Both the position numbers and the translations under genes were made by a program. A stretch of DNA of 43,384 nt from a virus (lineage: Duplodnaviria; Heunggongvirae; Uroviricota; Caudoviricetes), in the IMG/VR virus record IMGVR_UViG_2925908680_000005, positions 1 to 43,384 of that record; one strand, written 5' to 3'. The number at the start of each line of letters is the position of its first letter. Positions within the stretch are counted from its first letter, which is position 1. Shown piece after piece: positions 1 through 43,384 of this stretch. The notes beneath the pieces were generated by a model. It made no database searches. It worked only from the letters and a program-made list of their open reading frames with translations, and had not been told where the DNA came from.

Positions 1-1866
1 TCACGTAGTACCCAATATAGTCGTACCATCTATGGTTTCGACTCCCGCCGGGGCCAATAATTGCTGTATCCAGCCAATAGCATGCCCTCGCTCAACGCAC
101 TGGGAGAAAAACGCACGCTGCTTTGCTCTGGTAAAGGCAACAAAAAAAGTGTTTAGCTCTTCACCCCGTTGCGGCGTAAGGCTCCACCAAGTCTGATTGT
201 CGAGCCCATAAAATATCATCGTATGGAACTCAAGACCTTTGCTTTTATGGACGGTCATCAGAGCTACCTGGCCAATACCTTCGAACTCATCCAGCGCCTC
301 CGTCCAGCTGCTGCTGTGTTCTGCACACTCTTTCAGGAGAGTGACAAATCCACTCCACACCCTCTCAAAATCTCTTGCACGCTGGTAAGCGGGAAAGGAT
401 TGCCGAAGCCTAGGGGTCCCGACAAATTCAAGAAGCATCTCTGCAATCTCTTCCGCCGAATCCGGACTAGGCTGGCGATGCGCTAGCTCTGTCCTTAATT
501 TACGGACGAATGCTTCAAGCTTAACCAGCAATCGTTCCTGCGTGAGATCGTTATCCGGATCGGCAGCCTCCAAAAACAGATAGTTCTGCTGGGTCTGCTC
601 CCAGTTTTCCGGGCTTCGCTCCGTCGCTCCCAGGCGGAGTAAAGGAACAAATATACCGGTCAGCTCTTCACCAAGCAGATCCTGTATCTGAATTTCACCG
701 ACTGACCGGGCCGCATTTCTGATCCTGAGACCTCGTGCCGCAAAAGAGGGGGCTATTTCACCCTCAACCTGATCTGCCCGCATTCTGATCAGAATCGCTA
801 CATCATGTGGTGCAACACGCTCTGACTGAACCTCACGGCTCACCCATTCAGCCAGATAATTGTTCTCGTCATCTGCGCTCCGGAATTGCCAGATAGCAGA
901 AACCTCACCTTCGATTTCACGGGTCCCTTGTGCCTGCACTTCTTCCACATTATCGTCTATCCGGCGGGCAATCTCGTGCTGAATACGAACCAGATCCACA
1001 TGTGACCGCCAGTTAGAAAGCAGTGTTATGCGTCTGGCAGCAAAGTCGTTTTCAAACTGGTCAAAGGCGTCATTCATGGCTCCCGCCCATCCCATGATAC
1101 GCTGCTTATCATCGCCGACTGCCGTAAAGACAGCATCGCTACCATCGAATGCCGTTAGCAGCATGTCATACTGGGCATAGGTGGTGTCCTGGTATTCATC
1201 AAGAAAGACGATGGGATATGTTGCCTGTAAGGCCCGGCGGATATATGAATTTTCCTGAAGCAGCAGTTTTACAAGCCTGTTTATCATCGGGAAGGACAGG
1301 GATATCTCGTCGCCCCCGAAGAATTGTTCATGCCAGTAATCTGCTAACGCACGATGTACTTCAGATCCATTTGACAAGTCAATTGGCAGGTCTGTCAGAA
1401 GCAGTCTTCTCTCAAGCTGTTGAGCACTCACTCCGTGATAGCCATGTCGCTCAATAAAATCGTCATAATCCCTACGAAACGGATTAACAATCTGATACGT
1501 ACCGGGCGCATTGAACGGCTCAGGTAAAGCCGGACGAAACCGGTCCAGAAGCCCCTTGGTAAAGGCATCAAAAGTCATCGAATCAAAGCGCCGCGCCTGA
1601 TCTCTCGGGCAACGCTTTGCAACCCTTTCGGCGAGGTTTTGGGCGGCATCTTTTTTAAAGCTGATGGCCAGAATACGTTTGGGTGCCGGACAAATACCTG
1701 TCTGCAGAAGATAGGTCGCCTTCTGTGCCAGAAACTCAGTTTTTCCGGCACCGGCACCAGCGGTCACAAGGATGCTGCTATCGGTTTCACGTAAAGCCTC
1801 CCACGCTCTCCCTTCCAGACCACCGACACCCTGAGGTACCCAGTCGTCTCTGCTTACGCGGGTCAT
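1..1866 (-). CDS. UvrD/PcrA-like superfamily-1 DNA helicase (GajB-like partner of an OLD-family nuclease)
   Basis: 621-aa ORF ending at a stop codon at the window edge; helicase motifs visible in translation: AGAGAGKT (Walker A), DEYQDT (motif II), VGDDKQRI, TVHKSKGLEF, VAFTRAK; start overlaps upstream gene stop by 4 nt. Confidence 0.8.
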   Translation of the reverse strand: MTRVSRDDWVPQGVGGLEGRAWEALRETDSSILVTAGAGAGKTEFLAQKATYLLQTGICPAPKRILAISFKKDAAQNLAERVAKRCPRDQARRFDSMTFDAFTKGLLDRFRPALPEPFNAPGTYQIVNPFRRDYDDFIERHGYHGVSAQQLERRLLLTDLPIDLSNGSEVHRALADYWHEQFFGGDEISLSFPMINRLVKLLLQENSYIRRALQATYPIVFLDEYQDTTYAQYDMLLTAFDGSDAVFTAVGDDKQRIMGWAGAMNDAFDQFENDFAARRITLLSNWRSHVDLVRIQHEIARRIDDNVEEVQAQGTREIEGEVSAIWQFRSADDENNYLAEWVSREVQSERVAPHDVAILIRMRADQVEGEIAPSFAARGLRIRNAARSVGEIQIQDLLGEELTGIFVPLLRLGATERSPENWEQTQQNYLFLEAADPDNDLTQERLLVKLEAFVRKLRTELAHRQPSPDSAEEIAEMLLEFVGTPRLRQSFPAYQRARDFERVWSGFVTLLKECAEHSSSWTEALDEFEGIGQVALMTVHKSKGLEFHTMIFYGLDNQTWWSLTPQRGEELNTFFVAFTRAKQRAFFSQCVERGHAIGWIQQLLAPAGVETIDGTTILGTT

Positions 1867-3824
1867 TCATTCTCTCCTGACAGATTAAGCTTATCCGTAA
1901 CGTACTCAATGAGCGCCCTGAGCTCTACAGGAGCGGACGCAGTAACACCGCCGCCCGCGATACGGGAAAAAGCCGCAAGGTGAGTTTCGGGCTTACTGCG
2001 GCTCAGGAACAGATACGGATACCATTTGAAAGCGTCATCATAATGCGCGGTATACAAGGCAGGATTACCACCTGTTTTCAGCGTACTGACCTTTTTGGCT
2101 TGAATAGCAGCAGCACTACTCTGGGGTCCATTGCCACCTGGATTGGCAACCTGATAAGCGGTTGGAAAGGCGAGCAACATGGCAAAATCGAGATCAATGG
2201 GATAGGAAAAGAAAACTCCTTCCCTCCTGAATGCTTGAAGCCATTGACCTTGCAGGCCTTCATTATAAAGCTGTTGGTCGGTAAGCTGAGCAGCATTAGC
2301 ACCATTGGTGCTCCCCAAATTACTCCCGATAGCGGCCAAATTCTGAAGGCAGCTTCTCATGGCATTCGCCCCACCATGTCGGCGCCCCAGATCAAGATCG
2401 AGCAAAGTGGCATGTGGAATCTCAAGATCATTCAGCAGCCGCCAGAAATGCGCTACGAACCGTCCACCGAGCGGAACGACGGGAACGAATGATGGATCAA
2501 GGGAAACACCCATCTCTTCCGCAATTTTCGGAATAACTACTCGCTCTGAGTCTCCCTCACCCAGGATTACAAATCGCGCAAAATAAAGTTCGGGGTATGC
2601 CTTTACAGCCAGCCTGACATAAACGCTTGCCTCAACATCATCTTCAGGCAGGGTCAGTTCTCGGATCGATGAGCACCGAGCGCTCCGGTCCATACGAAAA
2701 TATCTCACTTCCTCCGGCTCTATCCGGCTCAGGATAGATGGGGAATGGCTAGATAGCAGAACCTGCGCGGAAGGCAGTGCGCCAATCTCTCTCGCCTGCT
2801 TGATGATGCGAGATAAAAAGAACGGTGACAGGCTGTTTTCTGGTTCTTCGATGGCAAGAATCGTCAGGTGAATACGGCGTAACTTATCCTGTTCAAATGA
2901 GCTGTCATCAGCAGGCAAAGAAAATGCTTCCCGCTCGGTTTCGAGCGTTGCCGCTGTAAGAGCGATATGGAACAGAGAGCGCTGACCGTCACTCAGCTCG
3001 GACAAACGACGCTCCTGACCTTCTTCATCAGGCGTAAAAGTAAATTCGGCTTTACGAACAAGCTCCTCAAAACGGTTCTCGATGAGCCTTAAACGCGGTT
3101 TACTGTCTGTATCGGCCTCATGGACCTGTTGCCAACGCTTCGAAAGACGCTCCAGCAGAAACTTCGACGGCTCCTCTTCCTCGAAACTGCTCTGGATCTG
3201 ACCGGCATTAACATAGCTTGCATCCCTAAATGCCGTCGACCATTTGGCAGCCTGCCATAACCGCCCTTTTAGAAGGGCGGTCACTTGAGTCGTCGCATCA
3301 CGATTTGCCGGTAAGTAAATAAACTGGATTGAAGAGCGCTCTACAGCCTGAACCCTGGAACAGTCATCCCATTCAAAATTATCATCCAGGGCTCTTATCC
3401 AGCGTATATCCTCCTCAATTGCTCCCTCCGGCGTACCGTCATCCGTCCATGTTGCTTGTAGTCGTATCCGGGCCTTAAGGGGCTCTCCCTCACCGGAAGC
3501 CGCCATCTGATTAAAGAACTCCGGAACGGCATCAAGAGGAGAAGCGTCTTGCTCTTCCAGTTCAGGGAAGGCAAGTACCGCTTCGACAAACAGACTGTCG
3601 CCAGACTGCAGCTCCTGCCGGTCAATAGGTATGTGAAAATCTCGACGCTGTACCGATCGCTGCGCTGATGTTGTACCAAACAACCTGGACACAGCTTGCA
3701 GCACTGCCGTCTTTCCGGAGCCGTTTCCGCCGACAAGTATTGTCAGTTCTTCCTCAAAATTTAGCTCGACCACCTCATGCCCGAAACAACGAAAATTCTG
3801 TAGCTTTATCTTCTCTATTTTCAT
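1863..3824 (-). CDS. OLD-family ABC ATPase with C-terminal TOPRIM nuclease domain (GajA-like / class 2 OLD)
   Basis: 653-aa ORF; N-terminus MKIEKIKLQNFRCF with Walker A GGNGSGKT; C-terminal TOPRIM-like glutamate (ILGEGDSE) and DxD (LLDLDLG); translationally coupled to the downstream helicase. Confidence 0.8.
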   Translation of the reverse strand: MKIEKIKLQNFRCFGHEVVELNFEEELTILVGGNGSGKTAVLQAVSRLFGTTSAQRSVQRRDFHIPIDRQELQSGDSLFVEAVLAFPELEEQDASPLDAVPEFFNQMAASGEGEPLKARIRLQATWTDDGTPEGAIEEDIRWIRALDDNFEWDDCSRVQAVERSSIQFIYLPANRDATTQVTALLKGRLWQAAKWSTAFRDASYVNAGQIQSSFEEEEPSKFLLERLSKRWQQVHEADTDSKPRLRLIENRFEELVRKAEFTFTPDEEGQERRLSELSDGQRSLFHIALTAATLETEREAFSLPADDSSFEQDKLRRIHLTILAIEEPENSLSPFFLSRIIKQAREIGALPSAQVLLSSHSPSILSRIEPEEVRYFRMDRSARCSSIRELTLPEDDVEASVYVRLAVKAYPELYFARFVILGEGDSERVVIPKIAEEMGVSLDPSFVPVVPLGGRFVAHFWRLLNDLEIPHATLLDLDLGRRHGGANAMRSCLQNLAAIGSNLGSTNGANAAQLTDQQLYNEGLQGQWLQAFRREGVFFSYPIDLDFAMLLAFPTAYQVANPGGNGPQSSAAAIQAKKVSTLKTGGNPALYTAHYDDAFKWYPYLFLSRSKPETHLAAFSRIAGGGVTASAPVELRALIEYVTDKLNLSGENE

Positions 3825-3872
3825 TCCTGATTACCTTTTTGTAAGAGATGCCTTTAAAAGTTAGCGAGCCCC

Positions 3873-5108
3873 CTAAATAACCCACTCATCAATCATATCA
3901 GCCCAGTCCTGCAACATAGATGTACGCTGATCACGATACTCGGCTTTGTTATATATCGCCCTCACACCTTTTTGCTCATGTGCCAGGCATTTCTCTATCC
4001 AATCGGTGTTGTAACCGGCTTCATGGAGTAAGGTACTTGCTGTACGCCTCAGATCGTGGGGTCCAAACTTGGCAAGGGACTGCCCTTCTTTCTGAGCCAG
4101 CTTGTAAGTCATCGTCATCACCCGGTTTAGCGTGGCACTGCTCATGGGCACGTCAGAATCGTAACGCGACGGCAGAACATAATCCGATCCACCGGAGAAC
4201 GTCTTCAAAGCGATGAGAATGTCCATGGCCTGCCTGGATAGAAACACCAGGTGAGGATTTCGCCGCTTCATCCTTTCTTTAGGGATCGTCCAGAGCGCTT
4301 CGCTGAAGTTGATCTCACTCCAGGTAGCATTCGTCAGCTCGCTTTTTCGCACCATCGTCAACAACAACAGTTTTACCGCTGCGCGGATCGATGGTGATGT
4401 ACCAATACGCCCCATGTACTGATACATGATCCTAATTTCTTCGGGCGTCAGGGTTCGATCTCTCGGCTCAAACCTGGCAATGCTTGCTGGCCGCACCAGG
4501 TCTGCTGGGTTCTCAACCTTCTGGCCTCGCTCAGTGGCCCAGCGGTATACCTGGAGTACAATCTCACGCGCATGAACCGCCGTAGCAGGCGCACCGCGCT
4601 CTACGATGGCGTCGGTAAGTGCTCGCAAGTCCTCGTGGGTGATTTCGGTCAGCTTCTGATTGCCGAATTTCGTTTCCAGCTCTCTCGTATAAACCGAGCG
4701 GCGCATATCACGGGTAGAGTCGGCCATCTGGTAGCCACGTAGCCACTTTTCCGCCCAGGCACCAAAGGTTTCAGCCCCTTTTACACGCGCCTTGTCCCGT
4801 GCCTTCTCCTTCGCTGGCGACTTTCCATCAGCGACCATCCGCTTGGCTTCACTAAGTCGCTCACGGGCTTCTGCCAGAGTGATACCCCCAACGCCATAGC
4901 GGCCAAAGGTGATTGTCTCTTGCCTGCCATTGATCGAGTAGTTGTAACGGAATGAGATAGAGCCGGCAGGAGTGACAGCCACATAGAGGCCATCCCGGTC
5001 ATTCACCTTGTAGAGTTTATCCCTCGGCTTGAGGTTGCGCAGCTTGGTATCGGTCAGCAAGAGTCTTATCCTTCTTCGATTCCAATACCATGCTGGAAGA
5101 TTACCCAA
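3873..5108 (-). CDS. int: tyrosine site-specific integrase (P4/CP4-57-like, DUF4102-type N-terminus)
   Basis: 411-aa ORF; N-terminal LTDTKLRNLKP...GLYVAV arm-binding-type domain; C-terminal catalytic region HDLRRTAST...AHE...Y typical of tyrosine recombinases. Confidence 0.9.
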   Translation of the reverse strand: MGNLPAWYWNRRRIRLLLTDTKLRNLKPRDKLYKVNDRDGLYVAVTPAGSISFRYNYSINGRQETITFGRYGVGGITLAEARERLSEAKRMVADGKSPAKEKARDKARVKGAETFGAWAEKWLRGYQMADSTRDMRRSVYTRELETKFGNQKLTEITHEDLRALTDAIVERGAPATAVHAREIVLQVYRWATERGQKVENPADLVRPASIARFEPRDRTLTPEEIRIMYQYMGRIGTSPSIRAAVKLLLLTMVRKSELTNATWSEINFSEALWTIPKERMKRRNPHLVFLSRQAMDILIALKTFSGGSDYVLPSRYDSDVPMSSATLNRVMTMTYKLAQKEGQSLAKFGPHDLRRTASTLLHEAGYNTDWIEKCLAHEQKGVRAIYNKAEYRDQRTSMLQDWADMIDEWVI

Positions 5109-5153
5109 AAATCGAGCAATAAAACCAATAAAAACAGATAGTTAAATAATTTC

Positions 5154-5242
5154 GATACCATGAACACACAGGATCAAGCAGCATGGTATCGGCTATCACT
5201 CATGGCATCATGTCTCGATAATACCACCTTGGATACCATGCT
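5154..5242. repeat. three copies of GATACCATG (two direct at 5154-5162 and 5234-5242, one inverted at 5182-5190) upstream of int; candidate integrase or regulatory binding sites
   Basis: read directly in the int upstream intergenic region. Confidence 0.4.
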
Positions 5243-5290
5243 CAAGCGGTGCTTCCCGCTGCCATCAGTTGCCAAATAATGCCAGACATA

Positions 5291-5320
5291 AAAACAAAAA
5301 AGCCCATCAAAACATGGGCT
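5291..5320 (-). terminator. intrinsic terminator ending the late (lysis) operon before int
   Basis: stem AGCCCAT/ATGGGCT with 6-nt loop, followed on the minus strand by a U-run (plus-strand AAAACAAAAA). Confidence 0.6.
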
Positions 5321-5492
5321 TGAGTGTAATTTAATGCCAGTTTGTACCAGCTAATGCCTAACGTGTGATCATTCCACTCAATTATTTACGACAACCATAA
5401 CCAATTGAGTGATAACATTTTTCCAAAACTTCATCTTTCTCATACCGTTTTATATACCGTCACCGGAAATCAGTACCATGAAAAATGCCATG

Positions 5493-5975
5493 CTATCTGG
5501 TCAAAGTGTCGTACTGTTTTTCGCAGACTCTTCCGGCTTCGGCTGCCCGGTCAGCATACTCTGCCAGTTGTCTATTTCTCTCGAGAGATTTGCTGAACAC
5601 GTCGGCAAGCAAAACTCCGGTATCTGCGGCTGACGCCCCAGCGCCGACAATGGCGTTATACTGCCTGAGCTGCTCACGGATGGCAACGAGCTGTTGCTGC
5701 AACCGGCCAGCGCGAGCGGCAGCATCAAGAGCATCATTGCGCGCCTGGTCGATCCTCTGCTGAGCTTCACGTTCATTGGTCGCTTTCTCCTGTTCGTAGT
5801 GCTGACGAACTCTCTCATCTTCGACTTTGCGGTCTTCCTTCGCCTGCGCATACCCGGCGTCGTACTGACGGCTGCCGTGTACATTCCAGGCAACAACTCC
5901 TGATATGACCAGAACAGCAAGCATCACCACGATAACCAACTGTTTCCAGTATGCTTTTACGAATGCCCAGATCAT
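5493..5975 (-). CDS. i-spanin (Rz-like lysis protein)
   Basis: 160 aa; N-terminal transmembrane segment ([18 protein letters not shown]) then charged coiled-coil-like region; last gene of lysis cassette. Confidence 0.6.
5501..5776 (-). CDS. o-spanin (Rz1-like outer-membrane lipoprotein) embedded in the i-spanin gene in another frame
   Basis: alternate-frame ORF with lipoprotein signal and lipobox ([26 protein letters not shown]) then Pro/Ser-rich short mature part. Confidence 0.5.
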   Translation of the reverse strand: MNVKLSRGSTRRAMMLLMLPLALAGCSNSSLPSVSSSGSITPLSALGRQPQIPEFCLPTCSANLSREIDNWQSMLTGQPKPEESAKNSTTL

Positions 5976-6601
5976 ACCGCCAGCACCTTACTGGCAGTGA
6001 TATACCGCGCGCGCCGGTCGTCGATGCCGTTCCTGCCACCATTGATAATCAGAGTTACACGTGCAATATCGCCGGTATACTTCATGCATCCTTTGCTAAC
6101 GAAGAACCACGCCGCGCTACGAGCCGCGTATTCGTCCTGCGCCAACAGTTCAGGATTCTCAAGCAGGTCCACTTTCAGGCCGTTTCCGCAATCACGATAG
6201 TTATTCAAACCGGTAATCTGGATAAGTCCACGCCCTCGGTAATTCCAGCCATCGCCGGGGGCATTATTCCCCATGCGTTTGCTGTACACCAGATTGGCGA
6301 TCGCACGCTGGCGCTCAAGTGGCAATGGTGGCTCGCCTGCACGACGACCCAATGCGTTAGCCTGTCCCTGAGTGAGACGACCGGCACGAACGAAGTTAGC
6401 CAGTCCGGTGACGCTGTAATTGAAATTCTCCTGCAACCTGGTGAAGCCACCAGACTCATGCCCGACCTGAGCAATAAACATTGCCTGATCTTCTGCTTTG
6501 CTAATACCAAACTCTTTCATCGCAGAAGTTATATGCGAGAACCAGCGTGCGGCCAGCGCCTCGCTAATACCAGCAGCTCGCTGGAATTGTTTAATCTCCA
6601 T
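5972..6601 (-). CDS. endolysin, glycoside hydrolase family 19 (chitinase-like lysozyme)
   Basis: 209 aa with GH19-type blocks ([27 protein letters not shown]); sits between holin-like genes and spanins. Confidence 0.8.
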
Positions 6602-6884
6602 GTTTAGACCTCGTTATCTTGAAAATTTGTACCACGTTCCCTTTTGTCCTGATGAGCGCAGCCAGGAACACAACTTTGATGATGACTTCTGACCAGTCGG
6701 CGCTGACGTAGTACCCGTAGAAGGTCCGGATAGGTACACTGGCAGCAACGACGATCAGCAGATAGGCGAGCCAGCCTCCCCACCAGCGATGGCGTGACCC
6801 GTCACGGCGGAACAGAAACGCTCGGATTGCAATGCCGCCGCAGATAGCGGCATTCAGGATGATAAGCAGCTCAGGACTGGTCAT
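6591..6884 (-). CDS. small membrane protein, holin/antiholin-like
   Basis: 97 aa, 2-3 predicted transmembrane segments, directly upstream of endolysin. Confidence 0.45.
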
Positions 6885-7284
6885 CGTCTTTTCTCCCCGG
6901 GATCAGGTCACGCGGATTTTCAGAACGGTGATACAGCCAGATGCCAATGCGGACAGCGACGATAGCCGACACGAACGCCCCGGCAGAAAACACAATCCCC
7001 TTTTCAAATGAGTCCTGCGTAATCGTAGGGATCATGCTGGCAATACCGATAAGAATGGATGCTGTCGCCTTATAAAAGAGAAGGCCGCAGAAGAAGCTGA
7101 GAAACGCCAGAAGTAACCGCCTCTTTATGGGATACTCCACCGCCGAGGTAACAAAAATTACCGCACCAGCAAGCGCCCCTAAAGCCACCTCCGGCGGCAC
7201 ACCCGCGACCACAGACATTAGCGCGCTCAGGCTAAGCCCCTGATTCAGCGATTCCGTGGTTAACGAGTGCGACATAGTGACCAC
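6871..7284 (-). CDS. holin-like membrane protein
   Basis: 137 aa with several hydrophobic helices; first gene of lysis cassette. Confidence 0.45.
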   Translation of the reverse strand: MVTMSHSLTTESLNQGLSLSALMSVVAGVPPEVALGALAGAVIFVTSAVEYPIKRRLLLAFLSFFCGLLFYKATASILIGIASMIPTITQDSFEKGIVFSAGAFVSAIVAVRIGIWLYHRSENPRDLIPGRKDDDQS

Positions 7285-7380
7285 CGTTTAATGTGCATAA
7301 AGAACCCCCTTAGTTGATGAGCTCATCATACACAATAAACCATATGTGGATTGACTTTGATCGGATAACCATTAACGAAA

Positions 7381-7395
7381 TTACCTTTTGGGTGA
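7381..7395. promoter_or_regulatory. imperfect copy of the TTACC-N5-GGTAA palindrome (TTACC TTTTG GGTGA) about 30 bp upstream of the acyltransferase start
   Basis: read directly. Confidence 0.35.
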
Positions 7396-7424
7396 TATAC
7401 TAATGGCAAATCAATGAGTAATAT

Positions 7425-8540
7425 ATGGACATCCTTTCAATGATAAAGAATGAATTAAAATCAATCCAAATTCTTAGAGGTTTGGCGGCACTTATGGTCG
7501 TTCTATACCACTTTAGGACCGTTCTTAATTATGATAATGTCAGGATGGGTGATTATCTTTTTGGTAAGGGGTTTATTGGTGTTGATTTATTTTTCGTAAT
7601 TAGTGGATTCATAATGGCTTACACGACCAACTTGACTCATGACGCTATTGCCGATGTAAAATCATTTGCAATTAAAAGGGTTAGTAGAATATATCCTGTT
7701 CTTTTTACTTCATTTATTATTGCGTCTTTATCATTCATGAATTTTGAAAGGGTATTATCACAGTCTTTTTTTGAAACACTAAGCAGCCTTGCCTTGATTC
7801 CTACAACAAGTTCTTTGCCGCCATTTTTTATAGATACACATTCAATACTTGGTGTTAGGTGGACTTTAAATTATGAGGTATATTTCTATTCTATTTTTGC
7901 GATATCTTTATTTTTTGGAAAGAGAAGGTATTATGTTCTACTGGCATGGATTATTATGACAGTATTTTTTACTCAAATACTAATTAATGGATCATTCAGT
8001 GCCAAGGCTGTAAGCCCTAGATTTGAAAGTCCATGGTTGTCAATGATTACAAACTCTATCGTTCTTGATTTTGCAATTGGCGTTATTGTAGCAATGGCAA
8101 TTGAGGCGGGAATAATAATAAATAGAAGATTATCAATTGCCTCTTTGGTTTTTGTTGCTTATGTTTCAATGAACCAGATAGCTGTAGTAAAGGGTCACGG
8201 ACTCTCAGAGTTTGGAATGTACGCAGCAATAATTGTTTATTTATGTGTTTGCCTTGAAAAAAATGGATTTAGTTTTAATTCGCCAGCGCTAGAGCATTTG
8301 GGTAATATTTCTTATTCTTTATACCTATTGCATCTGTCGGTAAGTACATTCATCGGAATAATAGTTACAAATCTCGGAGTTAGGGAATACTTTTCAAATG
8401 GCATTTATATGGTAACACTTGTAGCCATTAGTATAATGTCAGCACACATCTCGTATAAGTATATTGAGTTATCGCTATCGAGGAGGGTAAGAGGATGGAT
8501 GATGATAAAATCTGGCATCCTTGCCAAAAATAAAAATTAA
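7425..8540 (+). CDS. acyltransferase family 3 membrane protein (O-antigen acetyltransferase-like; likely lysogenic conversion gene)
   Basis: 371 aa, multi-pass membrane protein with family-3 N-terminus (RGLAALMVVLYHF...GVDLFFVISGF); strongly AT-rich relative to flanks; opposite strand to surrounding late genes. Confidence 0.8.
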   Translation: MDILSMIKNELKSIQILRGLAALMVVLYHFRTVLNYDNVRMGDYLFGKGFIGVDLFFVISGFIMAYTTNLTHDAIADVKSFAIKRVSRIYPVLFTSFIIASLSFMNFERVLSQSFFETLSSLALIPTTSSLPPFFIDTHSILGVRWTLNYEVYFYSIFAISLFFGKRRYYVLLAWIIMTVFFTQILINGSFSAKAVSPRFESPWLSMITNSIVLDFAIGVIVAMAIEAGIIINRRLSIASLVFVAYVSMNQIAVVKGHGLSEFGMYAAIIVYLCVCLEKNGFSFNSPALEHLGNISYSLYLLHLSVSTFIGIIVTNLGVREYFSNGIYMVTLVAISIMSAHISYKYIELSLSRRVRGWMMIKSGILAKNKN

Positions 8541-8541
8541 T

Positions 8542-16617: not shown

Positions 16618-18420
16618 TTAACCTCTCAAGAAACACGCCACAGCGACATCAAACAGGCTTGAATCCTGTATTGCCTGCTCACTTTCCCTGTTCGCTTCAT
16701 CCAGTACTTCACGCGCGCTGCGCGATTGTGGATTACCATCATCATCCAGCACGGTGATTATCATGTCAGGTGATTCAAGCAGCGAGTCTTCAGCTATGCG
16801 CAGATCAATATCTCCCGCCTGATCCGCCATCATTTTTTGTTCTGCCTGTTGCAATATTTTATCAGGCTCAAAAGGAGCTACTTCGTCTGGCGTCCTGACC
16901 TCTGCTGTTTTATAGAATGAAACAGCCTGAGCATTAAGTTCACTTTCTGCCTGCTGTCTCCGAGCCAGTTCTGCTCGAGCTTCAAAAAACTGACCGCCAG
17001 GCTCGTGCGGTGCCAACGCGTTACGGGAAAATTCTAGGCGTTCTTGTGCCTGCCGGATTCGTTGATCAATATCGCGAAGTCTGGCCTGTTTATCTGATCG
17101 AGCACGAGACAAAGCTTTACCGCTACCGGTTGGATCTTCTGCAAGAATTTGTGCACGCTGTTCAGTGAGATTTTCAATAATTCGTTGGCTATTAGCGATT
17201 TCAGACTGGTAAACCTGTCTATCTCCACGCGGCAAAAGCTGCGCAGCCTGTTCTTCAAGCAACCGATTTTCTATAGCGCGCGCCGTTACTCCATCATCTA
17301 CAGATGACAGAGCCTCATTAACTGCCTGAGACAGCAGACTCTTGCGCCCAGGAATTTCACTGAAAGATGCAGACTCAACAATGCTGGCAACGTCTACAGG
17401 TCTCCCCTGGCTAACATCAGACATGGCTTTTCGCAGAGCCTGAATGTGAGAATTGCGCGAAAGCACGTTGATAGGCACGCCTGGCGCAATATCAATTTCA
17501 GCATGATGAGCGGCATTCGCCGCCAGTGCAGCATCGATATCAACTGGTGAAAAATTTGGTGCGTTTATAGACTCGCCGCGAGAGTTAATAAATCTGCCGA
17601 CACCACCAAACGCCACCCCAAGAACAGCATCAATAGCAATTGCCTGTCGATCCAACACATCATACTGGTTAGCCATTTCGCTATAGCCACCATCACGAAG
17701 CGTTTTTGCAGTAAGCCCACGCTGTGCCATACCGAACGCAATATTTGTACCTGCGGCATAGGCAATATCTGGCGTTGCACGTACTGCTGTTGCTGCGGCG
17801 CGTCGCACTGAACTTTCACCCGTCCGCGCAAGCTGAGCCGCCACACCTTCCGCCAGCGCACCACCAGCACGTAACCCGAGGCTCATAGGGATCAGTGTTC
17901 CGGCACCAGCAGTAATACCCTGCACTAATCCCGCTTCCTGCGCCGTCCTGAAATCAACACCCTGTGCTGTCAGCCGTTCAAACTCAGAAAAACCCTGTAG
18001 CGAAGTTACCGCCGCTGCACCTCCGACAGGACCACCGAGCGTTGTACCGACAACAGCCTGCCCGCCCATATCGAACAACCCATAAAGGACCTGCCCGGCG
18101 GTTCCGGTTGTCGCGGCATCAGGCGTCAGCCGCTTAACCTGCTGCTCTGCTAGTTTTCTCTGCTCAGCAATGTATGAAACTGAAGTGTCATTGAGCGAGG
18201 TGTTTTCGTTAACAAACTGAGCAATCGGGGATACGATTTTATCCATCCCTGCCCATAGCAACTGATCTGGCTTTGCCACCAGCCCGGAGTACAAACCAGA
18301 CAATGCCGCTCCTACAGCATTTTCGAAAAAACCAACATCGCTGTTAAAGCCCGCTGGATTTGATGCTGCTTCGTCAAGCTGCTGATTCTGGTTTACTGGA
18401 TTAAGGCCAAAGTAACTCAT
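16618..18420 (-). CDS. internal virion / ejection protein (Gly/Ala-rich)
   Basis: 600 aa; translationally coupled to neighbours. Confidence 0.4.
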   Translation of the reverse strand: MSYFGLNPVNQNQQLDEAASNPAGFNSDVGFFENAVGAALSGLYSGLVAKPDQLLWAGMDKIVSPIAQFVNENTSLNDTSVSYIAEQRKLAEQQVKRLTPDAATTGTAGQVLYGLFDMGGQAVVGTTLGGPVGGAAAVTSLQGFSEFERLTAQGVDFRTAQEAGLVQGITAGAGTLIPMSLGLRAGGALAEGVAAQLARTGESSVRRAAATAVRATPDIAYAAGTNIAFGMAQRGLTAKTLRDGGYSEMANQYDVLDRQAIAIDAVLGVAFGGVGRFINSRGESINAPNFSPVDIDAALAANAAHHAEIDIAPGVPINVLSRNSHIQALRKAMSDVSQGRPVDVASIVESASFSEIPGRKSLLSQAVNEALSSVDDGVTARAIENRLLEEQAAQLLPRGDRQVYQSEIANSQRIIENLTEQRAQILAEDPTGSGKALSRARSDKQARLRDIDQRIRQAQERLEFSRNALAPHEPGGQFFEARAELARRQQAESELNAQAVSFYKTAEVRTPDEVAPFEPDKILQQAEQKMMADQAGDIDLRIAEDSLLESPDMIITVLDDDGNPQSRSAREVLDEANRESEQAIQDSSLFDVAVACFLRG

Positions 18421-20930
18421 TGCGGAATATCTCCGGAGAATCTCTGACGCTTCTGTGTCAGATTAAGAACAACGGGAGAACCATCATCTTTCAGCAGATA
18501 ACCAGTACCAAGTTTCACCAGGTACTGACTATCGCCGTAACTTTGCAAACCATACTGACCAGGCGGTGTTTTTATCCCAGAGCCGACAACTTGTTCATTC
18601 CAAGCCTGATTAACCTGCTTATCGAATTGCTCTGCAGACATTCCCCACGGCAAAAGGACATTCCCCATTCCGTTATAGTCATGCACGCCACCTGTAGCTA
18701 CGTTAACAGCCTGTTTCCAGACATCATTGTCAATTTCGCCTGATACCACGCCTTTTTTCGCCATCACACCAGCGTAATAATCCTTTGCGATCTCGTATGC
18801 CATTGATGCCCCCTGAGCGTCACCAGCAAATGCATCCTTCACCATGTCAGAAAACTCAAGGCGAAGATCAGCATCTTTAGGCATCGGAATACCTTTCGCA
18901 TCATCAGTACCTTTACGAGCCGCCGCGCCAGCAAGAATTGTCTGCGCAGCGGTTTCAGGAGACACGGAAACATCCGGATTAAACCAGTTTTTTTCTGCCA
19001 AAATACCACCAGGCTTATCCATCAGTATCCCGGCAACGGCAGCAGATGGAGCGTTGGCACTGATCTGCTGTAGTGCTGACATATACACCTGCCCACCACC
19101 AGTGCTCTGCCTGATGGTATCGAGATATGCTGCCTGTTGGGAAACTGGAGCATCACGAAAGAAAACACCGATCTGATTGGCCTCGTCTTTGGAAAAGAAC
19201 GTCAGTGGAGTGCCATATGACTTAGCAAGGTCACTGACCTGAGCGGCACGCAAGGCAACGCTCTGTCCAAAGTTATCCTTATTGCTCATGTCGATAGGCT
19301 TTGCCTGTCCGGAGGCAAGAGAGAACTGCACAGGATCCGACTGCCGCTGCTTTATCACCTGATTTGCAGCCGAAACAACGTTGTCATAAAGAGCTGCGCG
19401 AGACGCATAACCCTCCCCTGTCTCACCAGTATCCGGGCGTAATTGCTCAACATATGCGGTAATGCTGCTTGTCGGCATGTTGCGGAAAGAGCCTATATAC
19501 TGTCCGGCGATCTGCGTATTTCTGAACTCGGTATATCGCAGGTTTCCTTCTCTGACGCCATAAGCTGCAATAAAATCATCCTCACCAGGTGGGTTAGGAA
19601 ATTCAACGCCACGCATATACGCAGCCGTCGCATCGCGAACCTTGCTGTCAATTATCGTTTTATATTCAGCCTGCTGCTGCCGACGCAGTTGATCCGCCTG
19701 TCGCATAAAACTTGCCTGAGCCTCAGGAGATGCCGCATCGAATGCTGCATTACCGGTATAGCGTTTGGTCTTGGTTGGAATTGTTGATAAACCAAGTGCT
19801 GCACTGACACCAGCAGTTAACTGCTGATCACTGTATGGCTGACTACCGTTCTCATGATGGATAATGGCTGCACAAAGCGCCTTCAGGGTATCAGGATTTG
19901 ATGCATCGAGAGGCTCATCAGCAGAAACGCCAAGTTGTTCGCACACGGCTTTGATATACGACATAGTGTCATTTTTATCAGTAGGCGGTGCCCAGCGATT
20001 AATTATCTCGCTGACGGTATCAATACCCTGCCTCTGATACGACATCAGGTTTCGCCCTAATGCACGAATCCCGTGTTCAGGTGTTTCGAATTTAGCAAAT
20101 CGACCATCATCACCGGTCTGGCCTACCCACGGATTAGTTTTGCTGTATTCGAGATTTCCTGGGTTATTGTTGCGTATGCCACGGGCACGCTCGGAAGAGT
20201 CACTATCTGCTACAGCACGGCGAGCTCCAGCAGCAGTATCACTTAACTCGCCATTACTTTGGATGAATGCGGTCGCATTGTTTGCCGACCACTGGGACAA
20301 TGCGGCATCAGCAACCTTCTCTTTAAACTCGATTTTCTTGGCCTGGATTTGCTCGTCACTCCAGCCATGTGCAATGCCGTAATCCTCAATTTGCTGGAAA
20401 GTTTGCTTATTAACCAATACATATGCGGCGTTGTCGCCATACAATGCTGCGGCATTTTTACCATTGTTCAGCAGCGTAGCCTGAAACTGGCCTTCTTCGT
20501 AGGCATTTATTTGCCCTATCTCGTGCCGCCCGGCCTGCGTAGTGAACTGAATGCGCTGCTGCTGCGCCTGCTGCATGAAAGCATTACGGGCCTGTTCATC
20601 CGGCAGCGACATAGCCAGTTGTTCGACCTGAGCATCAAACTGCTGCGTATACTCATGGCCTTTTCCAATAGCATTTTTCCCTTTCAGGTTAAGCAATCCT
20701 GTTTCAGGATTATTCAGCAGATCACTGCTTATCTGACTGAGGTTAAGAGATGCCTCCTGAGCCAGAGCGATATTGGCACGCTGTTTTGCCTGTCCCAAAA
20801 CATCAATTGCCTCTGTCCCTGCCCGAACAAAAGCATCACCAATACCTGGCTGAGAAAACGTCTGCAAGCCTGCTGACTGAACTCCACGACTCTCAACCTG
20901 ACGTCCGGATACTGTTGGTACGACTGGCAT
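18417..20930 (-). CDS. internal virion protein
   Basis: start taken at the MPVVP methionine (GGAGG upstream, 1-nt overlap with upstream stop); about 837 aa. Confidence 0.45.
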   Translation of the reverse strand: MPVVPTVSGRQVESRGVQSAGLQTFSQPGIGDAFVRAGTEAIDVLGQAKQRANIALAQEASLNLSQISSDLLNNPETGLLNLKGKNAIGKGHEYTQQFDAQVEQLAMSLPDEQARNAFMQQAQQQRIQFTTQAGRHEIGQINAYEEGQFQATLLNNGKNAAALYGDNAAYVLVNKQTFQQIEDYGIAHGWSDEQIQAKKIEFKEKVADAALSQWSANNATAFIQSNGELSDTAAGARRAVADSDSSERARGIRNNNPGNLEYSKTNPWVGQTGDDGRFAKFETPEHGIRALGRNLMSYQRQGIDTVSEIINRWAPPTDKNDTMSYIKAVCEQLGVSADEPLDASNPDTLKALCAAIIHHENGSQPYSDQQLTAGVSAALGLSTIPTKTKRYTGNAAFDAASPEAQASFMRQADQLRRQQQAEYKTIIDSKVRDATAAYMRGVEFPNPPGEDDFIAAYGVREGNLRYTEFRNTQIAGQYIGSFRNMPTSSITAYVEQLRPDTGETGEGYASRAALYDNVVSAANQVIKQRQSDPVQFSLASGQAKPIDMSNKDNFGQSVALRAAQVSDLAKSYGTPLTFFSKDEANQIGVFFRDAPVSQQAAYLDTIRQSTGGGQVYMSALQQISANAPSAAVAGILMDKPGGILAEKNWFNPDVSVSPETAAQTILAGAAARKGTDDAKGIPMPKDADLRLEFSDMVKDAFAGDAQGASMAYEIAKDYYAGVMAKKGVVSGEIDNDVWKQAVNVATGGVHDYNGMGNVLLPWGMSAEQFDKQVNQAWNEQVVGSGIKTPPGQYGLQSYGDSQYLVKLGTGYLLKDDGSPVVLNLTQKRQRFSGDIPQ

Positions 20931-21475
20931 TATAATCCTCCGGGTAATCTGGTTCCTGCTGCAGCCCCGATTGGCGCAGGGGTGCTTTGAGTAAACGGAC
21001 TCCACGTCCCACCAAACATCTGGTACGCACCGTATGCCTTCAGAGGCGCAGTGAGCAATGTTGTTGCTGCTCCCACATTCCCCTGTTTACGGGCTGAACT
21101 GGCTTCTGCTTTATAGTTGGCAGCCTGAACCTGATAACCGTAAGCCTCGCGTTGCGCGTTATTCACCGTCGTCAGCGAATCAAGAGCGCCAAACTGAGCA
21201 GTGTCACCAAATATATCCAGCGCGTTACCGGTAGATAAATCAGCGCCGGTAGCCCCCATTGTCGCCGCTTGTGTGCCAAGCCGCTGTCGGGTCTCTCTGC
21301 GCCGTTGCTCAGCTTCAGCGTTACCTCTGTTTATTGCATCATTTGCCTGAGCAGTGGCTATATCTGCGTTCGCTTCTGCAACCTTCGAGGCATACTTTCC
21401 CTGTTGGTACTGGGTGTATGCCTGAATGCCACTCATGGCGAGCATTGCGCCACCAGCAATAACCGGATCGCACAT
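20930..21475 (-). CDS. virion protein (gp14-like position)
   Basis: 181 aa, Ala/Gln-rich, within structural operon. Confidence 0.4.
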   Translation of the reverse strand: MCDPVIAGGAMLAMSGIQAYTQYQQGKYASKVAEANADIATAQANDAINRGNAEAEQRRRETRQRLGTQAATMGATGADLSTGNALDIFGDTAQFGALDSLTTVNNAQREAYGYQVQAANYKAEASSARKQGNVGAATTLLTAPLKAYGAYQMFGGTWSPFTQSTPAPIGAAAGTRLPGGL

Positions 21476-21939
21476 TATTTTCTCTCCATGTGAAATCTGT
21501 GGAAATTAAGACCAAGAGCACCATAAGGCGCGGCTTCTTCAAGCCTGAATCCAAGCCAGTGCAGCCATGCTTTGGCAACATGGTTTCGCTCGTCGACGTA
21601 GTTTTCCAGGCGCGGATAAACTGCCAACATCTGCTGCAATACAGGTCGGCAGTGGCGAAGAAATGTCTTCTGATATTTTTCAATACGGCTGGTTCCGACC
21701 AGCCAGGGCGTACCATTGCCACCGATCATTGACGCCGGAGATACACCAAACATGGTTACCAGTTCTCCGTTTGCAAATCCTGACCAGGCCATAGTCGCAG
21801 TACGCAGACCAACACGCAGCGCATCTTCGGTAGTCATCAGTGATACCGCATACAGTTCGTCAATATCAGCCTGACGAACATCCGGCAAAATCATCTGAAG
21901 ATGCTCTTCGGTTGCGGGAATAATTTGAACATCGATCAT
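21475..21939 (-). CDS. virion protein (gp13-like position)
   Basis: 154 aa, within structural operon. Confidence 0.4.
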   Translation of the reverse strand: MIDVQIIPATEEHLQMILPDVRQADIDELYAVSLMTTEDALRVGLRTATMAWSGFANGELVTMFGVSPASMIGGNGTPWLVGTSRIEKYQKTFLRHCRPVLQQMLAVYPRLENYVDERNHVAKAWLHWLGFRLEEAAPYGALGLNFHRFHMERK

Positions 21940-24410
21940 CAGAATCCCCCAACAGTAAGGCGAGGAATAACGGCAAGAACAGACAGCGGCAACGGATCAA
22001 GCTGACGGATTTTTACACGTCCGTTTTTGCCCCAGTTACTGTCCAGTTTCACTTCTACTTTTCCGGTAGCATCATCAACAGGATCATCGTAGAACTCGAA
22101 TTCACGCTGTGGATATTCGTACCATTTACCGCCAGGCGTAGTCGCCCAGATGCCGCGACTGGCATTCACAACCAGAGTAACGGAGGGTATCACCTGTTTT
22201 TTGTCCAGCAGCGTTTCCTGTCCGTTAATGTTGATATCCAGTGTTTCGAATTCAGCAGTTATTGGCAGGCCGATGTGCACTACAGCCCCCGGAGATTCCA
22301 GTGTGACGGCACCTCCGGAAACCACTTTCTGTGGTTCCACGTTCGCATCAGAGAGAATGTTTACGGTCTGGCCTTCAAGATGAGACAGGCCTCCAAATGT
22401 CCGGCGCGCCATCTGCCAGTTCGTGGTGGCCGCATTCCTGAGGGATGGCGGGACGTTCCTGTTGGCACGAACCACTACAGCGGTATTGCTGGTTACAGAA
22501 ATAATGTCGCAACGTAATTCTTTTGACACTTCATCGCCAGTATCAGGATCAGTTCCGATATAAGGGAACTGTAGTTGCGCACCGACATCGCCACTGGTGA
22601 AGTACGCACCACCAGAAACACTGATTGTATATTCCGCACGGTAATCCCATTCACCAGAACCACCAGTGATGGTCATCGTTCTGTCAGACGTATTTCTTCC
22701 ATCATAGCTAAGGCCAGAATCAACAAAGAAAGCATCTTCATCGCTGGTAAATAAACGGCTGGACAGCCGCTCGATGTATCTCACTGTTTGCCCGTTAACG
22801 GTTCGGTTAACGACGAAATACACCGCATCTTCATTTCCTTCGCTGATACTGCATGTGCTTTCATATTTTCCGGTACTGGACTGTGGTGCCCATGCAAAAA
22901 CCTGTTGATCACGCAAATAGGTCATCACCAGTAATTTACCGTCATCACGAATGCAGAAGGCGCTGGAGTAAGGGACAATAGAGAAGCACCAGTCAACAAT
23001 GCTGTGCTTCTGAAAAAGATGATTGGCAAGGATGGTCAGGTCGTTCCCCTGATAGCCGTCAACATCGAATGAGTAGGCCAGATCACGGACAACACTGCCT
23101 TTCTCCTGAACGAACAGAGCAATATTCGCCACAGTAATTGGTGGGACGTTGCTTGAGCCATTTGATCCCTGAGAGCTGAATGCAAATGATGATGGGGTTA
23201 ACACTTTGTTCTGGTCGCCGGTGATGACGTACTCACCTCCGGAAGTCAGCGCCACCAGCGAACCAACATCAATCAGGTGGCGGATCTCATTAACCTGACG
23301 CCCGGCATAGGTGTAGATAATTCTGTCGTCATCCTGCGTAGGATTGCTTTTGCCAAAATCCTTATAATCCCCGGTACGGCTGGCCCAGATAGTCTGAGGG
23401 AACGCAGTCGATGCGGCGAAGTAAAGACGTTGTTGATAATAAACAACAGTGCCAGGATAACCATTAACACTGTGCCAGGCATATTTAGCCCATTTATAGC
23501 TGGCATTATCCTCACCAACGACCTGCGAAGGGATATAGGAAATCACCTCGGCAGTTGCAGTAGTGCCGTTTACAGCAGTGATACGGGCAATGCCAAACCC
23601 ACTGTGCAGATACTCCCACTCAATGCCAGTATCATCATCACCGGATCCGCCCCAGCCATCCCATGATGTGCCTTCTGTATGCGAAGGGCGCAAAGTGCCT
23701 GTTTTGCCTGCTGTAACGGCGCGATAGTAGTTACTGTCTGCACGGCGAATATCGCCAATAGACGTACTCTTACTGGTTTCCCATACCGGCACTGAATCCA
23801 CTGCAGGCTGTTCCAGATAGAACAATTTGCCTACCTGCTCCGCGCCAAAAATAGAGGCGCTTGCCGTTAACGTAATTGTCCCGGTGCTGGCGCTGGCATA
23901 AACCGTCACTGACTCGTCAATATTGATATCTTCAAATGGCCCGTTCTTCGTTACCACATCAACCAGTTGCCAGTTGTCATGCGCATAGCGGCGCAGCTCT
24001 TTCGGCGGGTATGCCGGGTGAACCAGCGTAAGCACGTCGGCGCTTTGCGTGAATTTAATTCGGAACAGATCGGCTTCAGTATATGGCGTGGCAATTTCAT
24101 AAATAACATTGCTGCTGTTCAGCACCAACGCACCATCTTTGATAACGCGCATGTACTGGTGTCCGAACTCCAGAGCATAGGTCTGAACCGTCGAGAACTG
24201 GAACGGGATCAGGCGGCATTTCCGATTTGGGTATTTGGCGGCACCGACAAAACGCGTACCAGGTCGATTCTCAACGCCGCCATACTGCCGCACGATAAAG
24301 TTATCGCACTTGCGCAATGCCACCTGGTACTTCGCCATGTCGATACGACCGTACAACGACGGTCCAATCTCACCACCGGCAAAGCTGGGCTGGATCCAAC
24401 TGATAGCCAT
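21939..24410 (-). CDS. tail tubular protein B-like (tail nozzle)
   Basis: 823 aa directly downstream of an about 200-aa tail tubular A-like gene, T7-like gene order. Confidence 0.5.
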   Translation of the reverse strand: MAISWIQPSFAGGEIGPSLYGRIDMAKYQVALRKCDNFIVRQYGGVENRPGTRFVGAAKYPNRKCRLIPFQFSTVQTYALEFGHQYMRVIKDGALVLNSSNVIYEIATPYTEADLFRIKFTQSADVLTLVHPAYPPKELRRYAHDNWQLVDVVTKNGPFEDINIDESVTVYASASTGTITLTASASIFGAEQVGKLFYLEQPAVDSVPVWETSKSTSIGDIRRADSNYYRAVTAGKTGTLRPSHTEGTSWDGWGGSGDDDTGIEWEYLHSGFGIARITAVNGTTATAEVISYIPSQVVGEDNASYKWAKYAWHSVNGYPGTVVYYQQRLYFAASTAFPQTIWASRTGDYKDFGKSNPTQDDDRIIYTYAGRQVNEIRHLIDVGSLVALTSGGEYVITGDQNKVLTPSSFAFSSQGSNGSSNVPPITVANIALFVQEKGSVVRDLAYSFDVDGYQGNDLTILANHLFQKHSIVDWCFSIVPYSSAFCIRDDGKLLVMTYLRDQQVFAWAPQSSTGKYESTCSISEGNEDAVYFVVNRTVNGQTVRYIERLSSRLFTSDEDAFFVDSGLSYDGRNTSDRTMTITGGSGEWDYRAEYTISVSGGAYFTSGDVGAQLQFPYIGTDPDTGDEVSKELRCDIISVTSNTAVVVRANRNVPPSLRNAATTNWQMARRTFGGLSHLEGQTVNILSDANVEPQKVVSGGAVTLESPGAVVHIGLPITAEFETLDININGQETLLDKKQVIPSVTLVVNASRGIWATTPGGKWYEYPQREFEFYDDPVDDATGKVEVKLDSNWGKNGRVKIRQLDPLPLSVLAVIPRLTVGGF

Positions 24411-25015
24411 CAGGACAACCTCGCAATGGTAAACTCGTCAACCGGTGGCTGTGGTTCCTGTGATTCATTCTGGCTATGCGAGCCAGCACTAAGAATCACG
24501 CGATTGTACATATTGAGGGCAAACGTACCGAGGTCTGCATTCCCAGTCAGCGCCATGTTAATAGCTGCCGCAAGACGCCAGGCCAACGCCTCCATAAAAA
24601 TGGCATCAAACATGTTCACATCTGAAACGCGAGAGACATACTTGAGCCATGCCTGCGGCTGGTCTGTGTAGATCAACTTTCCTGTTCCGTTGGTGTCTGC
24701 ACCAACTTCGTACTGAACGCGCATTGCTGCTGTTGGATTGCGTACACCAGGAAGCATAATTTCAGTAATGCGCAGACAATCGGACGGGTACTGATACGCA
24801 TACTCCCAGTCAGGCGGTGGATTGCTCGTATCTGCAAGCGCCACGCGTTTGGTAGCAAAGTTCCAGTCAAAATCAGAAAGCACAGCATCACGGCAGGCCT
24901 CAAAGTGCAGCGAACATTCCCCCGCTTCCTTGCTGGCTTCCGTCAGGCTGTTAATGCTGCGGCTATTGCCAATATTGGACAGCGCACGATTGCAGATCTC
25001 TACTACAGAGGCCAT
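24410..25015 (-). CDS. tail tubular protein A-like (tail adaptor)
   Basis: 201 aa, position and size. Confidence 0.45.
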   Translation of the reverse strand: MASVVEICNRALSNIGNSRSINSLTEASKEAGECSLHFEACRDAVLSDFDWNFATKRVALADTSNPPPDWEYAYQYPSDCLRITEIMLPGVRNPTAAMRVQYEVGADTNGTGKLIYTDQPQAWLKYVSRVSDVNMFDAIFMEALAWRLAAAINMALTGNADLGTFALNMYNRVILSAGSHSQNESQEPQPPVDEFTIARLS

Positions 25016-25344
25016 TACTCACCCCCATTGCCGTACAGAGTTTCAGCCGCTGATTTTTCTACATCCCCGGAAACAGGAGCGATCGCCATATCAGTGATCT
25101 GCAGATCGGCGCTGCGATTAACACCATCGTCAGTTTCTCTGGCAGACAGGCCTCGAATAACAGCCTTTGCAGTTATCATCACTTCTGTTCCAACGCCCTG
25201 AGTTTGCGCCTTCAGCTTATTCAATGTGTCGTTATTCAGCGTGATGCACAGCCCCCACGGGTATTCATCGCGAGTTCTGGTTTCTCCGCTCTCATCCTGG
25301 TAGCTGTCAGTGCCGGTTTTGAGGTTTACGAGTTCCATATACAC
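25015..25344 (-). CDS. small virion-module protein
   Basis: 109 aa ORF in structural operon. Confidence 0.35.
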   Translation of the reverse strand: MYMELVNLKTGTDSYQDESGETRTRDEYPWGLCITLNNDTLNKLKAQTQGVGTEVMITAKAVIRGLSARETDDGVNRSADLQITDMAIAPVSGDVEKSAAETLYGNGGE

Positions 25345-25355
25345 TCCTGCAATAA

Positions 25356-25371
25356 AGGGGCCGAAGCCCCT
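25356..25371 (-). other. GC-rich hairpin (AGGGGC-CGAA-GCCCCT) between structural genes; possible partial terminator or RNA stability element
   Basis: read directly; followed on the minus strand by TTATTG. Confidence 0.35.
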
Positions 25372-25388
25372 TGTCTGATCCGCGAGGC

Positions 25389-25733
25389 TTACACGCCCAG
25401 TTCTTTACGCTTATCTGCGATCTTCTCGCGGAGCGTTTCGGCTTTGGCGTTATGGTGTGGCTTCTCGTTAAAGAGCAATTCGTACTCTTCACGGAGCTTA
25501 TCCAGTTCACCATCATCTGACACATCGTTGATGATTTTGGTGCTGGTTGCTGCCATTGACACCTTTCCTGCAACTTTTGCTTTTGCCTGTCTGGCTGCAT
25601 CGTTAACAGGTTCCAGTGCGCTACCAGGCTCACCTTCGTATTCGATTTCTGCCCCATCCGGCCACAGAGTGTTATGGATATGAGAGAGGCGCAGAACGCG
25701 GTATCTTGGTTTCTCACCTGACATCGATATCAC
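25389..25733 (-). CDS. small virion-module protein
   Basis: 114 aa. Confidence 0.35.
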   Translation of the reverse strand: MISMSGEKPRYRVLRLSHIHNTLWPDGAEIEYEGEPGSALEPVNDAARQAKAKVAGKVSMAATSTKIINDVSDDGELDKLREEYELLFNEKPHHNAKAETLREKIADKRKELGV

Positions 25734-25734
25734 C

Positions 25735-26172
25735 TTAACCAGTTACTTTTGAGCGGATCGGATACGGCGTATTGGCATCAACATCAAGACTGATACCCGC
25801 AGTGAATTCGCCAGCCGTTAGTGGGCCAGTTGCGACGGAGTAGTTAACACGCAGATATCGCTGAACACCGGCAGGCACCTTTGCAGAAACAACTCGTTTA
25901 CCTGCTGTCAGGGCGGTCTTTGCCAGTGCGCCACTATCATAAATAGTGATCCATGAGCTGTTATCCTCACTCGTCTGCAACTGGATGTTTACAGTTGCCT
26001 CACCACTTGCCGTGGCGGCTTCGTTAACCAGCACCCAAAACTCAAGCGGGTAACCCACACCGATATCGCGACGGTTTCCGTCAATTGGACCGAGATCGAT
26101 TACGTCAGTAGAAGCCGCGGTATTCGTAACCGCCTGAGCTTCGGAGAACATCAACAGTTTGTCGGTGATCAT
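25735..26172 (-). CDS. head-associated protein (possible decoration/minor capsid protein)
   Basis: 145 aa directly downstream of major capsid gene. Confidence 0.35.
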   Translation of the reverse strand: MITDKLLMFSEAQAVTNTAASTDVIDLGPIDGNRRDIGVGYPLEFWVLVNEAATASGEATVNIQLQTSEDNSSWITIYDSGALAKTALTAGKRVVSAKVPAGVQRYLRVNYSVATGPLTAGEFTAGISLDVDANTPYPIRSKVTG

Positions 26173-26187
26173 CTTCTTTCTCCATTA

Positions 26188-26207
26188 GTGGGTCTGTTAC
26201 GACCCAC
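26188..26207 (-). other. stem-loop immediately downstream of the major capsid gene (GTGGGTC-TGTTAC-GACCCAC)
   Basis: read directly; no U-run, so likely attenuator or stability hairpin. Confidence 0.35.
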
Positions 26208-26223
26208 AGGTTAATAACAGGCG

Positions 26224-27216
26224 TTACACCACGCGGGCTTCTGTTTCCAGAAGCGCATCAGTTTCACGGATTGGTACACCACGGAATGACGTCCACCACT
26301 CGCCTTCAGTCTCTTTTACGCTAATCGCCAGAGATGTTTTCTCCAGAGACTGCAGATCAAGAGCCTGGCCTACAGTGCGGTTCATGTAGAACACCGGGCG
26401 ACCCATGCCACGGTTTGGAATGCGATGCAGTGCTTTAACCATCAACTTCGCAATATTTGCGGCAGAGGAAGGTTCTGAAAGATTGCTGACATCGATGTTT
26501 GCAATGCGAACAACATAACGCCAGTCACGCAGAGCAAGTCCGTTATCCCATTTGTAATGGGTGCGATAGCCTTCGTACTTGCCGCCATTAGCATCTTCCA
26601 GTGTCACCTGGCCTTTATCTTCCATCTGGATGCCAGCCTTCTGCCCTTTCGGGAAGATGCCATGCACGGTGTTTTCGCCCCACACCACTAACCAGATTGA
26701 GGTGTTATCTGTACCCGTGCCACCAGCATCAATGATGTTCTGAGCATTACCCGCCGACAGGCTGGAATAGCGGGAGGACAGTCCCATAAACTGCTGAGGG
26801 TTAACGCTGGAATCACCATAAAACAGCGTCTGCGCCATCTGCTGATTCATCGCTTCAATAAATGCGCGGTCTTCAGACAGGCGGAATTCGGCGGTATTAC
26901 CGTTCAGATCAGCCAGTGACTTATCGACTTCAGCATAGGTTTCCAGCATGCCAACGGAGTCGGTGACCTGCACTGTGGTTGATTTGCTTGGCTGTACGCC
27001 ATAGTTCAGCAAACGCCAGGTAGCTGAAGGTAAACCAGAACGAATGGTGGTTCGGTGTCCGGTAGGAAGGTTCCCTTCGACAAAAGGCATATCCTGAAGG
27101 ATCGGGTTAGTTTGACCGAGAAGCTCGATAATCTTATCGACTTTCCCGTTTGGATCGACGCGCTTACCCCAGTCAGCCAGCGTTAGCGCAGTTAAGCCTT
27201 TAACAGCCATTGTCAT
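26224..27216 (-). CDS. major capsid protein
   Basis: 330 aa, position after scaffold and portal, typical size and composition. Confidence 0.7.
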   Translation of the reverse strand: MTMAVKGLTALTLADWGKRVDPNGKVDKIIELLGQTNPILQDMPFVEGNLPTGHRTTIRSGLPSATWRLLNYGVQPSKSTTVQVTDSVGMLETYAEVDKSLADLNGNTAEFRLSEDRAFIEAMNQQMAQTLFYGDSSVNPQQFMGLSSRYSSLSAGNAQNIIDAGGTGTDNTSIWLVVWGENTVHGIFPKGQKAGIQMEDKGQVTLEDANGGKYEGYRTHYKWDNGLALRDWRYVVRIANIDVSNLSEPSSAANIAKLMVKALHRIPNRGMGRPVFYMNRTVGQALDLQSLEKTSLAISVKETEGEWWTSFRGVPIRETDALLETEARVV

Positions 27217-27224
27217 TTCCTCTC

Positions 27225-27926
27225 TTATTTGCCATAGAGCACTTCGGCCGCACTACGCTGGCCTTCATTACCACCGGTGACCATGCCATCTTCAGACATC
27301 GCCTTTCCGATTTTCACGAACGTTTTGACCAGGTCAGGGTGATTACCCAGTCCGGTGGTGTTCAGATATTCTTTGAGCTCAGGTGACCCGAACTGGTCAA
27401 GCGCACGCTGTGCGGCGCTAAGGTTAGAAATCAACTTGTCGCCACCGATTTCTTTGTCAGCTTTTACATCAGCAGCCCACTGCTCGGTCGTTTTCTGCCA
27501 GGCTTCTGCCTGACGCTGCTGCACACCTGCCAGAATCTTCGGATAAGCATCAACCAGCTTTTGCGCTTGCTCGTTGGTCAGGTTAAGTTCTCGCGCCACC
27601 GGCTCGAATTCCTTCAACGCTTCTGTATCCAGCTCTACGCCTTCGGCAGCCTGAAACTCGTACTTCTCCGGCGCACCATCCGGTTTATCGCCGTCCTTTT
27701 TTTCACCCTGCTTATCGCTTTCAGGCTTTTTGTCATCAGCAGGTTTATCGCCATCAGCAACAGGTTGCGGCTTATCACCTTCTTGTTGTGATGGATCACC
27801 AACTGGAGCAGGGTTATCACCTGCAGGCGCTGACGGTTCTGACGCAGCCGGAGCTGCTCCACCATCGACTGGTTGCTCATTGCAAAGACGGCGATACAGC
27901 AAACGCTCAAATAAATTCATGATCAC
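27225..27926 (-). CDS. scaffolding protein
   Basis: 233 aa, acidic low-complexity Pro/Ala/Asp/Lys-rich N-half and helical C-half; between portal and capsid. Confidence 0.6.
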   Translation of the reverse strand: MIMNLFERLLYRRLCNEQPVDGGAAPAASEPSAPAGDNPAPVGDPSQQEGDKPQPVADGDKPADDKKPESDKQGEKKDGDKPDGAPEKYEFQAAEGVELDTEALKEFEPVARELNLTNEQAQKLVDAYPKILAGVQQRQAEAWQKTTEQWAADVKADKEIGGDKLISNLSAAQRALDQFGSPELKEYLNTTGLGNHPDLVKTFVKIGKAMSEDGMVTGGNEGQRSAAEVLYGK

Positions 27927-28219
27927 TCCTGTTCACTGGCCTCTTTGGCCATCTTCAAATACTGTTCAGGGCAATGCGCCATAACGCGCTGAAACAGTTC
28001 CAGCGCCAGATTGCGTTGCCCCTCATTAAATGCCATTGCCATAGCGTCCATCGGTGAGATAGCGGAAAACACACGGCCTTTCTCCAGCACCGACCAGACA
28101 ACGCGACGCCCCTGTTCACTGCTCATGACAAAGCGAATGTCATCAATTTCACGCTGCGCCATGTCACGTTGCTTACGGGCGTTTTCTTCTTTCAGTTGAT
28201 CATCTTCGTAATCTGTCAT
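27923..28219 (-). CDS. small protein between portal and scaffold
   Basis: 98 aa, translationally coupled. Confidence 0.35.
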   Translation of the reverse strand: MTDYEDDQLKEENARKQRDMAQREIDDIRFVMSSEQGRRVVWSVLEKGRVFSAISPMDAMAMAFNEGQRNLALELFQRVMAHCPEQYLKMAKEASEQE

Positions 28220-29895
28220 TGTGATTGCCCACCCTGACCACTAACTGCATTCGCCATAGCTGACAAAACACTCGGATCCGAAGTTTTAGCTTCGCTTAGC
28301 GTCTTGGCACCCTGTGCCGCCGCCATCCCCATCGCCATCATTTGTTGCTGCTGTTGCTGCTGTGCCCGTTGCTGGCGAGCCTGCTCAACCTGTTCCTGAG
28401 GAACAATGACGGTTGGAGACACTCCGGACATATCAGCGAATGCATCGATCGCCTGATCAACGTTGAGTTTGTCGAGAGCTTCTGGTTTCGCTTGCGCAAG
28501 TTGACCAATGAAGTTAACCGTGGACGCCAGACTGGACAGGCCGATAGACTTCTGCGCCTGAGCCATGACGGAAATGTATTCGACCTTCAGGGGCATGCCT
28601 TCCATCGCGTCAGGCGGTGGCGGCAGCATGTTTTTACGCACCATCATCGAGAAAGCGCGGTCAATGAGAGGATTAAGACATTCGTCGTTCAGACGCTCCA
28701 GAACCGGCCCCAACATCAGAAGCTTTTCTTCTTTCATTTCGATCACCGCTTCAACAGGCATTGAGCGGGTATTGATGTTCTGCAACATCATGAACAGATC
28801 GACGAAGTAGGCGCTGTTGATGGTCTGCCGCGTATCCTGGATGTCGCTGATTAAATCCGCAGTGTTAGGGTTAACCTGATAAACAGGCCTTAATCCTTCC
28901 TGTCCAGTCAGTTGATCTACGTATGTGATGCCACCCGGAAGTAACGAAACACTCTGTGTTCTGAGAGTGGTAGGGGCAACCATCGGAGGGTTTGTCACTT
29001 TGTCGATGATCTGCGACTTGCGCTTCTGGAGAAGCTGCAATGCCTTAACAGGTCCAAGCGCCAGCATACCCGGGCATGATGATCCATAAACATCTTCGCC
29101 GTTAACTTCCCAGCGCGGAGCCATAATTGGAAACTCATCGAATCCGGACTCACGCAACAACTTGTCGTTATCGCCACCAACCTCGTAATAAACCGATTTG
29201 AATGGCTTGTTCTTGCTATCCAGCTTCGATGTATCGCGGTCAATGTTCGGGTAAACCGAGTGCATCACTTCAATCCACTTCTCGTAGGTGCCGCTTTCCC
29301 ACATGCTTTTTACGGATTCGCTGACGTTATTTAGCCCGAACTCCTGAACAAGCTGACGAACAGTCATAGAGAACTTGCGAAAACAGGTGTCCACACTGCC
29401 ACGAGGTGAGTTAGCCAGGTAGTAACTGCCTATCGGGAATGGCATTGTGCGAATAATGTCCTCGTCATCCTCCAGCACCGCCATTGCACCAGTGCTGTAT
29501 GTGCCGAGGCTTCCGTATAACTGCGGAAGAGACTGGTAGAGATTCGACTTATTGAACATATCGTTCATGCGGTTCTGCACCGCCTCAAGCCACAACTTAA
29601 CAGGGCCATAATCCATCATTTCAGGATCTGGCGTAGCCAGGCGAAACCACGGACGCACGGGGCTTGTGATGCCTGACATCATGCCGCTGGCGAGAGTGCG
29701 CGCCGCCATAGTCCCGGTCGAATCAATAATACGTGTATTGCGTCGATCGTTACGGTTGACCTCAGAAGTCAGAAAGCGGGAACCACGCGGGTTGATGTAA
29801 TCACTCAACTCGCGCCAGTGCGGATCGAACGATTGACGCTCGCTTTCAAGTTGTGCGAACTGTTTGTTCAATCGCTCTTTAGTTGTTTCCGCCAT
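28216..29895 (-). CDS. portal (head-to-tail connector) protein
   Basis: 559 aa, first large gene of head module, GGAG ribosome-binding site. Confidence 0.75.
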   Translation of the reverse strand: MAETTKERLNKQFAQLESERQSFDPHWRELSDYINPRGSRFLTSEVNRNDRRNTRIIDSTGTMAARTLASGMMSGITSPVRPWFRLATPDPEMMDYGPVKLWLEAVQNRMNDMFNKSNLYQSLPQLYGSLGTYSTGAMAVLEDDEDIIRTMPFPIGSYYLANSPRGSVDTCFRKFSMTVRQLVQEFGLNNVSESVKSMWESGTYEKWIEVMHSVYPNIDRDTSKLDSKNKPFKSVYYEVGGDNDKLLRESGFDEFPIMAPRWEVNGEDVYGSSCPGMLALGPVKALQLLQKRKSQIIDKVTNPPMVAPTTLRTQSVSLLPGGITYVDQLTGQEGLRPVYQVNPNTADLISDIQDTRQTINSAYFVDLFMMLQNINTRSMPVEAVIEMKEEKLLMLGPVLERLNDECLNPLIDRAFSMMVRKNMLPPPPDAMEGMPLKVEYISVMAQAQKSIGLSSLASTVNFIGQLAQAKPEALDKLNVDQAIDAFADMSGVSPTVIVPQEQVEQARQQRAQQQQQQQMMAMGMAAAQGAKTLSEAKTSDPSVLSAMANAVSGQGGQSQ

Positions 29896-29909
29896 TTCAA
29901 TGACTCCGG

Positions 29910-30116
29910 TTACTGACCAAGCAGCGTTTTACCGCTGGTATTAGCGGTTGATGTGTCGCCCTGAGAACCGGTAAGCAGCGTAGAACTACGACCAGCAGCA
30001 GCGCGACGGCGACGTGTTTCTTCGTCGCGGGCATCAACAACAGCGGCATCCTGCTCCTGTGGTGCTGCCTGAACTTCTGGTGTTGCAGGCACTGATGGTG
30101 AGCTACCCATGCACAT
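29910..30116 (-). CDS. small protein upstream of portal
   Basis: 68 aa; its ribosome-binding context (TCAATGACTCCG) is a 12-bp direct repeat of the portal gene's. Confidence 0.4.
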   Translation of the reverse strand: MCMGSSPSVPATPEVQAAPQEQDAAVVDARDEETRRRRAAAGRSSTLLTGSQGDTSTANTSGKTLLGQ

Positions 30117-30184
30117 ATCAATGACTCCGTACGCAATTAAATTATTACCAATTTAACCACATATGATTTATTTATCGTAGATAG

Positions 30185-30221
30185 TTGACATTTAACGCAC
30201 AAATTATTACCTTTCAGGTAA
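30185..30221 (+). promoter_or_regulatory. candidate promoter (TTGACA at 30185-30190) with perfect operator palindrome TTACC TTTCA GGTAA at 30207-30221, upstream of the tRNA leader
   Basis: read directly; -10 element is weak or ambiguous. Confidence 0.4.
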
Positions 30222-30543
30222 CTAAAGAGTTCATTCCGGTTACTAACCTGACTGGCTTGTCGTTAAATTGAACAGGTGGAGTGAGCTTTTGTTTTGAGCA
30301 GTACGGCGTATGGCACATGCGCCGATAGCGGTCTGGATACGTTTAAGGGGCACCCTCCCTTGCTCGGGCAAACGAACCAGGTAGCCGGAATGTGCAAGTC
30401 GAGCGGTTTTATTCCGCGCACGGGGATTCACCATCCCGGCGATTCGGTGTGACGCCTCGGAAGAGACGAGGGTACAACGATGAGAGCATTTATGGAGCCG
30501 CGACAAAGTGTGGCGCCTTAACAGGCTAAGTGCTCTCAGCGTT

Positions 30544-30620
30544 GTGGCATTAGCTCAGTTGGACAGAGCAACCGCCTTCTAAGCGGTTGGTCGCAGGTTC
30601 GAATCCTGCATGCCACGCCA
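30544..30620 (+). tRNA. tRNA-Arg (anticodon UCU), phage-encoded
   Basis: cloverleaf folded by hand: 7-bp acceptor GTGGCAT/ATGCCAC, D-arm GCTC-AGTTGGACA-GAGC, anticodon stem ACCGC/GCGGT with loop CTTCTAA, T-arm GCAGG-TTCGAAT-CCTGC, discriminator G, encoded CCA. Confidence 0.85.
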
Positions 30621-30663
30621 GAATCACGCCTAAGGACCGTGATGCCAGAAGTTCCAGGTGCTT

Positions 30664-30705
30664 GGCGGTGATGGTTTCCCTTGAAGGACTATCACCGCCC
30701 TTTTT
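30664..30705 (+). terminator. intrinsic terminator 1 downstream of tRNA
   Basis: GGCGGTGAT...ATCACCGCC stem followed by CTTTTT. Confidence 0.5.
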
Positions 30706-30783
30706 ACAGCAGGACGCCATTGCGATGACTTCATGCTGTAAACCAGTACAGCCACGGAAGGCATAACTCATTGCTTCCAGTTC

Positions 30784-30807
30784 GCCCGGTTCGCCGGGCA
30801 TTTTTTT
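30784..30807 (+). terminator. intrinsic terminator 2 downstream of tRNA
   Basis: GCCCGG-TTCG-CCGGGC stem then ATTTTTTT. Confidence 0.7.
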
Positions 30808-30850
30808 AAGGTGTGAATCATGAAATACGAATTCGATGGATTTTGATGTC

Positions 30851-30862
30851 GTGACATGTCAC
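30851..30862. repeat. palindrome GTGACATGTCAC (copy 2 of 3; 14-mer CGTGACATGTCACA)
   Basis: read directly. Confidence 0.7.
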
Positions 30863-30866
30863 AAAC

Positions 30867-30893
30867 AGCCAGCCGATGAGCTGGCTTTGTTTT
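30867..30893 (+). terminator. intrinsic terminator 3 downstream of tRNA
   Basis: AGCCAGC-CGATGA-GCTGGCT stem then TTGTTTTA. Confidence 0.55.
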
Positions 30894-30936
30894 ATCCTCA
30901 CCAGAGGATATCAGCAGCATTATCCCCTCCAGAGGA

Positions 30937-32412
30937 TTAAGCATAGGGATCGTAATCTGTAATGGCCTTGCCTTGCTGGTTCTGCTGACCGGGAATTCGC
31001 AGACGCTTCGACACCGGGAAAGCAAACGTCAGCAGTAGCGCATCGCCTTTACCCGGCGAACGCCCAAGCCGCTCCTTGATATCTTCCTTCGGTTCGATAA
31101 CGATTTTACCGTCCACGCGAACTTTGTACTCTGCCGCCGACAGGTCATCCGCTGTTTCCTGGTCATCCAGCATGCCGCCCAGCCTCAGCCATGTCTTGCA
31201 TGCATTGAACATCTCCCCACGCTTGTTAAGCATCTGCGGGTCAGTGGACGCACCGCCGAACGGAACAAGTTGCCATGTACGTCCCCAGCCATCACCGATT
31301 GACTTCAGACCAGTTCCGTAACCGAAGTCGATGAACACCGCGTCAGCCAGGTACTGGTCTTCAAAGTCAGCGATACGCTTCGCCATAATCAGATCGTCAG
31401 TGGTCTTGTTGCCAGTCCACAGCACCTTACTGTGCAGCCCCTGCCGCAGGTATATCACAGCGTCATCAACGCCGGAATATGCCGGGTCAACGCCGATTAT
31501 CACCGGAGCATGTGCAACCTGCGCAGCGGTTACCACCCGTTTCATTGCCTCGTCAGTAAGGCCGGTAGGGATAAACTGCAATTCAGATGCATCAGGGAAT
31601 ATGCCACGCACACGGATTTTAACGAAGTCGCTGTCTTCCCCGTAGTCATCAACCCATTTCTGCAACTGCTGTTTGTTAGTGCCTTCCACCGTCCGGCTGT
31701 CAATCTGCGCAGTTTTCCAGCGGTGTTTATATTTGCGGAAACATTCGCGAAAACGCCCGGTGTTACGTGTAGGGTTTCCGAACGCCACCCAGATAATCTC
31801 AGTGTCTTCGTCCGTAAGCGCACCCTCAGCGACTTCCCACACCAGATCCGCAATGTTCGACGCTTCATCGAATACCACGATGATGCGTTTGCGCTCGTTG
31901 TGTAGTCCGGCGAATGCCTCAGTGTTGTGCTCAGACCAGGGGATTGCGTCAGCTCGCCACCGCTTGTCGTGCCCAGGGTCATTGCTGTACATCGCGGTAG
32001 CGGTACAGGTAAACCAGTCTTTCGTGATAGCAAGGTTCGACCACTTGATAATTTCCGGCCAGGTCTTCGTTCGTAGCTGGTTGTCGGTGTTGGCGGTCAC
32101 CACGACCTTACAATCCTCGCAAGTGGACATGCCCCAGTTGATCAGCATTGAGATGAATGCGGATTTACCAATACCGTGACCAGAAGCACGTGCCAGCATA
32201 AGCGGCTGATAACGCGTCTCTGGATTCTGCAGGTGATCACGTATCTCTCGGAACGCATCAGCCTGCCACTGACGTGGGCCGGTGGCATGTGCCAGTTCAG
32301 TCCCCTCTTCCCCCCACGGGAACGCATAGAGGGCATAGCCAAGCGGATCGTGAGTGAACCCTGCAATATCCTCGATCAACTGCTCTTCAGGAGATAACGC
32401 TGTATCTGTCAC
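30937..32412 (-). CDS. terminase large subunit
   Basis: 491 aa with ATPase-type N-half and nuclease-type C-half; overlaps small subunit gene stop. Confidence 0.85.
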   Translation of the reverse strand: MTDTALSPEEQLIEDIAGFTHDPLGYALYAFPWGEEGTELAHATGPRQWQADAFREIRDHLQNPETRYQPLMLARASGHGIGKSAFISMLINWGMSTCEDCKVVVTANTDNQLRTKTWPEIIKWSNLAITKDWFTCTATAMYSNDPGHDKRWRADAIPWSEHNTEAFAGLHNERKRIIVVFDEASNIADLVWEVAEGALTDEDTEIIWVAFGNPTRNTGRFRECFRKYKHRWKTAQIDSRTVEGTNKQQLQKWVDDYGEDSDFVKIRVRGIFPDASELQFIPTGLTDEAMKRVVTAAQVAHAPVIIGVDPAYSGVDDAVIYLRQGLHSKVLWTGNKTTDDLIMAKRIADFEDQYLADAVFIDFGYGTGLKSIGDGWGRTWQLVPFGGASTDPQMLNKRGEMFNACKTWLRLGGMLDDQETADDLSAAEYKVRVDGKIVIEPKEDIKERLGRSPGKGDALLLTFAFPVSKRLRIPGQQNQQGKAITDYDPYA

Positions 32413-33005
32413 TGATTACCATCCTGACGTTCTTTGAGTCGCTTCCTGGCTGCTGCTATGCGATCAGCAATTGTCACATTCACATTAACATCCAGACGTT
32501 CTTTGAACGCGTTGACATCAACATGCTTACCAATCAGCTCAAGGTTCTTCACCTTGTCAGGCCATTTAATTTTTTTGAGGATTGTCTCTATCGAATCCTC
32601 GTTCATGTTCATGATGGTCGATGACAGATCAAAGCCGCTAAGCGTAGTGCGCCAGATTTTCGGCCACTCGCGGATTGGCTTAAGGCTCCCATCGTCGTTG
32701 AGGATGTCGATCACGTCCATCTGGTCGATCTCCACCAGGCGCCTGAGAACGTAATCAGCACTGACGCGCATTCGTTTGTTGCGCTCCTCCATCAGCTCGG
32801 CAATCCGTTTTTGAATGCGTTCATCGCGCATCATGACACTGGCTTTAACTGCCGCTGTATTTGGGGAGAATCCTGCGTTAATCGCTGCCTGAGTCTGGTT
32901 TTCAGGCGTTTTGATGTATGACTGGCAATAAGCCTCCTGCATTGCTGTTAGTGGCTTAAATTGCGTTGATTTACGTTTATAGGTTTTAGGTTCAGCAGGC
33001 ATCAT
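32409..33005 (-). CDS. terminase small subunit
   Basis: ORF track extends to 33083, but the first 26 codons are low-complexity and overlap a repeat/operator, so the start was taken at the internal Met pair (MMPAEPKTYKRK). Confidence 0.6.
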   Translation of the reverse strand: MMPAEPKTYKRKSTQFKPLTAMQEAYCQSYIKTPENQTQAAINAGFSPNTAAVKASVMMRDERIQKRIAELMEERNKRMRVSADYVLRRLVEIDQMDVIDILNDDGSLKPIREWPKIWRTTLSGFDLSSTIMNMNEDSIETILKKIKWPDKVKNLELIGKHVDVNAFKERLDVNVNVTIADRIAAARKRLKERQDGNQ

Positions 33006-33022
33006 AACCACCGTGGTAATAG

Positions 33023-33037
33023 TTACCGTTGTGGTAA
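33023..33037. promoter_or_regulatory. perfect operator palindrome TTACC GTTGT GGTAA at the head of the packaging/late operon, within a short direct repeat (GTGGTAATAGT x2)
   Basis: read directly. Confidence 0.55.
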
Positions 33038-33115
33038 TAGTACCATGCAAAATAAAGCCGCCATAGTTGGCGGCAGTATTCAAAACCCATCAAATTCATC
33101 ATGCATAATCTACTC

Positions 33116-33127
33116 GTGACATGTCAC
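33116..33127. repeat. palindrome GTGACATGTCAC (copy 3 of 3; 14-mer CGTGACATGTCACA)
   Basis: read directly, between the 33124 gene stop and terminase small subunit. Confidence 0.7.
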
Positions 33128-33465
33128 ACTATTAATTTCGTTTCATGCCAGCCTTTAGTCACCCAGCATTGCGAGTCACCATTGCACGGGAATGAATTCA
33201 CAGGAACTCTCTCGCCGCACTTACCGCAACGTTTTCTGCTGATCGATTTTATACGCCCGCGCACGCGTGCATCATCCTGGCGGATCAGTAACGCTATATA
33301 CTCACCAAATTCGTAAGGCGCACGCCCGGGGCGACGCGTGGCACAGTTACGCTCCAGCATTTCAATTTCCTGAGCATCAAGCACAATCTCCAGCTTACGC
33401 ACACCAGATGCAGCTTGTCTGGCTCTCTGAGCGGCTTTGCGCTCTGCTGCTGATTTAGCCATCAA
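33124..33465 (-). CDS. hypothetical protein with C-terminal Cys-rich zinc-ribbon-like segment (possible regulator)
   Basis: 113 aa; CGKCG...CNGDSQC; immediately upstream of terminase genes. Confidence 0.4.
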   Translation of the reverse strand: MMAKSAAERKAAQRARQAASGVRKLEIVLDAQEIEMLERNCATRRPGRAPYEFGEYIALLIRQDDARVRGRIKSISRKRCGKCGERVPVNSFPCNGDSQCWVTKGWHETKLIV

Positions 33466-33736
33466 TATTTACCTTTATCGCGAACACCTTTACCGGTTTA
33501 TCACCGAAGTGCGGATGTGTGATTGTCTTGATTTCATATCCGTCATACGGGACATCAATTCTGCGACTGAAGTCGTCGCGCTTCGGATATCCCTTTGTGA
33601 TAATCAGGCGGTCATACTCCCGGAACATAATTCGCTTATTCCAGTAGTCATTACACAGGCGATACTCTTCTGTTTTCTCCCCGCGAATCATGGCATCGAA
33701 GTATTCACCTTTGACAGCAAGCTGTAGGTTAGCCAT
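33455..33736 (-). CDS. hypothetical protein, possibly ASCH/PUA-like
   Basis: about 93 aa from MANLQLAVKGEYFDAMIRGEKTEEYR; family assignment is from memory only. Confidence 0.3.
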   Translation of the reverse strand: MANLQLAVKGEYFDAMIRGEKTEEYRLCNDYWNKRIMFREYDRLIITKGYPKRDDFSRRIDVPYDGYEIKTITHPHFGDKPVKVFAIKVNIDG

Positions 33737-33996
33737 TACCGCACCTCCAGTCTCCATACCGCCTGACCAATCCGGCTGGCATAGGTATCTTTGGATACTG
33801 TTCCGTCTTTAGCCATTTCCATAAGAATTTTGCGCAAATCTGCCGAACGCCATTCTTCATCAGGAAATTCCTTCTCCATTGCCAACCGCAGATTCCAGGT
33901 TGCTATCGTGAATGGATATTCCCCGCCGAGAGCTTTATCTTGCAGGGCAGCACGGGAACGCATCACCTGCAAAACCTTCTCTTTTACATCCATCAT
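33736..33996 (-). CDS. hypothetical protein
   Basis: 86 aa ORF in the same operon. Confidence 0.35.
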   Translation of the reverse strand: MMDVKEKVLQVMRSRAALQDKALGGEYPFTIATWNLRLAMEKEFPDEEWRSADLRKILMEMAKDGTVSKDTYASRIGQAVWRLEVR

Positions 33997-34568
33997 TTTG
34001 CCTCCTGCGGCGGTTCTGGTAACGGCATCCAGTGAGTTACGTCATCCAAGATATTTCCTGATAAATACGTGAAAGCCCTATATTTTTTGTAATCAATTGG
34101 ATTTACAACCCAGTTCCAATATGCGGCCACGATTTCACCTTGACTAAATGCCAGTAACATTTTGGTGTCTTCCGGCATTCGCTCACTACAGCTTATCCAA
34201 CCATCAGGAGTTACCGGAGAGTTGCCTGATAGCTCGTTCAACTTGTAAGTTTGGCTTACAGGTTCGGCTCCCAGTTCCGCTATGCGCTTTTTTGCTGTTT
34301 CCAGTTCGTTCAGCAGTGTTAGCACGGTAGCCGGATTGGCTGCGGCGATGAATTCAGCATTGGCCTGCTGTTCCATTTGGAAATCTTCATCGAAACCGCT
34401 TTCAGGATGCGCTCCTTCAATTCTGCAAATGGGGATATATCCAGCAGCCTCGCGATGAATTAGCGCATCATCACCATCAAATCGGCCCTCTCCATATTCG
34501 AGCGACCACTCGCCACACGTTGCTTTTTCTGCCTTAGCACGCAGTGCCTGATAGTCAATCTTGTTCAC
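33993..34568 (-). CDS. Ead/Ea22-like protein with C-terminal DUF551-like tail
   Basis: N-region DYQALRAKAEKATCGEWSLEYG...AAANPATVLTLLNELE is typical Ea22-like; C-terminus ends WMPLPEPP; probable GTG start at 34568 with GGGAGA ribosome-binding site (ORF track extends to 34649). Confidence 0.5.
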   Translation of the reverse strand: MNKIDYQALRAKAEKATCGEWSLEYGEGRFDGDDALIHREAAGYIPICRIEGAHPESGFDEDFQMEQQANAEFIAAANPATVLTLLNELETAKKRIAELGAEPVSQTYKLNELSGNSPVTPDGWISCSERMPEDTKMLLAFSQGEIVAAYWNWVVNPIDYKKYRAFTYLSGNILDDVTHWMPLPEPPQEAK

Positions 34569-34857
34569 TGGTTGTCTCCCTTGCTGGGCTTTCGAATGTA
34601 TCAAACTCAAACAACTTAACCACGTCATCAAACAGGACATAATCGCCATCAGAATCTTCAGTCATGTCAGCGCCACAATCCTGACCGAACGAGTCACAAC
34701 CATCCATATCAAGCTCGTATCGCTTGAGTTTTGCGATATTTGATAAATTCAGCGCCAGTACAGCCAGGTCATAAACCTCTTCGGCAGTGACATCGCTGTT
34801 CAGTCCCATTTCATGGCGATATATGATTTTTTCTACTCGTTGTTTTGTGATTGTCAT
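34555..34857 (-). CDS. hypothetical acidic protein
   Basis: 100 aa. Confidence 0.35.
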   Translation of the reverse strand: MTITKQRVEKIIYRHEMGLNSDVTAEEVYDLAVLALNLSNIAKLKRYELDMDGCDSFGQDCGADMTEDSDGDYVLFDDVVKLFEFDTFESPARETTSEQD

Positions 34858-35336
34858 TTTTGCTCGCCTCCCTGTTCTTCCAGAAAAATACGCATAGTCT
34901 CAAGCATCTCTTCGGTGTCATACGGTGACAACTTGTCACGCAGGATGTGTTCAATGCTGTTAATGAACTTGCGGATTGCTTTGCGTTCAATTTCAGCCAG
35001 GAAAGCATCGGTGGCTGGTGCTTCTGGTGCGTGCATAATTGCGACCACCATTGCGTCATGCATACAGTCAATGTTGCAACAGCCAACTGCTTCTGCTGTT
35101 TTGAACTCACGATACATGTTTTTGAACGCATCTGTTTTACACCATGCGTTTATGTCCTTAAATGCCGCATTCTCCGCCGCCAGCGCATTAGCACGCACCA
35201 GTTGCACTTCCAGTTGCGTTGCCAAATCGCTGATCAGCTTTGCCACACTACGCATATCAACGGCACCACATTCAGCTTTCAGTTCCGAAGCCATCTCATG
35301 CCCGGCGGCAACTAACCCTTTGATATTACTTTCCAT
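34854..35336 (-). CDS. hypothetical protein
   Basis: 160 aa. Confidence 0.35.
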   Translation of the reverse strand: MESNIKGLVAAGHEMASELKAECGAVDMRSVAKLISDLATQLEVQLVRANALAAENAAFKDINAWCKTDAFKNMYREFKTAEAVGCCNIDCMHDAMVVAIMHAPEAPATDAFLAEIERKAIRKFINSIEHILRDKLSPYDTEEMLETMRIFLEEQGGEQK

Positions 35337-35397
35337 CTTTACCCTCGCTTATCCACATAACTTATTGATTACATTGATAACTAAAAAGATCGTCGAT

Positions 35398-36006
35398 TCA
35401 TGCCGATCTATTTTTCATCAGTGATTCATAAAACTTTTGCCACTTATGCCGACCGAAATTAGCCTTCGAGTTACAGCTAGAACAAAGGCAAATAAGGTTC
35501 TCCTGACGACAGTCTTGCTTGTCGTAATTGATGTGATGAGTTGTTAGCCTTTTGTCTGTTCCATCACAACCTGGGTTCTGACAAGTAAAACCATCTCGCT
35601 CAATAACCCTCTTGCTCGTTTCTCGGAAATCCCACGGATACGGCAATCTCGATAATCCACCAGACCAGTTTGGATTTCCTTCCCCCTTCATCAGAGAAGA
35701 ACGCATTATGTTGGAACACTGTTTCGAGCAGCATTTATGACGCTTCTCATGACTCAAGAAAACGGAGAACGAAGATCCGCATACGCAGCATATTTTTAAT
35801 ACTCGCTTTAGTTCCCGATTTACCGTCTTGCCTCGCTGTGAAATTCCTACACACTGAAGTGAGCAGAACCTTGAAGATGAGTTGGCTCGCTTAACCTGAT
35901 ATTGCCTGCCACATACGGAGCAAACCTTTTCGATTTTCCCACCCTTCCAATTCGGGTTTTTATCACCGGATACAATCAATCCCGCAGCATTGGGCTTCTC
36001 GCTCAT
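35398..36006 (-). CDS. HNH endonuclease
   Basis: 202 aa, Cys-rich with HNH-like signature (HHINYDK...N...CxxCN); AT-rich codon usage. Confidence 0.65.
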   Translation of the reverse strand: MSEKPNAAGLIVSGDKNPNWKGGKIEKVCSVCGRQYQVKRANSSSRFCSLQCVGISQRGKTVNRELKRVLKICCVCGSSFSVFLSHEKRHKCCSKQCSNIMRSSLMKGEGNPNWSGGLSRLPYPWDFRETSKRVIERDGFTCQNPGCDGTDKRLTTHHINYDKQDCRQENLICLCSSCNSKANFGRHKWQKFYESLMKNRSA

Positions 36007-36356
36007 AGTTCCTCAACCTCCCATCCACCACCGAGCTTTTTAGGTTTTGGATAAGCAACCTGAAAGACAAACGGATAGCTGTCTGCCGCAACCTTCATCT
36101 TGACTCTCGCATCGTCAGTAAAGACTGACTTACTTCCCTTAACGTCCACCATCACCAACTGCCCGTCAGCCAACATCACGGCAAAATCTACAGTCAGGAA
36201 GCAGTTGTCAGCTAACCGCAGCTTGATACCCTCGAATCGATACCAGGCGATTTCCCCTGCACGTTTACGCTGCTCAAGGTGCTGGCAATACGCAGATTCT
36301 GTTTTGTTCATCTGTCCTGTTTTGAGTCGACCAAGAGCCTGTATCTGTTTTCTCAT
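36003..36356 (-). CDS. small PD-(D/E)XK-like nuclease fold protein (VRR-NUC/DUF1064-like)
   Basis: 117 aa with D...VDVKG...K pattern. Confidence 0.35.
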   Translation of the reverse strand: MRKQIQALGRLKTGQMNKTESAYCQHLEQRKRAGEIAWYRFEGIKLRLADNCFLTVDFAVMLADGQLVMVDVKGSKSVFTDDARVKMKVAADSYPFVFQVAYPKPKKLGGGWEVEEL

Positions 36357-36359
36357 GAT

Positions 36360-36436
36360 TTACCCTTGAGGTAATTAAAAACCACATAAGACACGAAATC
36401 AATAGAGTTTAGAATATTTTGTTACCCAACAGGTAA
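36360..36436 (-). promoter_or_regulatory. internal early promoter region bracketed by two perfect operator palindromes (36360-36374 TTACC CTTGA GGTAA; 36422-36436 TTACC CAACA GGTAA)
   Basis: read directly; the proximal site overlaps the ribosome-binding region of the 36003..36356 gene. Confidence 0.55.
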
Positions 36437-36448
36437 CTATCGAGGCGT

Positions 36449-36468
36449 AAAAAAATGCGCTATCGCGC
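36449..36468 (-). terminator. short intrinsic terminator after the P-like replication gene
   Basis: GCGC-TATC-GCGC stem followed on the minus strand by a 7-nt U-run. Confidence 0.4.
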
Positions 36469-36473
36469 TGGTA

Positions 36474-37274
36474 TTACTTGATAAATCCTGCCGCCTTTCC
36501 TCGCCTGTATTCCTCCATCAGCCACTGCGCCGGTGTTATTCCCCCCAAGGTGGCGGCGTTAGGCATACACCCGAAACTTCGCCCTGGTGGATGGTAAACG
36601 TCTCTCCCTGTGTCCGGAGGCGTACTCATGGGCTCTGGCTTTGCCTGTATGCTGATCACCGGATCGGGTATCTGCTGTCCGGAAGCCACCTTTTTCGCCC
36701 AATCATCGAGCAGCCTGCGCGCGTGTTTCTCAACCTCAATCTCGCTAAGCTGGCGCTGATACATTGCACGGCGGGTATCACATACGACCCAGTACATAAC
36801 CGGATGTCGCCACGGGAATCTTTCGGGACCACCAGGATATAAACTTTTTTCCTTGCTGTACCGGTGAAACTCCGCCATCACATCGTCAATGGTAACGCCA
36901 AGAACCATCTTGCTGTCTTTACACCACTTGATAAATTGCCCTGGCGACGGCCAGAACGGAGATTCACTGGCGCGGGCGTGGCGCATACCAGCAGAAACCT
37001 GTTCACGGGTTCGGATCCCCCCTTCGGCAAACGCAGCAATCCACTGCTGTTTTGCAGCAACTTCCTGCTCTGGCGTCTTCAGGTTGGTTACCACTGCCGC
37101 CGGAAACAGTTGTTTCAGCTGTTTGAAAAGGGCATCAACAAGCCTCTCTGCTGACATGTTCACCACATTGTCATTGTTGACGTATTGATGCTCATAACCT
37201 GACATGCGAGAAAGGGCTTCTCCGTCACGGTTTTGTATCGCGGTAAAAACGTTGTTCACAAGAAATCCTCCCAC
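36474..37274 (-). CDS. replication protein P-like (helicase loader)
   Basis: 266 aa; central region (FPAAVVTNL...QWIAAFAEGGIRTREQVSAGMRHARASESPFWPSPGQFIKWC) resembles lambda P as recalled from memory. Confidence 0.7.
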   Translation of the reverse strand: MGGFLVNNVFTAIQNRDGEALSRMSGYEHQYVNNDNVVNMSAERLVDALFKQLKQLFPAAVVTNLKTPEQEVAAKQQWIAAFAEGGIRTREQVSAGMRHARASESPFWPSPGQFIKWCKDSKMVLGVTIDDVMAEFHRYSKEKSLYPGGPERFPWRHPVMYWVVCDTRRAMYQRQLSEIEVEKHARRLLDDWAKKVASGQQIPDPVISIQAKPEPMSTPPDTGRDVYHPPGRSFGCMPNAATLGGITPAQWLMEEYRRGKAAGFIK

Positions 37275-38143
37275 GCTTCAGGGCTGTTCCAGTGCGGAAC
37301 GTTGTTATCAGGTAATGTTGATTGCTTCTGTCTGCTAATCTGCAGCCGCCTTGCCAGCTTCTGCTCCCACTGTGCCTGATGGTATGCCTTACCCTCAGCC
37401 ATCCAGTAAATTCTGAACTCTGCAAGTTCCTGTGCCGTTGGCAGACTGTCCAGGTAGATCCCCTGCAATGAGCTTTTCCGAAGAAAGTCATCTGATGGCT
37501 GCCATTGTTCATGCATGACAAATTTTCCTAATTGCCCTGGCCCACCAGGAGGAACAAAGTTATTCATCACGGCGTTGTTTGCGCCGGGGTCATGAGGCAC
37601 AGAATCCCCGGTTTTTGTCCTGCTCTCCCTCTCTTGGTTAAATGACTGGTTATATGACTGGTTCTGGATCCCGTTTTTGGGATCATTCAACATCCCGTTT
37701 TTGGGATCATTCAACATCCCGTTTTTGGGATCATTCAACATCCCGTTTTTGGGATCATTCAACATCCCGTTTTTGGGATCATTCAACATCCCGTTTTTGG
37801 GTATATTCCCGTTTTCGGTAACATTACCGTTTTCGGGTTCATTACCCCCTTCCCGGTTGCCTTTAATGTTCCCGTTTTTGGTTATATTAAGAGAGAAAAC
37901 CCGCACTCTTTTCGTCGCTCCCTTTCTCTCTCCGGTATCTGAAATAAGCCCCATTTTCATGAGCGATATAAGCCCGGCCTGCACGGTTTTTTTATTCAAG
38001 CAAGTGTCTTTAACGAGGCGTTCTATGCTGGGGTAGCAGAGGTTATATTCATCGGCTCTGTCAGCCATCGAGAGCAGTATGAGCTTTAATGATGAGCTGC
38101 CTGGATCTGTCTCCCAGGCCCAATCTGTTGCATGTCTGCTCAT
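37256..38143 (-). CDS. replication initiator O-like protein with in-gene iterons
   Basis: 295 aa; N-terminal winged-HTH-like domain; central GMLNDPKN x5 peptide repeat encoded by tandem 24-bp DNA repeats. Confidence 0.7.
   Translation of the reverse strand: MSRHATDWAWETDPGSSSLKLILLSMADRADEYNLCYPSIERLVKDTCLNKKTVQAGLISLMKMGLISDTGERKGATKRVRVFSLNITKNGNIKGNREGGNEPENGNVTENGNIPKNGMLNDPKNGMLNDPKNGMLNDPKNGMLNDPKNGMLNDPKNGIQNQSYNQSFNQERESRTKTGDSVPHDPGANNAVMNNFVPPGGPGQLGKFVMHEQWQPSDDFLRKSSLQGIYLDSLPTAQELAEFRIYWMAEGKAYHQAQWEQKLARRLQISRQKQSTLPDNNVPHWNSPEAWEDFL
37666..37881. repeat. iteron array (candidate origin of replication): five perfect tandem 24-bp repeats (37681-37800) flanked by degenerate 14-25-bp copies
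   Basis: unit GATCATTCAACATCCCGTTTTTGG repeated head-to-tail five times; degenerate CCGTTTT(C/T)GG-containing copies on both sides. Confidence 0.7.
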
Positions 38144-38158
38144 GATTAATCTCCGCTA

Positions 38159-38359
38159 TCAGCTTGAATGTTGTGGGGAGGAATTAATCATGATCTGCTT
38201 AATCTCTGCCCTGATGCGACGGTTTGATTCCATGGTGCACTCAACACAGTGTCCGTTGTAAACCCAGCGCTCACTGTCATGTCCGTGCTTACATGGTTTT
38301 CCGGTGTAGTAGCGTTTAAGTCCGCGCTTTGCGGCATCAATACGTGTAATGATTTCCAT
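38159..38359 (-). CDS. small zinc-ribbon protein in the cII position
   Basis: 66 aa from the MEIITR methionine; CKHGH...CVEC. Confidence 0.35.
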   Translation of the reverse strand: MEIITRIDAAKRGLKRYYTGKPCKHGHDSERWVYNGHCVECTMESNRRIRAEIKQIMINSSPQHSS

Positions 38360-38420
38360 GGTAAGCCCTGTTATTAGTATTGGGATTACGGTTATTTTGT
38401 GCTGACACAAAAAAAAGATC

Positions 38421-38454
38421 AACCAAATTTGGTTTTTTATTACCTTTAAGGTGC
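38421..38454 (-). promoter_or_regulatory. 14-bp perfect palindrome AACCAAATTTGGTT with adjacent T-run (tR1-like position) plus imperfect operator copy TTACC TTTAA GGTGC (38440-38454)
   Basis: read directly between cro-like and cII-position genes. Confidence 0.35.
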
Positions 38455-38509
38455 GAATAGATATGAAAAGACCGCCGGATGGCGGCCTACAGAGGGTTGT
38501 GGCTGGATA

Positions 38510-38740
38510 TCATGAGTAGAAGAAGTATGCCAGTTCTGCTTTTGAGCGCAGCCATTGTCTTGTTTTACAGGCTTTAAAAAGCCCATTCATCAATACCTTA
38601 CCTGGCATTTTGCGCTTACCTGTTAAGTGAGTCTGGATATAGTGACTCGTCGTTCCGGCTTCCTGTGCGAAGGCTTCACGCTCATCCGGAGTAAGTGCAA
38701 GCCAGTGCTTTTTGAAATCGAAATGTCCGTTATCGCTCAT
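38510..38740 (-). CDS. Cro-like small DNA-binding regulator
   Basis: 76 aa, divergent from repressor gene. Confidence 0.5.
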   Translation of the reverse strand: MSDNGHFDFKKHWLALTPDEREAFAQEAGTTSHYIQTHLTGKRKMPGKVLMNGLFKACKTRQWLRSKAELAYFFYS

Positions 38741-38776
38741 AGCTATTGCCTGATATTTATTTCAGATAATAAATAT

Positions 38777-38839
38777 TCACCCATAAGGTAACAAAAATCA
38801 AGGATAGTTACCTATGGGGTGCATTTACCTGTTGGGTAA
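38777..38839. promoter_or_regulatory. tripartite operator region between cro-like and repressor genes: TCACC CATAA GGTAA (38777-38791), TTACC TATGG GGTGC (38808-38822), TTACC TGTTG GGTAA (38825-38839)
   Basis: read directly; one perfect and two one-or-two-mismatch copies in 63 bp. Confidence 0.6.
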
Positions 38840-38894
38840 TATTGCTTTAAATTGAATCATCTACTGATTCATATATGAGGCGATTTTCCAGAAA

Positions 38895-39479
38895 ATGAAA
38901 AGTATCCAGGACGTCCGCAGGCAAAATCTCAACGACTTGATCGACCGTGAATTCAATGGTGTTCAGACGCGGATGGCAGAAAAACTTGGAACTCAGGCAA
39001 ATCTGGTAAACCGCTGGGCTCTTGGCAAGAAGGTTATCGGCGACCAGGTTGCGCGAAAAATTGAAGCTGCCGCCAATAAACCCCGTAACTGGCTTGATAT
39101 CGATCGCTCGCTTTCTCAAGAAGGTTTTCAGCCTGTCGGACCAAGCGACATTGGTCAGCTGGCGGCTCACAACCTGGAACGCTGGATGAGCGAAAGCCGA
39201 GACCTTTCAACGCAGGGAAAACTTCACCGCGCATCCGGCGTCGCCCAGGTGACAATCAGCCGCCTGTTAAACAATGAGGTCAGCGTTTCCATTTCCACCC
39301 TGGAGAATGTTGCATCCGCATTCGGGCGTCACGGCTATGAATTACTGATTCACCCGCACGACCCTGCGACTATCAACTATGATCGCTCGCGCTACGCATT
39401 GTTACCTGAAACAGAGAAGGCAAAGATCGAAAGTTACATTGAATTTGTCATCAACCAGAACGAAAAAAGCAAACAATAA
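38895..39479 (+). CDS. immunity repressor-like protein with two HTH domains and no recognisable LexA-type autocleavage domain
   Basis: 194 aa; two XRE-type HTH-like segments; no Ala-Gly/Ser-Lys peptidase motif seen. Confidence 0.6.
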   Translation: MKSIQDVRRQNLNDLIDREFNGVQTRMAEKLGTQANLVNRWALGKKVIGDQVARKIEAAANKPRNWLDIDRSLSQEGFQPVGPSDIGQLAAHNLERWMSESRDLSTQGKLHRASGVAQVTISRLLNNEVSVSISTLENVASAFGRHGYELLIHPHDPATINYDRSRYALLPETEKAKIESYIEFVINQNEKSKQ

Positions 39480-39500
39480 AACTATAGTTTTCAGAAAGTA

Positions 39501-39525
39501 AGCCGCCTCATGGCGGCTTTTTTAT
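39501..39525 (+). terminator. intrinsic terminator after repressor gene
   Basis: AGCCGCC-TCAT-GGCGGCT stem followed by TTTTTTA. Confidence 0.75.
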
Positions 39526-39536
39526 TGCCCATGAAA

Positions 39537-39613
39537 TTACCTTACGGGTAATTTTTTTAACTCATATCTATTGACAACAAACCAAATACGCATAATTATT
39601 ACCTCAACGGTAA
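39537..39613 (+). promoter_or_regulatory. PL-like early promoter (TTGACA 39571-39576, 16-bp spacer, ATAATT 39593-39598) bracketed by two perfect operator palindromes (39537-39551 and 39599-39613)
   Basis: read directly. Confidence 0.6.
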
Positions 39614-39632
39614 CAAGCCGAGGTAACAAGTT

Positions 39633-39785
39633 ATGCAGTGGAAAATCATCAACGGTTGGTACTGCGTTACTGCATGCGGATTCATGAGCTGGAAGTTCCG
39701 CACATTACAGGAAGGCATTAAGTGGGCTTTCGTCAGCAAAGAAGCTCGCGATGTGGCCAACGATAACGAGATATGGGAGGGCTGA
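39633..39785 (+). CDS. small Trp/Cys-rich protein, first gene of the rightward early operon (below the ORF-track size cutoff)
   Basis: 50-codon ORF MQWKIINGWYCVTACGFMSWKFRTLQEGIKWAFVSKEARDVANDNEIWEG found by hand translation. Confidence 0.35.
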   Translation: MQWKIINGWYCVTACGFMSWKFRTLQEGIKWAFVSKEARDVANDNEIWEG

Positions 39786-39787
39786 TA

Positions 39788-40087
39788 ATGAACGTTAATC
39801 AGCAGAAAAATCTTCAAAAAATCATGCTGGCATTCGACAAGGACTACCGCCTGTCAGAACAGCTATATGACCGACAAGTTGAACTGATTGAGAGCATCCG
39901 ACTTCATCAACTGTCCTCAACTTTCGACGTTGTAACAGGCAAAGGCGTTCGTCAGGAAGTGCTGGAGGCAGCTAAAGACAGCCCTGAGTTCGAAGAACTT
40001 ATGGATGCCTACCGGCGCGAGGCAATGGCAATTATCGCCCGCTGGGATCTGGCTGATCAGCTTGATGGGCAGAGGGACGCGGCATGA
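39788..40087 (+). CDS. hypothetical early protein
   Basis: 99 aa from the MNVNQQ methionine with GGGAGGG ribosome-binding site; stop overlaps next start. Confidence 0.45.
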   Translation: MNVNQQKNLQKIMLAFDKDYRLSEQLYDRQVELIESIRLHQLSSTFDVVTGKGVRQEVLEAAKDSPEFEELMDAYRREAMAIIARWDLADQLDGQRDAA

Positions 40088-40905
40088 AGCCGGGAATTTA
40101 TTTCGACATCAGCAACGAAGACTACCACGCCGGTGACGGCGTGAGTAAGTCGCAACTGGACATGGTTGCCAAGAATCCGGCGCTTCTCAAATGGGTTCAG
40201 GCAGCACCAGAAGACGAAGAGAAAAAGTCTGCACTGGATATGGGAACCGCATTGCACTGTCTGCTTCTGGAACCTGGAGAATTCGACAAACGCTTCATCG
40301 TTTCACCGAAATTCGATCGTCGGACAAAACAAGGTAAAGCTGACGAAGAAGCATTTCTTCGTGATGTGGCGGATATGGGTATTACGGTACTTGATGTCGA
40401 GCAGTGGCGAAAACTGGAGCTGATGCGTGATAGCGCAATGGCTCATCCGGCGGCACGCTGGATGCTGGAAGCACCTGGTTACTGCGAAGCATCAATGTAC
40501 TGGAACGATGAAGATACGGGTGAGTTGTGCCGAATTCGTCCAGACAAATGGCTGAACGAGCACAACGTGATCGTCGACGTGAAAAAGGTTGCAGATATGG
40601 ACCGTTTTGCACGCCACATCGAGGAATTCCGCTACCACGTGCAGGACGCAATGTACCGCGAAGGTGCAATGAGGGTTACTGGTCAGCCGCATGGTTTTTT
40701 CTTTCTTGCCGTGAGCGAAAGCATTGATTGTGGTCGGTATCCGGTACGCGTGTTCGAGCTGGATGCGCAGGATGTCGATGCCGGGCACGCTCTGTTCCGC
40801 CGGGATCTGAATACCTATCACGAATGCCGCATCAATGATGAATGGGGTGGTGTGGAAATCATTAAACGCCCTGAGTGGGCACGCAAACAGGATATGTACA
40901 TATGA
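40084..40905 (+). CDS. PD-(D/E)XK exonuclease (RecE-like nuclease domain)
   Basis: 273 aa; nuclease-like pattern (IRPD...IVDVKK); translationally coupled to annealase. Confidence 0.6.
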   Translation: MKPGIYFDISNEDYHAGDGVSKSQLDMVAKNPALLKWVQAAPEDEEKKSALDMGTALHCLLLEPGEFDKRFIVSPKFDRRTKQGKADEEAFLRDVADMGITVLDVEQWRKLELMRDSAMAHPAARWMLEAPGYCEASMYWNDEDTGELCRIRPDKWLNEHNVIVDVKKVADMDRFARHIEEFRYHVQDAMYREGAMRVTGQPHGFFFLAVSESIDCGRYPVRVFELDAQDVDAGHALFRRDLNTYHECRINDEWGGVEIIKRPEWARKQDMYI

Positions 40906-41843
40906 GCAACGACATCGCAAACATCAACGCACCAGTAGACACAGCAATCGCTGGAACTGCTGCAACTATTTTCAGCCCAGACGGCTTGAACCAACTGATG
41001 AAATTCGCCGAGGTAATGGCGCAAAGCCGCGTAACGGTACCGGCGCACCTCGCTGGGAAACCAGCTGATTGCATGGCCGTGGCAATGCAGGCTGCGCAGT
41101 GGGGAATGAACCCGTTTGCCGTGGCTCAGAAAACCCATGTTGTGAACGGCACGCTAGGTTATGAAGCCCAATTAGTAAACGCAGTTATCTCAACAATGTC
41201 GCCAACAAAAGATCGCATCAACTACGAGTGGTTCGGGCCGTGGGAACGCGTGATCGGTAAGTTTGTTGAGAAAACATCCAAAAACGGCAATCCGTATATC
41301 GCACCAGGCTGGACTCTAAAAGACGAAGAAGGTTGCGGTGTTCGCGTATGGGCAACCATGAAGGGCGAGGATCAACCTCGAGTGCTTGAGTTAATGCTGT
41401 CTCAAGCACAGGTAAGAAACTCCACACTTTGGGCCAGTGATCCGAAACAACAACTCGCATACCTTGCAACAAAACGCTGGTCTCGCTTGCACTGTCCTGA
41501 CGTAATCATGGGCGTCTACACACCAGACGAATTACAGGAAACGGCACCGCGCGTTGAGCGAGACATTACTCCGCAAACGACCACTGCTGCGGGAATGAAC
41601 AGTCTGATTAACGCTAAACAAGTGAAAAATCCTGATGAGCAAACGCGTAAAGCGGATAGCCGTGATCCAGAAGAAATGCTAATGGCCTTTACCAGCGCAG
41701 CGATGAATTACAGCACTGTCTCCGAACTGGATAAAGCTTACAAATACATTGCACAAAAACTTTCAGATGATGACGAACTGCTGGCAAAAGCCACCGACGT
41801 TTACAGCGTTCGTCGGGAAGAATTAAACGAAACATCTATGTAA
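40902..41843 (+). CDS. RecT/Red-beta family single-strand annealing protein
   Basis: about 313 aa from the MSNDIANIN methionine; C-terminal region (WASDPKQQLAYLATKRW...ERDITPQ) resembles lambda Bet as recalled from memory. Confidence 0.6.
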   Translation: MSNDIANINAPVDTAIAGTAATIFSPDGLNQLMKFAEVMAQSRVTVPAHLAGKPADCMAVAMQAAQWGMNPFAVAQKTHVVNGTLGYEAQLVNAVISTMSPTKDRINYEWFGPWERVIGKFVEKTSKNGNPYIAPGWTLKDEEGCGVRVWATMKGEDQPRVLELMLSQAQVRNSTLWASDPKQQLAYLATKRWSRLHCPDVIMGVYTPDELQETAPRVERDITPQTTTAAGMNSLINAKQVKNPDEQTRKADSRDPEEMLMAFTSAAMNYSTVSELDKAYKYIAQKLSDDDELLAKATDVYSVRREELNETSM

Positions 41844-41892
41844 CCACCACCGCGGCGCCACACGCGCCGCACTGCAACCAAGAGAGGTATTT

Positions 41893-42141
41893 ATGAAAGG
41901 TGCATTAGGTAAGAAGGAACTCCTGGCGGTGGTGCCACTGTCATGGAGCACTATCGACCGTATGGAGCGCGCAGGGGAATTTCCTAAACGCTGGTATATC
42001 ACCGATAAACGCTGCGCATGGAACCGCGATGAAGTTGAGCGTTGGCTTGATGAACGTCAGGCAGCAAGCCCGGCAGAGTTCCAGGGTAAAAAACCTCCTG
42101 TTCAGCAACGTGTATATCGTCCTGTGAGCAACGCGGCATGA
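41893..42141 (+). CDS. AlpA-family DNA-binding protein (excisionase-like regulator)
   Basis: 82 aa with AlpA-like HTH (LLAVVPLSWSTIDRMERAGEFPKRW...ERW). Confidence 0.6.
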   Translation: MKGALGKKELLAVVPLSWSTIDRMERAGEFPKRWYITDKRCAWNRDEVERWLDERQAASPAEFQGKKPPVQQRVYRPVSNAA

Positions 42142-42250
42142 GTGTGCTGCTAAGGCACTGGAGCAAATGGTCAGGATGGTACTTATTCCTGGCCTCTGTT
42201 TCAGCATGGCTTTATCTGCTGGCATTAATTTTCAGAGAGGGTTGGATTAA

Positions 42251-42550
42251 GTGAGAAAGTTAAGCCGACTTGAAAAATATCACATGAACAAGGTTTCAAT
42301 GCGCAGCCATTCAAAGGTTGTTGCCGTTACTCCTGCGGCGATAGAGATCGAAAAACGCGCGATTGAAAGAGAGAAAAAAGGGCAGTTCCGCATTGCCGCT
42401 CACCTTTGGCTTCAGTGTATGGATGTTGCTTCTGGTGATGTTGAGCGTGCAAGGATCGCGGTTCGCAGGGACCAATGTATCACAAAAGGTAACGGCCTTC
42501 GCCGTGGCGACTATAGCGGCATAGGATGTTGTGGGGTGGTTTATGACTAA
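42251..42550 (+). CDS. PerC/ANR-like small regulator (putative)
   Basis: 99 aa (GTG start, or about 88 aa from the ATG at 42284); central A.E.E..G.F..AA.LW motif. Confidence 0.35.
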   Translation: MRKLSRLEKYHMNKVSMRSHSKVVAVTPAAIEIEKRAIEREKKGQFRIAAHLWLQCMDVASGDVERARIAVRRDQCITKGNGLRRGDYSGIGCCGVVYD

Positions 42551-43193
42551 GAAATACACACTAATCTATGCAGATCCACCCTGGGTATACCGGGACAAAG
42601 CCGCAGATGGTAATCGCGGTGCCGGTTTTAAATATCCGGTTATGAGTGTGCTGGATATCTGCCGCCTTCCTGTGTGGGATTTGGCCGATGAAAACTGTCT
42701 GTTGGCCATGTGGTGGGTGCCAACACAACCACTCGAAGCGCTAAAAGTTGTTGAAGCCTGGGGATTCCGTCTGATGACCATGAAGGGCTTCACGTGGATA
42801 AAATGTGGTAGTCGACAACCAGATAAACTGGTTATGGGTATGGGACACATGACTCGCGCCAATAGTGAAGATTGCCTGTTTGCAGTAAAGGGAAAACTAC
42901 CTCCGCGCATTAATGCAGGGATCGTTCAGTCATTTACCGCACCGCGGCTTGAGCATTCAAGAAAACCAGATGTCGTTCGTGAAAAACTTGTGCAATTGTT
43001 AGGCGATGTTTCTCGCATTGAACTGTTCGCCCGCCAGACGTCTCATGGCTTCGATGTTTGGGGTAATCAGTGCGAAGACCCGGCAGTGCAACTACACCCT
43101 GGATACGCGTTGGATATTGGCGGATTAACAAATGCATTCAGCAATGCTCCGCTGTCACCAACAGACAACCAGGGGCGGGAGCGTGCAGCATGA
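42543..43193 (+). CDS. MT-A70 family DNA N6-adenine methyltransferase
   Basis: about 216 aa from the MTKKYTLIYADPPW methionine; DPPW catalytic motif. Confidence 0.75.
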   Translation: MTKKYTLIYADPPWVYRDKAADGNRGAGFKYPVMSVLDICRLPVWDLADENCLLAMWWVPTQPLEALKVVEAWGFRLMTMKGFTWIKCGSRQPDKLVMGMGHMTRANSEDCLFAVKGKLPPRINAGIVQSFTAPRLEHSRKPDVVREKLVQLLGDVSRIELFARQTSHGFDVWGNQCEDPAVQLHPGYALDIGGLTNAFSNAPLSPTDNQGRERAA

Positions 43194-43384
43194 ACAGGGC
43201 ATCACCAGCAGATTTAAGGAAATGCCTTGAAACTGCAAACATGCTTGCACACAGCGGGATCAGGTTTGTTCCAGTTCCCGCTGTCACTGATGCTGAATTT
43301 GCAACGCTGTCAGCAATATTCGCAGACAAAATTGAATCACTGGCAGCAGAAGCCGAGATGGAAGAAAATCAGCAGAATAATTAA
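43190..43384 (+). CDS. hypothetical small protein
   Basis: 64 aa from the MNRASPADL methionine; stop codon is the last triplet of the window. Confidence 0.4.
   Translation: MNRASPADLRKCLETANMLAHSGIRFVPVPAVTDAEFATLSAIFADKIESLAAEAEMEENQQNN

Follow-up and report, generated by a model that had tools for sequence, protein, structure and literature searches.

An intact long-form Gabija gene pair assigned to a guaA island in tandem with a phiV10-like prophage

The first 3824 positions of a window described as viral (IMGVR_UViG_2925908680_000005, the whole stretch of 43,384 nucleotides that we analysed) hold what we read, with a probability of roughly 0.87, as an intact long-form Gabija system, which is carried as cargo by a relaxase-less integrative mobilizable element (IME) at guaA, lies in tandem with a phiV10-like prophage and would act by a mechanism taken over from its homologues. 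The Gabija pair as such is already known, standard tools would call it a textbook system, and by itself it holds no new biology. The main value of the analysis is a correction, in that gajAB and the integrase beside them are assigned to a neighbouring island and not to the phage. The features on which this reading depends are listed in Table 1.

Table 1. Features at the left end of the window.
Feature	Coordinates	Strand	Description and basis
gajB	1..1866	-	SF1 UvrD/Rep/PcrA-like helicase partner, 621 aa, RefSeq WP_000199052.1
gajA	1863..3824	-	Class 2 OLD-family ABC-ATPase/TOPRIM nuclease, 653 aa, RefSeq WP_000687641.1
int-gajA spacer, 48 nt	3825..3872	-	Sequence read, promoter/terminator scan
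Tyrosine integrase (int) of guaA island	3873..5108	-	Pfam; RefSeq start 5060, 395 aa, WP_000954587.1
Island end, att core to int	5218..5321	-	Terminator-like hairpin 5300-5321, sigma-70-like promoter 5218-5245; consensus scan only
Hybrid att core ATCATT-CCACTCAAT	5368..5382	.	guaA 3' end sequence minus one C; island left, phiV10-like prophage right

Results

Gene pair and family assignment

The stop codon of gajA overlaps the start codon of gajB by 4 nt in an ATGA at 1863-1866, and a GGAGAG Shine-Dalgarno sequence stands 8 nt upstream of the gajB start. As read from this overlap, gajB is translationally coupled to gajA. Both genes are downstream of, and co-oriented with, the tyrosine integrase gene, and 48 nt separate the int stop from the gajA ATG. 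The reading frames, the overlap and the gap thus bear out the original prediction of two coupled genes that follow an integrase in the same orientation. A simple consensus scan found neither a terminator-like nor a promoter-like site in the 48-nt spacer, which suggests that the gajAB transcript probably arises by read-through of int or starts at a promoter located within the 3' end of int. Both edges of the window coincide exactly with stop codons, the left one with that of gajB. The window looks as though it was cut at gene boundaries in the manner of a provirus prediction, with the remainder of the gajAB-carrying island left outside.

PADLOC profiles were applied to each protein singly, and Pfam and NCBIfam models were also run. 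GajA matched PADLOC PDLC00090 (E=5.4e-238, 790 bits), with residues 1-647 falling on profile positions 1-655 of 659, and GajB matched PDLC00103 over essentially its full length (E=6.1e-215, 714 bits); the best non-Gabija PADLOC models were AriA (121 bits) and RTasHel (209 bits). Because the profile E-values reach down to 1e-238, a chance match is ruled out. Pfam placed AAA_15, AAA_21 and SMC_N on GajA, together with OLD-like_TOPRIM at residues 415-478 (E=6e-16), and placed UvrD-helicase and UvrD_C on GajB. Based on the full-length GajA and GajB profile matches and the complete catalytic motifs described below, we classify the pair as Gabija (class 2 OLD), with a GajA nuclease and a GajB helicase, and consider it an intact and ordinary member of a subfamily that is already catalogued. 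The class 2 OLD/Gabija pairing proposed in the original prediction was therefore upheld by the profile-HMM check, and it recurs beyond the window: a coupled pair of equal sizes and with the same 4-nt overlap was present in all three other, distant genera checked (Desulfuromonas, Citrobacter and Hahella), amid unrelated flanks. A 347-aa hypothetical gene that adjoins gajB in the island has no PADLOC or Pfam match, and therefore gives no sign of a third Gabija component. Neither accession, WP_000687641 nor WP_000199052, turned up in a search of the literature.

The length of both proteins had also been taken as a possible mark of a divergent subtype. This idea was not sustained, since thousands of homologous proteins share the length class (~650-662 aa for GajA and 613-626 aa for GajB) and PADLOC already models proteins of this length, its best-matching models having 659 and 612 positions. 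We place the pair in a widespread long-form clade (~655/620 aa) that is already modelled and is distinct from the short B. cereus pair.

Catalytic motifs and predicted folds

GajA contains a Walker A motif (GGNGSGKT, residues 32-39), LSDGQ at 277-281, ILAIEEPE at 322-329 and SSHSP at 358-362, followed in its TOPRIM domain by EGDSE at 423-427 and DLD at 476-478. The N-terminal ABC-type ATPase set of Walker A, signature, Walker B and H-loop is complete, and it is invariant in 27 homologues, all at least 64% identical, whose alignment also served as AlphaFold2 input. Using a list of reference residues for B. cereus GajA (BcGajA) taken from PMC10781630 and PMC8136825, we found that GajA K38, H360, E423, G453/454, D476, D478 and D544 align to BcGajA K35, H320, E379, G409, D432/D434 and D511. 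These residues, along with LSDGQ and EE326-327, are invariant or nearly so in the 27 homologues, and the invariant K583 is probably the counterpart of BcGajA K541. In GajB, SF1A motifs I-VI were all located (AGAGAGKT at 36-43, DEYQD at 223-227, VGDDKQRI at 250-257, NWRS at 285-288, TVHKSKGLE at 538-546 and VAFTRA at 576-581) and are invariant across 27 homologues. The Walker A motif, TOPRIM glutamate and DxD of GajA and the full SF1 set of GajB are thus present as originally described.

The AlphaFold2 model of GajA is poor (pLDDT 57) and was used for fold ranking only; its best Foldseek matches are the GajA structures 8u7i and 8sm3 and Thermus OLD. The same low-confidence model has helices at 485-534, flanked by the DxD strand (471-476) on one side and by a strand at 537-539 on the other. 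At a pLDDT of only 57, these helices would fit the TOPRIM helical insert that marks class 2 against class 1. For GajB (pLDDT 77), the closest folds are UvrD1, UvrD, Rep and PcrA, and BcGajB matches as well.

Gabija (GajA/GajB) of Bacillus cereus VD045 (Doron 2018) is one of the nearest systems described. The present pair resembles that system in its two-gene operon of gajA then gajB, in a GajA that joins an ABC-ATPase to a TOPRIM domain with the E, G, DxD and distal D, and in a GajB that is an SF1 UvrD-like helicase; moreover, the B. cereus GajA chains are the closest structural matches of our GajA model. In contrast, identity is only ~14-17%, the proteins measure 653/621 aa here and 578/494 aa there, and Walker A reads as a canonical GGNGSGKT here and as GMNDIGKT in the alignment of B. 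cereus GajA. The present GajB also has the full size of a UvrD/Rep core, unlike B. cereus GajB, and thus probably larger 1B/2B subdomains, and the present host is Gram-negative with a putative IME as carrier. Structures of the B. cereus VD045 system are available as 8SM3, 8U7I and 8J4T (Cheng 2021, PMC8136825; Antine 2023, PMC10781630). The class 2 OLD proteins of Burkholderia pseudomallei and Xanthomonas campestris (6NK8, 6NJV) are, like the present pair, proteobacterial and coupled to a UvrD-like helicase, and they give the best sequence match to the TOPRIM core (E ~4e-8), with an identical EGDxER motif and DxD. Their structures comprise C-terminal regions only, the nucleases are reported to be non-specific and BpOLD to be able to hydrolyse ATP (Schiltz 2019, in PMC10568477), and the same review lists their anti-phage activity as unknown (PMC10568477). 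The Gabija of Pseudomonas aeruginosa PA14, which we liken to the present one by description, is likewise Gram-negative and borne by an integrative element, the conjugative island PAPI-1 (PMC12407980). Defence by this system requires both genes as well as the ATPase, TOPRIM and DExx residues (Hong 2025 preprint, PMC12407980), is reported to be non-abortive and to target linear DNA ends that lack RecBCD (PMC12407980).

The guaA island and the tandem prophage

The window from 1 to ~5367 shows 100% identity to the guaA-proximal end of a ~15-kb phage-free island that occupies the guaA-yfgI interval in E. coli, and the stretch 5218-5321 is identical to island-only genomes. By consensus scan, the hairpin in this stretch stands where it could terminate guaA in strains that have only the island, and the promoter lies upstream of int. 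The integrase has P4-type Arm-DNA-bind_3, Phage_int_M and Phage_integrase domains (Pfam). It is 100% identical in the phage-free islands of E. coli 203740 and A_5 and 54% identical to that of a related guaA prophage, in which the integrase lies next to guaA, beyond a homologue of the window's last gene. According to RefSeq annotation of two loci, the island encodes the integrase, an AlpA-like regulator, a RepA-like ATPase and TrbJ/TrbL (VirB5/VirB6), with Pfam matches to Phage_AlpA and AAA_25; no relaxase is among the genes annotated in RefSeq, and copies of the att core are found at both island ends. We infer that the island is a relaxase-less IME of the VirB5/VirB6 type, which targets the guaA 3' end and lies mostly outside the window. 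In a related island that is free of cargo, int is followed directly by alpA-HTH, and we read gajAB as cargo of the present island, in the place between its integrase and its alpA-like regulator.

A survey of E. coli defence hotspots (Hochhauser 2023, PMC10121019) gives guaA-yfgI as hotspot #10, with Uetakevirus prophages listed among the occupants, and describes relaxase-less VirB5/VirB6 IMEs as carriers of defence, VirB5/VirB6 being used as markers in defence islands (PMC10121019; Guedon 2017 as cited there). The chromosomal site of this hotspot is that of the present island, and the IME type is the one proposed here; the text of PMC10121019 and parts of its tables do not name the exact Gabija island.

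A search of the window for the full att core that allowed mismatches only was empty because the window copy carries a 1-nt deletion, and the shortened core was found at 5368-5382. The left arm of this hybrid att site is identical to the arm that faces guaA in island-only strains, and its right arm is, bar a few substitutions, the one that faces yfgI in a prophage-only strain. In two related lysogens, core copies border the prophage, with one end seen per lysogen, and prophage-only strains, also with one end per strain, run from yfgI into Rz and from DUF1382 through int into guaA. When window positions 12000-33000 were queried, phiV10 (39.1 kb) matched this prophage part, whereas megablast of positions 1-5200 retrieved none of 50,697 phage records, which counts against phage carriage. 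We assign the prophage to the phiV10-like Uetakevirus group, in tandem with the island at the same att site, and assign the integrase at 3873..5108 and gajAB to the island. Judging from homologous lysogens, the integrase of the prophage itself is expected immediately beyond the right end of the window; the tandem model predicts that the phage integrase (about 416 aa) is followed there by the core ATCATTCCCACTCAAT and then by guaA. Beyond the left end, it predicts the 347-aa hypothetical gene, alpA, a RepA-like gene, trbJ/trbL, a HEPN gene, a second core and yfgI.

These results revise the original prediction of a prophage defence hotspot beside the integrase. The core at 5368-5382 separates the cassette from the prophage, so that gajAB do not lie inside the prophage att sites and would not move with the phage genome. 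What stands is the placement of an integrase-adjacent cargo on a mobile element, and this element is the guaA island.

Discussion

Several other readings of the cassette were weighed against an island-borne Gabija system. That the pair is a moron of the prophage itself, lodged in an int-proximal defence hotspot of the phage genome, would agree with its position next to, and in the orientation of, an integrase that abuts the phage lysis genes, and with the more distant GajA homologues (34-36% identity) found in a few phage or prophage-derived records. However, we judge this very unlikely, because the att core lies between int and the lysis genes with arms from two different elements, the identical int-gajAB block is present in phage-free islands, in related prophages the yfgI-side end is at Rz and an integrase of their own lies on the guaA side, none of the phage records matches the left end of the window, and phiV10 matches only the prophage part of the sequence queried. 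It is scarcely credible that the genes form a housekeeping or repair module, in which a RecF/SMC-like ATPase would work with a Rep/UvrD helicase outside defence. The helicase does score higher with Rep, UvrD1 and PcrA than with B. cereus GajB in both pairwise sequence and fold, and the ATPase N-terminus resembles RecF, SMC and Rad50, but the Rep, PcrA, UvrD and RecF equivalog scores fall 5-10 times under their cutoffs (for GajB, 100-134 bits against NCBIfam Rep, PcrA and UvrD cutoffs of 911-1168 bits), as opposed to 714-790 bits with the GajA/GajB profiles. The original prediction had itself named a housekeeping UvrD/Rep and RecF/SMC origin as a refuting outcome, and the fusion of a TOPRIM nuclease domain to the ATPase further opposes such an origin, as do the residence of the pair on a mobile island in ~0.1% of complete E. 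coli genomes and its varied neighbours in other hosts. Membership in another OLD/ABC-ATPase class, be it a solitary class 1 Old, PARIS AriA/AriB, Septu PtuA/PtuB or a retron-associated OLD, has a negligible chance of being correct. Partial PADLOC matches to AriA (E=2e-35), Old (4e-24) and PtuA (7e-22) and NCBIfam and PDB matches to PtuA on the first 50 residues point that way, yet the AriA, Old and PtuA matches cover only the common ATPase head and trail the GajA profiles by more than 600 bits, the TOPRIM domain is in the same polypeptide, unlike in AriA or PtuA, the partner is a UvrD-like helicase and not AriB, an HNH PtuB or a reverse transcriptase, and no Rfam family, retron RNA included, was found in window 1-5400. 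Profile scores and the Rfam scan led us to reject housekeeping UvrD/Rep with RecF, PARIS, Septu, retron-OLD and solitary class 1 Old as candidates.

For the preferred Gabija reading, the homologous systems of B. cereus and P. aeruginosa suggest that GajA and GajB would form a GajA4-GajB4 complex, in which the nucleotide-binding site of GajA (K38, H360) would hold the nuclease off at normal NTP levels, GajB would act at DNA ends or nicks, and the TOPRIM site (E423, D476, D478, D544) would cleave invading phage DNA by two-metal catalysis. The trigger could be nucleotide depletion, which would make defence abortive, or linear DNA ends lacking RecBCD, which would make it non-abortive. Such detail may not carry over because similarity to the B. 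cereus proteins is weak (E ~1e-10, 14-17% identity). There is a small chance that the long-form proteobacterial clade departs from the B. cereus mode and, instead of passively sensing nucleotides, truly hydrolyses ATP and unwinds DNA at RecBCD-free ends; the canonical ABC-ATPase catalytic set of GajA and a GajB of full UvrD-core size may provide the premise for such a mode. Although we expect that gajAB would be expressed and would protect against phage, the cassette could instead be silent or decaying here and confer no protection under native expression, which we consider improbable. Consistent with silence, no promoter-like site stands directly upstream of gajA, an insertion sequence (IS) has truncated the cassette in strain 504838, PA14 Gabija is repressed by its native upstream sequence (PMC12407980), and a phiV10-like phage with an Exo/RecT pair, a type proposed to license Gabija targeting, still lysogenised the same locus. 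On the other hand, both reading frames are intact with every catalytic residue present, DNA identity of the cassette and integrase is 99.9-100% across five unrelated isolates, read-through from int is possible, the phage may have arrived either before or after the island, and established prophages bypass Gabija in the PA14 work (PMC12407980).

Provirus-style windows that are cut at gene boundaries can take in both the integrase and the cargo genes of an adjacent island at the same att site, and therefore an att-site check is needed before an int-adjacent defence gene is credited to a phage. As an E. coli allele, the present pair would conveniently represent the abundant long-form clade of Gabija in a host that is easy to work with. 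Furthermore, a Gabija island beside a phiV10-like phage with an Exo/RecT module forms a natural pair for the competing triggers of nucleotide depletion and RecBCD-free DNA ends. The island could also exploit the co-resident Uetakevirus for its own mobility, given their common att site and the 54% identity of their integrases.

The intact cassette is present in five copies among 5426 complete E. coli genomes, and half of it has been lost to the IS in strain 504838. Among plasmids, only distant gajAB relatives (~68%) were found, on alpha- and beta-proteobacterial plasmids. In other hosts, relatives of gajAB adjoin differing restriction- or defence-like genes.

An intact Gabija system of a long-form clade

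The genes gajA and gajB lie on the minus strand downstream of a tyrosine-integrase gene. The TGA stop of gajA and the ATG of gajB overlap as ATGA, with a GGAGAG ribosome-binding site 8 nt upstream, and the integrase stop and the gajA ATG are 48 nt apart. A consensus scan revealed no terminator-like site within this 48-nt spacer and no promoter-like site directly upstream of gajA. This layout and the motifs described in the original prediction were all found in place, which confirms the observation.

To evaluate the identification as Gabija, we used the profile-HMM search proposed with it. GajA matched PADLOC model PDLC00090 (E = 5.4e-238; residues 1-647 on profile positions 1-655 of 659) and GajB matched PDLC00103 (E = 6.1e-215; residues 1-596), which indicates that the identification was right. 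Pfam domains were AAA_15/AAA_21 and OLD-like_TOPRIM (residues 415-478) in GajA, and UvrD-helicase and UvrD_C in GajB. We also aligned GajA to solved B. cereus GajA and class 2 OLD TOPRIM crystal structures. Residues K38, H360, E423, G453/454, D476/D478, and D544 correspond to BcGajA K35, H320, E379, G409, D432/D434, and D511, residues that published work assigns to the active site or finds necessary for cleavage or ATP sensing (PMC10781630, PMC8136825). In alignments of 27 homologues each, the GajA residues listed and the six SF1 motifs of the GajB helicase show no or almost no variation. AF2 modelled GajA poorly (pLDDT 57), but the PDB entries closest to that model were GajA chains 8u7i and 8sm3 together with Thermus OLD.

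Two other identities were considered for the pair. A housekeeping repair module is contradicted by the NCBIfam equivalog models for Rep, PcrA, UvrD, and RecF, which scored five- to ten-fold under their cutoffs. The AF2 model of GajB (pLDDT 77) best matched UvrD1, UvrD, Rep, and PcrA, and B. cereus GajB was also matched. In the profile searches, top similarity to housekeeping UvrD/Rep and an SMC/RecF-type ATPase lacking a nuclease domain, the outcome originally named as speaking against Gabija, was not found, with the Gabija profiles far ahead. Assignment to another OLD/ABC-ATPase system is likewise contradicted by the best non-Gabija PADLOC models, which trailed far behind (AriA, 121 bits; RTasHel, 209 bits).

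The pair had also been proposed as a divergent subtype on account of its length. Divergence from the B. cereus pair holds (about 14-17% identity, pairwise E-value near 1e-10), but the length is not unusual, being common to a large modelled clade. A protein database search returned 7,622 GajA-like and 2,210 GajB-like clusters, and nearly all of the top 120 in each set fell within 646-664 aa (GajA) or 612-629 aa (GajB), with sources that included Hahella, Halomonas, Idiomarina, Citrobacter, Providencia, Paracoccus, Desulfuromonas, Nitrospira, and many metagenomes. The best-matching PADLOC models already span 659 (GajA) and 612 (GajB) positions, which indicates that the extra length is a clade property already modelled. 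GajB is sized like a full UvrD/Rep core and therefore probably keeps larger 1B and 2B subdomains than BcGajB. Adjacent pairs of the same size with a 4-nt overlap occur in Desulfuromonas, Citrobacter amalonaticus, and Hahella among unrelated flanking genes, some of which look defence-like (e.g., Mrr_cat or DEAD/ResIII helicase). We found no published functional study of this long-form clade in the literature. Taken together, we conclude that the pair is a genuine and intact Gabija system belonging to a known, well-populated clade, with intact catalytic sites, conserved gajA-gajB coupling, and carriage on a mobile element.

Coordinates of features in the window and, where named, in other E. coli loci
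Feature	Coordinates	Strand	Remarks
gajB ORF	1-1866	-	621 aa
gajA ORF	1863-3824	-	653 aa
Tyrosine-integrase ORF	3873-5108	-	RefSeq start 5060; upstream of gajA
O-antigen acetyltransferase gene	7425-8540	+	GC 0.38; phrog_3333, E = 4e-61; between lysis cassette and tailspike
isrK (74.7 bits), then immediately C4 antisense RNA (79.5 bits)	11405-11586	+	Rfam
Transposase ORFs	11916-12821, 12779-13189	-	phrog_157
tRNA-Arg(TCT) gene	30544-30620	+	inside prophage near terminase genes
Predicted replication (DnaT-like/O-like) protein	37256-38143	-	five tandem octapeptide copies PKNGMLND
PDDEXK exonuclease (DUF3799) and RecT annealase	40084-41843	+
AlpA-like excisionase/regulator	41893-42141	+	prophage early-left operon
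MT-A70 family DNA methyltransferase	42531-43193	+	prophage early-left operon
Cargo-free related island	L002 (FDAARGOS_1300) 5971-8095
Truncated cassette	L011 (504838) 5759-8367		ISEc52 abuts truncated gajA; gajB and neighbouring hypothetical gene missing

Gabija resides in a guaA island beside a prophage

Five complete E. coli chromosomes match positions 1-5200 at 99.9-100% identity, and intact cassettes are rare (5 among 5,426 complete E. coli genomes). In the two of the five chromosomes inspected (203740 and A_5), no prophage is present at the guaA locus, which instead holds an island of roughly 15 kb without phage genes, in the order guaA/int-gajA-gajB-hypothetical-(IS100)-alpA-like HTH-RepA-like AAA_25 ATPase-...-trbJ-trbL-ptaRNA1 toxin-HEPN_LA2681/yfgI. 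Identity with the window ends at the guaA 3' end. A related island without Gabija (77.6% DNA identity in the integrase gene, 68% protein identity in AlpA) has alpA directly after the integrase, so gajAB, with one hypothetical gene, fills a cargo slot between int and alpA. The site guaA-yfgI is hotspot #10 of an E. coli defence-island survey, which lists Uetakevirus prophages among its occupants and describes VirB5/VirB6 relaxase-less IMEs as defence carriers (PMC10121019). The Gabija carrier is a known island type at a known E. coli hotspot. Outside the window, the island also carries an LA2681-type HEPN protein and a ptaRNA1-family type I toxin (L001/L003, the two phage-free islands; examples of further cargo at L003 10944-12913 and 18834-19877). 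These two proteins and a 347-aa protein, which is adjacent and convergent to gajB and lacks a Pfam or PADLOC match, are possible further defence or addiction cargo.

Copies of the att core ATCATTCCCACTCAAT bound the guaA island on both sides, and one lies at the single prophage end visible in each of two related lysogens. The window contains one core copy at 5368-5382 that lacks a single C (CC vs CCC). Its left arm is identical to the guaA-side arm of the island and its right arm matches the yfgI-side arm of the prophage except for a few substitutions, which is the signature of a tandem integration of two elements at a single attB. The window is a composite: from 1 to ~5367 it is the end of a non-phage island nearest guaA, and from ~5383 to 43384 it is a phiV10-like prophage. 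Its start is exactly the gajB stop codon and its end exactly another stop codon, which suggests that the segment was cut at gene boundaries, as if by a provirus caller. In E. coli FDAARGOS_1300, an att core likewise lies between the cargo-free island and a Uetakevirus-like prophage with an endosialidase tailspike, and five complete genomes carry such an island and a prophage of similar type in tandem, which indicates that these arrays recur at guaA.

The adjacent integrase had led to the proposal of a prophage defence hotspot, with Gabija as phage cargo. This reading is contradicted: int and Gabija lie outside the prophage, as shown by the phage-free islands, the hybrid att core, and the phage integrase at the guaA side of a related prophage, and none of 50,697 phage records matched positions 1-5200. 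Two prophage-only strains, each with one end visible, show yfgI/Rz-GH19 endolysin-holins-tailspike on one side and RecT-AlpA-PerC-MT-A70-DUF1382-integrase/guaA on the other; in the related lysogen, the phage integrase, 54% identical to that of the island, comes directly after the gene homologous to the last one of the window. The island-borne cassette may nonetheless be silent or decaying, as the lack of a promoter-like site directly upstream would allow. Decay has occurred in one E. coli lineage (504838), where an ISEc52-associated truncation has deleted gajB entirely, along with the 3' portion of gajA.

Predicted mechanism and trigger

By analogy with the family, GajA and GajB would form a 4:4 complex (PMC10781630) with a TOPRIM site expected to cleave DNA by a two-metal mechanism (PMC10568477). 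The Walker A, signature motif, Walker B, and H-loop of GajA are all canonical, a motif set compatible with true ATP hydrolysis, which is reported for a Burkholderia class 2 OLD protein. In the B. cereus system, cleavage is inhibited when nucleotides occupy the ATPase-like domain, a finding that points to nucleotide depletion as the activating event (PMC8136825). Gabija of P. aeruginosa PA14 is reported to be non-abortive and to block circularization of linear phage DNA without RecBCD, with targeting licensed by phage Exo/annealase or Gam proteins (PMC12407980). Either nucleotide depletion or RecBCD-free linear DNA could trigger this allele, and we prefer neither. The prophage exonuclease and RecT make the locus a natural test case for the RecBCD-free-DNA-end model. 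A phage with these proteins, of the class proposed to license Gabija (PMC12407980), nevertheless lysogenised beside the Gabija island.

Features of the neighbouring prophage

Over the structural and packaging region queried (12000-33000), the prophage is 97% identical to phiV10 (Uetakevirus). The match does not begin until about 13228; together with the transposase ORFs, this is consistent with an IS element at 11916-13189 that interrupts the prophage when compared with phiV10. The isrK/C4 pair, an RNA type that controls antirepressor expression in P1/P7-type and some P22-like immunity regions, lies between this IS and the tailspike region. Annotations of O157 typing phages 9 and 10 include the tRNA-Arg(TCT) gene as well. 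The O-antigen acetyltransferase gene is a serotype-conversion moron, like that known in phiV10, and is the real cargo gene of the prophage.

Follow-up and report, generated by a model that had tools for sequence, protein, structure and literature searches.

The stretch of DNA analysed here (the window, 43,384 nucleotides in all) contains, at positions 5061 to 5492, what we read as a chimeric attachment site ('attI') between two elements arranged in tandem at the guaA 3' end: a mobilizable island (IME) of the GIsul2/PIME type and a phiV10/epsilon15-like prophage. In the same reading, to which we give a probability of roughly 85%, the short repeats upstream of the integrase gene serve the IME integrase (Int) as arm-type sites. 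The region is the seam of two neighbouring mobile elements, an arrangement that is already well known: tandem accretion with chimeric attI sites has been reviewed, and tandems of IMEs and prophages are noted as frequent (PMC5704250). What is added here to the known is modest: candidate arm sites are mapped explicitly for the GIsul2/PIME integrases, a Gabija defence system is located between int and alpA, and the chimeric core is seen to be mutated.

The integrase and the repeats of its arm

The integrase gene next to the repeats (3873-5060, minus strand; int395 hereafter) starts at a TTG codon preceded by an AAGGA ribosome-binding site, and encodes a P4-type tyrosine recombinase of 395 amino acids, assigned to the GIsul2 Int family by Pfam and homology. 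Its Pfam domains, Arm-DNA-bind_3 (E=5e-21), Phage_int_M and Phage_integrase, correspond to the arm-binding, central and catalytic parts of such enzymes. The protein shares 88.5% amino acid identity with the GIsul2 Int of pAB3 over residues 1-393 (tblastn), and 55% with the prophage's own 418-residue integrase, in an alignment running from M1. In all ten of the longest contexts that were available, int395 adjoins guaA and alpA-repA-trbJ-trbL.

The window has exactly three copies of GATACCATG, two on the plus strand (5154-5162 and 5232-5240) and one on the minus strand (5182-5190). An earlier reading, made from the sequence only, had reported two direct copies and one inverted copy in about 90 bp, and this count is confirmed, with a span of 87 bp. 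The expected number of copies is 0.34, and none of 100 dinucleotide-preserving shuffles gave three. When up to one mismatch is allowed, 19 matches are found window-wide, seven of them within 5043-5497, where about 0.2 would be expected. The enrichment and the shuffles together indicate that the repeats are real, correctly placed and non-random. The copies lengthen to about 11 nt, GATACCATGCT, and over 10 nt, 5153-5162 and 5182-5191 are perfect inverted copies of each other (a palindromic pair); the first base of the copy at 5154 lies 214 nt ahead of the first base of the att core described below. Two further candidates bring the motif copies of the IME P arm to five: AATACCATG at 5084-5092 (plus strand), 24-32 nt 5' of the int start codon, and an inverted variant, GATGCCATG, at 5201-5209 (minus strand), which the sequence-only reading had missed. 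Both are also present in HN257 and in GIsul2.

Conservation of these copies was estimated from 80 relatives of int395 (88-99% protein identity) in Vibrio, Marinobacter, Halomonas, Pseudomonas, Bordetella, Xanthomonas, Cupriavidus, Brucella and other genera, which yielded 79 distinct upstream regions for alignment. The non-coding identity of these regions to the window has a median of 60%. Mean conservation is 0.90 over the five motif copies and 0.64 over the remainder of the arm (Mann-Whitney p=2e-12, with related sequences treated as independent). The inverted copy at 5182 scores 0.98 and ranks first among 299 nine-mers; the copies at 5084, 5154 and 5201 score 0.95, 0.94 (rank 12 of 299) and 0.94, respectively, and that at 5232, the least conserved of the exact copies, is moderate only (0.77, rank 72 of 299). 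Over the 79 regions, the best-conserved nine-mers of the arm are found in the copies at 5182, 5155, 5085 and 5201, and the stem of a terminator comes next.

The same layout is found in related elements. Upstream of the IME int of HN257, at about 76% DNA identity, the series AATACCATG, GATACCATG, CATGGTATC, CATGGCATC is kept. The P' arm of the IME studied here carries motif-like direct copies, GATACCATT and TGTACCATG, at +72 and +84 from the core. GIsul2 of pAB3 shows the same P-arm series of (G/A)ATACCATG copies together with the terminator hairpin, as well as two direct P' copies at about +74 and +86. This pAB3 locus was recognized as GIsul2 because of its neighbours, alpA, repA, repC, trbJKL, ars, ISVsa3 and sul2. 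A megablast search of the plasmid collection had missed it because its DNA identity is too low, and it was found in protein mode; a megablast match to a K. pneumoniae plasmid was set aside as an unrelated remnant.

A motif that recurs in the P arm and again in the P' arm, away from the core and beside an integrase endowed with an arm-binding domain, is best read as a set of arm-type sites that the IME Int would bind. The proposal of the sequence-only reading that the repeats are plausible integrase sites therefore stands: they occupy the P arm directly 5' of an Arm-DNA-bind_3 integrase gene, they are the best-conserved non-coding blocks in the 79 relatives, and GIsul2 has the same layout. The N-terminal Arm-DNA-binding domain of Int would contact the repeats while the C-terminal domains occupy the core some 140-285 bp off, and the P arm would be bent into an intasome by which integration and excision are made directional. 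The candidate consensus (G/A)AT(A/G)CCATG would then apply to a family of integrases through which sul2 and immune systems spread among Proteobacteria. Arm sites are not mentioned in the GIsul2 study, where the word 'arm' is absent (PMC9376610).

The prophage family has repeats of the same geometry, at equivalent positions, but made of another word. In its P arm, ATACCGTC (with T as a variant of the last base) occurs as an inverted pair and as direct copies; in its P' arm it occurs two or three times in direct orientation, at +73, +85 and +104. In the window, phage-type sites are seen at 5441-5449 (CATACCGTT), 5453-5461 (TATACCGTC) and 5472-5480 (AGTACCATG), and the GenBank record of epsilon15 marks TATACCGTCA as an integrase site. 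Two related integrases would in this way use two different arm words and one shared core, arm binding being predicted for both. The integrases of lambda, P4, P22 and HP1 offer a general precedent: they have an N-terminal arm-binding domain, and their direct and inverted repeats of 9-11 bp flank a short core on either arm at distances of 70-285 bp. In contrast with these lambda-type systems, the motif here is family-specific and no sites for IHF, Xis or AlpA were identified; a scan of 5000-5500 for the IHF consensus WATCAANNNNTTR gave none.

Alternatively, the repeats may serve mainly as operators of the int promoter, recognized by AlpA or another regulator, or by an Int that acts as a repressor only, rather than as arm sites for recombination. 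The copy at 5084 lies about 10 nt 5' of the int ribosome-binding site, and autoregulation by Int at sites close to attP is known in phage P4. The copy at 5232 falls inside a promoter-like match, in the spacer of the single weak minus-strand hit of a sigma-70 scan; however, this match is no better than those found in shuffled sequence, and we do not claim an int promoter from it. The P' arm, which lies at the other end of the island and has no int promoter, carries motif-like copies too, and the layout parallels that of the phage attP, whose repeats are annotated as Int sites. We therefore consider it improbable that regulation is the main role of the repeats. The two roles are not mutually exclusive: with arm-type sites as the preferred reading, the copy at 5084, placed beside the ribosome-binding site, may still let Int repress its own gene.

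An island and a prophage joined at a common core

To the left of the repeats, the window contains only genes of the island. It begins at the stop codon of gajB (1-1866, minus strand), which encodes the UvrD-type helicase of Gabija (PADLOC GajB, E=6e-215), and continues with gajA (1863-3824, minus strand), which encodes its ATPase and OLD/TOPRIM nuclease (PADLOC GajA, E=5e-238; Pfam AAA_15/AAA_21 and OLD-like_TOPRIM). The two genes are adjacent, their PADLOC matches are full-length, and both are cargo of the IME. Positions 1-5382, comprising gajB, gajA, int395 and 322 nt 5' of int, are 99.98% identical to an int-guaA junction found in E. coli 203740 and many other strains. In these island-only strains the homologous segment forms the right-hand end of an approximately 16-kb island inserted between yfgI and guaA, in which gajB likewise lies beside int and guaA, and the order at the right border is int, P arm, core, guaA. 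The rest of the island comprises a HEPN gene, the ptaRNA1 toxin, trbL, trbJ, repA and alpA, and includes no phage structural genes. According to the RefSeq annotation of the 203740 island and Pfam calls in two loci (L007 and L016), int, alpA, a replicase, trbJ and trbL occur together and a full T4SS is absent, as in the PIME gene set. Int and Gabija belong to this GIsul2/PIME-type IME and not to the prophage. Tools that delineate prophage borders or report phage-encoded defence would mis-assign both the Gabija cassette and int in a case of this kind.

To the right, from 5383 on, the window corresponds to a phiV10/epsilon15-like podovirus (Uetakevirus), with 95% identity to phiV10 over 80% of 5383-30000. 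The first prophage gene is that of an Rz-like spanin (DUF2514; 5493-5975, minus strand), recognized by homology to phiV10-like phages and from the loci that carry the Rz protein, and the last one in the window is a DUF1382 gene (43190-43384, plus strand), at whose stop codon the window ends. Three phage-only strains carry the same phage, 99.95-99.97% identical, with Rz adjoining yfgI.

The limits of the two similarities define the junction. Resemblance to the IME-only strains stops at 5382 and resemblance to phiV10-like prophages starts at 5368, which places the shared core at 5368-5381. This core, TCATTCC-ACTCAAT, equals the last 15 nt of guaA (ATTGAGTGGGAATGA) minus one C/G. In K-12 the attB site is TCATTCCCACTCAAT, which reads ...caaATCATTCCCACTCAATggtagc, and its complement, ATTGAGTGGGAATGA, encodes the last four codons and the stop codon of guaA. 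The position agrees with the core attgagtgggaatgatt published for phiV10, epsilon15 and ZX5 (PMC9782041), and with the core recombination motif GAGTGGGA of GIsul2 (PMC9376610). The segment 5061-5367 is the P arm of the IME and, as judged from the 99.98% match to int-guaA junctions, constitutes the island side of attR in island-only strains; the segment 5382-5492 is the P' arm of the prophage, homologous to the P' arm of the epsilon15/phiV10 attP and to the attL of phage-only lysogens beside yfgI. The IME on its own targets the guaA 3' end at the GAGTGGGA motif, IME-only strains joining the P arm to TCATTCCCACTCAAT, the guaA stop region. In strain 203740 the IME attL, beside yfgI, has the form B arm-TCATTCCCACTC-TAATATC, from which the IME crossover can be placed within ATCATTCCCACTC. 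A search for a second core copy in the window with up to three mismatches returned chance-level matches only, and the other att copies lie outside the window.

The following scenario would account for this structure. The P4-type tyrosine integrases of the IME and of the prophage would act on one common core, formed by the final 15 nt of guaA, and the entry of one element into the att site of the resident one would have joined the IME P arm to the phage P' arm.

The chromosomal arrangement is seen in CP024997.2, a 5.17-Mb chromosome that is 100% identical to the window over 1-15975 and 30084-43384 (29 kb compared). Loci were located through exact copies of the window's Rz-like, DUF3799 and DUF1382 proteins. 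Among the loci with the exact Rz-like protein, seven, one of them in CP024997.2, have the succession Rz, int395, gajA, gajB, an ORF of 347 aa (hyp347) and alpA; repA and the start of trbJ come next in those that extend far enough. In CP024997.2 the genes to the left of the window are hyp347, alpA, repA and trbJ, and to the right are found the gene of the 418-residue integrase (int418), the core TCATTCCCACTCAAT and guaA. The int418 gene overlaps the last 4 nt of the window, and of the DUF1382 gene, and the attR core, which is the guaA end, begins 1,445 nt past the window. An integrase of this type followed by guaA accompanies the DUF1382 protein in all ten contexts shown. With the IME attL end of the array known from other strains carrying the same island, the order in the source is yfgI, attL, IME (...trbL, trbJ, repA, alpA, hyp347, gajB, gajA, int395), chimeric att, prophage (Rz...DUF1382, int418), attR, guaA. 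Independent tandems, made of a diverged IME and a phiV10-like prophage, are present in five further complete E. coli genomes, including HN257.

The sequence-only reading had viewed this region differently. It had seen phage genes on both sides of int, phage-gene stop codons at both edges and no junction in the window, and had proposed either a prophage carrying the defence cassette as cargo or a free or circularly permuted phage genome; an intact attP was one of its two suggestions for the region upstream of int, and 5109-5295 the segment it proposed to search for att repeats. Several points might have favoured such a phage. The att site does have a complete P-core-P' layout; 43.4 kb is within the size range of the family, relatives of 44-45 kb being known; and ordinary relatives have a minus-strand int gene right after DUF1382, so that the joined ends of the window would mimic the normal gene order. 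However, the chromosome CP024997.2 is identical to the window over the 29 kb compared; beyond gajB on the left it has IME genes, and beyond DUF1382 on the right the phage int, attR and guaA. The module formed by int and Gabija is 99.98% identical to islands devoid of phage genes; gajA and gajB are the only genes of the window to the left of int, and the rest of the IME lies to the left of the window, so the cassette is no prophage cargo. The right edge is indeed the stop codon of a phage-type gene, DUF1382, but the left edge is that of gajB, which is not a phage gene. A mobile-element junction does exist in the window, at 5368-5381, which is 48 bp beyond the end of the segment flagged by that reading (3825-5320), and this core also falls outside 5109-5295.

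Nor is the site an intact phage attP, which is available for comparison from another locus (L039). The P-O-P' layout combines an IME P arm and a phage P' arm around a core with a 1-bp deletion, int comes from the IME as does the P arm, the phage int is elsewhere and the context is chromosomal. The P-arm motif is moreover of the ATACCATG type, different from the ATACCGTC type of the phage family. Finally, when the chimeric junction was sought by exact pattern in IMG/VR and in the JGI metagenomes, in a CC and a CCC version of the core, no viral or metagenome contig was retrieved; these scans lend no support to a free-phage form and reveal no intact-core version of this chimera. We regard a free phage genome or a single prophage as very improbable. 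An aberrant excision comparable to that of lambda gal/bio phages, giving a 43.4-kb recombinant phage, was also envisaged and dropped once the chromosomal context was known. As to the idea that the repeats are chance or relic sequence without function, it has their short length in its favour and is hardly credible at all, since none of the shuffles reached three copies and the positions are kept across genera while the flanks fall to about 60% identity.

A one-base deletion in the chimeric core

The core of the tandem, TCATTCCACTCAAT, is one C short, so that the motif GAGTGGGA becomes GAGTGGAA. This 14-nt core is present in all seven loci that have the junction (L016-19, L021, L023 and L024), and as these belong to different assemblies, a sequencing error in a single assembly is not the cause. 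The deletion is absent from IME-guaA junctions, from the yfgI junctions of the same phage, from the attR of the source chromosome and from the HN257 tandem. The seven loci are nearly identical, which is compatible with one ancestral event.

With tyrosine recombinases, the overlap regions of the partner sites must match in both sequence and length. Given this rule, and since the missing base lies inside GAGTGGGA, recombination at the internal chimeric core is probably impaired by the deletion, which may block the separate excision of the IME or of the prophage. A stronger version is that the deletion acts as a lock on both integrases, the IME with its Gabija system and the prophage being either fixed or mobile only as a composite of about 55-60 kb, through the outer attL and attR. 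On balance, we consider this unlikely. If it were true, Gabija would in effect have been captured by the prophage, as a stable neighbour or as a cargo that can be mobilized in cis.

Relation to known elements

GIsul2 (Harmer et al. 2017; PMC9376610) is close to the present IME in several respects. Both target the guaA 3' end with the core motif GAGTGGGA, both have a backbone of int, alpA, repA, trbJ, trbL and the ptaRNA1 toxin, and the repeats and hairpin of the P arm, like the two direct P' copies, are common to the two. The GIsul2 Int was found to excise and integrate the element at guaA in recA-minus E. coli (PMC9376610). The IME differs from GIsul2 in that Gabija and the 347-aa ORF, between int and alpA, replace ars, CR2 and sul2, and no repC is seen; moreover, its int-proximal att site is joined to a prophage instead of guaA, and has a core one base short.

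The IME also resembles the recently described PIME family, whose members integrate at guaA and often carry immune systems (bioRxiv 10.64898/2026.01.12.698999). Their genes int, alpA, replicase, trbJ and trbL, their position next to guaA and their large accessory region with immune systems are all shared with the island studied here. Tandem arrays with prophages were looked for in that preprint (bioRxiv 10.64898/2026.01.12.698999) under the word 'tandem', which has no occurrence in the searched text.

On the phage side, the attP sites of phiV10, epsilon15 and vB_EcoP_ZX5 (Uetakevirus) share with the window a core at the guaA end and a P' arm homologous to 5382-5492. Unlike in these phages, the P arm and the adjacent int of the window are not those of the phage, whose int and ATACCGTC-type P arm lie beyond the right edge. 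The whole conforms to site-specific tandem accretion (PMC5704250): two elements whose integrases are related yet distinct share a single target and have a hybrid att site between them. Particular to this case are the partners, a Gabija IME and a podovirus prophage at guaA, and the loss of 1 bp from the core of the internal att.

Other features of the arm

A search of 4900-5700 against Rfam gave nothing near any gathering score. The IME arm carries an intrinsic terminator on the minus strand (5290-5321, with the stem at 5300-5321 followed by a T-run), whose stem is conserved and whose loop is variable across the family. In island-only strains this terminator would serve guaA, since the native guaA terminator is displaced to attL; analogous hairpins are present in attB and in the phage attP. 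In the tandem studied here, it sits 3' of the phage lysis genes.

Sequence features around the junction core

The chimeric core (5368-5381), which joins the P arm of the integrative mobilizable element (IME) to the P' arm of the phage, has one C fewer than attB, attL and attR, and this holds for all seven loci carrying the junction. The core is intact in the independent IME-phage tandem of strain HN257 (L122, position 7488). The right half of the core and part of the phage P' arm together form a 14-nt inverted repeat (5375-5388 and 5398-5411; CACTCAATTATTTA / TAACCAATTGAGTG; 86% complementary), which may represent an additional core-type half-site. As a reference for the genuine phage attP we used L039, a 42,971-bp ENA metagenome scaffold holding a phiV10-like genome in which int416, an intact attP and Rz are contiguous and which also encodes a ParDE toxin-antitoxin pair. 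L039 probably represents the phage in free or circular form.

On the IME side, the stretch separating the arm sites from the core contains a second family of repeats (5270-5285, 5332-5340 and 5352-5358). It consists of two copies of TAATGCCAG and one of TAATGCC, together with a strongly conserved TTGCCA block. These repeats could be sites for a directionality factor of the AlpA/Xis type, or for another accessory protein.

Cargo and distribution of the IME

A 347-aa ORF without a Pfam match is found between gajB and alpA, to the left of window position 1 (L016, 16099-17142), and shares a single accessory slot with Gabija. In the related element GIsul2, by contrast, nothing separates int from alpA, so that the slot looks like a cargo hotspot. 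The integrase type itself is very widespread: dozens of gamma-, beta- and alphaproteobacterial genera encode proteins 88-99% identical to it. Among plasmids, tblastn matches were obtained in 3,740 records, about 1,900 of them at 80% identity or more.

Interior of the prophage

The prophage contains a tRNA-Arg gene (anticodon tct, 30544-30620, plus strand), which bears no relation to the attachment site. It also harbors an IS3-family insertion sequence (11916-13189, minus strand; HTH_Tnp_1 and rve, two overlapping ORFs), beside a Bro-N antirepressor ORF (11482-11991). In sibling strains, several draft assemblies break precisely at this point. Partial decay of the prophage is possible.

Follow-up and report, generated by a model that had tools for sequence, protein, structure and literature searches.

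In the window, a stretch of 43,384 nucleotides of viral DNA from a prophage, the leader of a plus-strand tRNA-Arg gene contains a compact structured element, here called the core. Comparison of homologues makes it very probable that the core is a real structured RNA. It appears to represent a new RNA family: its fold is supported by covariation, it is not in Rfam, and no description was found in literature searches on the sequence, put-like prophage RNAs, the phiV10 and epsilon15 tRNAs, and the P1 trnI-ban interval (the P1 genome paper was outside the scope). In our main reading, to which we give a probability of about 0.35, the core would be an early-leader RNA that acts in cis and allows transcription to continue past intrinsic terminators between itself and downstream cargo.

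The core is part of an 820-bp island, which is best explained by the following order on the plus strand: promoter/operator, 5' hairpin, core, long hairpin, tRNA-Arg, small hairpin, terminators 1 and 2, an empty cargo slot, and terminator 3. The tRNA-Arg is flanked on one side by terL (30937..32412, minus strand) and on the other by a small gp3-like gene (29910..30116, minus strand) and the portal gene (28216..29895, minus strand). The following elements were found at or beside the upstream end of the island.

30186..30214, plus strand: candidate early promoter with -35 TTGACA (30186-30191), a 17-nt spacer and -10 TACCTT (30209-30214), read from the sequence
30207..30221, no strand assigned: putative repressor operator palindrome TTACCTTTCAGGTAA over the -10 box and transcription start, from a motif count
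30139..30149, no strand assigned: second copy of AAATTATTACC (half-operator plus flank), direct-repeat family D4, with the other copy at 30201-30211
29893..29908, minus strand: portal ribosome-binding context CGGAGTCATTGAAATG, direct-repeat family D1, ORF start at 29895
30114..30129, minus strand: ribosome-binding context of the 68-aa gp3-like gene, CGGAGTCATTGATATG, direct-repeat family D1, at the ORF start

The sequence-only reading had placed an operator-bearing candidate promoter ahead of the leader. This was supported by the perfect palindrome that overlaps the -10 box and by the retention of the hexamers in relatives. A generic promoter scan misses this promoter because its -10 box is weak (3/6 matches). 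TTGACA-17-TACCTT and the palindrome are kept in Citrobacter, Buttiauxella and Pseudocitrobacter relatives despite differing flanks, and hexamers and spacing are the same in four loci (L138, L143, L150 and L153) with different surrounding sequence. The palindrome is the sole perfect copy in the window, where sites of this motif with at most two mismatches number 16 versus 0.9 expected. The homologous site in epsilon15 carries the annotation 'repressor, lysogeny'. The 12-bp direct repeat that had been assigned to the ribosome-binding context of the portal gene and of the small gene upstream of it was also found as described: CAT(T/A)TCAATGACTCCG at 29893-29908 and 30114-30129 reads CGGAGTCATTGA(A/T)ATG on the minus strand, which is a Shine-Dalgarno sequence with a start codon.

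Downstream of the promoter, the leader consists of consecutive RNA modules, namely a 5' hairpin, the 174-nt core and a 72-nt long hairpin adjoining tRNA-Arg. The earlier suggestion that this leader of about 330 nt could be a structured RNA was borne out by a covariation-supported, pseudoknotted RNA between two hairpins, composed as follows.

30302..30475, plus strand: core structured RNA, 174 nt, six helices including a pseudoknot, from covariance model R1
30304-30312/30316-30324, plus strand: core helix P1
30329-30335 with 30378-30380 and 30384-30387, plus strand: core helix P2, with a GUA bulge at 30381-30383
30388-30397, plus strand: invariant single strand of the core, GAAUGUGCAA, 10 nt
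30398-30400/30438-30440, plus strand: closing helix of the core around a variable hairpin
30423-30426/30434-30437, plus strand: core helix P4
30429-30432 with 30446-30449, plus strand: core pseudoknot of CACC with GGUG
30455-30459/30467-30471, plus strand: core helix P6, loop GAAGAGA

Covariance model R1 scored the core of the window with 146.7 bits (E 1e-42), and full-length matches to R1 (n=45) scored 127-162 bits. Among 40 distinct sequences, 98.8% of the pair cells in the core are paired, versus 30-41% in slid controls. Double compensatory changes were detected at 12 pairs, and none of 500 shuffles attained the observed value. The covariation was unchanged when the alignment was not fitted to the R1 model. 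The pseudoknot pair occurs as C-G 31 times and as A-U seven times and is never broken, and the G-U pairs in the core are compatible with the plus strand only. Across homologues, the core is 153-180 nt long, and many of its junction nucleotides, loops and long single-stranded segments are invariant. At a further pseudoknot candidate, between a CUUG motif in the P2 loop and an invariant GCAAG, P1-type cores read CCUAG; both partners are otherwise invariant.

Could this conservation stem from coding? The region would then be a small-protein gene of the PhiV10p04 or mEp460_037 type, on the opposite strand. Hypothetical proteins are indeed annotated in database records (mEp460_037 over this region and PhiV10p04 over the tRNA), and the window has an 87-aa ORF with a TTG start at 30243..30506 on the minus strand. 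However, none of the frames in the leader is open in all of 38 distinct homologues (the best is open in 18/38), and the spacer lengths, like the insertions and deletions, occupy all three mod-3 classes. This frame and insertion/deletion analysis ruled out coding on either strand. In addition, the substitutions in helices are compensatory, and PhiV10p04 is antisense to a 73-bit tRNA. A protein-coding explanation is thus extremely improbable and, as far as comparison of homologues can tell, effectively refuted. In line with the ORF-free leader described previously, 30215-30543 is overlapped by short unconserved ORFs only.

Using Rfam 15, we obtained no match to the leader at gathering thresholds and none on the plus strand of 30215-30543 at E<=10; the homologous loci had no Rfam match either. 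Two weak sub-threshold matches at E<=10, on the opposite strand at 30209-30347, were regarded as chance. The proposal that the leader is a degraded tRNA cluster did not hold in this window: neither ARAGORN nor Rfam, even at E<=10, gave a tRNA-like match in 30215-30543, and this candidate was rejected.

The hairpins on both sides of the core have the following coordinates.

30225..30290, plus strand: 5' hairpin with arms AAGAGUUCAUUCC (30225-30237) and GGAGUGAGCUUUU (30278-30290) and a loop with UUGUCGUUAAAU; 13-bp stem in the minimum-free-energy fold
30474..30545, plus strand: long hairpin with arms ACAACGAUGAGAGCAUUUA (30474-30492) and UAAGUGCUCUCAGCGUUGU (30527-30545) and a 34-nt loop; inverted repeat I1

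In Klebsiella and Erwinia relatives, the core is preceded by a CACAACAUGAAAGCGCAC...GUGCGCUUCCAGGUGUG hairpin to which the loop and 3' arm of the 5' hairpin are homologous. The arms of the long hairpin (19 nt, 89% complementary) surround a loop that is hypervariable in relatives (7-93 nt), and the 3' arm shares 2 nt with the 5' end of tRNA-Arg. The pairing was assessed by folding each variant separately; a gapless arm alignment is unusable for pair counts, as a one-base bulge distinguishes two types of arm. Eleven different arm variants were found in relatives, each of which retains 16-19 bp with one internal mismatch or bulge. Comparison of homologues shows both the core and the long hairpin to be RNA structures under selection. 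In some relatives (SPN9TCW and Stx2a_WGPS2), fragments resembling tRNA 3' halves were observed inside the long-hairpin loop. An RNase III site was annotated nearby by the epsilon15 curators, on the other strand.

The tRNA and the small hairpin that follows it were located as follows.

30544..30620, plus strand: tRNA-Arg (anticodon UCU/tct), from ARAGORN and Rfam tRNA
30624..30644, plus strand: small hairpin AUCACG-CCUAAGGAC-CGUGAU just 3' of tRNA-Arg, read from the sequence

The plus-strand tRNA-Arg(UCU) already recognised from the sequence is the only ARAGORN tRNA in the window. It was also found with Rfam RF00005, with 73.3 bits versus a gathering score of 29, which places it in that family. 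CCA is encoded in the gene (30618-30620, read from the sequence). The small hairpin is of a type that also follows a tRNA or tRNA-shaped module in Klebsiella, Citrobacter and Enterobacter relatives. In E. coli, AGA accounts for roughly 2 per 1000 codons; its frequency in the 44 ORFs of the window is 8.35 per 1000. The idea that the tRNA serves AGA decoding is plausible. The AGA-rich genes lie mostly outside the head module (AGA codons: capsid 0, terL 0, portal 1).

To place the core in a wider context, we considered its distribution. It is present in 1840 of 5426 complete E. coli genomes (34%) and was never annotated. The core and the long hairpin are common to three unrelated groups of temperate phages, lambdoid, P1-like and epsilon15-like, P1 and Shiga-toxin phages included, and prophages of Klebsiella, Salmonella and Citrobacter also carry the core. 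The core directly follows PL in lambdoid phages without a recognisable N (mEp460, cdtI and Stx2c phages), lies upstream of ban in P1/P7, and occurs in epsilon15-like phages of several genera; epsilon15 itself has a core reduced to a 72-nt remnant. In each context, core and hairpin are downstream of a promoter that bears, or is annotated with, phage repressor operators. In mEp460, a promoter with a TTGC-N7-GCAA operator on either side precedes the start of the core by about 40 nt, and a third copy of the operator lies between cI and cro. The P7 core is located inside the C1-operator-controlled ban operon, between tRNA-Ile (14 nt upstream of the core) and ban. In Kosakonia prophages, the core is upstream of early-left genes of the yfdP/yfdQ type, and in Enterobacter and Pseudescherichia prophages it lies downstream of a cI-like (S24 peptidase) repressor gene, before a same-strand gene array. 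The RNA modules are shuffled between contexts: some cores have the hairpin and others do not, and a tRNA or a tRNA-shaped domain accompanies the core in some cases, while both are missing in others.

This habitual linkage to tRNA-type modules would be expected if the leader were a scaffold for maturation or expression of a companion tRNA or tRNA-shaped RNA (folding, RNase P/RNase III processing, stability). A tRNA-Arg follows the core in the window, phiV10, SPN9TCW and Klebsiella phages, a tRNA-shaped domain follows it in lambdoid phages and Tyrion, and the position of P7 tRNA-Ile and the tRNA-like loop fragments mentioned above point in the same direction. However, bacterial and phage tRNAs normally do not need such a leader, and Kosakonia and Phytobacter copies of the core have no recognisable directly attached tRNA-type neighbour. 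Furthermore, phage LLS has a tRNA-shaped module and hairpin but no core, and the complexity of the core and its invariant junctions go beyond the needs of a passive scaffold. We consider a scaffold quite unlikely.

A compact multi-helix fold with a pseudoknot and many invariant junction nucleotides, a size and conservation pattern typical of aptamers and ribozymes, and a 5' leader position in lambdoid phages could also speak for a riboswitch that senses a ligand or a ribozyme that cleaves itself, either setting expression of the early operon or processing the RNA array. However, what comes after the core differs between contexts (unrelated sequence, a tRNA, the 5' UTR of an mRNA, or a hairpin that is not a terminator), and a common expression platform, such as a terminator/antiterminator or RBS sequestration, is absent. 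No Rfam riboswitch or ribozyme model matched, even at E<=10. We consider a riboswitch or ribozyme very unlikely.

Downstream of tRNA-Arg, the island contains terminators and a cargo slot.

30664..30705, plus strand: terminator 1, a 14-bp stem followed by CUUUUU, from the terminator scan
30784..30807, plus strand: terminator 2, GCCCGG-UUCG-CCGGGC followed by AUUUUUUU, from the terminator scan; it directly abuts the Shine-Dalgarno sequence of the cargo slot
30808..30846, plus strand: cargo-gene stub with Shine-Dalgarno AAGG (30808-30811), ATG at 30820, eight codons (MKYEFDGF) and stop at 30844-30846
30867..30894, plus strand: terminator 3, AGCCAGC-CGAUGA-GCUGGCU followed by UUGUUUUA, from the terminator scan

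As anticipated, three plus-strand terminator-like hairpins follow tRNA-Arg (30664-30699, 30784-30799 and 30867-30886). The scan of this strand gave four hits versus 1.6 +/- 1.2 in shuffles; the fourth is a weak terminator-like hairpin at 30236-30255, within the 5' hairpin. Terminator 1 is restricted to E. coli-type relatives. The junction of terminator 2 and cargo is conserved in phiV10, Tyrion, Klebsiella ST512-KPC3phi13.3 and SPN9TCW, and the stem covaries in SPN9TCW (GCCCAC/GUGGGC). The cargo stub can be aligned to the beginnings of phiV10 p03 and Tyrion gp53, both full-length genes at that position. Terminator 3 is convergent with terL and lies 43 nt from its stop codon, and phiV10 has an annotated rho-independent terminator near the corresponding position.

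In the read-through mechanism that we favour, the island would be one early, repressor-controlled, non-coding transcription unit on the plus strand, transcribed upon derepression. RNase P would cut at the tRNA 5' end (30543/30544) and release the leader, and the long hairpin of about 19 bp is possibly an RNase III site. The core would work in cis on the early transcription complex, leading to read-through of the intrinsic terminators between the RNA modules and downstream genes, an effect comparable to that of HK022 put RNA, to which it is not homologous, and tRNA-Arg(UCU) would provide AGA decoding for AGA-rich phage genes. In four phages, terminator 2 directly adjoins the Shine-Dalgarno sequence and start codon (ATG) of a cargo gene, and the four genes are unrelated. 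This leaves no room for a promoter, and transcription of these genes can come only through terminator 2. Similarly, a strong terminator-like hairpin (z = -3.2) lies between the RNA modules and the first early-left gene of mEp460, and a Pfam search of the first early-left ORFs revealed no N-like family. The long invariant single-stranded segments of the core are compatible with contact to a conserved host machine.

Several observations count against read-through. Only one core copy was found in each locus, and over the 1.6 kb that the fetched loci span, the PR side has none; nothing useful but antisense terL lies beyond the terminators in the window; and epsilon15 retains just the 72-nt remnant. 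Terminators right after RNA modules would be expected just as much from a simple cluster of RNA genes that ends in a stop of its own. Phage LLS, which is without N, has a similar PL leader (hairpins, a tRNA-shaped module and two terminators) yet no core. A universal antiterminator of N-less lambdoid phages was thus rejected, and the core is not the sole solution and perhaps not the antiterminator at all.

Alternatively, the core could be a stable trans-acting ncRNA, cut from a polycistronic precursor by RNase P at the tRNA or tRNA-shaped module and by RNase III at the long hairpins. In early lytic growth, it would then target a host protein or RNA that is conserved, by binding or sequestration (host takeover or counter-defence). 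The modules reshuffle as independent units and end in terminators, processing signals flank the core, with the 3' arm of the long hairpin adjoining the tRNA 5' end, and the invariant GAAUGUGCAA and loops resemble a binding surface. C4 of P1/P7 and CI of P4 are precedents for leader-derived, RNase P-processed phage regulatory RNAs. A C4/isrK pair was detected by Rfam in the window, and phages of the mEp460 type and P1/P7, which also carry the core, have C4/isrK as well. However, a search for antisense targets of the invariant single strands and loops in the window and in the P7, mEp460, Klebsiella and SPN9TCW loci gave only the opposite strand of the core itself. In one P1/P7 subtype, about 95 nt and no terminator separate the core from the downstream start codon of ban, and it is therefore part of the mRNA 5' UTR. 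A trans-acting RNA would also leave the lambdoid terminators ahead of early-left genes unexplained. We regard it as unlikely, though less so than a scaffold.

In many lambdoid phages without a recognisable N, which form a large class, the core occupies the interval from PL to the early-left genes, a site that decides early gene expression. How the related N-less phage LLS achieves early antitermination was raised as a question (PMC12315714). Should the core act on RNA polymerase, this would be a second natural case in which processive antitermination works without a protein, and synthetic biology would gain a compact part. Should it instead work in trans, it would be a new early phage effector RNA. 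Either way, the spurious ORF annotations PhiV10p04 and mEp460_037 are corrected, and the core is a testable element in the tractable phages P1, phiV10 and mEp460. It is possible, if somewhat doubtful, that the core founds a new class of RNAs that reprogram host transcription or another conserved host machine without a phage protein. It would then be a second, structurally unrelated put-like system, spread over N-less lambdoid phages, P1-like phage-plasmids and epsilon15-like podophages, and would belong to a bigger, undescribed repertoire of modules (long CACAAC...GUUGUG hairpins, tRNA-shaped domains and a small 5' pseudoknot-like module) that are shuffled among the early leaders of many enterobacterial temperate phages.

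Among known systems, the tRNA cluster of T4 carries extra small stable RNAs, species 1 and 2. The island resembles it in having structured RNAs cotranscribed with phage tRNAs and presumably freed by tRNA-processing enzymes, but the core phages are temperate and the core also occurs tRNA-free as an mRNA leader. With C4 (P1/P7) and CI RNA (P4), Rfam clan CL00128, the core shares the position of an ncRNA within an early or immunity leader, beside an RNase P substrate. C4 (87 nt) pairs in antisense with sites in its own operon, whereas the search of the window and the P7, mEp460, Klebsiella and SPN9TCW loci gave no such complementary sites for the core; the core also lacks similarity to the C4 models.

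The long untranslated transcript with tRNA and processing stems is reminiscent of rrn operons, and in many variants the 3' arm of the long hairpin reads UGCUCUUU, similar to rrn boxA. The boxA consensus is (U/C)GCUCUU(U/A)A, which is single-stranded and binds NusB/NusE. In the window, however, the 3' arm UGCUCUCAG is base-paired; the string changes along with the opposite arm of the stem and has disappeared from several relatives, which have GCCGUUU, AUCCUUA or GUCAUCU instead. Being base-paired and not present in all variants, it behaves as a stem, and a boxA was rejected. Like lambda nutL/N, the core occupies the nutL-N position (cI, terminator, OL/PL, leader), but an N-like protein was not found in the first early-left ORFs.

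The closest parallel is put of HK022, the cis-acting processive antiterminator RNAs putL and putR, which are early-promoter-proximal (PMC9378689). Run without filters over the early region of HK022, the 28.5% of its genome that surrounds cI, R1 scored at best 4.2 bits, and with no similarity in sequence or structure, homology to put was rejected. A put element has about 70 nt and two stem-loops, whereas the core has 153-180 nt (2.5x put) and six helices including a pseudoknot. There are two put elements in HK022, putL and putR, as against one core copy per locus; the core is also found in P1-like and epsilon15-like phages. Acting in cis through the beta' zinc-binding domain, put renders RNA polymerase resistant to terminators; the core is predicted to have an antitermination effect. 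Both elements are located just downstream of a repressor-controlled early promoter in lambdoid phages without recognisable N, with intrinsic terminators between the element and the early genes and no dedicated phage protein evident. Thus, the core shares the position of put: it follows the early promoter and precedes terminators (three in the window), and no N-like Pfam match was found in the first early-left ORFs.

Region 29900-31000 of the window, an epsilon15/phiV10-like (Uetakevirus) prophage, shares 97-99% identity with phiv142-3, phiV10, and relatives. The sequence-only reading described a plus-strand tRNA-Arg island with three terminators behind the tRNA and a repeated ribosome-binding context, and all of these parts were recovered. 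ARAGORN and Rfam (73.3 bits) both detected the tRNA, the only one in the window; its CCA is encoded in the gene, as read from the sequence. It is flanked by terL on one side and by a 68-amino acid (aa) gp3-like gene and the portal gene, both on the minus strand, on the other.

29893-29908 and 30114-30129, direct repeat with the ribosome-binding site (RBS), confirmed by repeat search
30207-30221, perfect operator palindrome
30225-30290, weaker hairpin of the long-hairpin type, ahead of the core
30302-30475 (+), core RNA
30474-30545 (+), long hairpin
30544-30620 (+), tRNA-Arg(tct)
30664-30699, 30784-30799, and 30867-30886 (+), terminator-like hairpins 1 to 3
30820-30846, 8-codon stub, the only content of the cargo slot (the gene position directly after terminator 2)
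30937..32412 (-), terL

Further repeats lie at the edges of the island. A direct repeat, TTATCC(T/C)C(A/T)CCAGAGGAT, whose copies at 30892-30909 and 30920-30937 are each an inverted repeat as well (ATCCTC...GAGGAT), fills part of the interval from terminator 3 to the terL stop codon. The stop-codon and RBS junction of the small gene and the portal gene (29893-29918; minus strand GGTCAGTAACCGGAGTCATTGAAATG) recurs split, at 30114-30129 plus 30231-30248: the RBS half lies ahead of the small gene, and the stop-codon half (GGTTAGTAACCGGAATGA) about 105 bp beyond, across the operator/promoter segment. This split junction may be a scar of island insertion. Some database entries are probably erroneous: the phiv142-3 record (L001 3151-3219) has the tRNA-Arg on the wrong strand, and PhiV10p04 (phiV10, L002 3151-3402) and mEp460_037 (mEp460, L004 2443-2811), open reading frames (ORFs) antisense to the tRNA-Arg and the core RNA, respectively, look like annotation errors.

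Across 44 window ORFs, AGA and AGG occur at 8.35 and 6.3 per 1000 codons. AGA is absent from the capsid, protease, and terL genes and occurs once in the portal gene; AGA-rich genes are mostly outside the head module. Rare-codon supplementation by the tRNA-Arg is plausible.

When the leader alone was used for searching, 30303-30543 was about 82% identical to unannotated DNA of unrelated phages. Carriers include lambdoid phages (mEp460, cdtI, Stx2c- and Stx2a-converting phages, 2H10, and Ayreon) and phage-plasmids (P7 and P1-like; also P1, D6, SJ46, and RCS47), and Klebsiella, Salmonella, and Enterobacter podophages have homologues at about 70-75% identity. A homologue is present in 1840 of 5426 complete E. 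coli genomes, where RefSeq annotates nothing at these copies except the tRNA. Many more variants came from scanning IMG/VR and a set with one genome for each species by sequence pattern. All true genome matches are from Enterobacterales except one metagenome-assembled "Bacillota" contig (L154), a suspected contaminant.

The aligned homologues consist of invariant blocks between stretches variable in length and sequence. A structure model was built from 25 diverse cores. It comprises hairpin P1; P2, a bulged helix closing a variable domain; a 3-bp closing helix around a variable hairpin plus P4; a pseudoknot in which the P4 loop CACC pairs with a downstream GGUG; and hairpin P6 with the loop GAAGAGA. 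In a MAFFT alignment, 97.9% of pair cells were paired vs. 31-42% with slid partners, and double-sided changes occurred in 10 pairs, a value reached by 0 of 500 shuffles. The covariance model R1 matched 45 full-length copies (127-162 bits; window copy, 146.7 bits); in its 40-sequence alignment, 98.8% of cells were paired vs. 30-41% when slid, with compensatory changes in 12 pairs. In seven sequences, drawn from three or more lineages, the pseudoknot pair is A-U instead of C-G, and no sequence breaks it; G-U pairs fit the plus strand only. The core is thus a selected RNA structure, in agreement with one of the two earlier suggestions for the leader, a structured RNA. Its homologues share no conserved reading frame, with insertions and deletions in all mod-3 classes, and a coding gene is highly improbable. 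No Rfam family matched the window leader or its homologues, and no description of the invariant strings was found in the literature searched. A function of this fold as a riboswitch or ribozyme is improbable.

Invariant AUGUGC (30391-30396, single-stranded after P2) has an exact complement, invariant GCACAU, in the P1 loop and 3' strand (30313-30321), and the two could form a tertiary or alternative pairing. Both are nearly invariant and so outside the reach of covariation; the only variant, GAACAU in homologous locus L153, would break one pair.

The palindrome TTACCTTTCAGGTAA at 30207-30221 is the sole perfect copy among 16 sites of TTACC-N5-GGTAA (≤2 mismatches) in the window, where 0.9 were expected (7381, 7553, 10974, 11354, 15657, 20677, 30207, 33023, 36360, 36422, 38440-38839, 39537, and 39599). 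The sites flank the isrK/C4 region, sit ahead of terS, and form a cluster at 36.3-39.6 kb. This excess of sites suggests a dispersed operator set comparable to that of the P1 C1 repressor, and the phage repressor thus seems to govern many promoters spread over the window. The palindrome overlaps the -10 element of a TTGACA-17-TACCTT promoter, which a generic promoter scan missed because this element is too weak; the promoter is kept in Citrobacter, Pseudocitrobacter, and Buttiauxella relatives despite diverged flanks. At 11405-11586 (+), isrK RNA (74.7 bits) is directly followed by C4 antisense RNA (79.5 bits), a pair known from P1/P7-type antirepressor control. The mEp460-type lambdoid loci (L004, L005, L010, and L011) have this pair too, at a distance of about 2 kb from the core.

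In mEp460-type phages, the order is cI, terminator, two TTGC-N7-GCAA operators, core, long hairpin, tRNA-shaped domain, strong terminator-like hairpin, and first early-left gene, with a third operator between cI and cro; therefore, the core is the 5' leader of the early-left promoter (PL) transcript. Kosakonia prophages carry it upstream of yfdP/yfdQ-type early-left genes. In those of Enterobacter and Pseudescherichia, it follows the gene for a cI-like repressor (S24 peptidase) and precedes a same-strand array of genes. The first ORFs tested in these lambdoid-type prophages matched no N-like Pfam family. The P7 core is part of the ban operon, which C1 operators control; tRNA-Ile ends 14 nt upstream of it, and ban starts about 95 nt downstream. 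Thus, in lambdoid, P7, and epsilon15-like phages alike, the core belongs to a repressor-controlled early transcript. In the mEp460-type and epsilon15-like loci, terminators separate the RNA from downstream genes. In epsilon15-like phages, terminator 2, whose stem covaries, is directly followed by the Shine-Dalgarno sequence and ATG of a cargo gene whose identity depends on the phage (phiV10 p03, Tyrion gp53, a Klebsiella 173-aa protein, or an SPN9TCW protein), leaving no promoter-sized gap.

All 11 arm variants of the long hairpin keep 16-19 bp around a loop of 7-93 nt. Its 3' arm overlaps the first two bases of the tRNA-Arg; a role of the leader as a tRNA-maturation scaffold is unlikely. RNase P cleavage at 30543/30544 would release the leader, and RNase III may cut at the hairpins; a processed, trans-acting RNA is possible but doubtful.

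The loop in SPN9TCW (L009 about 1680-1770) and in 1720a-02 and Stx2a_WGPS2 (L010/L011/L104) holds about 90 nt with T-arm-like and acceptor-3'-like strings (GGTTCAATTCCAG...; GGTCAGTTCGATTCGGACACC), which look like captured tRNA fragments; inserts in other relatives are unrelated (7-93 nt). More CACAA(C/G)...GUUGUG hairpins occur later in the leaders of mEp460 (L004 2940-3030) and LLS (L161 31800-31900, minus strand), sharing the insert CACCGG(A/G)CGACGGGCUCAUAACCCAAUCCA; given this recurrence, the hairpin seems to be a "container" module. Many relatives, among them mEp460 (L004 2738-2873), Tyrion (L007), and loci L005, L136, L149, and L152, have a tRNA-shaped RNA of about 135 nt in place of the tRNA-Arg. 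Its acceptor-like stem (GUUGUGGUG/CACCACAAC) measures 9 bp and is accompanied by a D-like hairpin, a T-like arm beside the 3' strand, and a long arm in the center; the RNA gave no Rfam match and no ARAGORN call.

We favor, at a probability of roughly one in three, a cis-acting leader that would render early transcription terminator-resistant; what is left after this reading and the less likely ones named above falls on none of them. According to a 2025 study (PMC12315714), phage LLS lacks N and may rely on a put-like RNA; its CI and Cro are closest to those of mEp460_4F5, and it carries the same yfdP/yfdQ genes in its early-left operon. The LLS PL leader contains the same long hairpins, tRNA-shaped domain, and two terminators, with a different small 5' module as its first element, followed by a terminator-like hairpin. 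This conserved module, CCACCG(A/C)GCCUGAUGUGGU(G/U)AAAAG(A)CAGGC, whose stems CCAC/GUGG and GCCUG/CAGGC interleave pseudoknot-like, occupies the 5' end in several PL leaders (LLS, L161 32215-32250, minus strand; L145 7440-7480 and about 7975; L152 4125-4165; L135; L055) and is absent from the window. Against antitermination count the single core copy found per locus, the reduction of the epsilon15 core to a remnant, the lack of a core in LLS, and the fact that the core is unrelated to the HK022 put RNAs. The core defines a new and widespread family of RNAs, and its setting, in phage early leaders and tRNA islands, is of a known kind.

Follow-up and report, generated by a model that had tools for sequence, protein, structure and literature searches.

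ORF6, at the distal end of the early-right operon in this phage genome, is the best candidate for controlling the run-on of transcription into the DNA-packaging genes. Comparative evidence indicates that the ORF6 gene and a perfect 12-bp palindrome, GTGACATGTCAC, are one inherited module, and the palindrome, generalized as GTGAC-NN-GTCAC, is the predicted cognate site of the ORF6 protein. We tentatively propose, at somewhat less than an even chance, that ORF6 and its sites alter the behavior of RNA polymerase at operon junctions, most likely by suppressing termination at tA, an intrinsic terminator between ORF6 and the small terminase gene terS. Phages of the epsilon15/phiV10 type, among them serotype-converting phages of Salmonella as well as O157 typing and reporter phages, had no described late-gene regulator that we could find, and a literature search on the 12-mer, N15 gene 46, and late control in epsilon15, phiV10 or ZX5 returned nothing; the ORF6 regulator-plus-site module is a concrete, easily tested candidate for late control in these phages.

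Within the window, the whole analyzed stretch of 43,384 nucleotides, the interval 33124–35336 is filled on the minus strand by six ORFs. Successive ORFs meet in overlapping start/stop junctions (ATGA, ATGA, TAATG, ATGGCTAA), and therefore ORF1 to ORF6 form one translationally coupled unit; since all six match PHROG families (E-values of 1e-44 to 1e-60), they are genuine genes. The upstream flank carries an HNH endonuclease gene (35398–36006) and a DUF1064/resolvase-like gene (36003–36356), and downstream follow terS and then terL. The block forms the distal, nin-like part of the early-right operon in a Uetakevirus (epsilon15/phiV10/TL-2011b-like), and the tight packing and the nin-region-like position described in the original prediction both held up.

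The first five ORFs are ordinary, exchangeable mosaic accessory genes. ORF1 (34854–35336; 160 aa; phrog_492), ORF2 (34555–34857; 100 aa; phrog_3126; its ATG overlaps the ORF1 stop codon as ATGA) and ORF4 (33736–33996; 86 aa; phrog_2814) match only PHROG families of unknown function, and ORF1 had no match in Pfam, NCBIfam, PADLOC or PDB. ORF3 (33993–34568; 191 aa) combines an Ead/Ea22-like N-terminal part (PF13935; E = 6e-19, 69.4 bits against a cut-off of 27), as had been predicted, with a C-terminal DUF551 domain (PF04448; E = 1.1e-21, 77.9 bits against a cut-off of 22); its mechanically defined ORF extends to 34649, yet PHROG and Pfam matches start only at residue 28–30 of this long version, and the likely start is the GTG at 34568, with a GGGAGA Shine-Dalgarno sequence. 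ORF5 (33455–33736; 93 aa from the ATG where its match to phrog_625 begins) had been called ASCH-like; a weak resemblance to the Pfam ASCH profile (PF04266) is present, although at E = 0.082 it stays under the Pfam gathering cut-off. Its phiV10 homolog is named “ASCH domain-containing protein” in RefSeq, and a single-sequence AlphaFold model (pLDDT 53) is too poor to judge an ASCH fold. A defence-system search assigned none of the six proteins to such a system.

ORF6 (33124–33462, minus strand; 112 aa from its ATG) belongs to phrog_536, with homologs in epsilon15 (gp49), phiV10 (p55) and N15 (gp46). Its AlphaFold model (pLDDT 91.7) consists of a basic N-terminal helix, a core with the strand-helix-helix fold of ribbon-helix-helix (Arc/MetJ/CopG) proteins, a long helix, and a Cys4 zinc module formed by C79, C82, C93 and C99 (spacing C-x2-C-x10-C-x5-C). 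The Cys-rich, zinc-ribbon-like tail noted in the original prediction is real: among 54 family members C79 and C82 are invariant and C99 nearly so. The C-terminal half matched the PDB profiles of TraR and YbiI (E-values of 0.04–0.05), and hhalign gave 52% against TraR alone and 72.6% against a TraR profile, with borderline statistics; the TraR/DksA zinc finger (PF01258) found no Pfam match among the 54 members, in which the second CxxC is absent. The similarity of the helix and zinc module to TraR is weak; in the proposed best explanation, ORF6 would be a ribbon-helix-helix dimer that additionally carries this TraR-like module. In a representative library the family comprises 147 clusters at 50% identity, from podo-, sipho- and myovirus prophages of enterobacteria, Vibrio and Aeromonas; a widespread uncharacterized family is thereby defined.

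An identity of ORF6 with Q, Ogr/Delta or another known late regulator was ruled out by the lack of profile matches. The Q family had no Pfam match among ORF1 to ORF6, 24 other ORFs of the window and the 54 family members, and Ogr_Delta had none among ORF1 to ORF6 and the 54 family members; with no Q in these scans of 30 window ORFs and none in the annotated epsilon15 record, the predicted absence of a Q-like antiterminator was confirmed. N15, ZF40 and two metagenomic prophages encode a Q-type antiterminator (gp40 in N15, gp25 in ZF40) as well as a member of the ORF6 family; another member occurs beside Mor in a Mu-like prophage, and others are found in P2-like phages. Since homologs coexist with Q, Mor or P2-type regulators, neither late activation nor late antitermination can be the general role of the family; a late-switch role specific to the Uetakeviruses is possible.

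The palindrome had been described as a 14-mer beside the gene. It is indeed present and close to ORF6, but the perfect palindrome measures 12 bp and overlaps the stop codon: in copy A (33116–33127; GTGACATGTCAC) positions 2–4 are the TGA of ORF6. Two further perfect copies lie at operon ends; copy B (30851–30862) is placed 4 nt past the bidirectional terminator (30867–30886) that follows terL, and copy C (13700–13711) 3 nt after the stop codon of the gene (13715–14128) that ends the structural operon, with a terminator hairpin (13682–13699) directly after it. A fourth match to GTGAC-NN-GTCAC, GTGACCCGTCAC, lies within the holin gene (6794–6805). Epsilon15 and SPN1S each contain three matches at syntenic positions, including counterparts of copy B (2142 in epsilon15, 2174 in SPN1S) and copy C (19517 and 19662, respectively). 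The pattern GTGACNNGTCAC occurs four times in the window and three times each in N15, Vibrio phage K233 and ZF40, compared to 0.02–0.03 in shuffled sequences; lambda, whose record has no annotated ORF6 homolog, has no site. The palindrome is thus tied to the ORF6 family far beyond chance.

This linkage extends well beyond the Uetakeviruses. In 132 of 154 homolog loci from IMG/VR the stop codon TGA occupies positions 2–4 of the site, and the central dinucleotide is variable. Stop codon and site overlap or are contiguous in Uetakeviruses, ZF40, Chlobot and a Klebsiella phage, as they are for N15 gp46 (34% identity), in locus L186 (35%) and in a P2-like Yersinia phage (41%); in two Mu-like prophages it falls within the ORF of the ORF6 homolog, where it is read as V-T-G-H. 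The 3′-terminal site persists to about 35% protein identity, and since the flanking DNA cannot be aligned between lineages, its retention implies selection. Gene-end sites were not found in the distant homologs of L091, L182, L183, L184, an Aeromonas phage and K233. In lineages other than the Uetakeviruses, what usually comes directly after the gene-end site is the Shine-Dalgarno sequence of the next gene and not a terminator; where the palindrome abuts the Shine-Dalgarno sequence directly, as in many relatives, there is no room for a promoter.

Between ORF6 and terS lies tA (33049–33074, minus strand; GCCGCCAACTATGGCGGC followed by TTTATTTT), whose counterparts in epsilon15 and phiV10 carry the annotation of a rho-independent terminator. 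About 25 related Uetakevirus loci carry a 70-aa gene between copy A and tA, so that site and terminator need not be closely spaced; an eight-codon ORF (33080–33106, minus strand; MHDEFDGF*) is the remnant of this gene here. The terS gene itself (Terminase_2; 32409–33005, minus strand) starts at the ATG at 33005; a 224-aa ORF from an upstream TTG is too long because the terminator sits inside its 5′ extension. The perfect copies A, B and C are within 0–41 nt of terminator hairpins, and the operons closed by these terminators are the early-right, terS-terL and structural operons, respectively. Around copy B the terminator sequence varies and the palindrome is invariant. Across 122 palindrome contexts, a terminator-like hairpin was found nearby in 52, compared to 94 of 600 random positions; as most of this excess comes from the Uetakevirus lineage, terminator association is not a family-wide rule. 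Three further possibilities at this junction were tried and rejected: a -10 element formed by the TAGATT that follows copy A (close relatives carry TGGATT, TATATT or TGGGTT), a read-through or SECIS-like element at the embedded TGA (the frame stays open for 50 codons here and for 8 in the P0121-like group, and does not join terS), and an antiterminator structure pairing with tA, whose stem has no upstream complement.

In the mechanism that we favor, ORF6 would be the last product of the early operon and would bind its predicted sites at operon junctions, where it would change what RNA polymerase does; most likely, termination at tA would be suppressed, and early transcription would proceed into terS-terL and beyond. 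With the copies in this phage located next to terminators, where operons end, an effect on elongation or termination accounts for their placement better than activation of a promoter in the classical manner does. Both the direction of the effect, read-through as opposed to block, and any contact with RNA polymerase are what we infer. A bolder version, which we consider unlikely, is that ORF6 and its relatives constitute a new class of site-loaded elongation regulator, with the ribbon-helix-helix domain seated on GTGAC-NN-GTCAC at the protein’s own stop codon and at terminators, and the TraR-like zinc module engaging RNA polymerase so that nearby terminators are ignored or obeyed; if this were true, ORF6 would be the missing Q-independent late switch of the Uetakeviruses. 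The predicted operator is simple, which helps annotation and might make it a compact genetic part.

The alternative that survives best, although rather unlikely, reverses the direction of the effect: ORF6 at the palindromes would act as a roadblock or insulator that strengthens termination, lowers downstream read-through and reduces antisense transcription between convergent units. Sites at operon ends and between convergent genes agree with such a function, and copy B, which counts against read-through in lying downstream of its terminator in the late direction, is ideally placed for it, 4 nt past this terminator with its short U-tract; moreover, in many relatives the sites lie between stop codon and Shine-Dalgarno sequence or in coding DNA, where elongation alone could be affected. 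Two sites resembling ATTACC-N5-GGTAAT, a motif annotated as a repressor operator in epsilon15, are found directly upstream of the terS ATG (33004–33038, minus strand). Since operator-like sites of this kind precede the late operons, these may own repressor-controlled promoters and need no read-through. Against a roadblock, an early protein that increasingly blocked entry to terS (or to gemA-mor in the Mu-like case) would contradict the expected timing, and no sigma-70-like promoter was found between tA and terS, the sole upstream candidate overlapping copy A.

That candidate, GTGACA-18-CATGAT, leads to a distinctly less probable explanation, the one behind the original prediction, in which the palindrome is a classical operator and ORF6 switches overlapping or adjoining promoters on or off, such as a late promoter before terS. 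Comparable hexamers are GTGACA-17-TAAATT in the same place in epsilon15 and SPN1S, TTGACT-15-TATACT located 8 nt after the site in the Klebsiella phage, and TGTGCA-17-TAAAAT, whose spacer contains N15 site 28550; the position of the ORF6 gene directly upstream of terS also recalls RinA-type activators. Yet the position of the site relative to these candidates differs by lineage, TAGATT is not conserved, copies B and C are flanked by convergent genes without a -10 element, and many gene-end sites abut a Shine-Dalgarno sequence; the palindrome has no fixed position relative to any conserved -10 element.

A very improbable reading places the activity at the RNA level, where a small GUGA-CNNG-UCAC hairpin, located at the stop codon or beside the Shine-Dalgarno sequence, would be contacted by ORF6 through its arginine-rich and zinc parts and so determine how the following gene is translated or how stable the 3′ end of the mRNA is. 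At many loci the stop codon falls in the 5′ arm and the Shine-Dalgarno sequence follows directly, the flanks often extend complementarity with different sequences (CC..GG, TT..AA, C..G), and the leader between copy A and terS folds more stably than shuffled versions (z = -3.96). However, the fold of ORF6 is that of a classical ribbon-helix-helix protein binding double-stranded DNA, the stem has just 4 bp, the Uetakevirus copies lack complementary flanks, and some sites are found on the non-coding side where genes converge. Rfam recognized no known RNA family at the palindromes; its only hits in the window were C4, isrK and a tRNA, all elsewhere.

Still less credible are sites for DNA architecture, with MatP/matS-like bridging of roughly three sites per genome, or junctions for accessory-gene exchange: homology of ORF6 to MatP was rejected (hhalign probability 0.7%), which leaves the half-site resemblance alone, the palindrome spacing is 1 bp off matS, no recombinase is associated, and some sites lie within essential genes, as does one in N15 repA. 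Finally, as SPN1S keeps three sites in spite of having lost the conserved basic N-terminal helix of its homolog, another phage or host factor might bind the palindrome and the predicted pairing with ORF6 be purely historical; this is the least probable explanation, given that the linkage endures down to about 35% protein identity, whatever the reading register, and across phages of podo-, sipho- and myovirus type.

Among known systems, P2 Ogr and P4 Delta, with a CxxC-x22-CxxxxC zinc finger, and the RinA/ArpU/LtrC activators, encoded upstream of terS, resemble ORF6 as a small zinc-containing or DNA-binding protein that could switch on late genes, and RinA-type activators share its gene position next to terS; both groups differ in lacking homology to ORF6, whose sites are not at fixed promoter positions, and in P2-like phages, where the relatives of ORF6 close the early operon, this task would already belong to Ogr. 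In contrast to Arc, Mnt, CopG and AmrZ, ORF6 adds a basic N-terminal helix and a C-terminal helix with a Cys4 zinc module, and its sites are located at the 3′ ends of genes and operons instead of at its own promoter. MatP, which organizes the chromosome rather than regulating transcription, shares a ribbon-helix-helix with helical extensions, GTGAC...GTCAC half-sites and few dispersed sites per replicon, but the matS center has 3 bp (13 bp in total) compared to 2 bp in the phage palindrome, and ORF6 lacks the four-helix bundle and any detectable sequence homology. TraR/DksA zinc-finger proteins bind the secondary channel of RNA polymerase and have a CxxC-x17-CxxC zinc site; ORF6 shares the succession of helix, CxxCGxx(I/L)P zinc knuckle and helix, in a profile match spanning TraR residues 6–66, whereas the second CxxC pair is replaced by C-x5-C and the acidic N-terminal tip of TraR is absent, with a DNA-binding domain instead. 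A further parallel is lambda Q, which works with its qut site, the PR′ promoter and the tR′ terminator; Q antiterminators have their binding element within a constitutive promoter, accompanied by a pause near the promoter and a terminator farther downstream. At copy A the terminator (33049–33074) is present, and the promoter-like hexamers are weak and their register is not conserved across lineages; ORF6 has no sequence or fold relationship to Q, its site lacks a conserved promoter or sigma-dependent pause element, extra sites occur at other terminators, and homologs coexist with true Q proteins. The arrangement itself is alike, with a regulator gene that is the last of the delayed-early operon, a site just downstream of that gene, a short leader, a strong intrinsic terminator and then the late genes; the circuit logic would be that of lambda Q with qut and tR′, realized through an unrelated protein, and by this comparison the location of the site beside its own gene favors action in cis.

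The region matches epsilon15/phiV10-type podoviruses of the genus Uetakevirus (DNA search, 4-kb query; top matches PAS61, ZX5, TL-2011b, phiv142-3 and phiV10); since the matches span just ~45% of the query, in pieces, the six-gene block is mosaic. The minus strand carries the late and early-right genes of the window, beginning with O-like (DnaT/HTH_36) and lambda-P-like replication genes, a DUF1064/resolvase-like gene and an HNH endonuclease, followed by the six small genes ORF1 to ORF6 (33124-35336), then terS, terL, and the portal and structural genes. The O-like gene contains five tandem 24-nt repeats (37677-37797; peptide MLNDPKNG x5), probably origin iterons. The six ORFs are as tightly packed as originally predicted, and coupled by ATGA (ORF1/ORF2, ORF3/ORF4), TAATG (ORF4/ORF5) and ATGGCTAA (ORF5/ORF6) overlaps; three mechanical starts shorten, to GTG 34568 (ORF3), ATG 33736 (ORF5) and ATG 33462 (ORF6). 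All six match PHROG families (E 1e-44 to 1e-60); ORF1, ORF2 and ORF4 drew nothing informative from Pfam, NCBIfam, PADLOC or PDB sequences. The expected Ead/Ea22-like protein is ORF3, with DUF551 in addition, both above Pfam cut-offs; the expected ASCH likeness is weak in ORF5 (Pfam E = 0.08 across 23 residues), whose phiV10 homologue bears the ASCH name in RefSeq. A Q-like antiterminator, predicted to be lacking, was not detected among the 30 window ORFs scanned, nor is one annotated in the epsilon15 record. Taken as a whole, the block is ordinary.

Elsewhere in the window, a Gabija defence pair (1-3824, minus strand), consisting of GajB (1-1866, reaching the window edge; PADLOC E 6e-215) and GajA (1863-3824; E 5e-238), adjoins an integrase (3873-5108). 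Rfam matches to isrK (74.7 bits) and then C4 antisense RNA (79.5 bits) at 11405-11586 (plus strand) correspond to the P1/N15-type small-RNA control region, usually found ahead of an antirepressor gene. The early-left operon (41893-43193, plus strand) holds an AlpA-like gene, a PerC-like transcriptional activator (42251-42550) and an MT-A70 adenine methylase.

ORF6 (33124-33462, 112 aa) belongs to phrog_536, named "transcriptional regulator" (putative), and has homologues in epsilon15 (gp49), phiV10 (p55), TL-2011b (gp20) and N15 (gp46). Pfam has no entry for this moderately sized family (625 close clusters; 147 representatives at 50% identity). Conserved across 54 aligned full-length members are a basic N-terminal motif (RKxxQRxR) and a PYxxxEYIxxLIRxD helix; C79 and C82 never vary, and P87, G95 and C99 are almost invariant, in agreement with the predicted Cys-rich zinc-ribbon tail. 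The only near-significant PDB-sequence matches to the family profile were TraR and YbiI (E 0.04-0.05), and hhalign against a TraR profile gave 72.6% probability across TraR residues 6-66; these suggestive scores make the C-terminal helix-zinc-helix part a possible diverged module of the TraR/DksA type. In the SPN1S homologue (38348-38656), the basic N-terminal helix is replaced, and the protein now begins MATTTTRRQN.

The repeat described as a 14-bp palindrome is exact only as a 12-bp perfect palindrome, GTGACATGTCAC, which occurs three times in the window, at 33116-33127 (copy A), 30851-30862 (copy B) and 13700-13711 (copy C). Copy A is indeed at ORF6, but holds its stop codon (G-TGA-C) and is not merely adjacent. 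Epsilon15, ~75% identical to the window in the ORF6 gene, and the likewise divergent SPN1S have exactly three perfect palindromes each, at the same three map positions; the palindrome does not figure among the sites marked in the epsilon15 GenBank entry (repressor, IHF, RNase III and terminator). A near-perfect fourth palindrome in SPN1S (26722, GTGACATGTCAT) overlaps the Rz stop codon at the lysis operon end. GTGAC-NN-GTCAC occurs four times in the window, three times each in N15, Vibrio phage K233 and Pectobacterium phage ZF40, once in a P2-like Yersinia phage and not in lambda, against a chance level of 0.02-0.03 per genome (dinucleotide-preserving shuffles).

The site overlaps or abuts the ORF6-family stop codon in very different backgrounds: in Uetakeviruses, ZF40 (TGTGACATGTCACA), Chlobot (gene in the early-left region), a 63-kb Klebsiella phage, N15 gp46 (34% identity, CGTGACTGGTCACG), the Yersinia phage (41%, TTGTGACGCGTCACAA) and locus L186 (35%, TTGTGACAGGTCACAA). 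In two Mu-like prophages, it lies within the ORF in another register, reading V-T-G-H. TGA occupies site positions 2-4 in 132 of 154 IMG/VR loci, and in seven the site follows a TAA stop by 8-9 nt; the central dinucleotide varies (AT, CT, GT, TT or AC in these loci; TG, GC, CG or AG in other lineages). The half-sites are kept although the surrounding DNA is unalignable between these lineages, which points to selection; gene and site behave as one module. On sequence grounds, the simplest reading, which we consider probable, is that the symmetric site would be the operator of ORF6 as a dimeric ribbon-helix-helix protein. Some distant members (L091, L182, L183, L184, an Aeromonas phage, K233) have no gene-end site; the K233 sites are located elsewhere, one of them 19 nt ahead of the terS start codon. 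In loci L102-L180 (P0121-like), the palindrome is followed after ~12 nt by a small hairpin (CCYGWTGCAGCRGG) that shows compensatory changes (CCTG/CAGG to CCCG/CGGG). The hairpin immediately precedes the Shine-Dalgarno of the following gene, which we presume from its predicted N-terminal sequence to be AlpA-like (HTH_17).

After copy A come, in order, an 8-codon gene remnant, the strong intrinsic terminator tA (33049-33074), two ATTACC-N5-GGTAAT operator-like sites and the terS ATG (33005), the true start as matched by TL-2011b and epsilon15; a 224-aa terS ORF from TTG 33083 has a 5' extension (33006-33083, minus strand) that takes in tA and the operator-like sites. Past the bidirectional terminator that follows terL, copy B is reached after 4 nt; here the terminator sequence varies among relatives and the palindrome is invariant. 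A gap of 3 nt separates the end of the last structural-operon gene from copy C, which a terminator directly follows. Two 8-codon mini-ORFs, MHDEFDGF* (33080-33106, minus strand) and MKYEFDGF* (30820-30846, plus strand), each adjoin a copy of the palindrome and resemble what is left (start plus tail) after deletions in paralogous small genes that relatives keep intact, namely a 70-aa gene after copy A (L017-type phages), present between copy A and tA in about 25 related Uetakevirus loci, and a phiV10 p03-like gene at copy B. Between the portal operon and terL, the opposite strand encodes a tRNA-Arg (anticodon UCU; 30544-30620, plus strand).

We tentatively favour a role for ORF6 and the palindrome at operon junctions, where they would control transcript elongation or termination. 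The likelier direction would be reading through tA into terS-terL, because ORF6 comes last among the early genes, the scans yielded no Q-like protein, and terS has no visible promoter of its own. A serious alternative, to which we give a distinctly smaller chance, runs the other way, with ORF6 as a roadblock or insulator; the sites are often positioned where elongation alone can be affected, and repressor-operator-like motifs on the late operons suggest that these have their own promoters. Such ATTACC-N5-GGTAAT-like sites (up to 2 mismatches; 7380, 10973, 11353, 30206, 33004, 33022, 36359, 36421, 38824, 39536 and 39598), a motif annotated in epsilon15 as "repressor" binding, occur at the immunity region and precede the lysis, tailspike, portal and terS operons, which suggests that the prophage repressor may directly guard every late operon. 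Classical promoter activation by ORF6, as originally proposed, is unlikely. A consensus scan found no sigma-70-like promoter between tA and terS, and the sole upstream candidate uses the GTGACA of copy A as its -35 element, with GTGACA-17-TAAATT at the equivalent position in epsilon15 and SPN1S; but the TAGATT after the palindrome varies, no -10 element accompanies copies B and C, and the placement of the site with respect to candidate promoters is not constant. Action of the palindrome at the RNA level is improbable, and no likelier is a role in DNA bridging, an idea based on half-sites equal to those of matS, GTGACRNYGTCAC (PMC6907758), or as exchange junctions; binding by an unrelated factor is the least probable.

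A general late-activator role for the ORF6 family does not hold, as its members are found alongside other late regulators: with Q-type antiterminators in N15 (gp40), ZF40 (gp25), L091 and L182, with Mor in a Mu-like prophage (L185), and in P2-like phages, where the family gene directly follows replication gene A. All three ZF40 sites are in early regions. Given these coexisting regulators, the early-region sites of ZF40 and the 70-aa gene separating copy A from tA, the family role is broader than late-gene activation; a late switch, if any, would be Uetakevirus-specific. No publications on the ORF6 family, the 12-mer or late control in these phages were found. The predicted module pairs a ribbon-helix-helix regulator with an operator; its unusual traits are where that operator lies and the zinc module, and it merits experimental follow-up. 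The read-through scheme would repeat the logic of lambda Q/qut/tR' with a protein unrelated to Q.

What the first reader, a model, noticed from the sequence alone, without database searches (positions are those of the whole stretch)
36360..36473. Operator-bracketed internal promoter separates the nuclease/HNH genes from the replication genes
Downstream of the P-like gene there is a short terminator, then two perfect palindrome copies flanking a plausible promoter. The proximal copy overlaps the ribosome-binding region of the next gene. The downstream nuclease, HNH and small-gene module therefore looks like a separately controlled transcription unit.
Basis: seen in the sequence. Interest (0 to 1): 0.4.

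Follow-up and report, generated by a model that had tools for sequence, protein, structure and literature searches.

The report
Repressor-bracketed internal promoter, ε15-like prophage
The gap between the replication genes and the nuclease genes of this phiV10/ε15-type prophage holds a weak terminator and a promoter bracketed by two binding sites for the phage's own immunity repressor; it is real and strongly conserved, but the same junction is already marked as a repressor site in the published ε15 genome.

Summary
The window is a phiV10/ε15-like podophage (Uetakevirus), and the genes at issue lie on the minus strand. After the P-like gene stop (36474) come four elements:
- a 4-bp GC hairpin plus T7 (36468..36449);
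- a distal palindrome TTACC-N5-GGTAA (36436..36422);
- a -35 TTGATT, a 17-nt spacer and a -10 TTTAAT;
- a proximal palindrome (36374..36360) that covers the predicted start site and the Shine-Dalgarno, 3 nt before the ATG of a DUF1064 resolvase-like gene.

The palindrome is the phage's immunity operator. There are 9 perfect copies against 0.03 expected, including the cro/repressor and PL regions. The repressor and antirepressor are clear homologs of Salmonella phage SPC32H Rep and Ant.

The pair's 62-bp spacing and its register with the promoter hexamers are identical to PL. The layout is kept in ε15, SPC32H and Tyrion, in 78 of 80 P-anchored loci and in 31 of 32 PL-anchored loci. Polymorphism falls in the N5 spacers and not in the arms.

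The -10 lacks the consensus A at position 2, and the terminator is weak, so the separation is probably partial.

Novelty is low. The ε15 GenBank record already annotates a repressor site at this junction, and the phiV10 record annotates the terminator.

The parts
36474..37274 (-). lambda-P-like replication gene; last gene of the upstream (PR) unit
   Evidence: Pfam PF06992, E 1.5e-56
36449..36468 (-). weak intrinsic-terminator-like hairpin GCGC-GATA-GCGC followed by A+T7
   Evidence: Sequence. Fold -8.4 kcal/mol, z -1.35. Annotated as a putative rho-independent terminator in phiV10. Stem and T-run are kept while the loop varies across relatives.
36422..36436 (.). distal Rep operator TTACC-N5-GGTAA, centred about -62 from the predicted start
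   Evidence: Perfect match. Always 12 nt after the T-run in 50 unique cassettes. Arms invariant while the N5 is polymorphic. The ε15 equivalent is annotated 'protein_bind repressor'.
36397..36402 (-). -35 hexamer TTGATT, inside the conserved CTATTGA
   Evidence: TATTG is invariant and the following A is at least 90% conserved in 50 unique cassettes. Same register as the TTGACA of PL.
36374..36379 (-). -10 hexamer TTTAAT; its last T is the first T of the proximal operator
   Evidence: 9 of 12 with a 17-nt spacer. Family consensus is T-T-W-A-A-T. Not called by the scan because position 2 is T.
36360..36374 (.). proximal Rep operator; covers the predicted start site (about 36367) and contains the Shine-Dalgarno AAGGG (36363..36367)
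   Evidence: Perfect match. Lies 3 nt before the ATG in 44 of 50 cassettes and 5 nt in 6. The spacer is purine-rich.
36003..36356 (-). first gene of the downstream unit: DUF1064 / resolvase-like nuclease
   Evidence: PHROG 190, E 2.9e-37. Pfam DUF1064 at 23 bits is just under the 24.7 cut-off.
35398..36006 (-). HNH endonuclease gene
   Evidence: PHROG 1271, E 3.7e-23. Pfam HNH_3 is weak.
33124..35336 (-). rest of the downstream unit: six small ORFs, the last (33124..33465) a PHROG 'transcriptional regulator'
33049..33074 (-). strong terminator hairpin GCCGCC-N6-GGCGGC plus T-tail; probable end of the unit
   Evidence: read from the sequence
38895..39479 (+). immunity repressor Rep (194 aa); the inferred ligand of the operators
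   Evidence: Full-length homolog of SPC32H Rep, PDB 5D50_A, E 3.5e-42
38777..38839 (.). OR region: three operators at 38777 (1 mismatch), 38808 (2 mismatches) and 38825 (perfect), between the repressor and cro-like genes
   Evidence: PR-like TTGTTA-17-TATTAT on the minus strand
39537..39613 (+). PL cassette: two perfect operators 62 bp apart bracketing TTGACA-17-AATTAT
11026..11322 (+). SOS box TACTGTATAAATATACAGTT (11026..11045) and antirepressor gene ant (11065..11322)
   Evidence: homolog of SPC32H Ant, PDB 5D50_E, E 1.4e-46

Best explanation
This is a repressor-controlled internal promoter (here called Pint) of a phiV10/ε15/SPC32H-type temperate podophage.

In the lysogen, the SPC32H-type repressor Rep is inferred to occupy two 15-bp operators, TTACC-N5-GGTAA. 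The proximal one spans about -7 to +8 and blocks RNA polymerase. It also covers the ribosome-binding site in the DNA. The distal one is centred at about -62, that is 62 bp or roughly six helical turns upstream. It probably binds cooperatively, possibly through the same Rep tetramer bending the A/T-rich promoter DNA between the sites.

A weak terminator just upstream trims read-through from PR and the replication genes. After DNA damage, LexA is inferred to release the ant promoter and Ant to take Rep off the DNA. Pint then fires together with PR and PL. It transcribes a roughly 3.3-kb unit (DUF1064 nuclease, HNH endonuclease, small genes and a putative transcriptional regulator) without needing antitermination.

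Shown here: the sequence anatomy, the identity of the motif with the OR and PL operators, the conservation and geometry, and the homology of Rep and Ant.

Inferred: Rep binding at these two sites, promoter activity, cooperativity or looping, and the induction sequence.
For: 1. Motif enrichment: 9 perfect sites against 0.03 expected. Their placement at OR and PL identifies the immunity operator.
2. Rep is a full-length homolog of SPC32H Rep and Ant of SPC32H Ant, with a canonical SOS box before ant. SPC32H Rep is reported to bind palindromic sites as a tetramer and to be removed by Ant (PMC9638917).
3. SPC32H and ε15 carry the same pair at the same junction with 62-bp spacing. The ε15 record labels the distal one 'protein_bind repressor'.
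4. The geometry is identical to PL, with a gapless alignment across operator, promoter and operator and the same register.
5. In an IMG/VR scan, 120 of 174 operator pairs are spaced 62 bp and 23 are spaced 63 bp. Of 139 unique pairs, 131 place a TTGNNN-like -35 17 nt before a -10 that ends on the operator's first T.
6. In samples chosen without using the motif at this site, 78 of 80 P-anchored loci and 31 of 32 PL-anchored loci keep both perfect operators at 62 bp.
7. Polymorphism sits in the N5 spacers and the 12-nt linker. The arms, -35, -10 and terminator are invariant.
8. The downstream gene swaps between DUF1064 and a RuvC-like resolvase while the cassette stays the same.
Against: - No transcript or binding data exist for this site, in this phage or in the literature I could reach.
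- The -10 (T-T-W-A-A-T) lacks the highly conserved A at position 2, and the scan tool does not call the promoter.
- The predicted leader is only about 11 nt.
- The terminator stem is 4 bp and is not energetically exceptional, so the unit may be largely fed by read-through.
- Bridging a 62-bp gap with one tetramer would need a sharp DNA bend. In the SPC32H Rep structure the two pairs of dimerization domains that carry the DNA-binding domains lie about 100 Å apart (PMC9986798), whereas 62 bp is about 210 Å of contour (my arithmetic).
- The motif-based IMG/VR scan required perfect arms, so those counts are biased.
Confidence: 0.78

Rival explanations
1. The operators act only as a roadblock or insulator. 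Rep bound after the weak terminator stops read-through from PR in the lysogen, there is no functional promoter between the sites, and the nuclease module is expressed only by read-through after induction.
For: The -10 lacks A at position 2 and the scan does not call a promoter. The terminator is weak, so read-through is likely. At the terS junction two operators abut the start codon without a recognisable promoter in the same register.
Against: The invariant CTATTGA -35 block and the conserved T-T-W-A-A-T sit exactly where PL has TTGACA and AATTAT. A roadblock would not need these, nor a fixed 17-nt spacer. Of 139 unique pairs, 131 keep the promoter register.
Confidence: 0.12
2. The palindromes work mainly as RNA hairpins. 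On read-through transcripts the proximal one sequesters the Shine-Dalgarno, or the distal one adds to termination. They would not work as protein-binding DNA sites.
For: Both palindromes fold as 6-7-bp hairpins in the predicted RNA. The proximal one includes the SD region.
Against: The fold is not better than shuffles (z -1.4 and -0.95). There is no Rfam match. Identical arms occur at OR, PL and other non-homologous positions, where a shared RNA role is implausible. Arms are invariant rather than covarying. A transcript starting at about 36367 would lack the 5' arm.
Confidence: 0.04
3. The interval holds a plus-strand (antisense) promoter, AAGACA-16-TAGAAT at 36388..36415, that reads back into the P gene, and the distal operator controls that promoter.
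For: It is the only promoter-like site the scan reports in the interval (9 of 12). Its -10 ends 7 nt before the distal operator.
Against: TAGAAT is not conserved. ε15 and Tyrion have GC-rich, unrelated bases at that position. Three promoter-like hits in the 3.7-kb region is below the shuffle mean of 4.5.
Confidence: 0.04
4. The sites are used mainly by the Cro-like protein (38510..38740) to turn the module down late in lytic growth, rather than by Rep. This is not exclusive with the main explanation.
For: A Cro-like repressor gene is present (PHROG 35, E 5.6e-13). In lambdoid phages Cro and CI share operators (established knowledge of lambda).
Against: Nothing here tests it. The ε15 record assigns the sites to the repressor.
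Confidence: 0.3

Closest known systems
Repressor-binding sites annotated in the Salmonella phage ε15 genome (GenBank AY150271.2; Kropinski et al. 2007, Virology 369:234, paper not readable here)
   Same: Same motif (TTACC-N5-GGTAA). Same junction: ε15 35906-35922 lies between the DnaT-like replication gene and the resolvase gene. Same 62-bp partner site, same promoter hexamer register, same upstream GCGC hairpin plus T7. Other sites fall at equivalent places, before terS, the portal region, the tailspike/ant region, and at PL and OR.
   Different: The ε15 record annotates only the distal copy at this junction and no promoter or terminator there. The proximal copy (35969-35983) is unannotated. 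In ε15 the flanking genes differ: there is no P homolog upstream, and a RuvC-like gene replaces DUF1064 downstream.
Rep-Ant switch of Salmonella phage SPC32H (PDB 5D4Z and 5D50; Kim et al. 2016 PNAS, as described in PMC9638917 and PMC9986798)
   Same: The window's Rep and Ant are clear homologs (E 3.5e-42 and 1.4e-46). An SOS box precedes ant. SPC32H has the identical operator pair before its DUF1064 gene.
   Different: The published work that I could read describes the protein mechanism (tetramer, trans pairing of DNA-binding domains, disassembly by Ant). It does not describe this internal promoter. PMC9986798 states that the structural mechanism of repression has not been extensively characterised.
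Lambda OL/OR operators with cooperative CI binding across integral helical turns (own knowledge: Hochschild and Ptashne 1986; lambda OL-OR looping)
   Same: An immunity repressor binds palindromic operators that overlap early promoters. Paired sites are spaced by about a whole number of turns (62 bp is about 5.9 turns), suggesting cooperativity through protein-protein contact.
   Different: Lambda has no CI operator at the P/ren-nin junction. It passes its terminators there by N antitermination. Here a third operator-bracketed promoter sits at that junction. Rep is unrelated in architecture to CI and is not a self-cleaving LexA-type repressor: both its Pfam-annotated motifs in phiV10 are HTH, and induction is by an antirepressor.
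Genome-wide repressor sites ('stoperators') of mycobacteriophage L5 gp71 (own knowledge: Brown et al. 1997)
   Same: The immunity repressor's site is scattered through the genome at many transcription-unit boundaries, not only at the immunity region.
   Different: L5 sites are asymmetric, orientation-dependent and mostly act as elongation blocks within operons. Here the sites are symmetric and at this locus bracket a promoter.

Membership tests
ε15/SPC32H-type Rep operator | 15-17-bp hyphenated palindrome with arms TTACC / GGTAA and a free 5-bp centre | tested here: met
   36360-36374 and 36422-36436 are perfect. The same arms occur in ε15 and SPC32H. N5 is polymorphic and the arms are invariant.
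ε15/SPC32H-type Rep operator | The same motif occupies the immunity region (between the repressor and cro-like genes) and PL of the same genome | tested here: met
   38777, 38808, 38825 and 39537, 39599
ε15/SPC32H-type Rep operator | A cognate Rep homolog is encoded by the phage | tested here: met
   38895-39479, against 5D50_A at E 3.5e-42 over residues 1-190
ε15/SPC32H-type Rep operator | Physical binding of Rep to these two sites | not testable with these tools
   Needs EMSA or footprinting. There is only annotation by analogy in ε15.
sigma-70 promoter | -35 and -10 hexamers with a 16-18-nt spacer | tested here: met
   TTGATT-17-TTTAAT, 9 of 12. The hexamers are conserved across 50 unique cassettes.
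sigma-70 promoter | A at position 2 (-11) and T at position 6 (-7) of the -10 hexamer | tested here: not met
   Position 2 is T here and in most relatives, so the scan tool does not call it. T at position 6 is present. From my own knowledge, the E. coli trp promoter has a TTAACT -10 and is functional despite the same departure.
sigma-70 promoter | A mapped transcription start | not testable with these tools
   No transcript data available
intrinsic (rho-independent) terminator | G+C-rich stem of at least 5 bp followed by a U-run | tested here: inconclusive
   The U7 run is present, but the stem is only 4 G-C pairs with a tetraloop. It scores -8.4 kcal/mol, z -1.35, and the scan does not call it. 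It is conserved in relatives with a variable loop and annotated as putative in phiV10.
DNA-looping repressor system (lac/gal/lambda type) | Two operators in helical phase, bridged by one oligomeric repressor | tested here: inconclusive
   Spacing is fixed at 62 bp (63 bp in a minority) in 143 of 174 pairs, and Rep homologs are tetramers (PMC9638917). Bridging itself is untested. A 76-bp spacing also occurs at ε15 PL and is not an integral number of turns.

The most novel reading that the evidence does not exclude
The unit 'operator, 47 bp holding a promoter, operator' may be a portable promoter clamp built for one Rep tetramer. Its two pairs of DNA-binding domains would hold sites exactly 62 bp apart and wrap the promoter between them. 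The phage uses it twice, at PL and at the replication/nuclease junction. Together with single or adjacent operators before ant, bro, terS and the portal region, this would give direct, one-step repressor control of every transcription unit, in place of the N/Q antitermination cascade of lambdoid phages. The nuclease unit ends in a putative transcriptional regulator just before the late operon, so Pint could be the gate to late transcription.
Probability: 0.3. Interest if true: 0.45.

Novelty: new member of a known kind. Interest (0 to 1): 0.22.

Why it matters
It clarifies how a common E. coli and Salmonella prophage type is wired. The cassette is present in 529 of 5426 complete E. coli genomes. 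Early genes beyond replication appear to be held off directly by the immunity repressor rather than through antitermination.

The fixed 62-bp geometry gives a concrete, testable prediction for how the structurally solved SPC32H-type Rep tetramer engages DNA, which one paper I could read (PMC9986798) describes as not extensively characterised.

In practice it supplies a compact repressor-controlled promoter module and a reliable annotation signature for this phage group. It does not reveal a new kind of regulation.

Tried and rejected
- Literature not held: the primary papers could not be opened. These are Kropinski 2007 (PMC2698709, PubMed id 17825342), Perry 2009 (by DOI), Kim and Ryu 2013 (PMC3807360) and Kim 2016 (PMC4983836). 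I therefore cannot say whether the proximal copy, the promoter or the 62-bp spacing have been described in print.
- Remembered consensus: my memory that the ε15 paper gives the consensus 'ATTACCWDWWNGGTAAT' is unverified. A full-text search for that string found nothing.
- ZX5 paper: PMC9782041 mentions four predicted promoters but gives no positions or operators.
- Promoter/terminator scan: it calls neither the minus-strand promoter nor the terminator here. Both rest on manual reading plus conservation.
- Rfam: no match in 36200-36650.
- RNA folding: not better than shuffles, so the RNA-structure reading was set aside.
- Plus-strand promoter: rejected as not conserved.
- Co-variation across immunity types: I looked for relatives with a different operator sequence, to test whether Pint operators co-vary with OR and PL. 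The 80 loci found with the P protein were 99-100% identical in P and all carried the same motif, so that test could not be made.
- phiV10 attP core: absent from the window. This element uses another integration module.

Full report
**What the window is.** Region 35900-39700 is 97-98% identical to Escherichia phage phiV10 and its relatives (genus Uetakevirus, the ε15-like podophages). The early-right genes lie on the minus strand:
- a cro-like gene, 38510..38740;
- a DnaT/O-like gene, 37256..38143, with 5.6 perfect 24-bp iterons;
- a lambda-P-like gene, 36474..37274 (Pfam E 1.5e-56);
- the interval in question;
- a DUF1064 resolvase-like gene, 36003..36356;
- an HNH endonuclease gene, 35398..36006.

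The repressor gene, 38895..39479, is on the plus strand.

**Observation.** I read the interval on the minus strand.
- The P stop codon (36476..36474) is followed by GCGC-GATA-GCGC-A-T7 (36468..36449).
- After 12 nt comes TTACCTGTTGGGTAA (36436..36422).
- Next is an A/T-rich stretch, then TTGATT (36402..36397), 17 nt, and TTTAAT (36379..36374).
- The last T of TTTAAT is the first base of TTACCTCAAGGGTAA (36374..36360).
- After 3 nt comes the ATG (36356).

The spacer of the proximal palindrome is the AAGGG Shine-Dalgarno.

The motif TTACC-N5-GGTAA occurs 9 times perfectly in the window against 0.03 expected. It occurs 13 times with at most one mismatch against 0.56 expected.

**Identity of the palindrome.**
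- The other copies sit where immunity operators are expected. Three lie between the repressor and cro-like genes (38777, 38808, 38825). Two lie just downstream of the repressor gene and bracket a strong TTGACA-17-AATTAT promoter, PL (39537, 39599).
- The repressor is a full-length homolog of Salmonella phage SPC32H Rep (PDB 5D50_A, E 3.5e-42).
- The window also encodes an SPC32H Ant homolog (11065..11322; 5D50_E, E 1.4e-46). A canonical SOS box, TACTGTATAAATATACAGTT, precedes it.
- SPC32H Rep is described as a tetramer that binds palindromic sites, with DNA-binding domains paired across dimers, and as being disassembled by Ant (PMC9638917).
- ε15 and SPC32H carry the same motif at the same set of positions.
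- The ε15 GenBank record labels seven such sites 'protein_bind: repressor'. One is at 35906-35922, between the replication gene and the resolvase gene, which is the junction studied here.

**Geometry.**
- The two operators here are 62 bp apart, exactly as at PL (39537 and 39599).
- The two cassettes align without gaps from the distal operator through the proximal operator (66 of 123 columns identical overall). They share CTATTGA at the -35.
- In both, the spacer is 17 nt and the -10 ends on the first T of the proximal operator.
- The predicted start, about 7 nt after the -10, falls at about 36367, the centre of the proximal operator. The distal operator is then centred at about -62.
- ε15 (35907 and 35969), SPC32H (35972 and 36034) and Enterobacter phage Tyrion have the same layout, including the GCGC hairpin plus T7. 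This holds even though ε15 lacks a P gene upstream and ε15 and Tyrion have a RuvC-like gene downstream.

**Breadth and constraint.**
- An IMG/VR scan for two operators 50-80 bp apart returned 174 pairs: 120 at 62 bp and 23 at 63 bp. Of 139 unique pairs, 131 have a TTGNNN-like -35 at a 17-nt spacer in the same register.
- The pairs fall into a PL class (TTGACA or TTGACT with AATTAT or GATTAT) and a Pint class. The Pint class has TTGATT or TTGAAA with TTTAAT or TTAAAT, an ATG a few nt after the operator, and the terminator upstream.
- That scan required perfect arms, so I checked samples chosen independently of this site. Of 35 loci anchored on a PL pair, 32 carried the upstream terminator motif used to locate the site. 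Of those 32, 31 have a perfect pair at 62 bp. The exception has two adjacent operators with its own TTGCAA-17-AATTAT.
- Of 80 loci anchored on the P protein, 78 have the perfect pair and 2 have one arm mismatch.
- Within those 80, the P gene is almost invariant, yet there are 58 different intergenic sequences. The variation is concentrated in the N5 spacers and in the 12-nt linker after the T-run. The arms, -35, -10 and hairpin do not vary.
- In 50 unique cassettes the distance from the T-run to the distal operator is always 12 nt. The distance from the proximal operator to the ATG is 3 nt in 44 and 5 nt in 6.

This is the pattern expected for protein-contacted arms around a non-contacted centre, and for a promoter under selection.

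**Weak points.**
- The -10 consensus across the family is T-T-W-A-A-T. The A at position 2, normally the most conserved base, is T, and the scan tool therefore reports no promoter on this strand. Functional promoters with this departure exist, for example trp with TTAACT (my own knowledge). Even so, activity here is inferred, not shown.
- The hairpin has only four G-C pairs and is not energetically unusual. It is probably a partial terminator, so the nuclease unit is likely fed both by read-through and by Pint.
- I found no transcript mapping or binding data for this site. The key primary papers were not available.

**Mechanism.**
- In the lysogen, Rep on the proximal operator would occlude the -10 and start site. 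Rep on the distal operator, about six helical turns away, would bind cooperatively. This could be through one tetramer, since Rep homologs carry a tetramerization domain of a type linked to DNA looping, with the paired dimerization domains that carry the DNA-binding domains about 100 Å apart (PMC9986798). That would require bending about 210 Å of A/T-rich DNA, which is my own arithmetic and is untested.
- On SOS induction, Ant would remove Rep, and PR, PL and Pint would fire together.
- The Pint unit runs about 3.3 kb, to a strong terminator at 33074..33049. It ends with a gene classed as a transcriptional regulator (33124..33465, PHROG 536, E 3.7e-53), directly before the late operon.
- None of the 25 proteins I scanned against Pfam or PHROGs hit an N- or Q-type antiterminator family, but I did not scan every ORF.

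**Rivals.**
- Pure roadblock role: this does not explain the conserved hexamers and fixed spacer.
- RNA-hairpin role: not supported by folding statistics, Rfam or the distribution of the motif.
- Plus-strand promoter AAGACA-16-TAGAAT: not conserved in ε15 or Tyrion.
- Use of the same sites by the Cro-like protein: likely, and compatible with the main explanation.

**Verdict.** It belongs to a known regulatory system, the ε15/SPC32H Rep operators. The junction is already marked as a repressor site in ε15, and the terminator is marked in phiV10. Three details go beyond the database records I could see:
1. the unannotated proximal operator over the start site and RBS;
2. the promoter register;
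3. the invariant 62-bp spacing shared with PL.

Interest is modest.

Noticed in passing
window 1..3824 (-), next to integrase 3873..5108 (-): An OLD-like ATPase+TOPRIM protein (1863..3824, 653 aa) and a UvrD-type helicase (1..1866, cut by the window start) lie next to the integrase. This looks like a Gabija-like (GajA/GajB) defence pair carried as prophage cargo. It rests on Pfam hits only.
   Followed up: partly
window 37668..37801: 5.6 perfect copies of a 24-bp unit lie inside the DnaT/O-like replication gene. They are probably origin iterons. They also encode the repeated PKNGMLND peptide, and the terminator scan mistook them for hairpins.
   Followed up: partly
window 10974..11322: A Rep operator (10974..10988) and a canonical SOS box (11026..11045) precede an 85-aa homolog of the SPC32H antirepressor Ant (11065..11322). 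Induction therefore looks LexA-gated through Ant.
   Followed up: yes
window 11325..11991: A third promoter uses the same register as PL and Pint: TTGAAA-17-TATATT, ending on the first T of operator 11354..11368. It lies upstream of a Bro-N-domain protein (11482..11991). It has no partner operator 62 bp upstream.
   Followed up: partly
window 33005..33074: After a strong terminator (33074..33049), two operators only 18 bp apart (33023 perfect, 33005 one mismatch) directly abut the small-terminase start codon. No promoter is visible in the PL/Pint register. How the late operon is transcribed is unclear.
   Followed up: partly
window 33124..33465 (-): The last gene of the nuclease/small-gene unit is classed as a transcriptional regulator (PHROG 536, E 3.7e-53) with no Pfam hit and a Cys-rich C-terminus. 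It sits immediately before the late operon and is a candidate late activator.
   Followed up: no
window about 36204, inside ORF 36003..36356: Homology to phiV10-type phages stops inside the DUF1064 gene. Its C-terminal part ('ADNCFLTVDFAVMLADGQLVMV') is a minority variant of the usual 'ADNTFYTPDFAVMLATGEMELH', which points to a recombination breakpoint within the gene. This variant also pushes the Pfam score just below the cut-off.
   Followed up: partly
window 7381..7395 and 7553..7567: Two one-mismatch operator copies flank the start of an acyltransferase-3 (O-antigen acetylase-like) gene, 7425..8540. That is odd for a lysogenic-conversion gene, which should be expressed in the lysogen.
   Followed up: no
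locus L082, reverse strand (IMGVR_UViG_3300012195_000011): This is a variant of the junction. Instead of the 62-bp pair, two operators 18 bp apart lie with TTGCAA-17-AATTAT around the first one, directly before a RuvC-like gene.
   Followed up: no
window 30207..30221: A single perfect operator lies upstream of the small gene preceding the portal gene. It is positionally equivalent to the ε15 repressor site 2931-2947, which overlaps an annotated IHF site.
   Followed up: no

Follow-up and report, generated by a model that had tools for sequence, protein, structure and literature searches.

The window, by which we mean the whole 43,384-nt stretch of DNA that was analyzed, encodes on its minus strand a replication initiator of 295 aa, followed directly by a gene for a helicase loader of the lambda P family. 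A tandem repeat array lies within the initiator gene between the coding parts for its two recognizable domains. The features of this locus, in the direction of transcription, are listed here.

37256 to 38143, minus strand: replication initiator gene (295 aa), an ORF encoding an HTH_36 domain, a repeat-encoded linker and a DnaT-like C-terminal domain.
37880 to 38143, minus strand: N-terminal winged-helix DNA-binding domain (aa 1–88; AlphaFold2, Pfam), the presumed iteron reader.
37872 to 37882, minus strand: outermost putative iteron core, ACCAAAAACGG, peptide ITKNG, directly after the wing of the DNA-binding domain.
37827 to 37837, minus strand: degenerate putative iteron core, CCCGAAAACGG, peptide EPENG.
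37809 to 37819, minus strand: degenerate putative iteron core, ACCGAAAACGG, peptide VTENG.
37668 to 37801, minus strand: perfect tandem block with 5.6 copies of the 24-bp unit GTTGAATGATCCCAAAAACGGGAT, given as the coding strand (Tandem Repeats Finder).
37635 to 37663, minus strand: second repeat, in which the 12-mer AACCAGTCATWT occurs 2.4 times, immediately following the last putative iteron; a candidate DNA-unwinding or loading element (Tandem Repeats Finder).
37605 to 37634, minus strand: purine-rich tract AGAGAGGGAGAGCAGGACAAAAACC with the degenerate half-site ACAAAAACCGGGGAT, at the position of lambda's A-rich tract.
37319 to 37522, minus strand: DnaT-like C-terminal domain (aa 208–275; Pfam, matches to DnaT chains), presumed to dock a partner or bind ssDNA.
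36474 to 37274, minus strand: lambda P-family helicase-loader gene (Pfam Phage_lambda_P), next after the initiator gene, whose end it overlaps.

The first-pass annotation had reported five perfect tandem 24-bp repeats, and these are real: in Tandem Repeats Finder, no repeat of the window outscores the block at 37668–37801 (period 24, 5.6 copies, 100% matches, score 268). Each perfect unit contains the dyad ATCCC-AAAAAC-GGGAT and encodes NDPKNGML. The repeats are in frame within the initiator ORF on the minus strand, with the translation (NDPKNGML)x5, and occupy aa 86–166, between Pfam domains at aa 18–67 and 208–275; the ORF and the Pfam layout thus agree with the earlier placement of the units in an inter-domain linker. 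Nine in-frame cores of the form CC[A/G]AAAACGG were found at 37671–37882, spaced in the coding orientation by 45, 18 and 18 bp and then by five intervals of 24 bp, and a degenerate stretch with an 18-bp period was reported at 37791–37846 by Tandem Repeats Finder. Allowing at most one mismatch, CCCRAAAACGG matched 10 times in the 43-kb window, with nine of the matches clustered at 37671–37882; 1.5 matches are expected in shuffled sequence, and none of 100 shuffles reached 10. The annotation's count of about five degenerate flanking copies needs to be revised to three clear sites (37809–19, 37827–37 and 37872–82), all on one side of the perfect block, toward the 5′ end of the gene. A fourth degenerate candidate at about 37845–62 has no recognizable core. 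We also rejected a CRISPR array, as the annotation had, because the units are contiguous and in frame inside an ORF, without unique spacers of similar length.

The initiator itself combines two domains of different affiliation. Pfam HTH_36 (PF13730) was matched at aa 18–67 with 40.7 bits against a cut-off of 25, and the Pfam DnaT DNA-binding domain at aa 208–275 with 57.1 bits. AlphaFold2, run on an alignment of 111 sequences, modeled the N-terminal domain with a pLDDT of 95–98 and the order H-H-H-H-E-E, and predicted the linker to be disordered (pLDDT <50 at aa 90–211). Foldseek returned only generic winged-helix matches for the N-terminal domain, including the N-terminal domains of RepA_N initiators, and no close solved relative was found by fold search. 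At the other end of the protein, aa 204–289 match residues 85–170 of E. coli DnaT (solved DnaT chains, E 8e-21). Similarity to full-length E. coli DnaT including its N-terminal domain was not found, as only the C-terminal part matches. The name 'primosomal protein I', given in many database records, therefore describes one domain only, because the N-terminal part is HTH_36, and we rejected an identity as DnaT on the same ground. The N-terminal domain is widespread, with 567 protein clusters matching it at E ≤ 1e-10, and HTH_36 was matched in all 20 relatives scanned. In phiV10, the corresponding gp43 is annotated as 'replication initiation protein' and the order of initiator and P gene is the same. 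The neighboring gene at 36474–37274 matched Pfam Phage_lambda_P with an E value of 1.5e-56 (191 bits).

The annotation had called the initiator "O-like", which holds for presumed function and architecture and fails for sequence, the domains being HTH_36 and DnaT-like rather than Phage_rep_O. Pfam PF04492 (Phage_rep_O), which scores 123 bits in lambda O itself, has no match in this initiator, and an hhalign comparison of the N-terminal profile with lambda O gave a probability of 10%, or no detectable homology. We thus rejected the protein as a lambda O homologue by sequence, and the parallel to lambda rests on architecture. The hhalign alignment with lambda O covers the helix-turn-helix and the wing just before the repeats, which is suggestive but not significant.

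The second, 12-bp repeat adjoins the array just beyond the coordinates given to it in the first-pass annotation (37666–37881). This repeat exceeded 200 of 200 shuffles, and an equivalent repeat is significant in most lineages. E. coli, Vibrio and Pseudoalteromonas loci share the exact 11-mer GAACCAGTCAT at this position despite a different reading frame. Of the 30-mers adjoining the array, the one in the 12-mer region is also the least stable, with a dG of −34.9 (mean −40.3, sd 2.7), about 2 sd from the average. Its A+T content is 63%, with 45% in the next 40 nt in the window, and the equivalent of the purine-rich tract reaches 75–82% A+T in Vibrio and Acinetobacter relatives. The order of iterons, 12/13-mer and A-rich tract is kept across hosts. 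Within the tract, CCGGTTTTTG at 37608–37617 belongs to a repeat family of the window (D3 in the repeat search).

We evaluated the conservation of the array at the level of codons using one representative from each of 22 lineages (N-terminal identity ≤70%), with the reservation that the statistics count lineages as independent while these share ancestry. CCC encodes 45 of the 46 motif prolines but just 21 of the 135 prolines in the remainder of these genes (Fisher 4e-25), and all motif prolines are CCC in 16 of 17 lineages. The other motif residues show the same kind of codon use across the 22 lineages: Lys is AAA in 35/35 cases (183/284 elsewhere), Asn is AAC in 29/34 (75/140 elsewhere) and Gly is GGG in 26/46 (55/218 elsewhere). 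CCC makes up 9% of the Pro codons in the long ORFs of the window and 7/7 at the linker prolines, meaning that the rarest Pro codon is used exclusively at these positions. In the neighboring N-terminal domain, by comparison, conserved residues have identical codons in only 32% of cases, and synonymous sites are otherwise saturated. The unlike peptides PKNG, PKIG, PNFG, PKFG and PIYG all spell CCC-(A/T-rich)6-GGN, and PVFG corresponds to the reverse complement of the core. Many relatives also carry the core out of frame, where it encodes unrelated peptides such as TQKRD and DPKTE. The linker-coding parts of the 22 lineages hold 62 cores, distributed over the three frames as 47, 11 and 4 and with spacings of 17, 22, 25 and 26 bp also occurring, and the remaining 11,187 nt of these genes hold none. 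To judge from these codon and frame patterns, selection acts on the DNA, not the peptide, of the repeats. The canonical core is absent in some distant relatives (the Acinetobacter L111 and L131 groups, Desulfovibrionaceae and Rhodospirillaceae). No clean correlation was apparent by eye between recognition-helix residues and the core center, and GF-2 and the Proteus/Providencia group share a helix with different cores (AAAATT vs AAAAAC).

The repeats follow the DNA-binding domain rather than the rest of the protein. The cassette tracks the HTH_36 domain across C-terminal types, which include DnaT-like, Phg_2220_C, lambda-O C-terminal and unknown domains. SPN1S, whose DnaT-like C-terminal domain is the same but whose N-terminal part differs, is without such repeats. 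In the initiator of Edwardsiella phage GF-2, an HTH_36 domain is followed by CCCAAAATTGGG repeats, a lambda O C-terminal domain (62% identity to lambda O, E 2e-67) and then a P gene, such that the cassette stands in for the N-terminal half of lambda O plus its iterons, in the exact place of ori-lambda. Across unrelated hosts and genomic settings, the sites accompany the DNA-binding domain of the initiator itself. An 8.46-kb E. coli plasmid, circular and lacking a typed replicon, encodes a related initiator whose gene has the same cores and adjoins a P gene, and this module is the only hint on origin activity.

A first IMG/VR scan yielded near-identical relatives only and was informative on copy number; diversity was covered by the genome scan. 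Close relatives have 1, 2, 3, 4 or 7 copies of the perfect unit, the total of cores ranges from 4 to at least 9 among relatives, and natural length variants all keep the reading frame. A search of 5,426 complete E. coli genomes turned up no 5-copy allele and at most 3 copies, and the 4- and 7-copy alleles are present in a larger protein collection. An assembly error in the ~134 bp repeat is a conceivable source of the five copies, against which stands the independent existence of 3-, 4- and 7-copy alleles. We propose that the window holds an expanded 5-copy allele. The identity of its five perfect copies shows recent duplication only and says nothing on function.

The array probably represents the initiator-binding iterons of a prophage theta-replication origin, which would lie, as in lambda, within the gene of the initiator itself. 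The annotation had suggested origin-like iterons with the same parallel, and its suggestion gains support from the codon, out-of-frame, domain-linkage and GF-2 comparisons and from the P neighbor. An origin so arranged would be one more case of the design known from phage lambda rather than a novel type. Our literature searches found no description of the core sequence, of a phiV10 origin or of HTH_36 iterons, nor any experiment on binding or origin activity in this phage group. GC skew was rejected as an origin marker: it switches sign near 38.5 kb, where the early operons diverge, and is uninformative on the origin.

We infer initiator binding, unwinding and helicase loading in the following order. 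Transcription of the early leftward operon would provide the initiator, whose N-terminal winged helix would bind the ATCCC-A5C-GGGAT dyads just downstream of its own coding part. The product would be a multi-protein complex on 4–9 A-tract-centered sites with a modal spacing of 24 bp. This complex may distort the DNA and melt the 12-mer repeat and the purine-rich tract beside it, and the DnaT-like C-terminal domain together with the neighboring lambda-P-like protein could then bring in the host DnaB helicase. The repeat-encoded peptide is proposed to be a mere flexible, length-tolerant linker, which would allow whole units to be gained or lost by slippage.

The sites could also bind the initiator but serve mainly regulatory purposes, such as titration or 'handcuffing', autoregulation, or interference with related superinfecting phages, with the unwinding site elsewhere or only the two 12-mer-proximal sites acting as the origin. 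This would fit the variation from 1 to 7 copies among near-identical phages and the weak AT-rich element in the window. There is also precedent: two iterons and the AT-rich region suffice for unwinding in lambda (PMC7466680), Stx phages bind well only four of six iterons (PMC7466680), and ectopic lambda iterons block phages with lambda-type replication functions (PMC3349717, PMC4488673). We nevertheless consider a mainly regulatory role unlikely, given that the order of iterons, 12/13-mer and A-rich tract kept across hosts fits an origin, that Tandem Repeats Finder detected no other repeat cluster in the window fit as an alternative origin, and that the GF-2 cassette sits exactly where ori-lambda would be. 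Origin and regulatory roles are, moreover, not exclusive.

It is highly improbable that the dyads serve another purpose altogether, such as binding some other protein of the phage or host, bending the DNA, acting as terminators on the antisense strand or forming mRNA hairpins that affect expression. The array does contain regularly spaced A5 tracts, folds better than shuffles on both strands (z −3.6 and −4.3), and has at each repeat junction on the plus strand a hairpin with a T5 run behind it that scores as terminator-like (five matches). However, the stems are merely 5–6 bp with three G-C pairs and arise automatically from adjacent dyads, so we judged the terminator-like hairpins and the folding z-scores to be by-products. 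The irregularly spaced and out-of-frame sites of relatives would lose such hairpins, and the linkage to the initiator's DNA-binding domain described above also speaks against these explanations. Least likely of all is a low-complexity, slippage-prone (NDPKNGML)n linker selected for length or protein–protein contact with no DNA-level function: sites are mostly in frame 0 (47/62), PxNG-like peptides occur in 83 of 120 diverse relatives and length variants stay in frame, but the codon data already contradict it through the fixed synonymous positions, the rare Pro codon and the out-of-frame cores, while the core residues N, I, F and Y are chemically unlike as the A/T-rich dyad is retained, and the linker is predicted to be disordered.

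Interpreted as iterons, the array supplies a probable replication origin for phiV10-type (Uetakevirus) prophages, which are found in ~8% of complete E. coli genomes; the phiV10 reference record has no origin annotation. It also provides a predicted consensus binding site for a large initiator family labelled only 'helix-turn-helix' or 'primosomal protein' in databases, and an annotation rule by which in-frame PxNG repeats in CCC/AAA codons after an N-terminal HTH_36 would mark the origin. The array is a clear case of coding sequence apparently shaped by its role as DNA. Differences in repeat number might be useful for typing, and they might influence replication or the interference of related phages with one another. 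A more speculative extension, which we regard as doubtful, is that the winged helix, the CCC-A/T6-GGG iterons and the 12/13-mer form a portable origin-specificity cassette, common to hundreds of Gammaproteobacteria phage initiator families on interchangeable C-terminal domains. Quick in-frame gain and loss of iterons might then be adaptive tuning of replication or titration of a competitor's initiator, and the 12/13-mer a previously undescribed unwinding or loading element.

Among known systems, the closest in design is lambda, with ori-lambda in gene O. In both, the sites lie in the initiator gene, in the linker part between the DNA-binding N-terminal and the C-terminal domains, and are dyads sharing ATCCC...AAAAC...GGGA (lambda's annotated iterons are ATCCCTCAAAACGAGGGA). 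The site spacing of ~20–24 bp, the A-rich or purine-rich tract on the 3′ side, and a true P homologue as the next gene are also common to both. The N-terminal domain, however, is Phage_rep_O in lambda O and HTH_36 here, and the C-terminal domain here is DnaT-like. The dyad is shortened to 16 bp (TCCC-N6-GGGA) relative to the 18 bp of lambda (TCCC-N9-GGGA). There are nine sites here in one frame, partly in perfect tandem, whereas lambda has four 18-bp iterons in three frames; its 38-bp AT-rich region is represented here by a much weaker AT-rich element (45–63% A+T), with the 12-mer repeat in its place.

In the Gram-positive phages SPP1 (G38P/oriL), TP901-1 and Tuc2009, a replisome organiser likewise binds direct repeats in its own coding sequence. 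The protein families and site sequences of these organisers are unrelated to the present initiator.

The Stx phages 933W and P27 have six iterons instead of four, and iteron number in this group varies between close relatives via whole-unit duplication in the initiator gene (PMC7466680). Natural variation in iteron number is thus shared, while the range is wider here, at 1–7 perfect units and 4 to at least 9 cores, with copies that are exact and in tandem. In Stx phages, the role of extra copies has been examined experimentally.

The RepA_N plasmids of the pSK41 type resemble the present initiator in the succession of an N-terminal winged helix, an origin-encoded linker and a variable host-engaging C-terminal domain. 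In pSK41, the Rep boxes are central in rep and the encoded part of the protein is a dispensable linker (PMC5703833), and RepA_N iterons are semi-palindromes converging on a poly-A tract (PMC7145576). Structural matches to the RepA_N N-terminal domains 4pql, 4pt7 and 5kbj were weak (Foldseek, E 0.02–0.07), and the RepA_N domain (PF06970) had no Pfam match in the initiator. The RepA_N systems further differ in belonging to Gram-positive plasmids rather than Gammaproteobacterial phages, and in having DnaG primase as partner instead of a P-type loader. A chimeric staphylococcal initiator, that of pPR9, joins a pfam13730 N-terminal domain and an origin region of its own to the C-terminal domain of pSK41 (PMC5703833). 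According to the same paper, which cites Perez-Roth (2010), this N-terminal domain was swapped together with the in-gene origin region, and the region replicates autonomously. The pPR9 initiator and the one described here thus share the Pfam N-terminal family (HTH_36 = PF13730) and differ in their hosts and partner domains.

The window is a phiV10-like (Uetakevirus) E. coli prophage, in which the first-pass annotation had placed an origin-like iteron array (37666-37881) inside a replication initiator gene. This observation is confirmed by Tandem Repeats Finder, by the position of the repeats in an open reading frame, and by the number and enrichment of the sites that they contain. The perfect block is by far the strongest repeat of the window, and it lies together with a degenerate stretch and a 12-bp repeat within a 295-aa ORF (37256-38143), the strand of which is corrected to minus. 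The features are:

30544-30620, plus strand: tRNA-Arg (anticodon TCT) inside the prophage-like region
35398-36006, minus strand: cysteine-rich ORF of 202 aa, located downstream of the DUF1064 gene and matching zf-HIT and HNH_3 weakly
36474-37274: lambda P homologue (E 1.5e-56), the next gene after the initiator
37635-37663, minus strand: 12-bp direct repeat AACCAGTCATWT, 2.4 copies (Tandem Repeats Finder), just outside the interval first annotated
37668-37801, inside the minus-strand ORF: perfect tandem repeat (Tandem Repeats Finder: period 24, 5.6 copies, 100% identity, score 268)
37791-37846, inside the minus-strand ORF: degenerate stretch (Tandem Repeats Finder)
Initiator residues 18-67, N-terminal: HTH_36 domain
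Initiator residues 208-275, C-terminal: DnaT DNA-binding domain

Read in the coding orientation, the initiator gene holds nine in-frame CC[A/G]AAAACGG sites, spaced by 45, 18, 18 and then five times 24 bp, and encoding ITKNG, EPENG, VTENG, IPKNG and (NDPKNGML)x5. With at most one mismatch allowed, the 43 kb contain 10 copies of this core (1.5 expected), and nine of these lie in the array. Degenerate copies are present as claimed, but three are clear rather than about five, and they do not flank the perfect block, all three being on the side towards the 5' end of the gene. A lone iteron-like site (TCCAAAAACGG, one mismatch) at 41277-41287 on the plus strand probably arose by chance; it lies in the region of the recombination genes, about 3.4 kb away from the array. 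Five terminator-like hairpins (TGGGATCATTCAACATCCCG then TTTTT; 37678-37793, plus strand), antisense to the initiator gene and one per repeat junction, are probably a by-product of adjacent dyads.

The gene order repressor, cro-like gene, small ORF, initiator, P and DUF1064 is common to the window and phiV10, where gp43 bears the annotation 'replication initiation protein' and neither an origin nor a repeat is marked. The C-domain of the initiator matches solved E. coli DnaT C-domains (E 8e-21). In an AlphaFold2 model made with 111 diverse sequences, residues 1-88 form a confident winged helix (pLDDT 95-98) and residues 90-211 have no structure; because pLDDT is below 50 over the latter, the repeat-encoded segment is predicted to be a disordered linker. 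Foldseek matched the model to generic winged-helix proteins only, including staphylococcal RepA_N initiator N-domains with weak E-values. Close homologues carry the public names 'primosomal protein I', 'DnaT' and 'pyocin large subunit-like', which mislead for the initiator because its DnaT likeness is confined to the C-terminal 85 residues.

Elsewhere in the window, the left-end ~5.3 kb (1-5367) had no megablast match to phiV10-type phages; this part may be flanking host DNA or another mosaic module. The segment at 7000-11000 is low in GC (0.39-0.43 vs. ~0.51 elsewhere), corresponds in position to the tail fibre and O-antigen acetyltransferase genes of phiV10, and suggests a horizontally exchanged host-range or serotype-conversion module. 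At the position of the cysteine-rich ORF, phiV10 has different genes (eae-like, ead/Ea22-like).

Whether DNA or peptide is under selection separates the interpretation as an origin from a plain low-complexity linker. We compared several phages and 61 diverse loci, the latter drawn from bacterial assemblies at one genome per species (Enterobacterales, Vibrio, Pseudoalteromonas, Marinomonas, Acinetobacter and other hosts); nearly all of them have an HTH_36 domain followed by similar repeats. Codon usage was evaluated in one representative per lineage (22 lineages, N-terminal identity ≤70%), with motifs chosen by peptide alone. Motif proline was CCC in 45 of 46 cases compared to 21 of 135 in the rest of the same genes (Fisher 4e-25), lysine was AAA in 35/35 vs. 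183/284, asparagine AAC in 29/34 vs. 75/140, and glycine GGG in 26/46 vs. 55/218; every motif proline was CCC in 16 of 17 lineages. Only 9% of the prolines in 29 long ORFs of the window use CCC, the rarest proline codon there, yet all seven linker prolines are written with it. Synonymous sites outside the motif are saturated, and codon identity between the window's initiator and distant relatives is only 32% at conserved N-domain residues.

The motif peptides are chemically unrelated (PKNG, PENG, PKIG, PNFG, PKFG, PIYG), and the DNA beneath them is constant: CCC, six mostly A/T bases, and GGN. PVFG is encoded by CCCGTTTTTGGG, which is the core in reverse complement. In many relatives the core CCCAAAAACGG is out of frame and encodes unrelated peptides (e.g., TQKRD, DPKTE), and a single locus, L110, has sites in all three frames. 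Cores had frame counts of 47/11/4 and a modal spacing of 24 bp (also 17, 22, 25 and 26 bp), with 62 in the linker-coding part vs. none in the other 11,187 nt of the same genes. Because of these fixed synonymous sites, varied peptides, out-of-frame copies and the linker-only location, the conserved object is a dyad-symmetric DNA site and not a peptide.

In most lineages examined, the last iteron is immediately followed by a direct repeat of 12 or 13 bp, present in about 2.5 copies. The copies are AACCAGTCATAT/AACCAGTCATTT/AACCA in the window (37635-37663), AGAACCAGTCATW in Vibrio and Pseudoalteromonas, and GAATCTCCCAWT in Acinetobacter. Because the Vibrio and Pseudoalteromonas version has a 13-bp period, its frame and peptide differ (QNQSLEPVIEP vs. 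QNQSYNQSF in the window). An exact 11-mer, GAACCAGTCAT, is confined to the post-array position in the loci of E. coli, Vibrio and Pseudoalteromonas, and the repeat is conserved as DNA across these relatives despite the differing frame. The tract beyond it is A-rich in many relatives (75-82% A+T) and purine-rich in the window, with only 45% A+T. Of the DNA beside the array, the 12-mer region has the lowest stability, by only ~2 sd; it corresponds in position to the AT-rich region of lambda and is a candidate unwinding element.

The number of perfect units is five in the window, one in the BP9 record, two in phiV10, EC.W1-9, phiv142-3 and PAS61, and one to three (mode two) among 80 close IMG/VR relatives, in which the 18-bp units also vary. 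The initiator gene occurs in 421-424 of 5,426 complete E. coli genomes, where the longest array implies three units. In a larger protein collection, the 271-aa allele (2 units) is by far the most frequent; alleles of 279 aa (3), 287 aa (4) and 311 aa (7) also occur, as do further in-frame duplications. The window's five copies are thus one allele of a variable-number repeat, which gains and loses units as wholes. That these copies are identical reflects recent slippage and not function, and it is the diverged copies and distant relatives that provide the functional evidence. The first-pass annotation named absence of the repeats from functional relatives as grounds for refuting an origin; isolated, propagating phages all keep the array, so these grounds do not apply. 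The Escherichia phage BP9 record (PP488543), a 138-kb Vequintavirus record with a phiV10-type initiator/P module near its end (134437-136228), may be a chimeric assembly or prophage contamination.

The cassette of CCC...GGG sites goes with the N-terminal and not the C-terminal domain. Relatives with the cassette have DnaT-like, Phg_2220_C or unrecognised C-domains. Salmonella phage SPN1S, of the same genus, has the same DnaT-like C-domain and a different N-terminal part, and such repeats were not found in its initiator. The most informative case is Edwardsiella phage GF-2 (NC_026611, 1501-2343), in which a chimeric initiator has an HTH_36 N-domain, 2.8 copies of AATGATCCCAAAATTGGGATTTTG (also given as CCCAAAATTGGG) and a C-domain 62% identical to lambda O residues 156-299 (E 2e-67), followed by a P gene. 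Its junction is just past the position of lambda's iterons and AT-rich tract. GF-2 thus amounts to a naturally occurring exchange, in which 'DNA-binding domain plus origin' has been placed on the C-terminal half of lambda O.

The best explanation of the array, and quite a probable one, is a lambda-type origin. The winged helix of the initiator would bind dyad sites in the DNA that codes for its own linker, the neighbouring region of 12-mer and purine-rich tract would open, and the DnaT-like domain and P-like loader would recruit DnaB. That the sites are mainly regulatory or titrating is unlikely, and there is only a slim chance that the dyads serve another DNA or RNA role. A purely peptide repeat is contradicted by the codon data and is the least credible explanation. 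The analysis gives a common E. coli prophage group a probable origin and a large, poorly annotated family of initiators a consensus site, and it brings to light a conserved 12/13-mer beside the array. Neither the dyad site nor a phiV10-type origin is described among the papers found, in a field whose older literature is only partly searchable.

A natural hint of autonomous replication, weak because it is a single assembly, comes from an 8,461-bp circular E. coli plasmid without a typed replicon (NZ_CP148379.1). Its prophage immunity and replication module comprises repressor, cro-like and YdaT genes, P, and a related initiator of the HTH_36/DnaT-like kind in which CCCAAAAACGG occurs three times; the cargo is hokD, an HNH endonuclease and an ATP-binding protein. 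The plasmid resembles lambda-dv and looks like a natural mini-replicon of that type, unless it is an artefact of assembly.

That an origin can lie inside the initiator gene is already well established. In the staphylococcal plasmid pSK41, the RepA_N N-domain binds four Rep boxes located centrally within rep, and the protein segment that they encode is a dispensable linker (PMC5703833). The chimeric pPR9 initiator, with a pfam13730 (HTH_36) N-domain and a replaced origin region, replicates autonomously (PMC5703833). Gene O of lambda contains an AT-rich tract and four iterons; Stx phages carry six iterons, four of them well bound, and a pair of iterons with the AT-rich tract is sufficient for unwinding (PMC7466680). 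Phages that use lambda-type replication functions are inhibited by iterons at ectopic sites (PMC3349717, PMC4488673). The annotated lambda iterons (NC_001416) are ATCCCTCAAAACGAGGGA and variants; the window site ATCCCAAAAACGGGAT shares ATCCC, AAAAC and GGGA(T) with them, but has a shorter spacer. Lambda O belongs to Pfam Phage_rep_O, whereas the window's initiator is HTH_36 plus DnaT-like, and homology to lambda O was not detectable (profile comparison probability only 10%). Because the proteins lack detectable homology, the resemblance to lambda is one of design and not of family membership.

Follow-up and report, generated by a model that had tools for sequence, protein, structure and literature searches.

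A Rep/Ant immunity switch of the phiV10 type and a conserved palindrome preceding a candidate second promoter in a Uetakevirus prophage

A close relative of the system described here is the Rep-Ant-LexA lytic switch of the Salmonella podophage SPC32H, which was reportedly established by Kim and Ryu in 2013 and by Kim et al. in 2016 and is represented by PDB entries 5D50 and 5D4Z. According to the summary of Kim et al. 2016 given in PMC9638917, the SPC32H Rep sits on palindromic sites in tetrameric form, with pairing across dimers creating the DNA-binding dimers, and the tetramer is disassembled by Ant. In ZX5, the overexpression of ORF21 reduced lysis-gene transcription by 99.97-99.99% (PMC9782041). 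In the literature covered on operator and promoter mapping in Uetakeviruses, this ZX5 overexpression study was the only one found, and the papers covered yielded no transcription start, footprint or termination assay for the present phage.

Phage lambda provides the second term of comparison. Its divergent repressor and cro-position genes, its three related operators in the gap (one per promoter and one between) and its repressor gene followed by a terminator and then by PL/OL in the same orientation are all encountered in the window, by which we mean the whole stretch of DNA analysed (43,384 nt). The lambda gene order is mirrored there: P/O-like replication genes, cII-position gene, cro-like gene, repressor and terminator, PL/OL, recombination genes. 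In lambdoid phages the DNA-binding domain of the repressor, Cro and the operators co-vary with the immunity type.

The window is 98% identical to phage phiV10 over 1.6 kb of the region and, judged from its sequence, is a phiV10-like Uetakevirus prophage, the switch region being the ordinary lysis/lysogeny control of a phiV10/epsilon15-like E. coli prophage. The gene order is that of the epsilon15, SPN1S and phiV10 immunity regions, and of 5426 complete E. coli genomes searched, 540 carry the same region. The system is thus an already known one, a standard immunity region of a sequenced and very common E. coli prophage. Homologies, sites, their conservation and spacing, and folding energies were computed here. 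The comparison across loci covers 12 of them with at least four repressor types, most of these loci falling into only about five sequence groups; a scan of IMG/VR with Rep as the query brought no added diversity, all matches being 99-100% identical.

The repressor, its antirepressor and their operators

The elements of the switch are the following.

11026..11322, plus strand: LexA box TACTGTATAAATATACAGT followed by ant, an SPC32H-type antirepressor gene and remote partner of the switch (pattern and PDB match)
38510..38740, minus strand: cro-position gene, 76 aa, all-alpha HTH protein of the epsilon15 gp39 / phiV10 p41 family (ORF, PHROG, model)
38766..38801, minus strand: candidate promoter PR, -35 TTGATT (38801-38796), -10 AATATT (38777-38772) (consensus and PWM scans)
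38777..38791, no strand: OR1, Rep operator TCACCCATAAGGTAA, one mismatch, within the PR spacer (motif match, conservation)
38808..38822, no strand: OR2, Rep operator TTACCTATGGGGTGC, two mismatches (motif match, conservation)
38824..38853, plus strand: candidate promoter PRM, -35 TTTACC (38824-38829), -10 TTAAAT/TAAATT (38847-38853) (PWM scan)
38825..38839, no strand: OR3, Rep operator TTACCTGTTGGGTAA, no mismatch, over the -35 and spacer of the PRM candidate (motif match, conservation)
38895..39479, plus strand: rep, prophage repressor of the SPC32H Rep type, 194 aa, two HTH domains (ORF, Pfam, PDB match)
39500..39613, plus strand: rep terminator (39500-39519) and PL/OL region (scans, motif matches), with PL as TTGACA (39571), 17 nt, AATTAT (39594) (promoter scans)

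Rep is a full-length homologue of the SPC32H repressor, which has an HTH domain for DNA binding at the N terminus and a domain of HTH fold at the C terminus: its residues 1-190 match PDB 5d50_A, entered as 'Repressor' (E = 3.5e-42, about 43% identity), and its C-terminal half, although diverged from that of SPC32H, aligns with the tetramerisation and Ant-binding domain of Rep 92-198 (5d4z, E = 3.6e-20). The only Pfam matches are HTH_3 and HTH_26 (E up to 0.1), and no S24 peptidase domain was found by Pfam in the 194-aa protein at that threshold; a lambda-type CI, with its RecA-stimulated autocleavage, would have one at the C terminus, with a Ser-Lys dyad and an Ala-Gly cleavage site. Rep is 99.5-100% identical to the phiV10 p40 and ZX5 ORF21 repressors, and it is this protein whose overexpression, as ZX5 ORF21, shut down lytic transcription (PMC9782041). 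An alignment of six Rep types contains 66 invariant columns, and Rep pairs as low as 41-45% identical occur among the compared loci. The cognate antirepressor is found in the same phage, as an 85-aa ORF (11065-11322) matching PDB 5d50_E, 'Anti-repressor protein' (E = 1.4e-46). Its identity to 5d50_E, counted over 83 residues, is about 87%, against the 43% of Rep overall, and a LexA box CTGT-N8-ACAG (CTGTATAAATATACAG) lies at 11028-11043, 20 bp upstream of ant. The phiV10-type phages possess, in addition to what is known from SPC32H, a BRO-N antirepressor gene, which is interrupted by an IS in the window.

The model that emerges is that of a repressor of the SPC32H type, built of two HTH domains and incapable of self-cleavage, which would recognise 15-bp TTACC-N5-GGTAA operators. 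Induction of the prophage would be achieved by the small antirepressor Ant, encoded 27 kb from the switch behind its LexA box, which would remove Rep from the DNA, and not by RecA-driven cleavage. The term 'lambda-like' applied to this switch by the earlier note is appropriate for its layout, with a mirrored gene order, and inappropriate for its mechanism: the repressor has no S24 autocleavage domain and is a homologue of SPC32H Rep, the protein that Ant inactivates.

The cro-position ORF (38510-38740, minus strand) ends at 38740 and the repressor ORF (38895-39479, plus strand) begins at 38895, which leaves a gap of 154 bp (38741-38894). The three palindrome copies that the earlier note had seen in this gap are indeed present, at 38777, 38808 and 38825, and occupy the same positions in the 12 loci (-118/-116, -87/-85 and -70/-68 from the rep ATG). 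They match the 15-bp pattern TTACCNNNNNGGTAA, only one of the three being a perfect palindrome, and their centres are separated by 31 bp (OR2-OR1) and 17 bp (OR2-OR3). Their arms are conserved and their N5 cores variable across the 12 loci. Chance predicts about 0.04 operator matches per 154 bp against the three observed (Poisson p ~1e-5); at two mismatches or fewer, the whole window contains 43 matches for 11.95 +/- 3.2 in shuffled sequences. The epsilon15 record carries seven annotated 'repressor' sites whose sequences match the same TTACC-N5-GGTAA, and the three-site OR layout is shared as well, the weak arm of OR1 being on the opposite side in the phiV10 type.

The -35 hexamer of PR, TTGATT, is kept in 12/12 loci within a conserved block, AAAAATCAA. 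An alternative PR pair, TTGTTA (38794-38789) / TATTAT (38771-38766), is also present. The PRM candidate is the best plus-strand pair in the gap, and its block T(T/C)(T/A)AATT is conserved in all 12 loci. The three operators thus overlap or adjoin both candidate promoters, in agreement with the divergent repressor/cro-like layout and tripartite operator that had been claimed: OR1 lies in the PR spacer, OR2 precedes the -35 hexamer of PR by 6 bp and that of PRM by 1 bp, and OR3 covers the -35 and spacer of PRM. From these positions we infer the roles of the sites. OR1 would block the lytic promoter, OR3 would give negative autoregulation, and OR2, between the two and near both -35 hexamers, has its centre some 44 bp before the putative PRM start, close to the -42 of lambda. 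An inverted repeat over the PR -10, GATATTTATT-N6-AATAAATATT (38752-38777), was considered as a Cro site and rejected, because it is missing from the epsilon15-type loci, in which the cro-position protein is conserved.

On the other side of rep, two OL operators (39537-39551 and 39599-39613, 62 bp apart) accompany PL, the spacer of which is filled by a degenerate copy (39580-39593) of the AACC-N6-GGWT motif described below. A search of Rfam over 38100-39700 gave no match at or near the gathering score, all weak matches falling on the rep terminator.

Several properties separate this switch from that of lambda. The operators are 15 bp long and 31 and 17 bp apart; in contrast to lambda, it is OR3 over PRM and not OR1 that has the consensus sequence, so that the order of occupancy may differ as well. 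Rep operators are also scattered over the whole genome, nine of them perfect. Contrary to the co-variation seen in lambdoid phages, the Rep DNA-binding domain, the cro-position protein and the operators are all kept across repressor types. Finally, neither phiV10 nor epsilon15 has an annotated N- or Q-like product, and nut is unannotated in phiV10.

A terminator, a palindrome and a candidate second promoter

Downstream of the cro-position gene, on the minus strand, five further elements are encountered.

38460..38488, minus strand: intrinsic terminator after the cro-like gene, hairpin 38469-38488 with tail UUUUCAUAUC (scan, folding, phiV10 annotation)
38440..38454, no strand: weak Rep-operator-like site TTACCTTTAAGGTGC, with the arms of OR2, 5 bp from the palindrome (motif match)
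38421..38434, no strand: 14-bp palindrome AACCAAATTTGGTT, a copy of the AACC-N6-GGWT motif and putative DNA-level regulatory site (exact match, conservation)
38394..38422, minus strand: PR2, candidate second promoter, -35 TTGATC (38422-38417), 17 nt, -10 CAAAAT (38399-38394)
38159..38359, minus strand: cII-position gene, 66 aa, of the epsilon15 gp40 / phiV10 p42 family (ORF, PHROG)

The hairpin at 38469-38488, 21 nt past the stop of the cro-like gene, has the properties of an intrinsic terminator, although its U-tract is short: an 8-bp stem with six GC pairs and a 4-nt loop, and a folding energy of -14.4 kcal/mol (z = -4.63) that none of 200 shuffles equals. In the phiV10 record it is entered as a rho-independent terminator. 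Relatives of the epsilon15 type keep the hairpin behind gp39 and lack the U-tract, so that in them read-through from PR may suffice, without strict need of a second promoter.

The palindrome is of another nature. The earlier note was exact in placing a perfect 14-bp palindrome with a T-run between the cro-like and cII-position genes: it is found at 38421-38434, directly followed by T6 on the plus strand, while on the transcribed minus strand it is followed by GAUC and then by U8. As RNA it would form a 5-bp stem with two GC pairs, the energy of which (-4.0 kcal/mol, z = -0.85) is matched by 40 of 200 shuffles. The corresponding sequences of the relatives reach -2.2 to -3.3 kcal/mol (z no stronger than -0.5), and in Tyrion, BUCT554 and BUCT711 (AACC...GGAT) the pairing is broken without compensation. 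The significance of the palindrome does not come from its rarity, but from its conservation in 12/12 loci and its membership of a motif family. Indeed, the pattern AACCNNATNTGG occurs at four distinct sites for 0.37 expected, a number that 0 of 100 shuffles attains, and about seven copies of AACC-N6-GGWT, four exact and three near-exact, are present in the window. Every copy stands at a fixed distance from a Rep operator, the distances between centres (19.5, 40.5-43.5 and 52.5 bp) being kept in four diverged genomes in spite of the differing sequence in between.

At the palindrome itself, the module GGTAAT-N4-WWCC-N6-GGTTGAT(C/A)-T-run ... nAAAAT is found at all 12 loci. Next to the palindrome stand the weak Rep site at 38440-38454, whose TTACC arm is invariant in 12/12 loci and whose distal arm is degenerate, and the candidate promoter PR2, whose -35 includes a Dam GATC and which points into the gp40-like and replication genes. 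Among sigma70-like pairs, that of PR2 scores highest in 11 of the 12 loci; its position never changes, and its spacer, variable in sequence, measures 15-17 nt (15 being the value scored for SPN1S). Its PWM scores run from 7.1 to 10.4, the 90th percentile of the background being 8.7. Against it, the hexamers are weak (8/12 consensus positions), the PWM score is only at about the 90th percentile of the background, and the consensus promoter scan did not report them.

The layout of PR2 is that of the strong BRO promoter at 11326 (PWM score 13.7). The BRO promoter and the ant-side and oac-side modules share one order of elements: motif, -35, 17 nt, A/T-rich -10-like hexamer, TACC. Relative to the nearest promoter-like hexamers, the motif stands at about -41 in four modules and at about -58 in one other; at PL and at the post-P promoter it falls within the spacer (about -19.5). 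The -41 register, which is that of PR2, is repeated at the BRO promoter and in the ant-side and oac-side modules; the -35 hexamers there vary or are poor. It recalls the class II CRP/FNR promoters and lambda CI at OR2 on PRM, where activator sites near -41.5 overlap a weak -35. In contrast to such class II sites, the same motif occupies at PL and the post-P promoter what would be a repressing position, and an activator role stays putative. Because the position of the motif relative to the promoters varies, a single simple role for it is not established.

We propose as the probable reading of the region that it combines a Rep/Ant switch of the phiV10 type, a genuine intrinsic terminator and a palindrome serving as a DNA site ahead of a second promoter, PR2. 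Transcription from PR would meet the terminator at 38469-38488. The AT-rich palindrome downstream of it would function at the level of DNA rather than through an RNA hairpin. Its centre falls some 41 bp before the putative start of a minus-strand promoter of the sigma70 type, weak and conserved (TTGATC-17-CAAAAT), from which transcription would resume into the gp40-like gene and the replication genes of O/P type, the weak Rep operator standing one step further upstream.

Both the firing of PR2 and the protein that binds the motif are what we infer from these arrangements. Tentatively, AACC-N6-GGWT may be the site of a second regulator common to the Uetakeviruses, which would activate the PR2, ant and BRO promoters from near -41 and repress PL and the post-P promoter from within the spacer. 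The cro-position HTH protein would be the best candidate for binding it, because its putative DNA-reading segment is nearly invariant across repressor types: AGTTSHYIQ.HLT (residues 28-40) is unchanged save at residue 37 in six sequences. The position and size of its gene fit Cro. The protein is 76% identical to epsilon15 gp39 and falls in PHROG 35, 'transcriptional repressor' (E = 5.6e-13); it has no Pfam match, and a search with the gp39 family returned 'hypothetical protein' names only and no Pfam domain. Its AF2 model (pLDDT 86.7) has five helices, and the best folds are the YdaS N-terminal domain and the DNA-binding domains of 434 and P22 c2, at a TM of about 0.6 and a non-significant Foldseek E > 0.7.

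The cII-position protein was considered as a CII homologue and rejected: no Pfam CII family appears at E up to 0.1, and the protein is assigned (E = 7.7e-43) to a family of unknown function, PHROG 1081. The conservation of C23, H25, H27, C38 and C41 suggests, at the level of sequence, a zinc-binding fold; a search for a related solved structure found none.

Other readings of the palindrome module

The palindrome might be an auxiliary low-affinity Rep site for the second DNA-binding pair of the tetramer, allowing two-point binding or a short loop with neither a protein of its own nor activation. Such a role would accord with the binding of SPC32H Rep as a tetramer with DNA-binding dimers across dimers, as summarised in PMC9638917. 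The arms of the palindrome, xAACC / GGTTx, share their ACC/GGT core with the operator arms, and a site at 33005 (TAACCACCGTGGTAA) combines one arm of this kind with N5 spacing. A motif partner at a fixed distance accompanies every isolated operator but not the operator pairs found at OR and before the terminase gene. We nevertheless hold this to be unlikely. The spacing is N6 rather than N5, PL and the post-P promoter already carry two full operators, and the motif has a conserved centre (A-n-A-T-w-w) where the operators have freely varying ones, which points to a different mode of recognition.

That the module is a PRE-like plus-strand promoter (palindrome, -10-like hexamer, TACC operator), running antisense through the cro-like gene toward rep, appears quite improbable. 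Its position and orientation are those of lambda PRE. The plus strand of the module is likewise PL-like in its order of motif, -10-like hexamer and TACC; from the motif onward it repeats the PL core (72% over 32 nt in the window, 23/24 nt in Tyrion), and the hexamer before TACC is wwTwAT in most of the 12 loci. But a -35 is absent from every locus (AAAAAG/AAGATC), so that an activator at the palindrome would be required, and the -10-like hexamer of the window and of epsilon15, TTTTAT, lacks the A at position 2. No plus-strand pair at the module scores above 6.2 by PWM, the minus-strand pair being the top one, and a Rep site at +1 would shut the promoter by the very protein that it should supply.

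A palindrome with no function of its own, conserved through a young intergenic segment or by hitch-hiking with its neighbours, is highly improbable. Perfect 14-bp palindromes are common enough (six in the window for 2.5 +/- 1.6 in shuffles), and the few sequence groups among the 12 loci also leave room for it. Against this, across Reps that are 41-45% identical, the flanking spacer sequence diverges freely while CC-N6-GGTTGAT and GGTAAT are fixed; the excess of motif copies over expectation and the operator distances kept in four genomes also tell against it.

The tR1-like terminator that the earlier note had read in the palindrome and its T-run is scarcely credible: in its favour are the location between the cro-like and cII-position genes, the adjoining plus-strand T6 and the minus-strand U8 beginning 4 nt past the palindrome, and against it the weak fold and broken pairing in relatives, the GAUC that separates stem and U-run in the transcribed strand, and a terminator scan that passed over 38421-38434 and reported the GC hairpin 35 bp upstream, the one annotated in phiV10. 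A hairpin with a T-run would in any case not be analogous to tR1 of lambda, a Rho-dependent terminator that N, acting at nutR, overrides; position alone, between the cro-like and the next gene, is shared, and the terminating candidate of the window is the GC hairpin at 38469-38488.

Further candidates were discarded. A boxB/nut-like RNA would be weak and unconserved as a hairpin, and phiV10 is without an annotated N-like gene; none of the sites for IHF (WATCAANNNNTTR), Fis, CRP and FNR, nor a DnaA box, fits the palindrome when judged by eye; and the short plus-strand ORF from 38464 is unconserved between types in length and sequence.

Regulation in phiV10-type prophages

The repressor/antirepressor mechanism is structurally solved in a close relative, and the description of one more standard immunity region therefore changes little. 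It bears on annotation in two respects: 'lambda-like' must not be taken to mean 'RecA-cleavable', as these prophages would be induced via LexA-controlled Ant, and the three OR and two OL operators, left unannotated in phiV10-type records, can be placed exactly.

The motif family constitutes a modest lead and, together with the candidate second promoter, the sole part that is possibly worth an experiment. If the proposal made for it is true, the 'cro' of these phages would be a dual activator/repressor that locks the lytic commitment via the antirepressors and replication. The dispersed motif and PR2 suggest that these podophages, in place of an antitermination cascade, use numerous short operons under the guard of one Rep operator each.

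The divergent switch region and its operators

Over the 1.6 kb surrounding the immunity region, identity is 98% to Escherichia phage phiV10 (DQ126339), 97-98% to the E. coli Uetakeviruses ZX5, TL-2011b and phiv142-3, and 76-78% to the Enterobacter phages Tyrion and BUCT554. Of 5426 complete E. coli genomes, 540 carry the 551 bp spanning the switch (identity >= 95%); this frequency and the identity to phiV10 indicate that the prophage is common and already sequenced. The window is longer than phiV10 (43.4 vs 39.1 kb) in part because of an insertion sequence of the IS3 family, with HTH_Tnp_1 (12779-13189, - strand) and rve integrase-core (11916-12821, - strand) ORFs, which apparently truncates a BRO-N antirepressor gene of the phiV10 p23 family (11482-13189). 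The lambda gene order is present, mirrored:

36474-37274, - strand: P-family replication protein
37256-38143, - strand: DnaT/O-like protein, with iterons inside
38159-38359, - strand: cII-position gene, 66 aa
38510-38740, - strand: cro-position gene, 76 aa
154 bp: gap between the cro-position gene and the repressor gene
38777-38791: OR1, TTACC-N5-GGTAA with 1 mismatch
38808-38822: OR2, the same with 2 mismatches
38825-38839: OR3, perfect
38895-39479, + strand: repressor gene (rep), followed by its own terminator
past the rep terminator, + strand: PL-like promoter and its operators, followed by genes for a YqaJ-type exonuclease and RecT

In the iteron arrays of the replication gene (37635-37846), a 24-bp unit containing GATC is repeated perfectly 5.6 times (37668-37801), and a degenerate 18-bp array follows; the arrays encode a repeated NDPKNGML peptide and form an origin of the lambda type, located within the gene for the initiator.

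The three palindrome copies that the earlier note had placed in the 154-bp gap are confirmed. With at most 2 mismatches allowed, the window contains 43 operator matches vs 12 +/- 3 in shuffles, and three are seen in the gap where about 0.04 are expected. Twelve loci were compared: the window, Tyrion, BUCT554, BUCT711, epsilon15, SPN1S and prophages of Superficieibacter, Erwinia dacicola, Klebsiella, two Citrobacter species and Scandinavium, whose repressors fall to 41-45% identity with that of the window. In all 12 the OR sites keep their positions relative to the rep start codon (-118/-116, -87/-85 and -70/-68), with constant arms and variable 5-bp cores, a pattern typical of sites bound by protein. 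In the GenBank record of epsilon15, seven 'repressor' binding sites are annotated at other places in that genome, all matching TTACC-N5-GGTAA; the three OR sites are not among them.

The proposed analogy with lambda OR1-3 holds as a layout, the sites overlapping the putative promoters PR and PRM, whose placement from sequence sets the site-to-promoter relations. The candidate PR -35, TTGATT (38801-38796, - strand), is kept in 12/12 loci and is followed by a spacer that contains OR1. The best + strand pair, TTTACC (38824) with TTAAAT/TAAATT (38847-38853), would be PRM; its -10 block is kept in all 12 loci, and OR3 covers its -35 and spacer. OR2 lies between the two candidates, about 44 bp upstream of the presumed PRM start. 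Unlike in lambda, it is the consensus site that lies over PRM. An inverted repeat, GATATTTATT-N6-AATAAATATT (38752-38777), overlaps the -10 and the start region of the candidate PR; phiV10/Tyrion-type loci keep it, epsilon15-type loci lack it.

Repressor, antirepressor and cro-position protein

The repressor Rep (194 aa) contains HTH domains only, with no S24 peptidase domain, and for this reason is not a lambda-type CI. Its alignment with the repressor of Salmonella phage SPC32H spans the whole protein (PDB 5d50_A, E = 3.5e-42), and an 85-aa protein encoded at 11065-11322 matches the antirepressor Ant of the same crystal (5d50_E, E = 1.4e-46). The identity to SPC32H is about 87% for Ant and only about 43% for Rep, although Ant binds the Rep C-terminal domain. 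A canonical LexA box, CTGTATAAATATACAG (11028-11043), precedes ant by 20 bp; for the segment 11026-11322 as a whole the box is given as TACTGTATAAATATACAGT. A repressor devoid of S24 and an Ant behind a LexA box point to induction through an antirepressor under LexA control rather than through cleavage of the repressor. According to the account of Kim et al. (2016) in PMC9638917, SPC32H Rep is a tetramer on palindromic sites that is taken apart by tetrameric Ant. The system is the already known SPC32H/epsilon15/phiV10 Rep-Ant-LexA switch, for which both genetic and structural work exists in a relative. Phage ZX5 carries a repressor with 99.5% identity to the window Rep; overexpressing the ZX5 protein lowered transcription of endolysin and holin by 99.97-99.99% (PMC9782041). 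The lambda-like immunity switch proposed earlier is partly supported: it stands in its OR-type layout and falls with its repressor, which has no S24 domain, and with its palindrome, which is no intrinsic terminator; judged from sequence, the switch looks lambda-like but antirepressor-induced under LexA control.

The cro-position protein matches no Pfam family and belongs with PHROG 35, 'transcriptional repressor'. Its predicted structure is a five-helix HTH domain (good confidence, pLDDT 86.7), closest among solved folds to the N-terminal domain of YdaS and to the DNA-binding domains of 434 and P22 c2 (TM about 0.6, E-values not significant). The label 'Cro-like' is reasonable for its position and predicted fold. 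Between the phiV10 and epsilon15 types this protein is 76% identical and Rep 43%; its segment AGTTSHYIQ.HLT (residues 28-40) is invariant except for residue 37. The cII-position protein was rejected as a CII homologue; it is a member of PHROG 1081, annotated 'unknown function', and has conserved Cys and His.

The palindrome downstream of the cro-position gene

The 14-bp perfect palindrome AACCAAATTTGGTT is present exactly at 38421-38434, between the cro-position and cII-position genes, and such palindromes are not rare in the window (6 vs 2.5 +/- 1.6 expected). Its reading as a terminator in the position of lambda tR1 failed. The RNA of the transcribed (-) strand forms a 5-bp stem of -4.0 kcal/mol (z = -0.85, equalled by 40/200 shuffles), and GAUC separates this stem from the U-run. 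The equivalents in epsilon15, Tyrion and BUCT711 (-3.1, -3.3 and -2.2 kcal/mol) are no better than shuffles, and their symmetry is broken without compensation (AACCATATATGGAT, AACCGTATTTGGAT, AACCATATTCGGAT). On these three grounds, weak stem, interposed GAUC and broken pairing, the palindrome was rejected as an intrinsic terminator. The hairpin at 38469-38488, 21 nt past the cro-like stop codon, passes instead: its 8-bp stem, in which 6 pairs are GC, folds at -14.4 kcal/mol (z = -4.63), and UUUUCAUAUC comes after it; the phiV10 record annotates it as a terminator. Epsilon15-type phages have a hairpin after the cro-position gene without a U-tract. No Rfam family matches the switch region.

A dispersed motif and a candidate second promoter

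Compared across loci, the palindrome is conserved as DNA. Its module on the - strand, common to 12/12 loci, consists of a degenerate half-site, N5, GGTAAT, 4 nt and WWCC-N6-GGTTGAT(C/A), followed by a T-run, 8-11 variable nt and (C/A/G)AAAAT. AACCNNATNTGG has 4 exact sites in the window vs 0.37 expected, near-exact copies of the motif lie at 30155, 36380 and 39580, and the palindrome is one copy of a wider set:

AACC-N6-GGWT motif, seven copies: 7338, 10934, 11313, 30155, 36380, 38421, 39580
Rep-type operators in intergenic regions: 7381, 10974, 11354, 30207, 33005/33023, 36360/36422, 38440, 39537/39599

All seven copies have their better AACC half on the + strand, and the centre-to-centre distance between each copy and a Rep operator is 19.5, 40.5-43.5 or 52.5 bp. 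These distances recur at orthologous places in epsilon15, Tyrion and BUCT711, while the sequence between differs. Nine of the operators scattered across the prophage are perfect TTACC-N5-GGTAA; operator pairs show a spacing of 62 bp both at PL and behind the P gene, and of 18 bp ahead of the small terminase gene, with equal spacings at orthologous pairs in epsilon15, whose record annotates part of the set as 'repressor' sites.

Which protein would bind the motif? The cro-position HTH protein is, by inference from sequence, the obvious candidate. Rep itself is a possible binder, as the motif arms retain the ACC/GGT core of the operator arms, but the conserved motif centre and the N6 spacing suggest a different protein.

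At the BRO antirepressor gene, a strong sigma70-like pair TTGAAA-17-TATATT, the best score of the scan (13.7), starts at the last base of the motif, and its -10 continues directly into a TACC operator. The palindrome has the same layout on the - strand, with TTGATC (38422-38417), 17 nt, CAAAAT (38399-38394) and then a TACC-type half-site. This pair, candidate PR2, is the top-scoring promoter candidate in 11/12 loci at a constant position, with spacers of 15-17 nt and variable sequence; its -35 and T-run resemble the conserved PR -35 context TTGATTTTT. Its hexamers match 8/12 consensus positions, a score near the 90th percentile of background. The -35 contains a Dam site (GATC, 38417-38420) in 11/12 loci (TTGATA in Erwinia dacicola), and it is conceivable that the activity of PR2 might be methylation-sensitive through it. 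In the ant-side (10934) and oac-side (7338) modules the BRO-like layout recurs with less good -35 hexamers. The position of the motif differs elsewhere: at PL and the post-P promoter it falls within the spacer, and in one module it is at about -58. At 30185-30221 (+ strand), a strong promoter-like pair TTGACA-17-TACCTT, its -10 inside a perfect Rep operator, is directed toward a p03-family gene and away from the downstream - strand p06/portal genes; epsilon15 shares its TTGACA and 16-nt gap to the operator. That the palindrome module is instead a + strand PRE-like promoter is less likely: its + strand is built like the PL core, but the -35 is absent in all 12 loci and + strand pairs there score <= 6.2.

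In the scheme we propose around PR2, PR transcripts would largely end at the GC hairpin 38469-38488, and the weak PR2 would restart transcription into the gp40-like (cII-position) gene and the replication genes, with the palindrome as a putative protein-binding site, its centre about 41 bp ahead of the PR2 start, and a weak Rep operator (38440-38454) upstream of the palindrome. Such a scheme suits a genome in which short operons end in terminators and no antiterminator is annotated. It is weakened by the poor PR2 hexamers, by the missing U-tract in epsilon15-type phages and by the shifting place of the motif relative to the other promoters. In a switch that is otherwise known, the dispersed AACC-N6-GGWT motif and the candidate PR2 promoter are the remaining lead.
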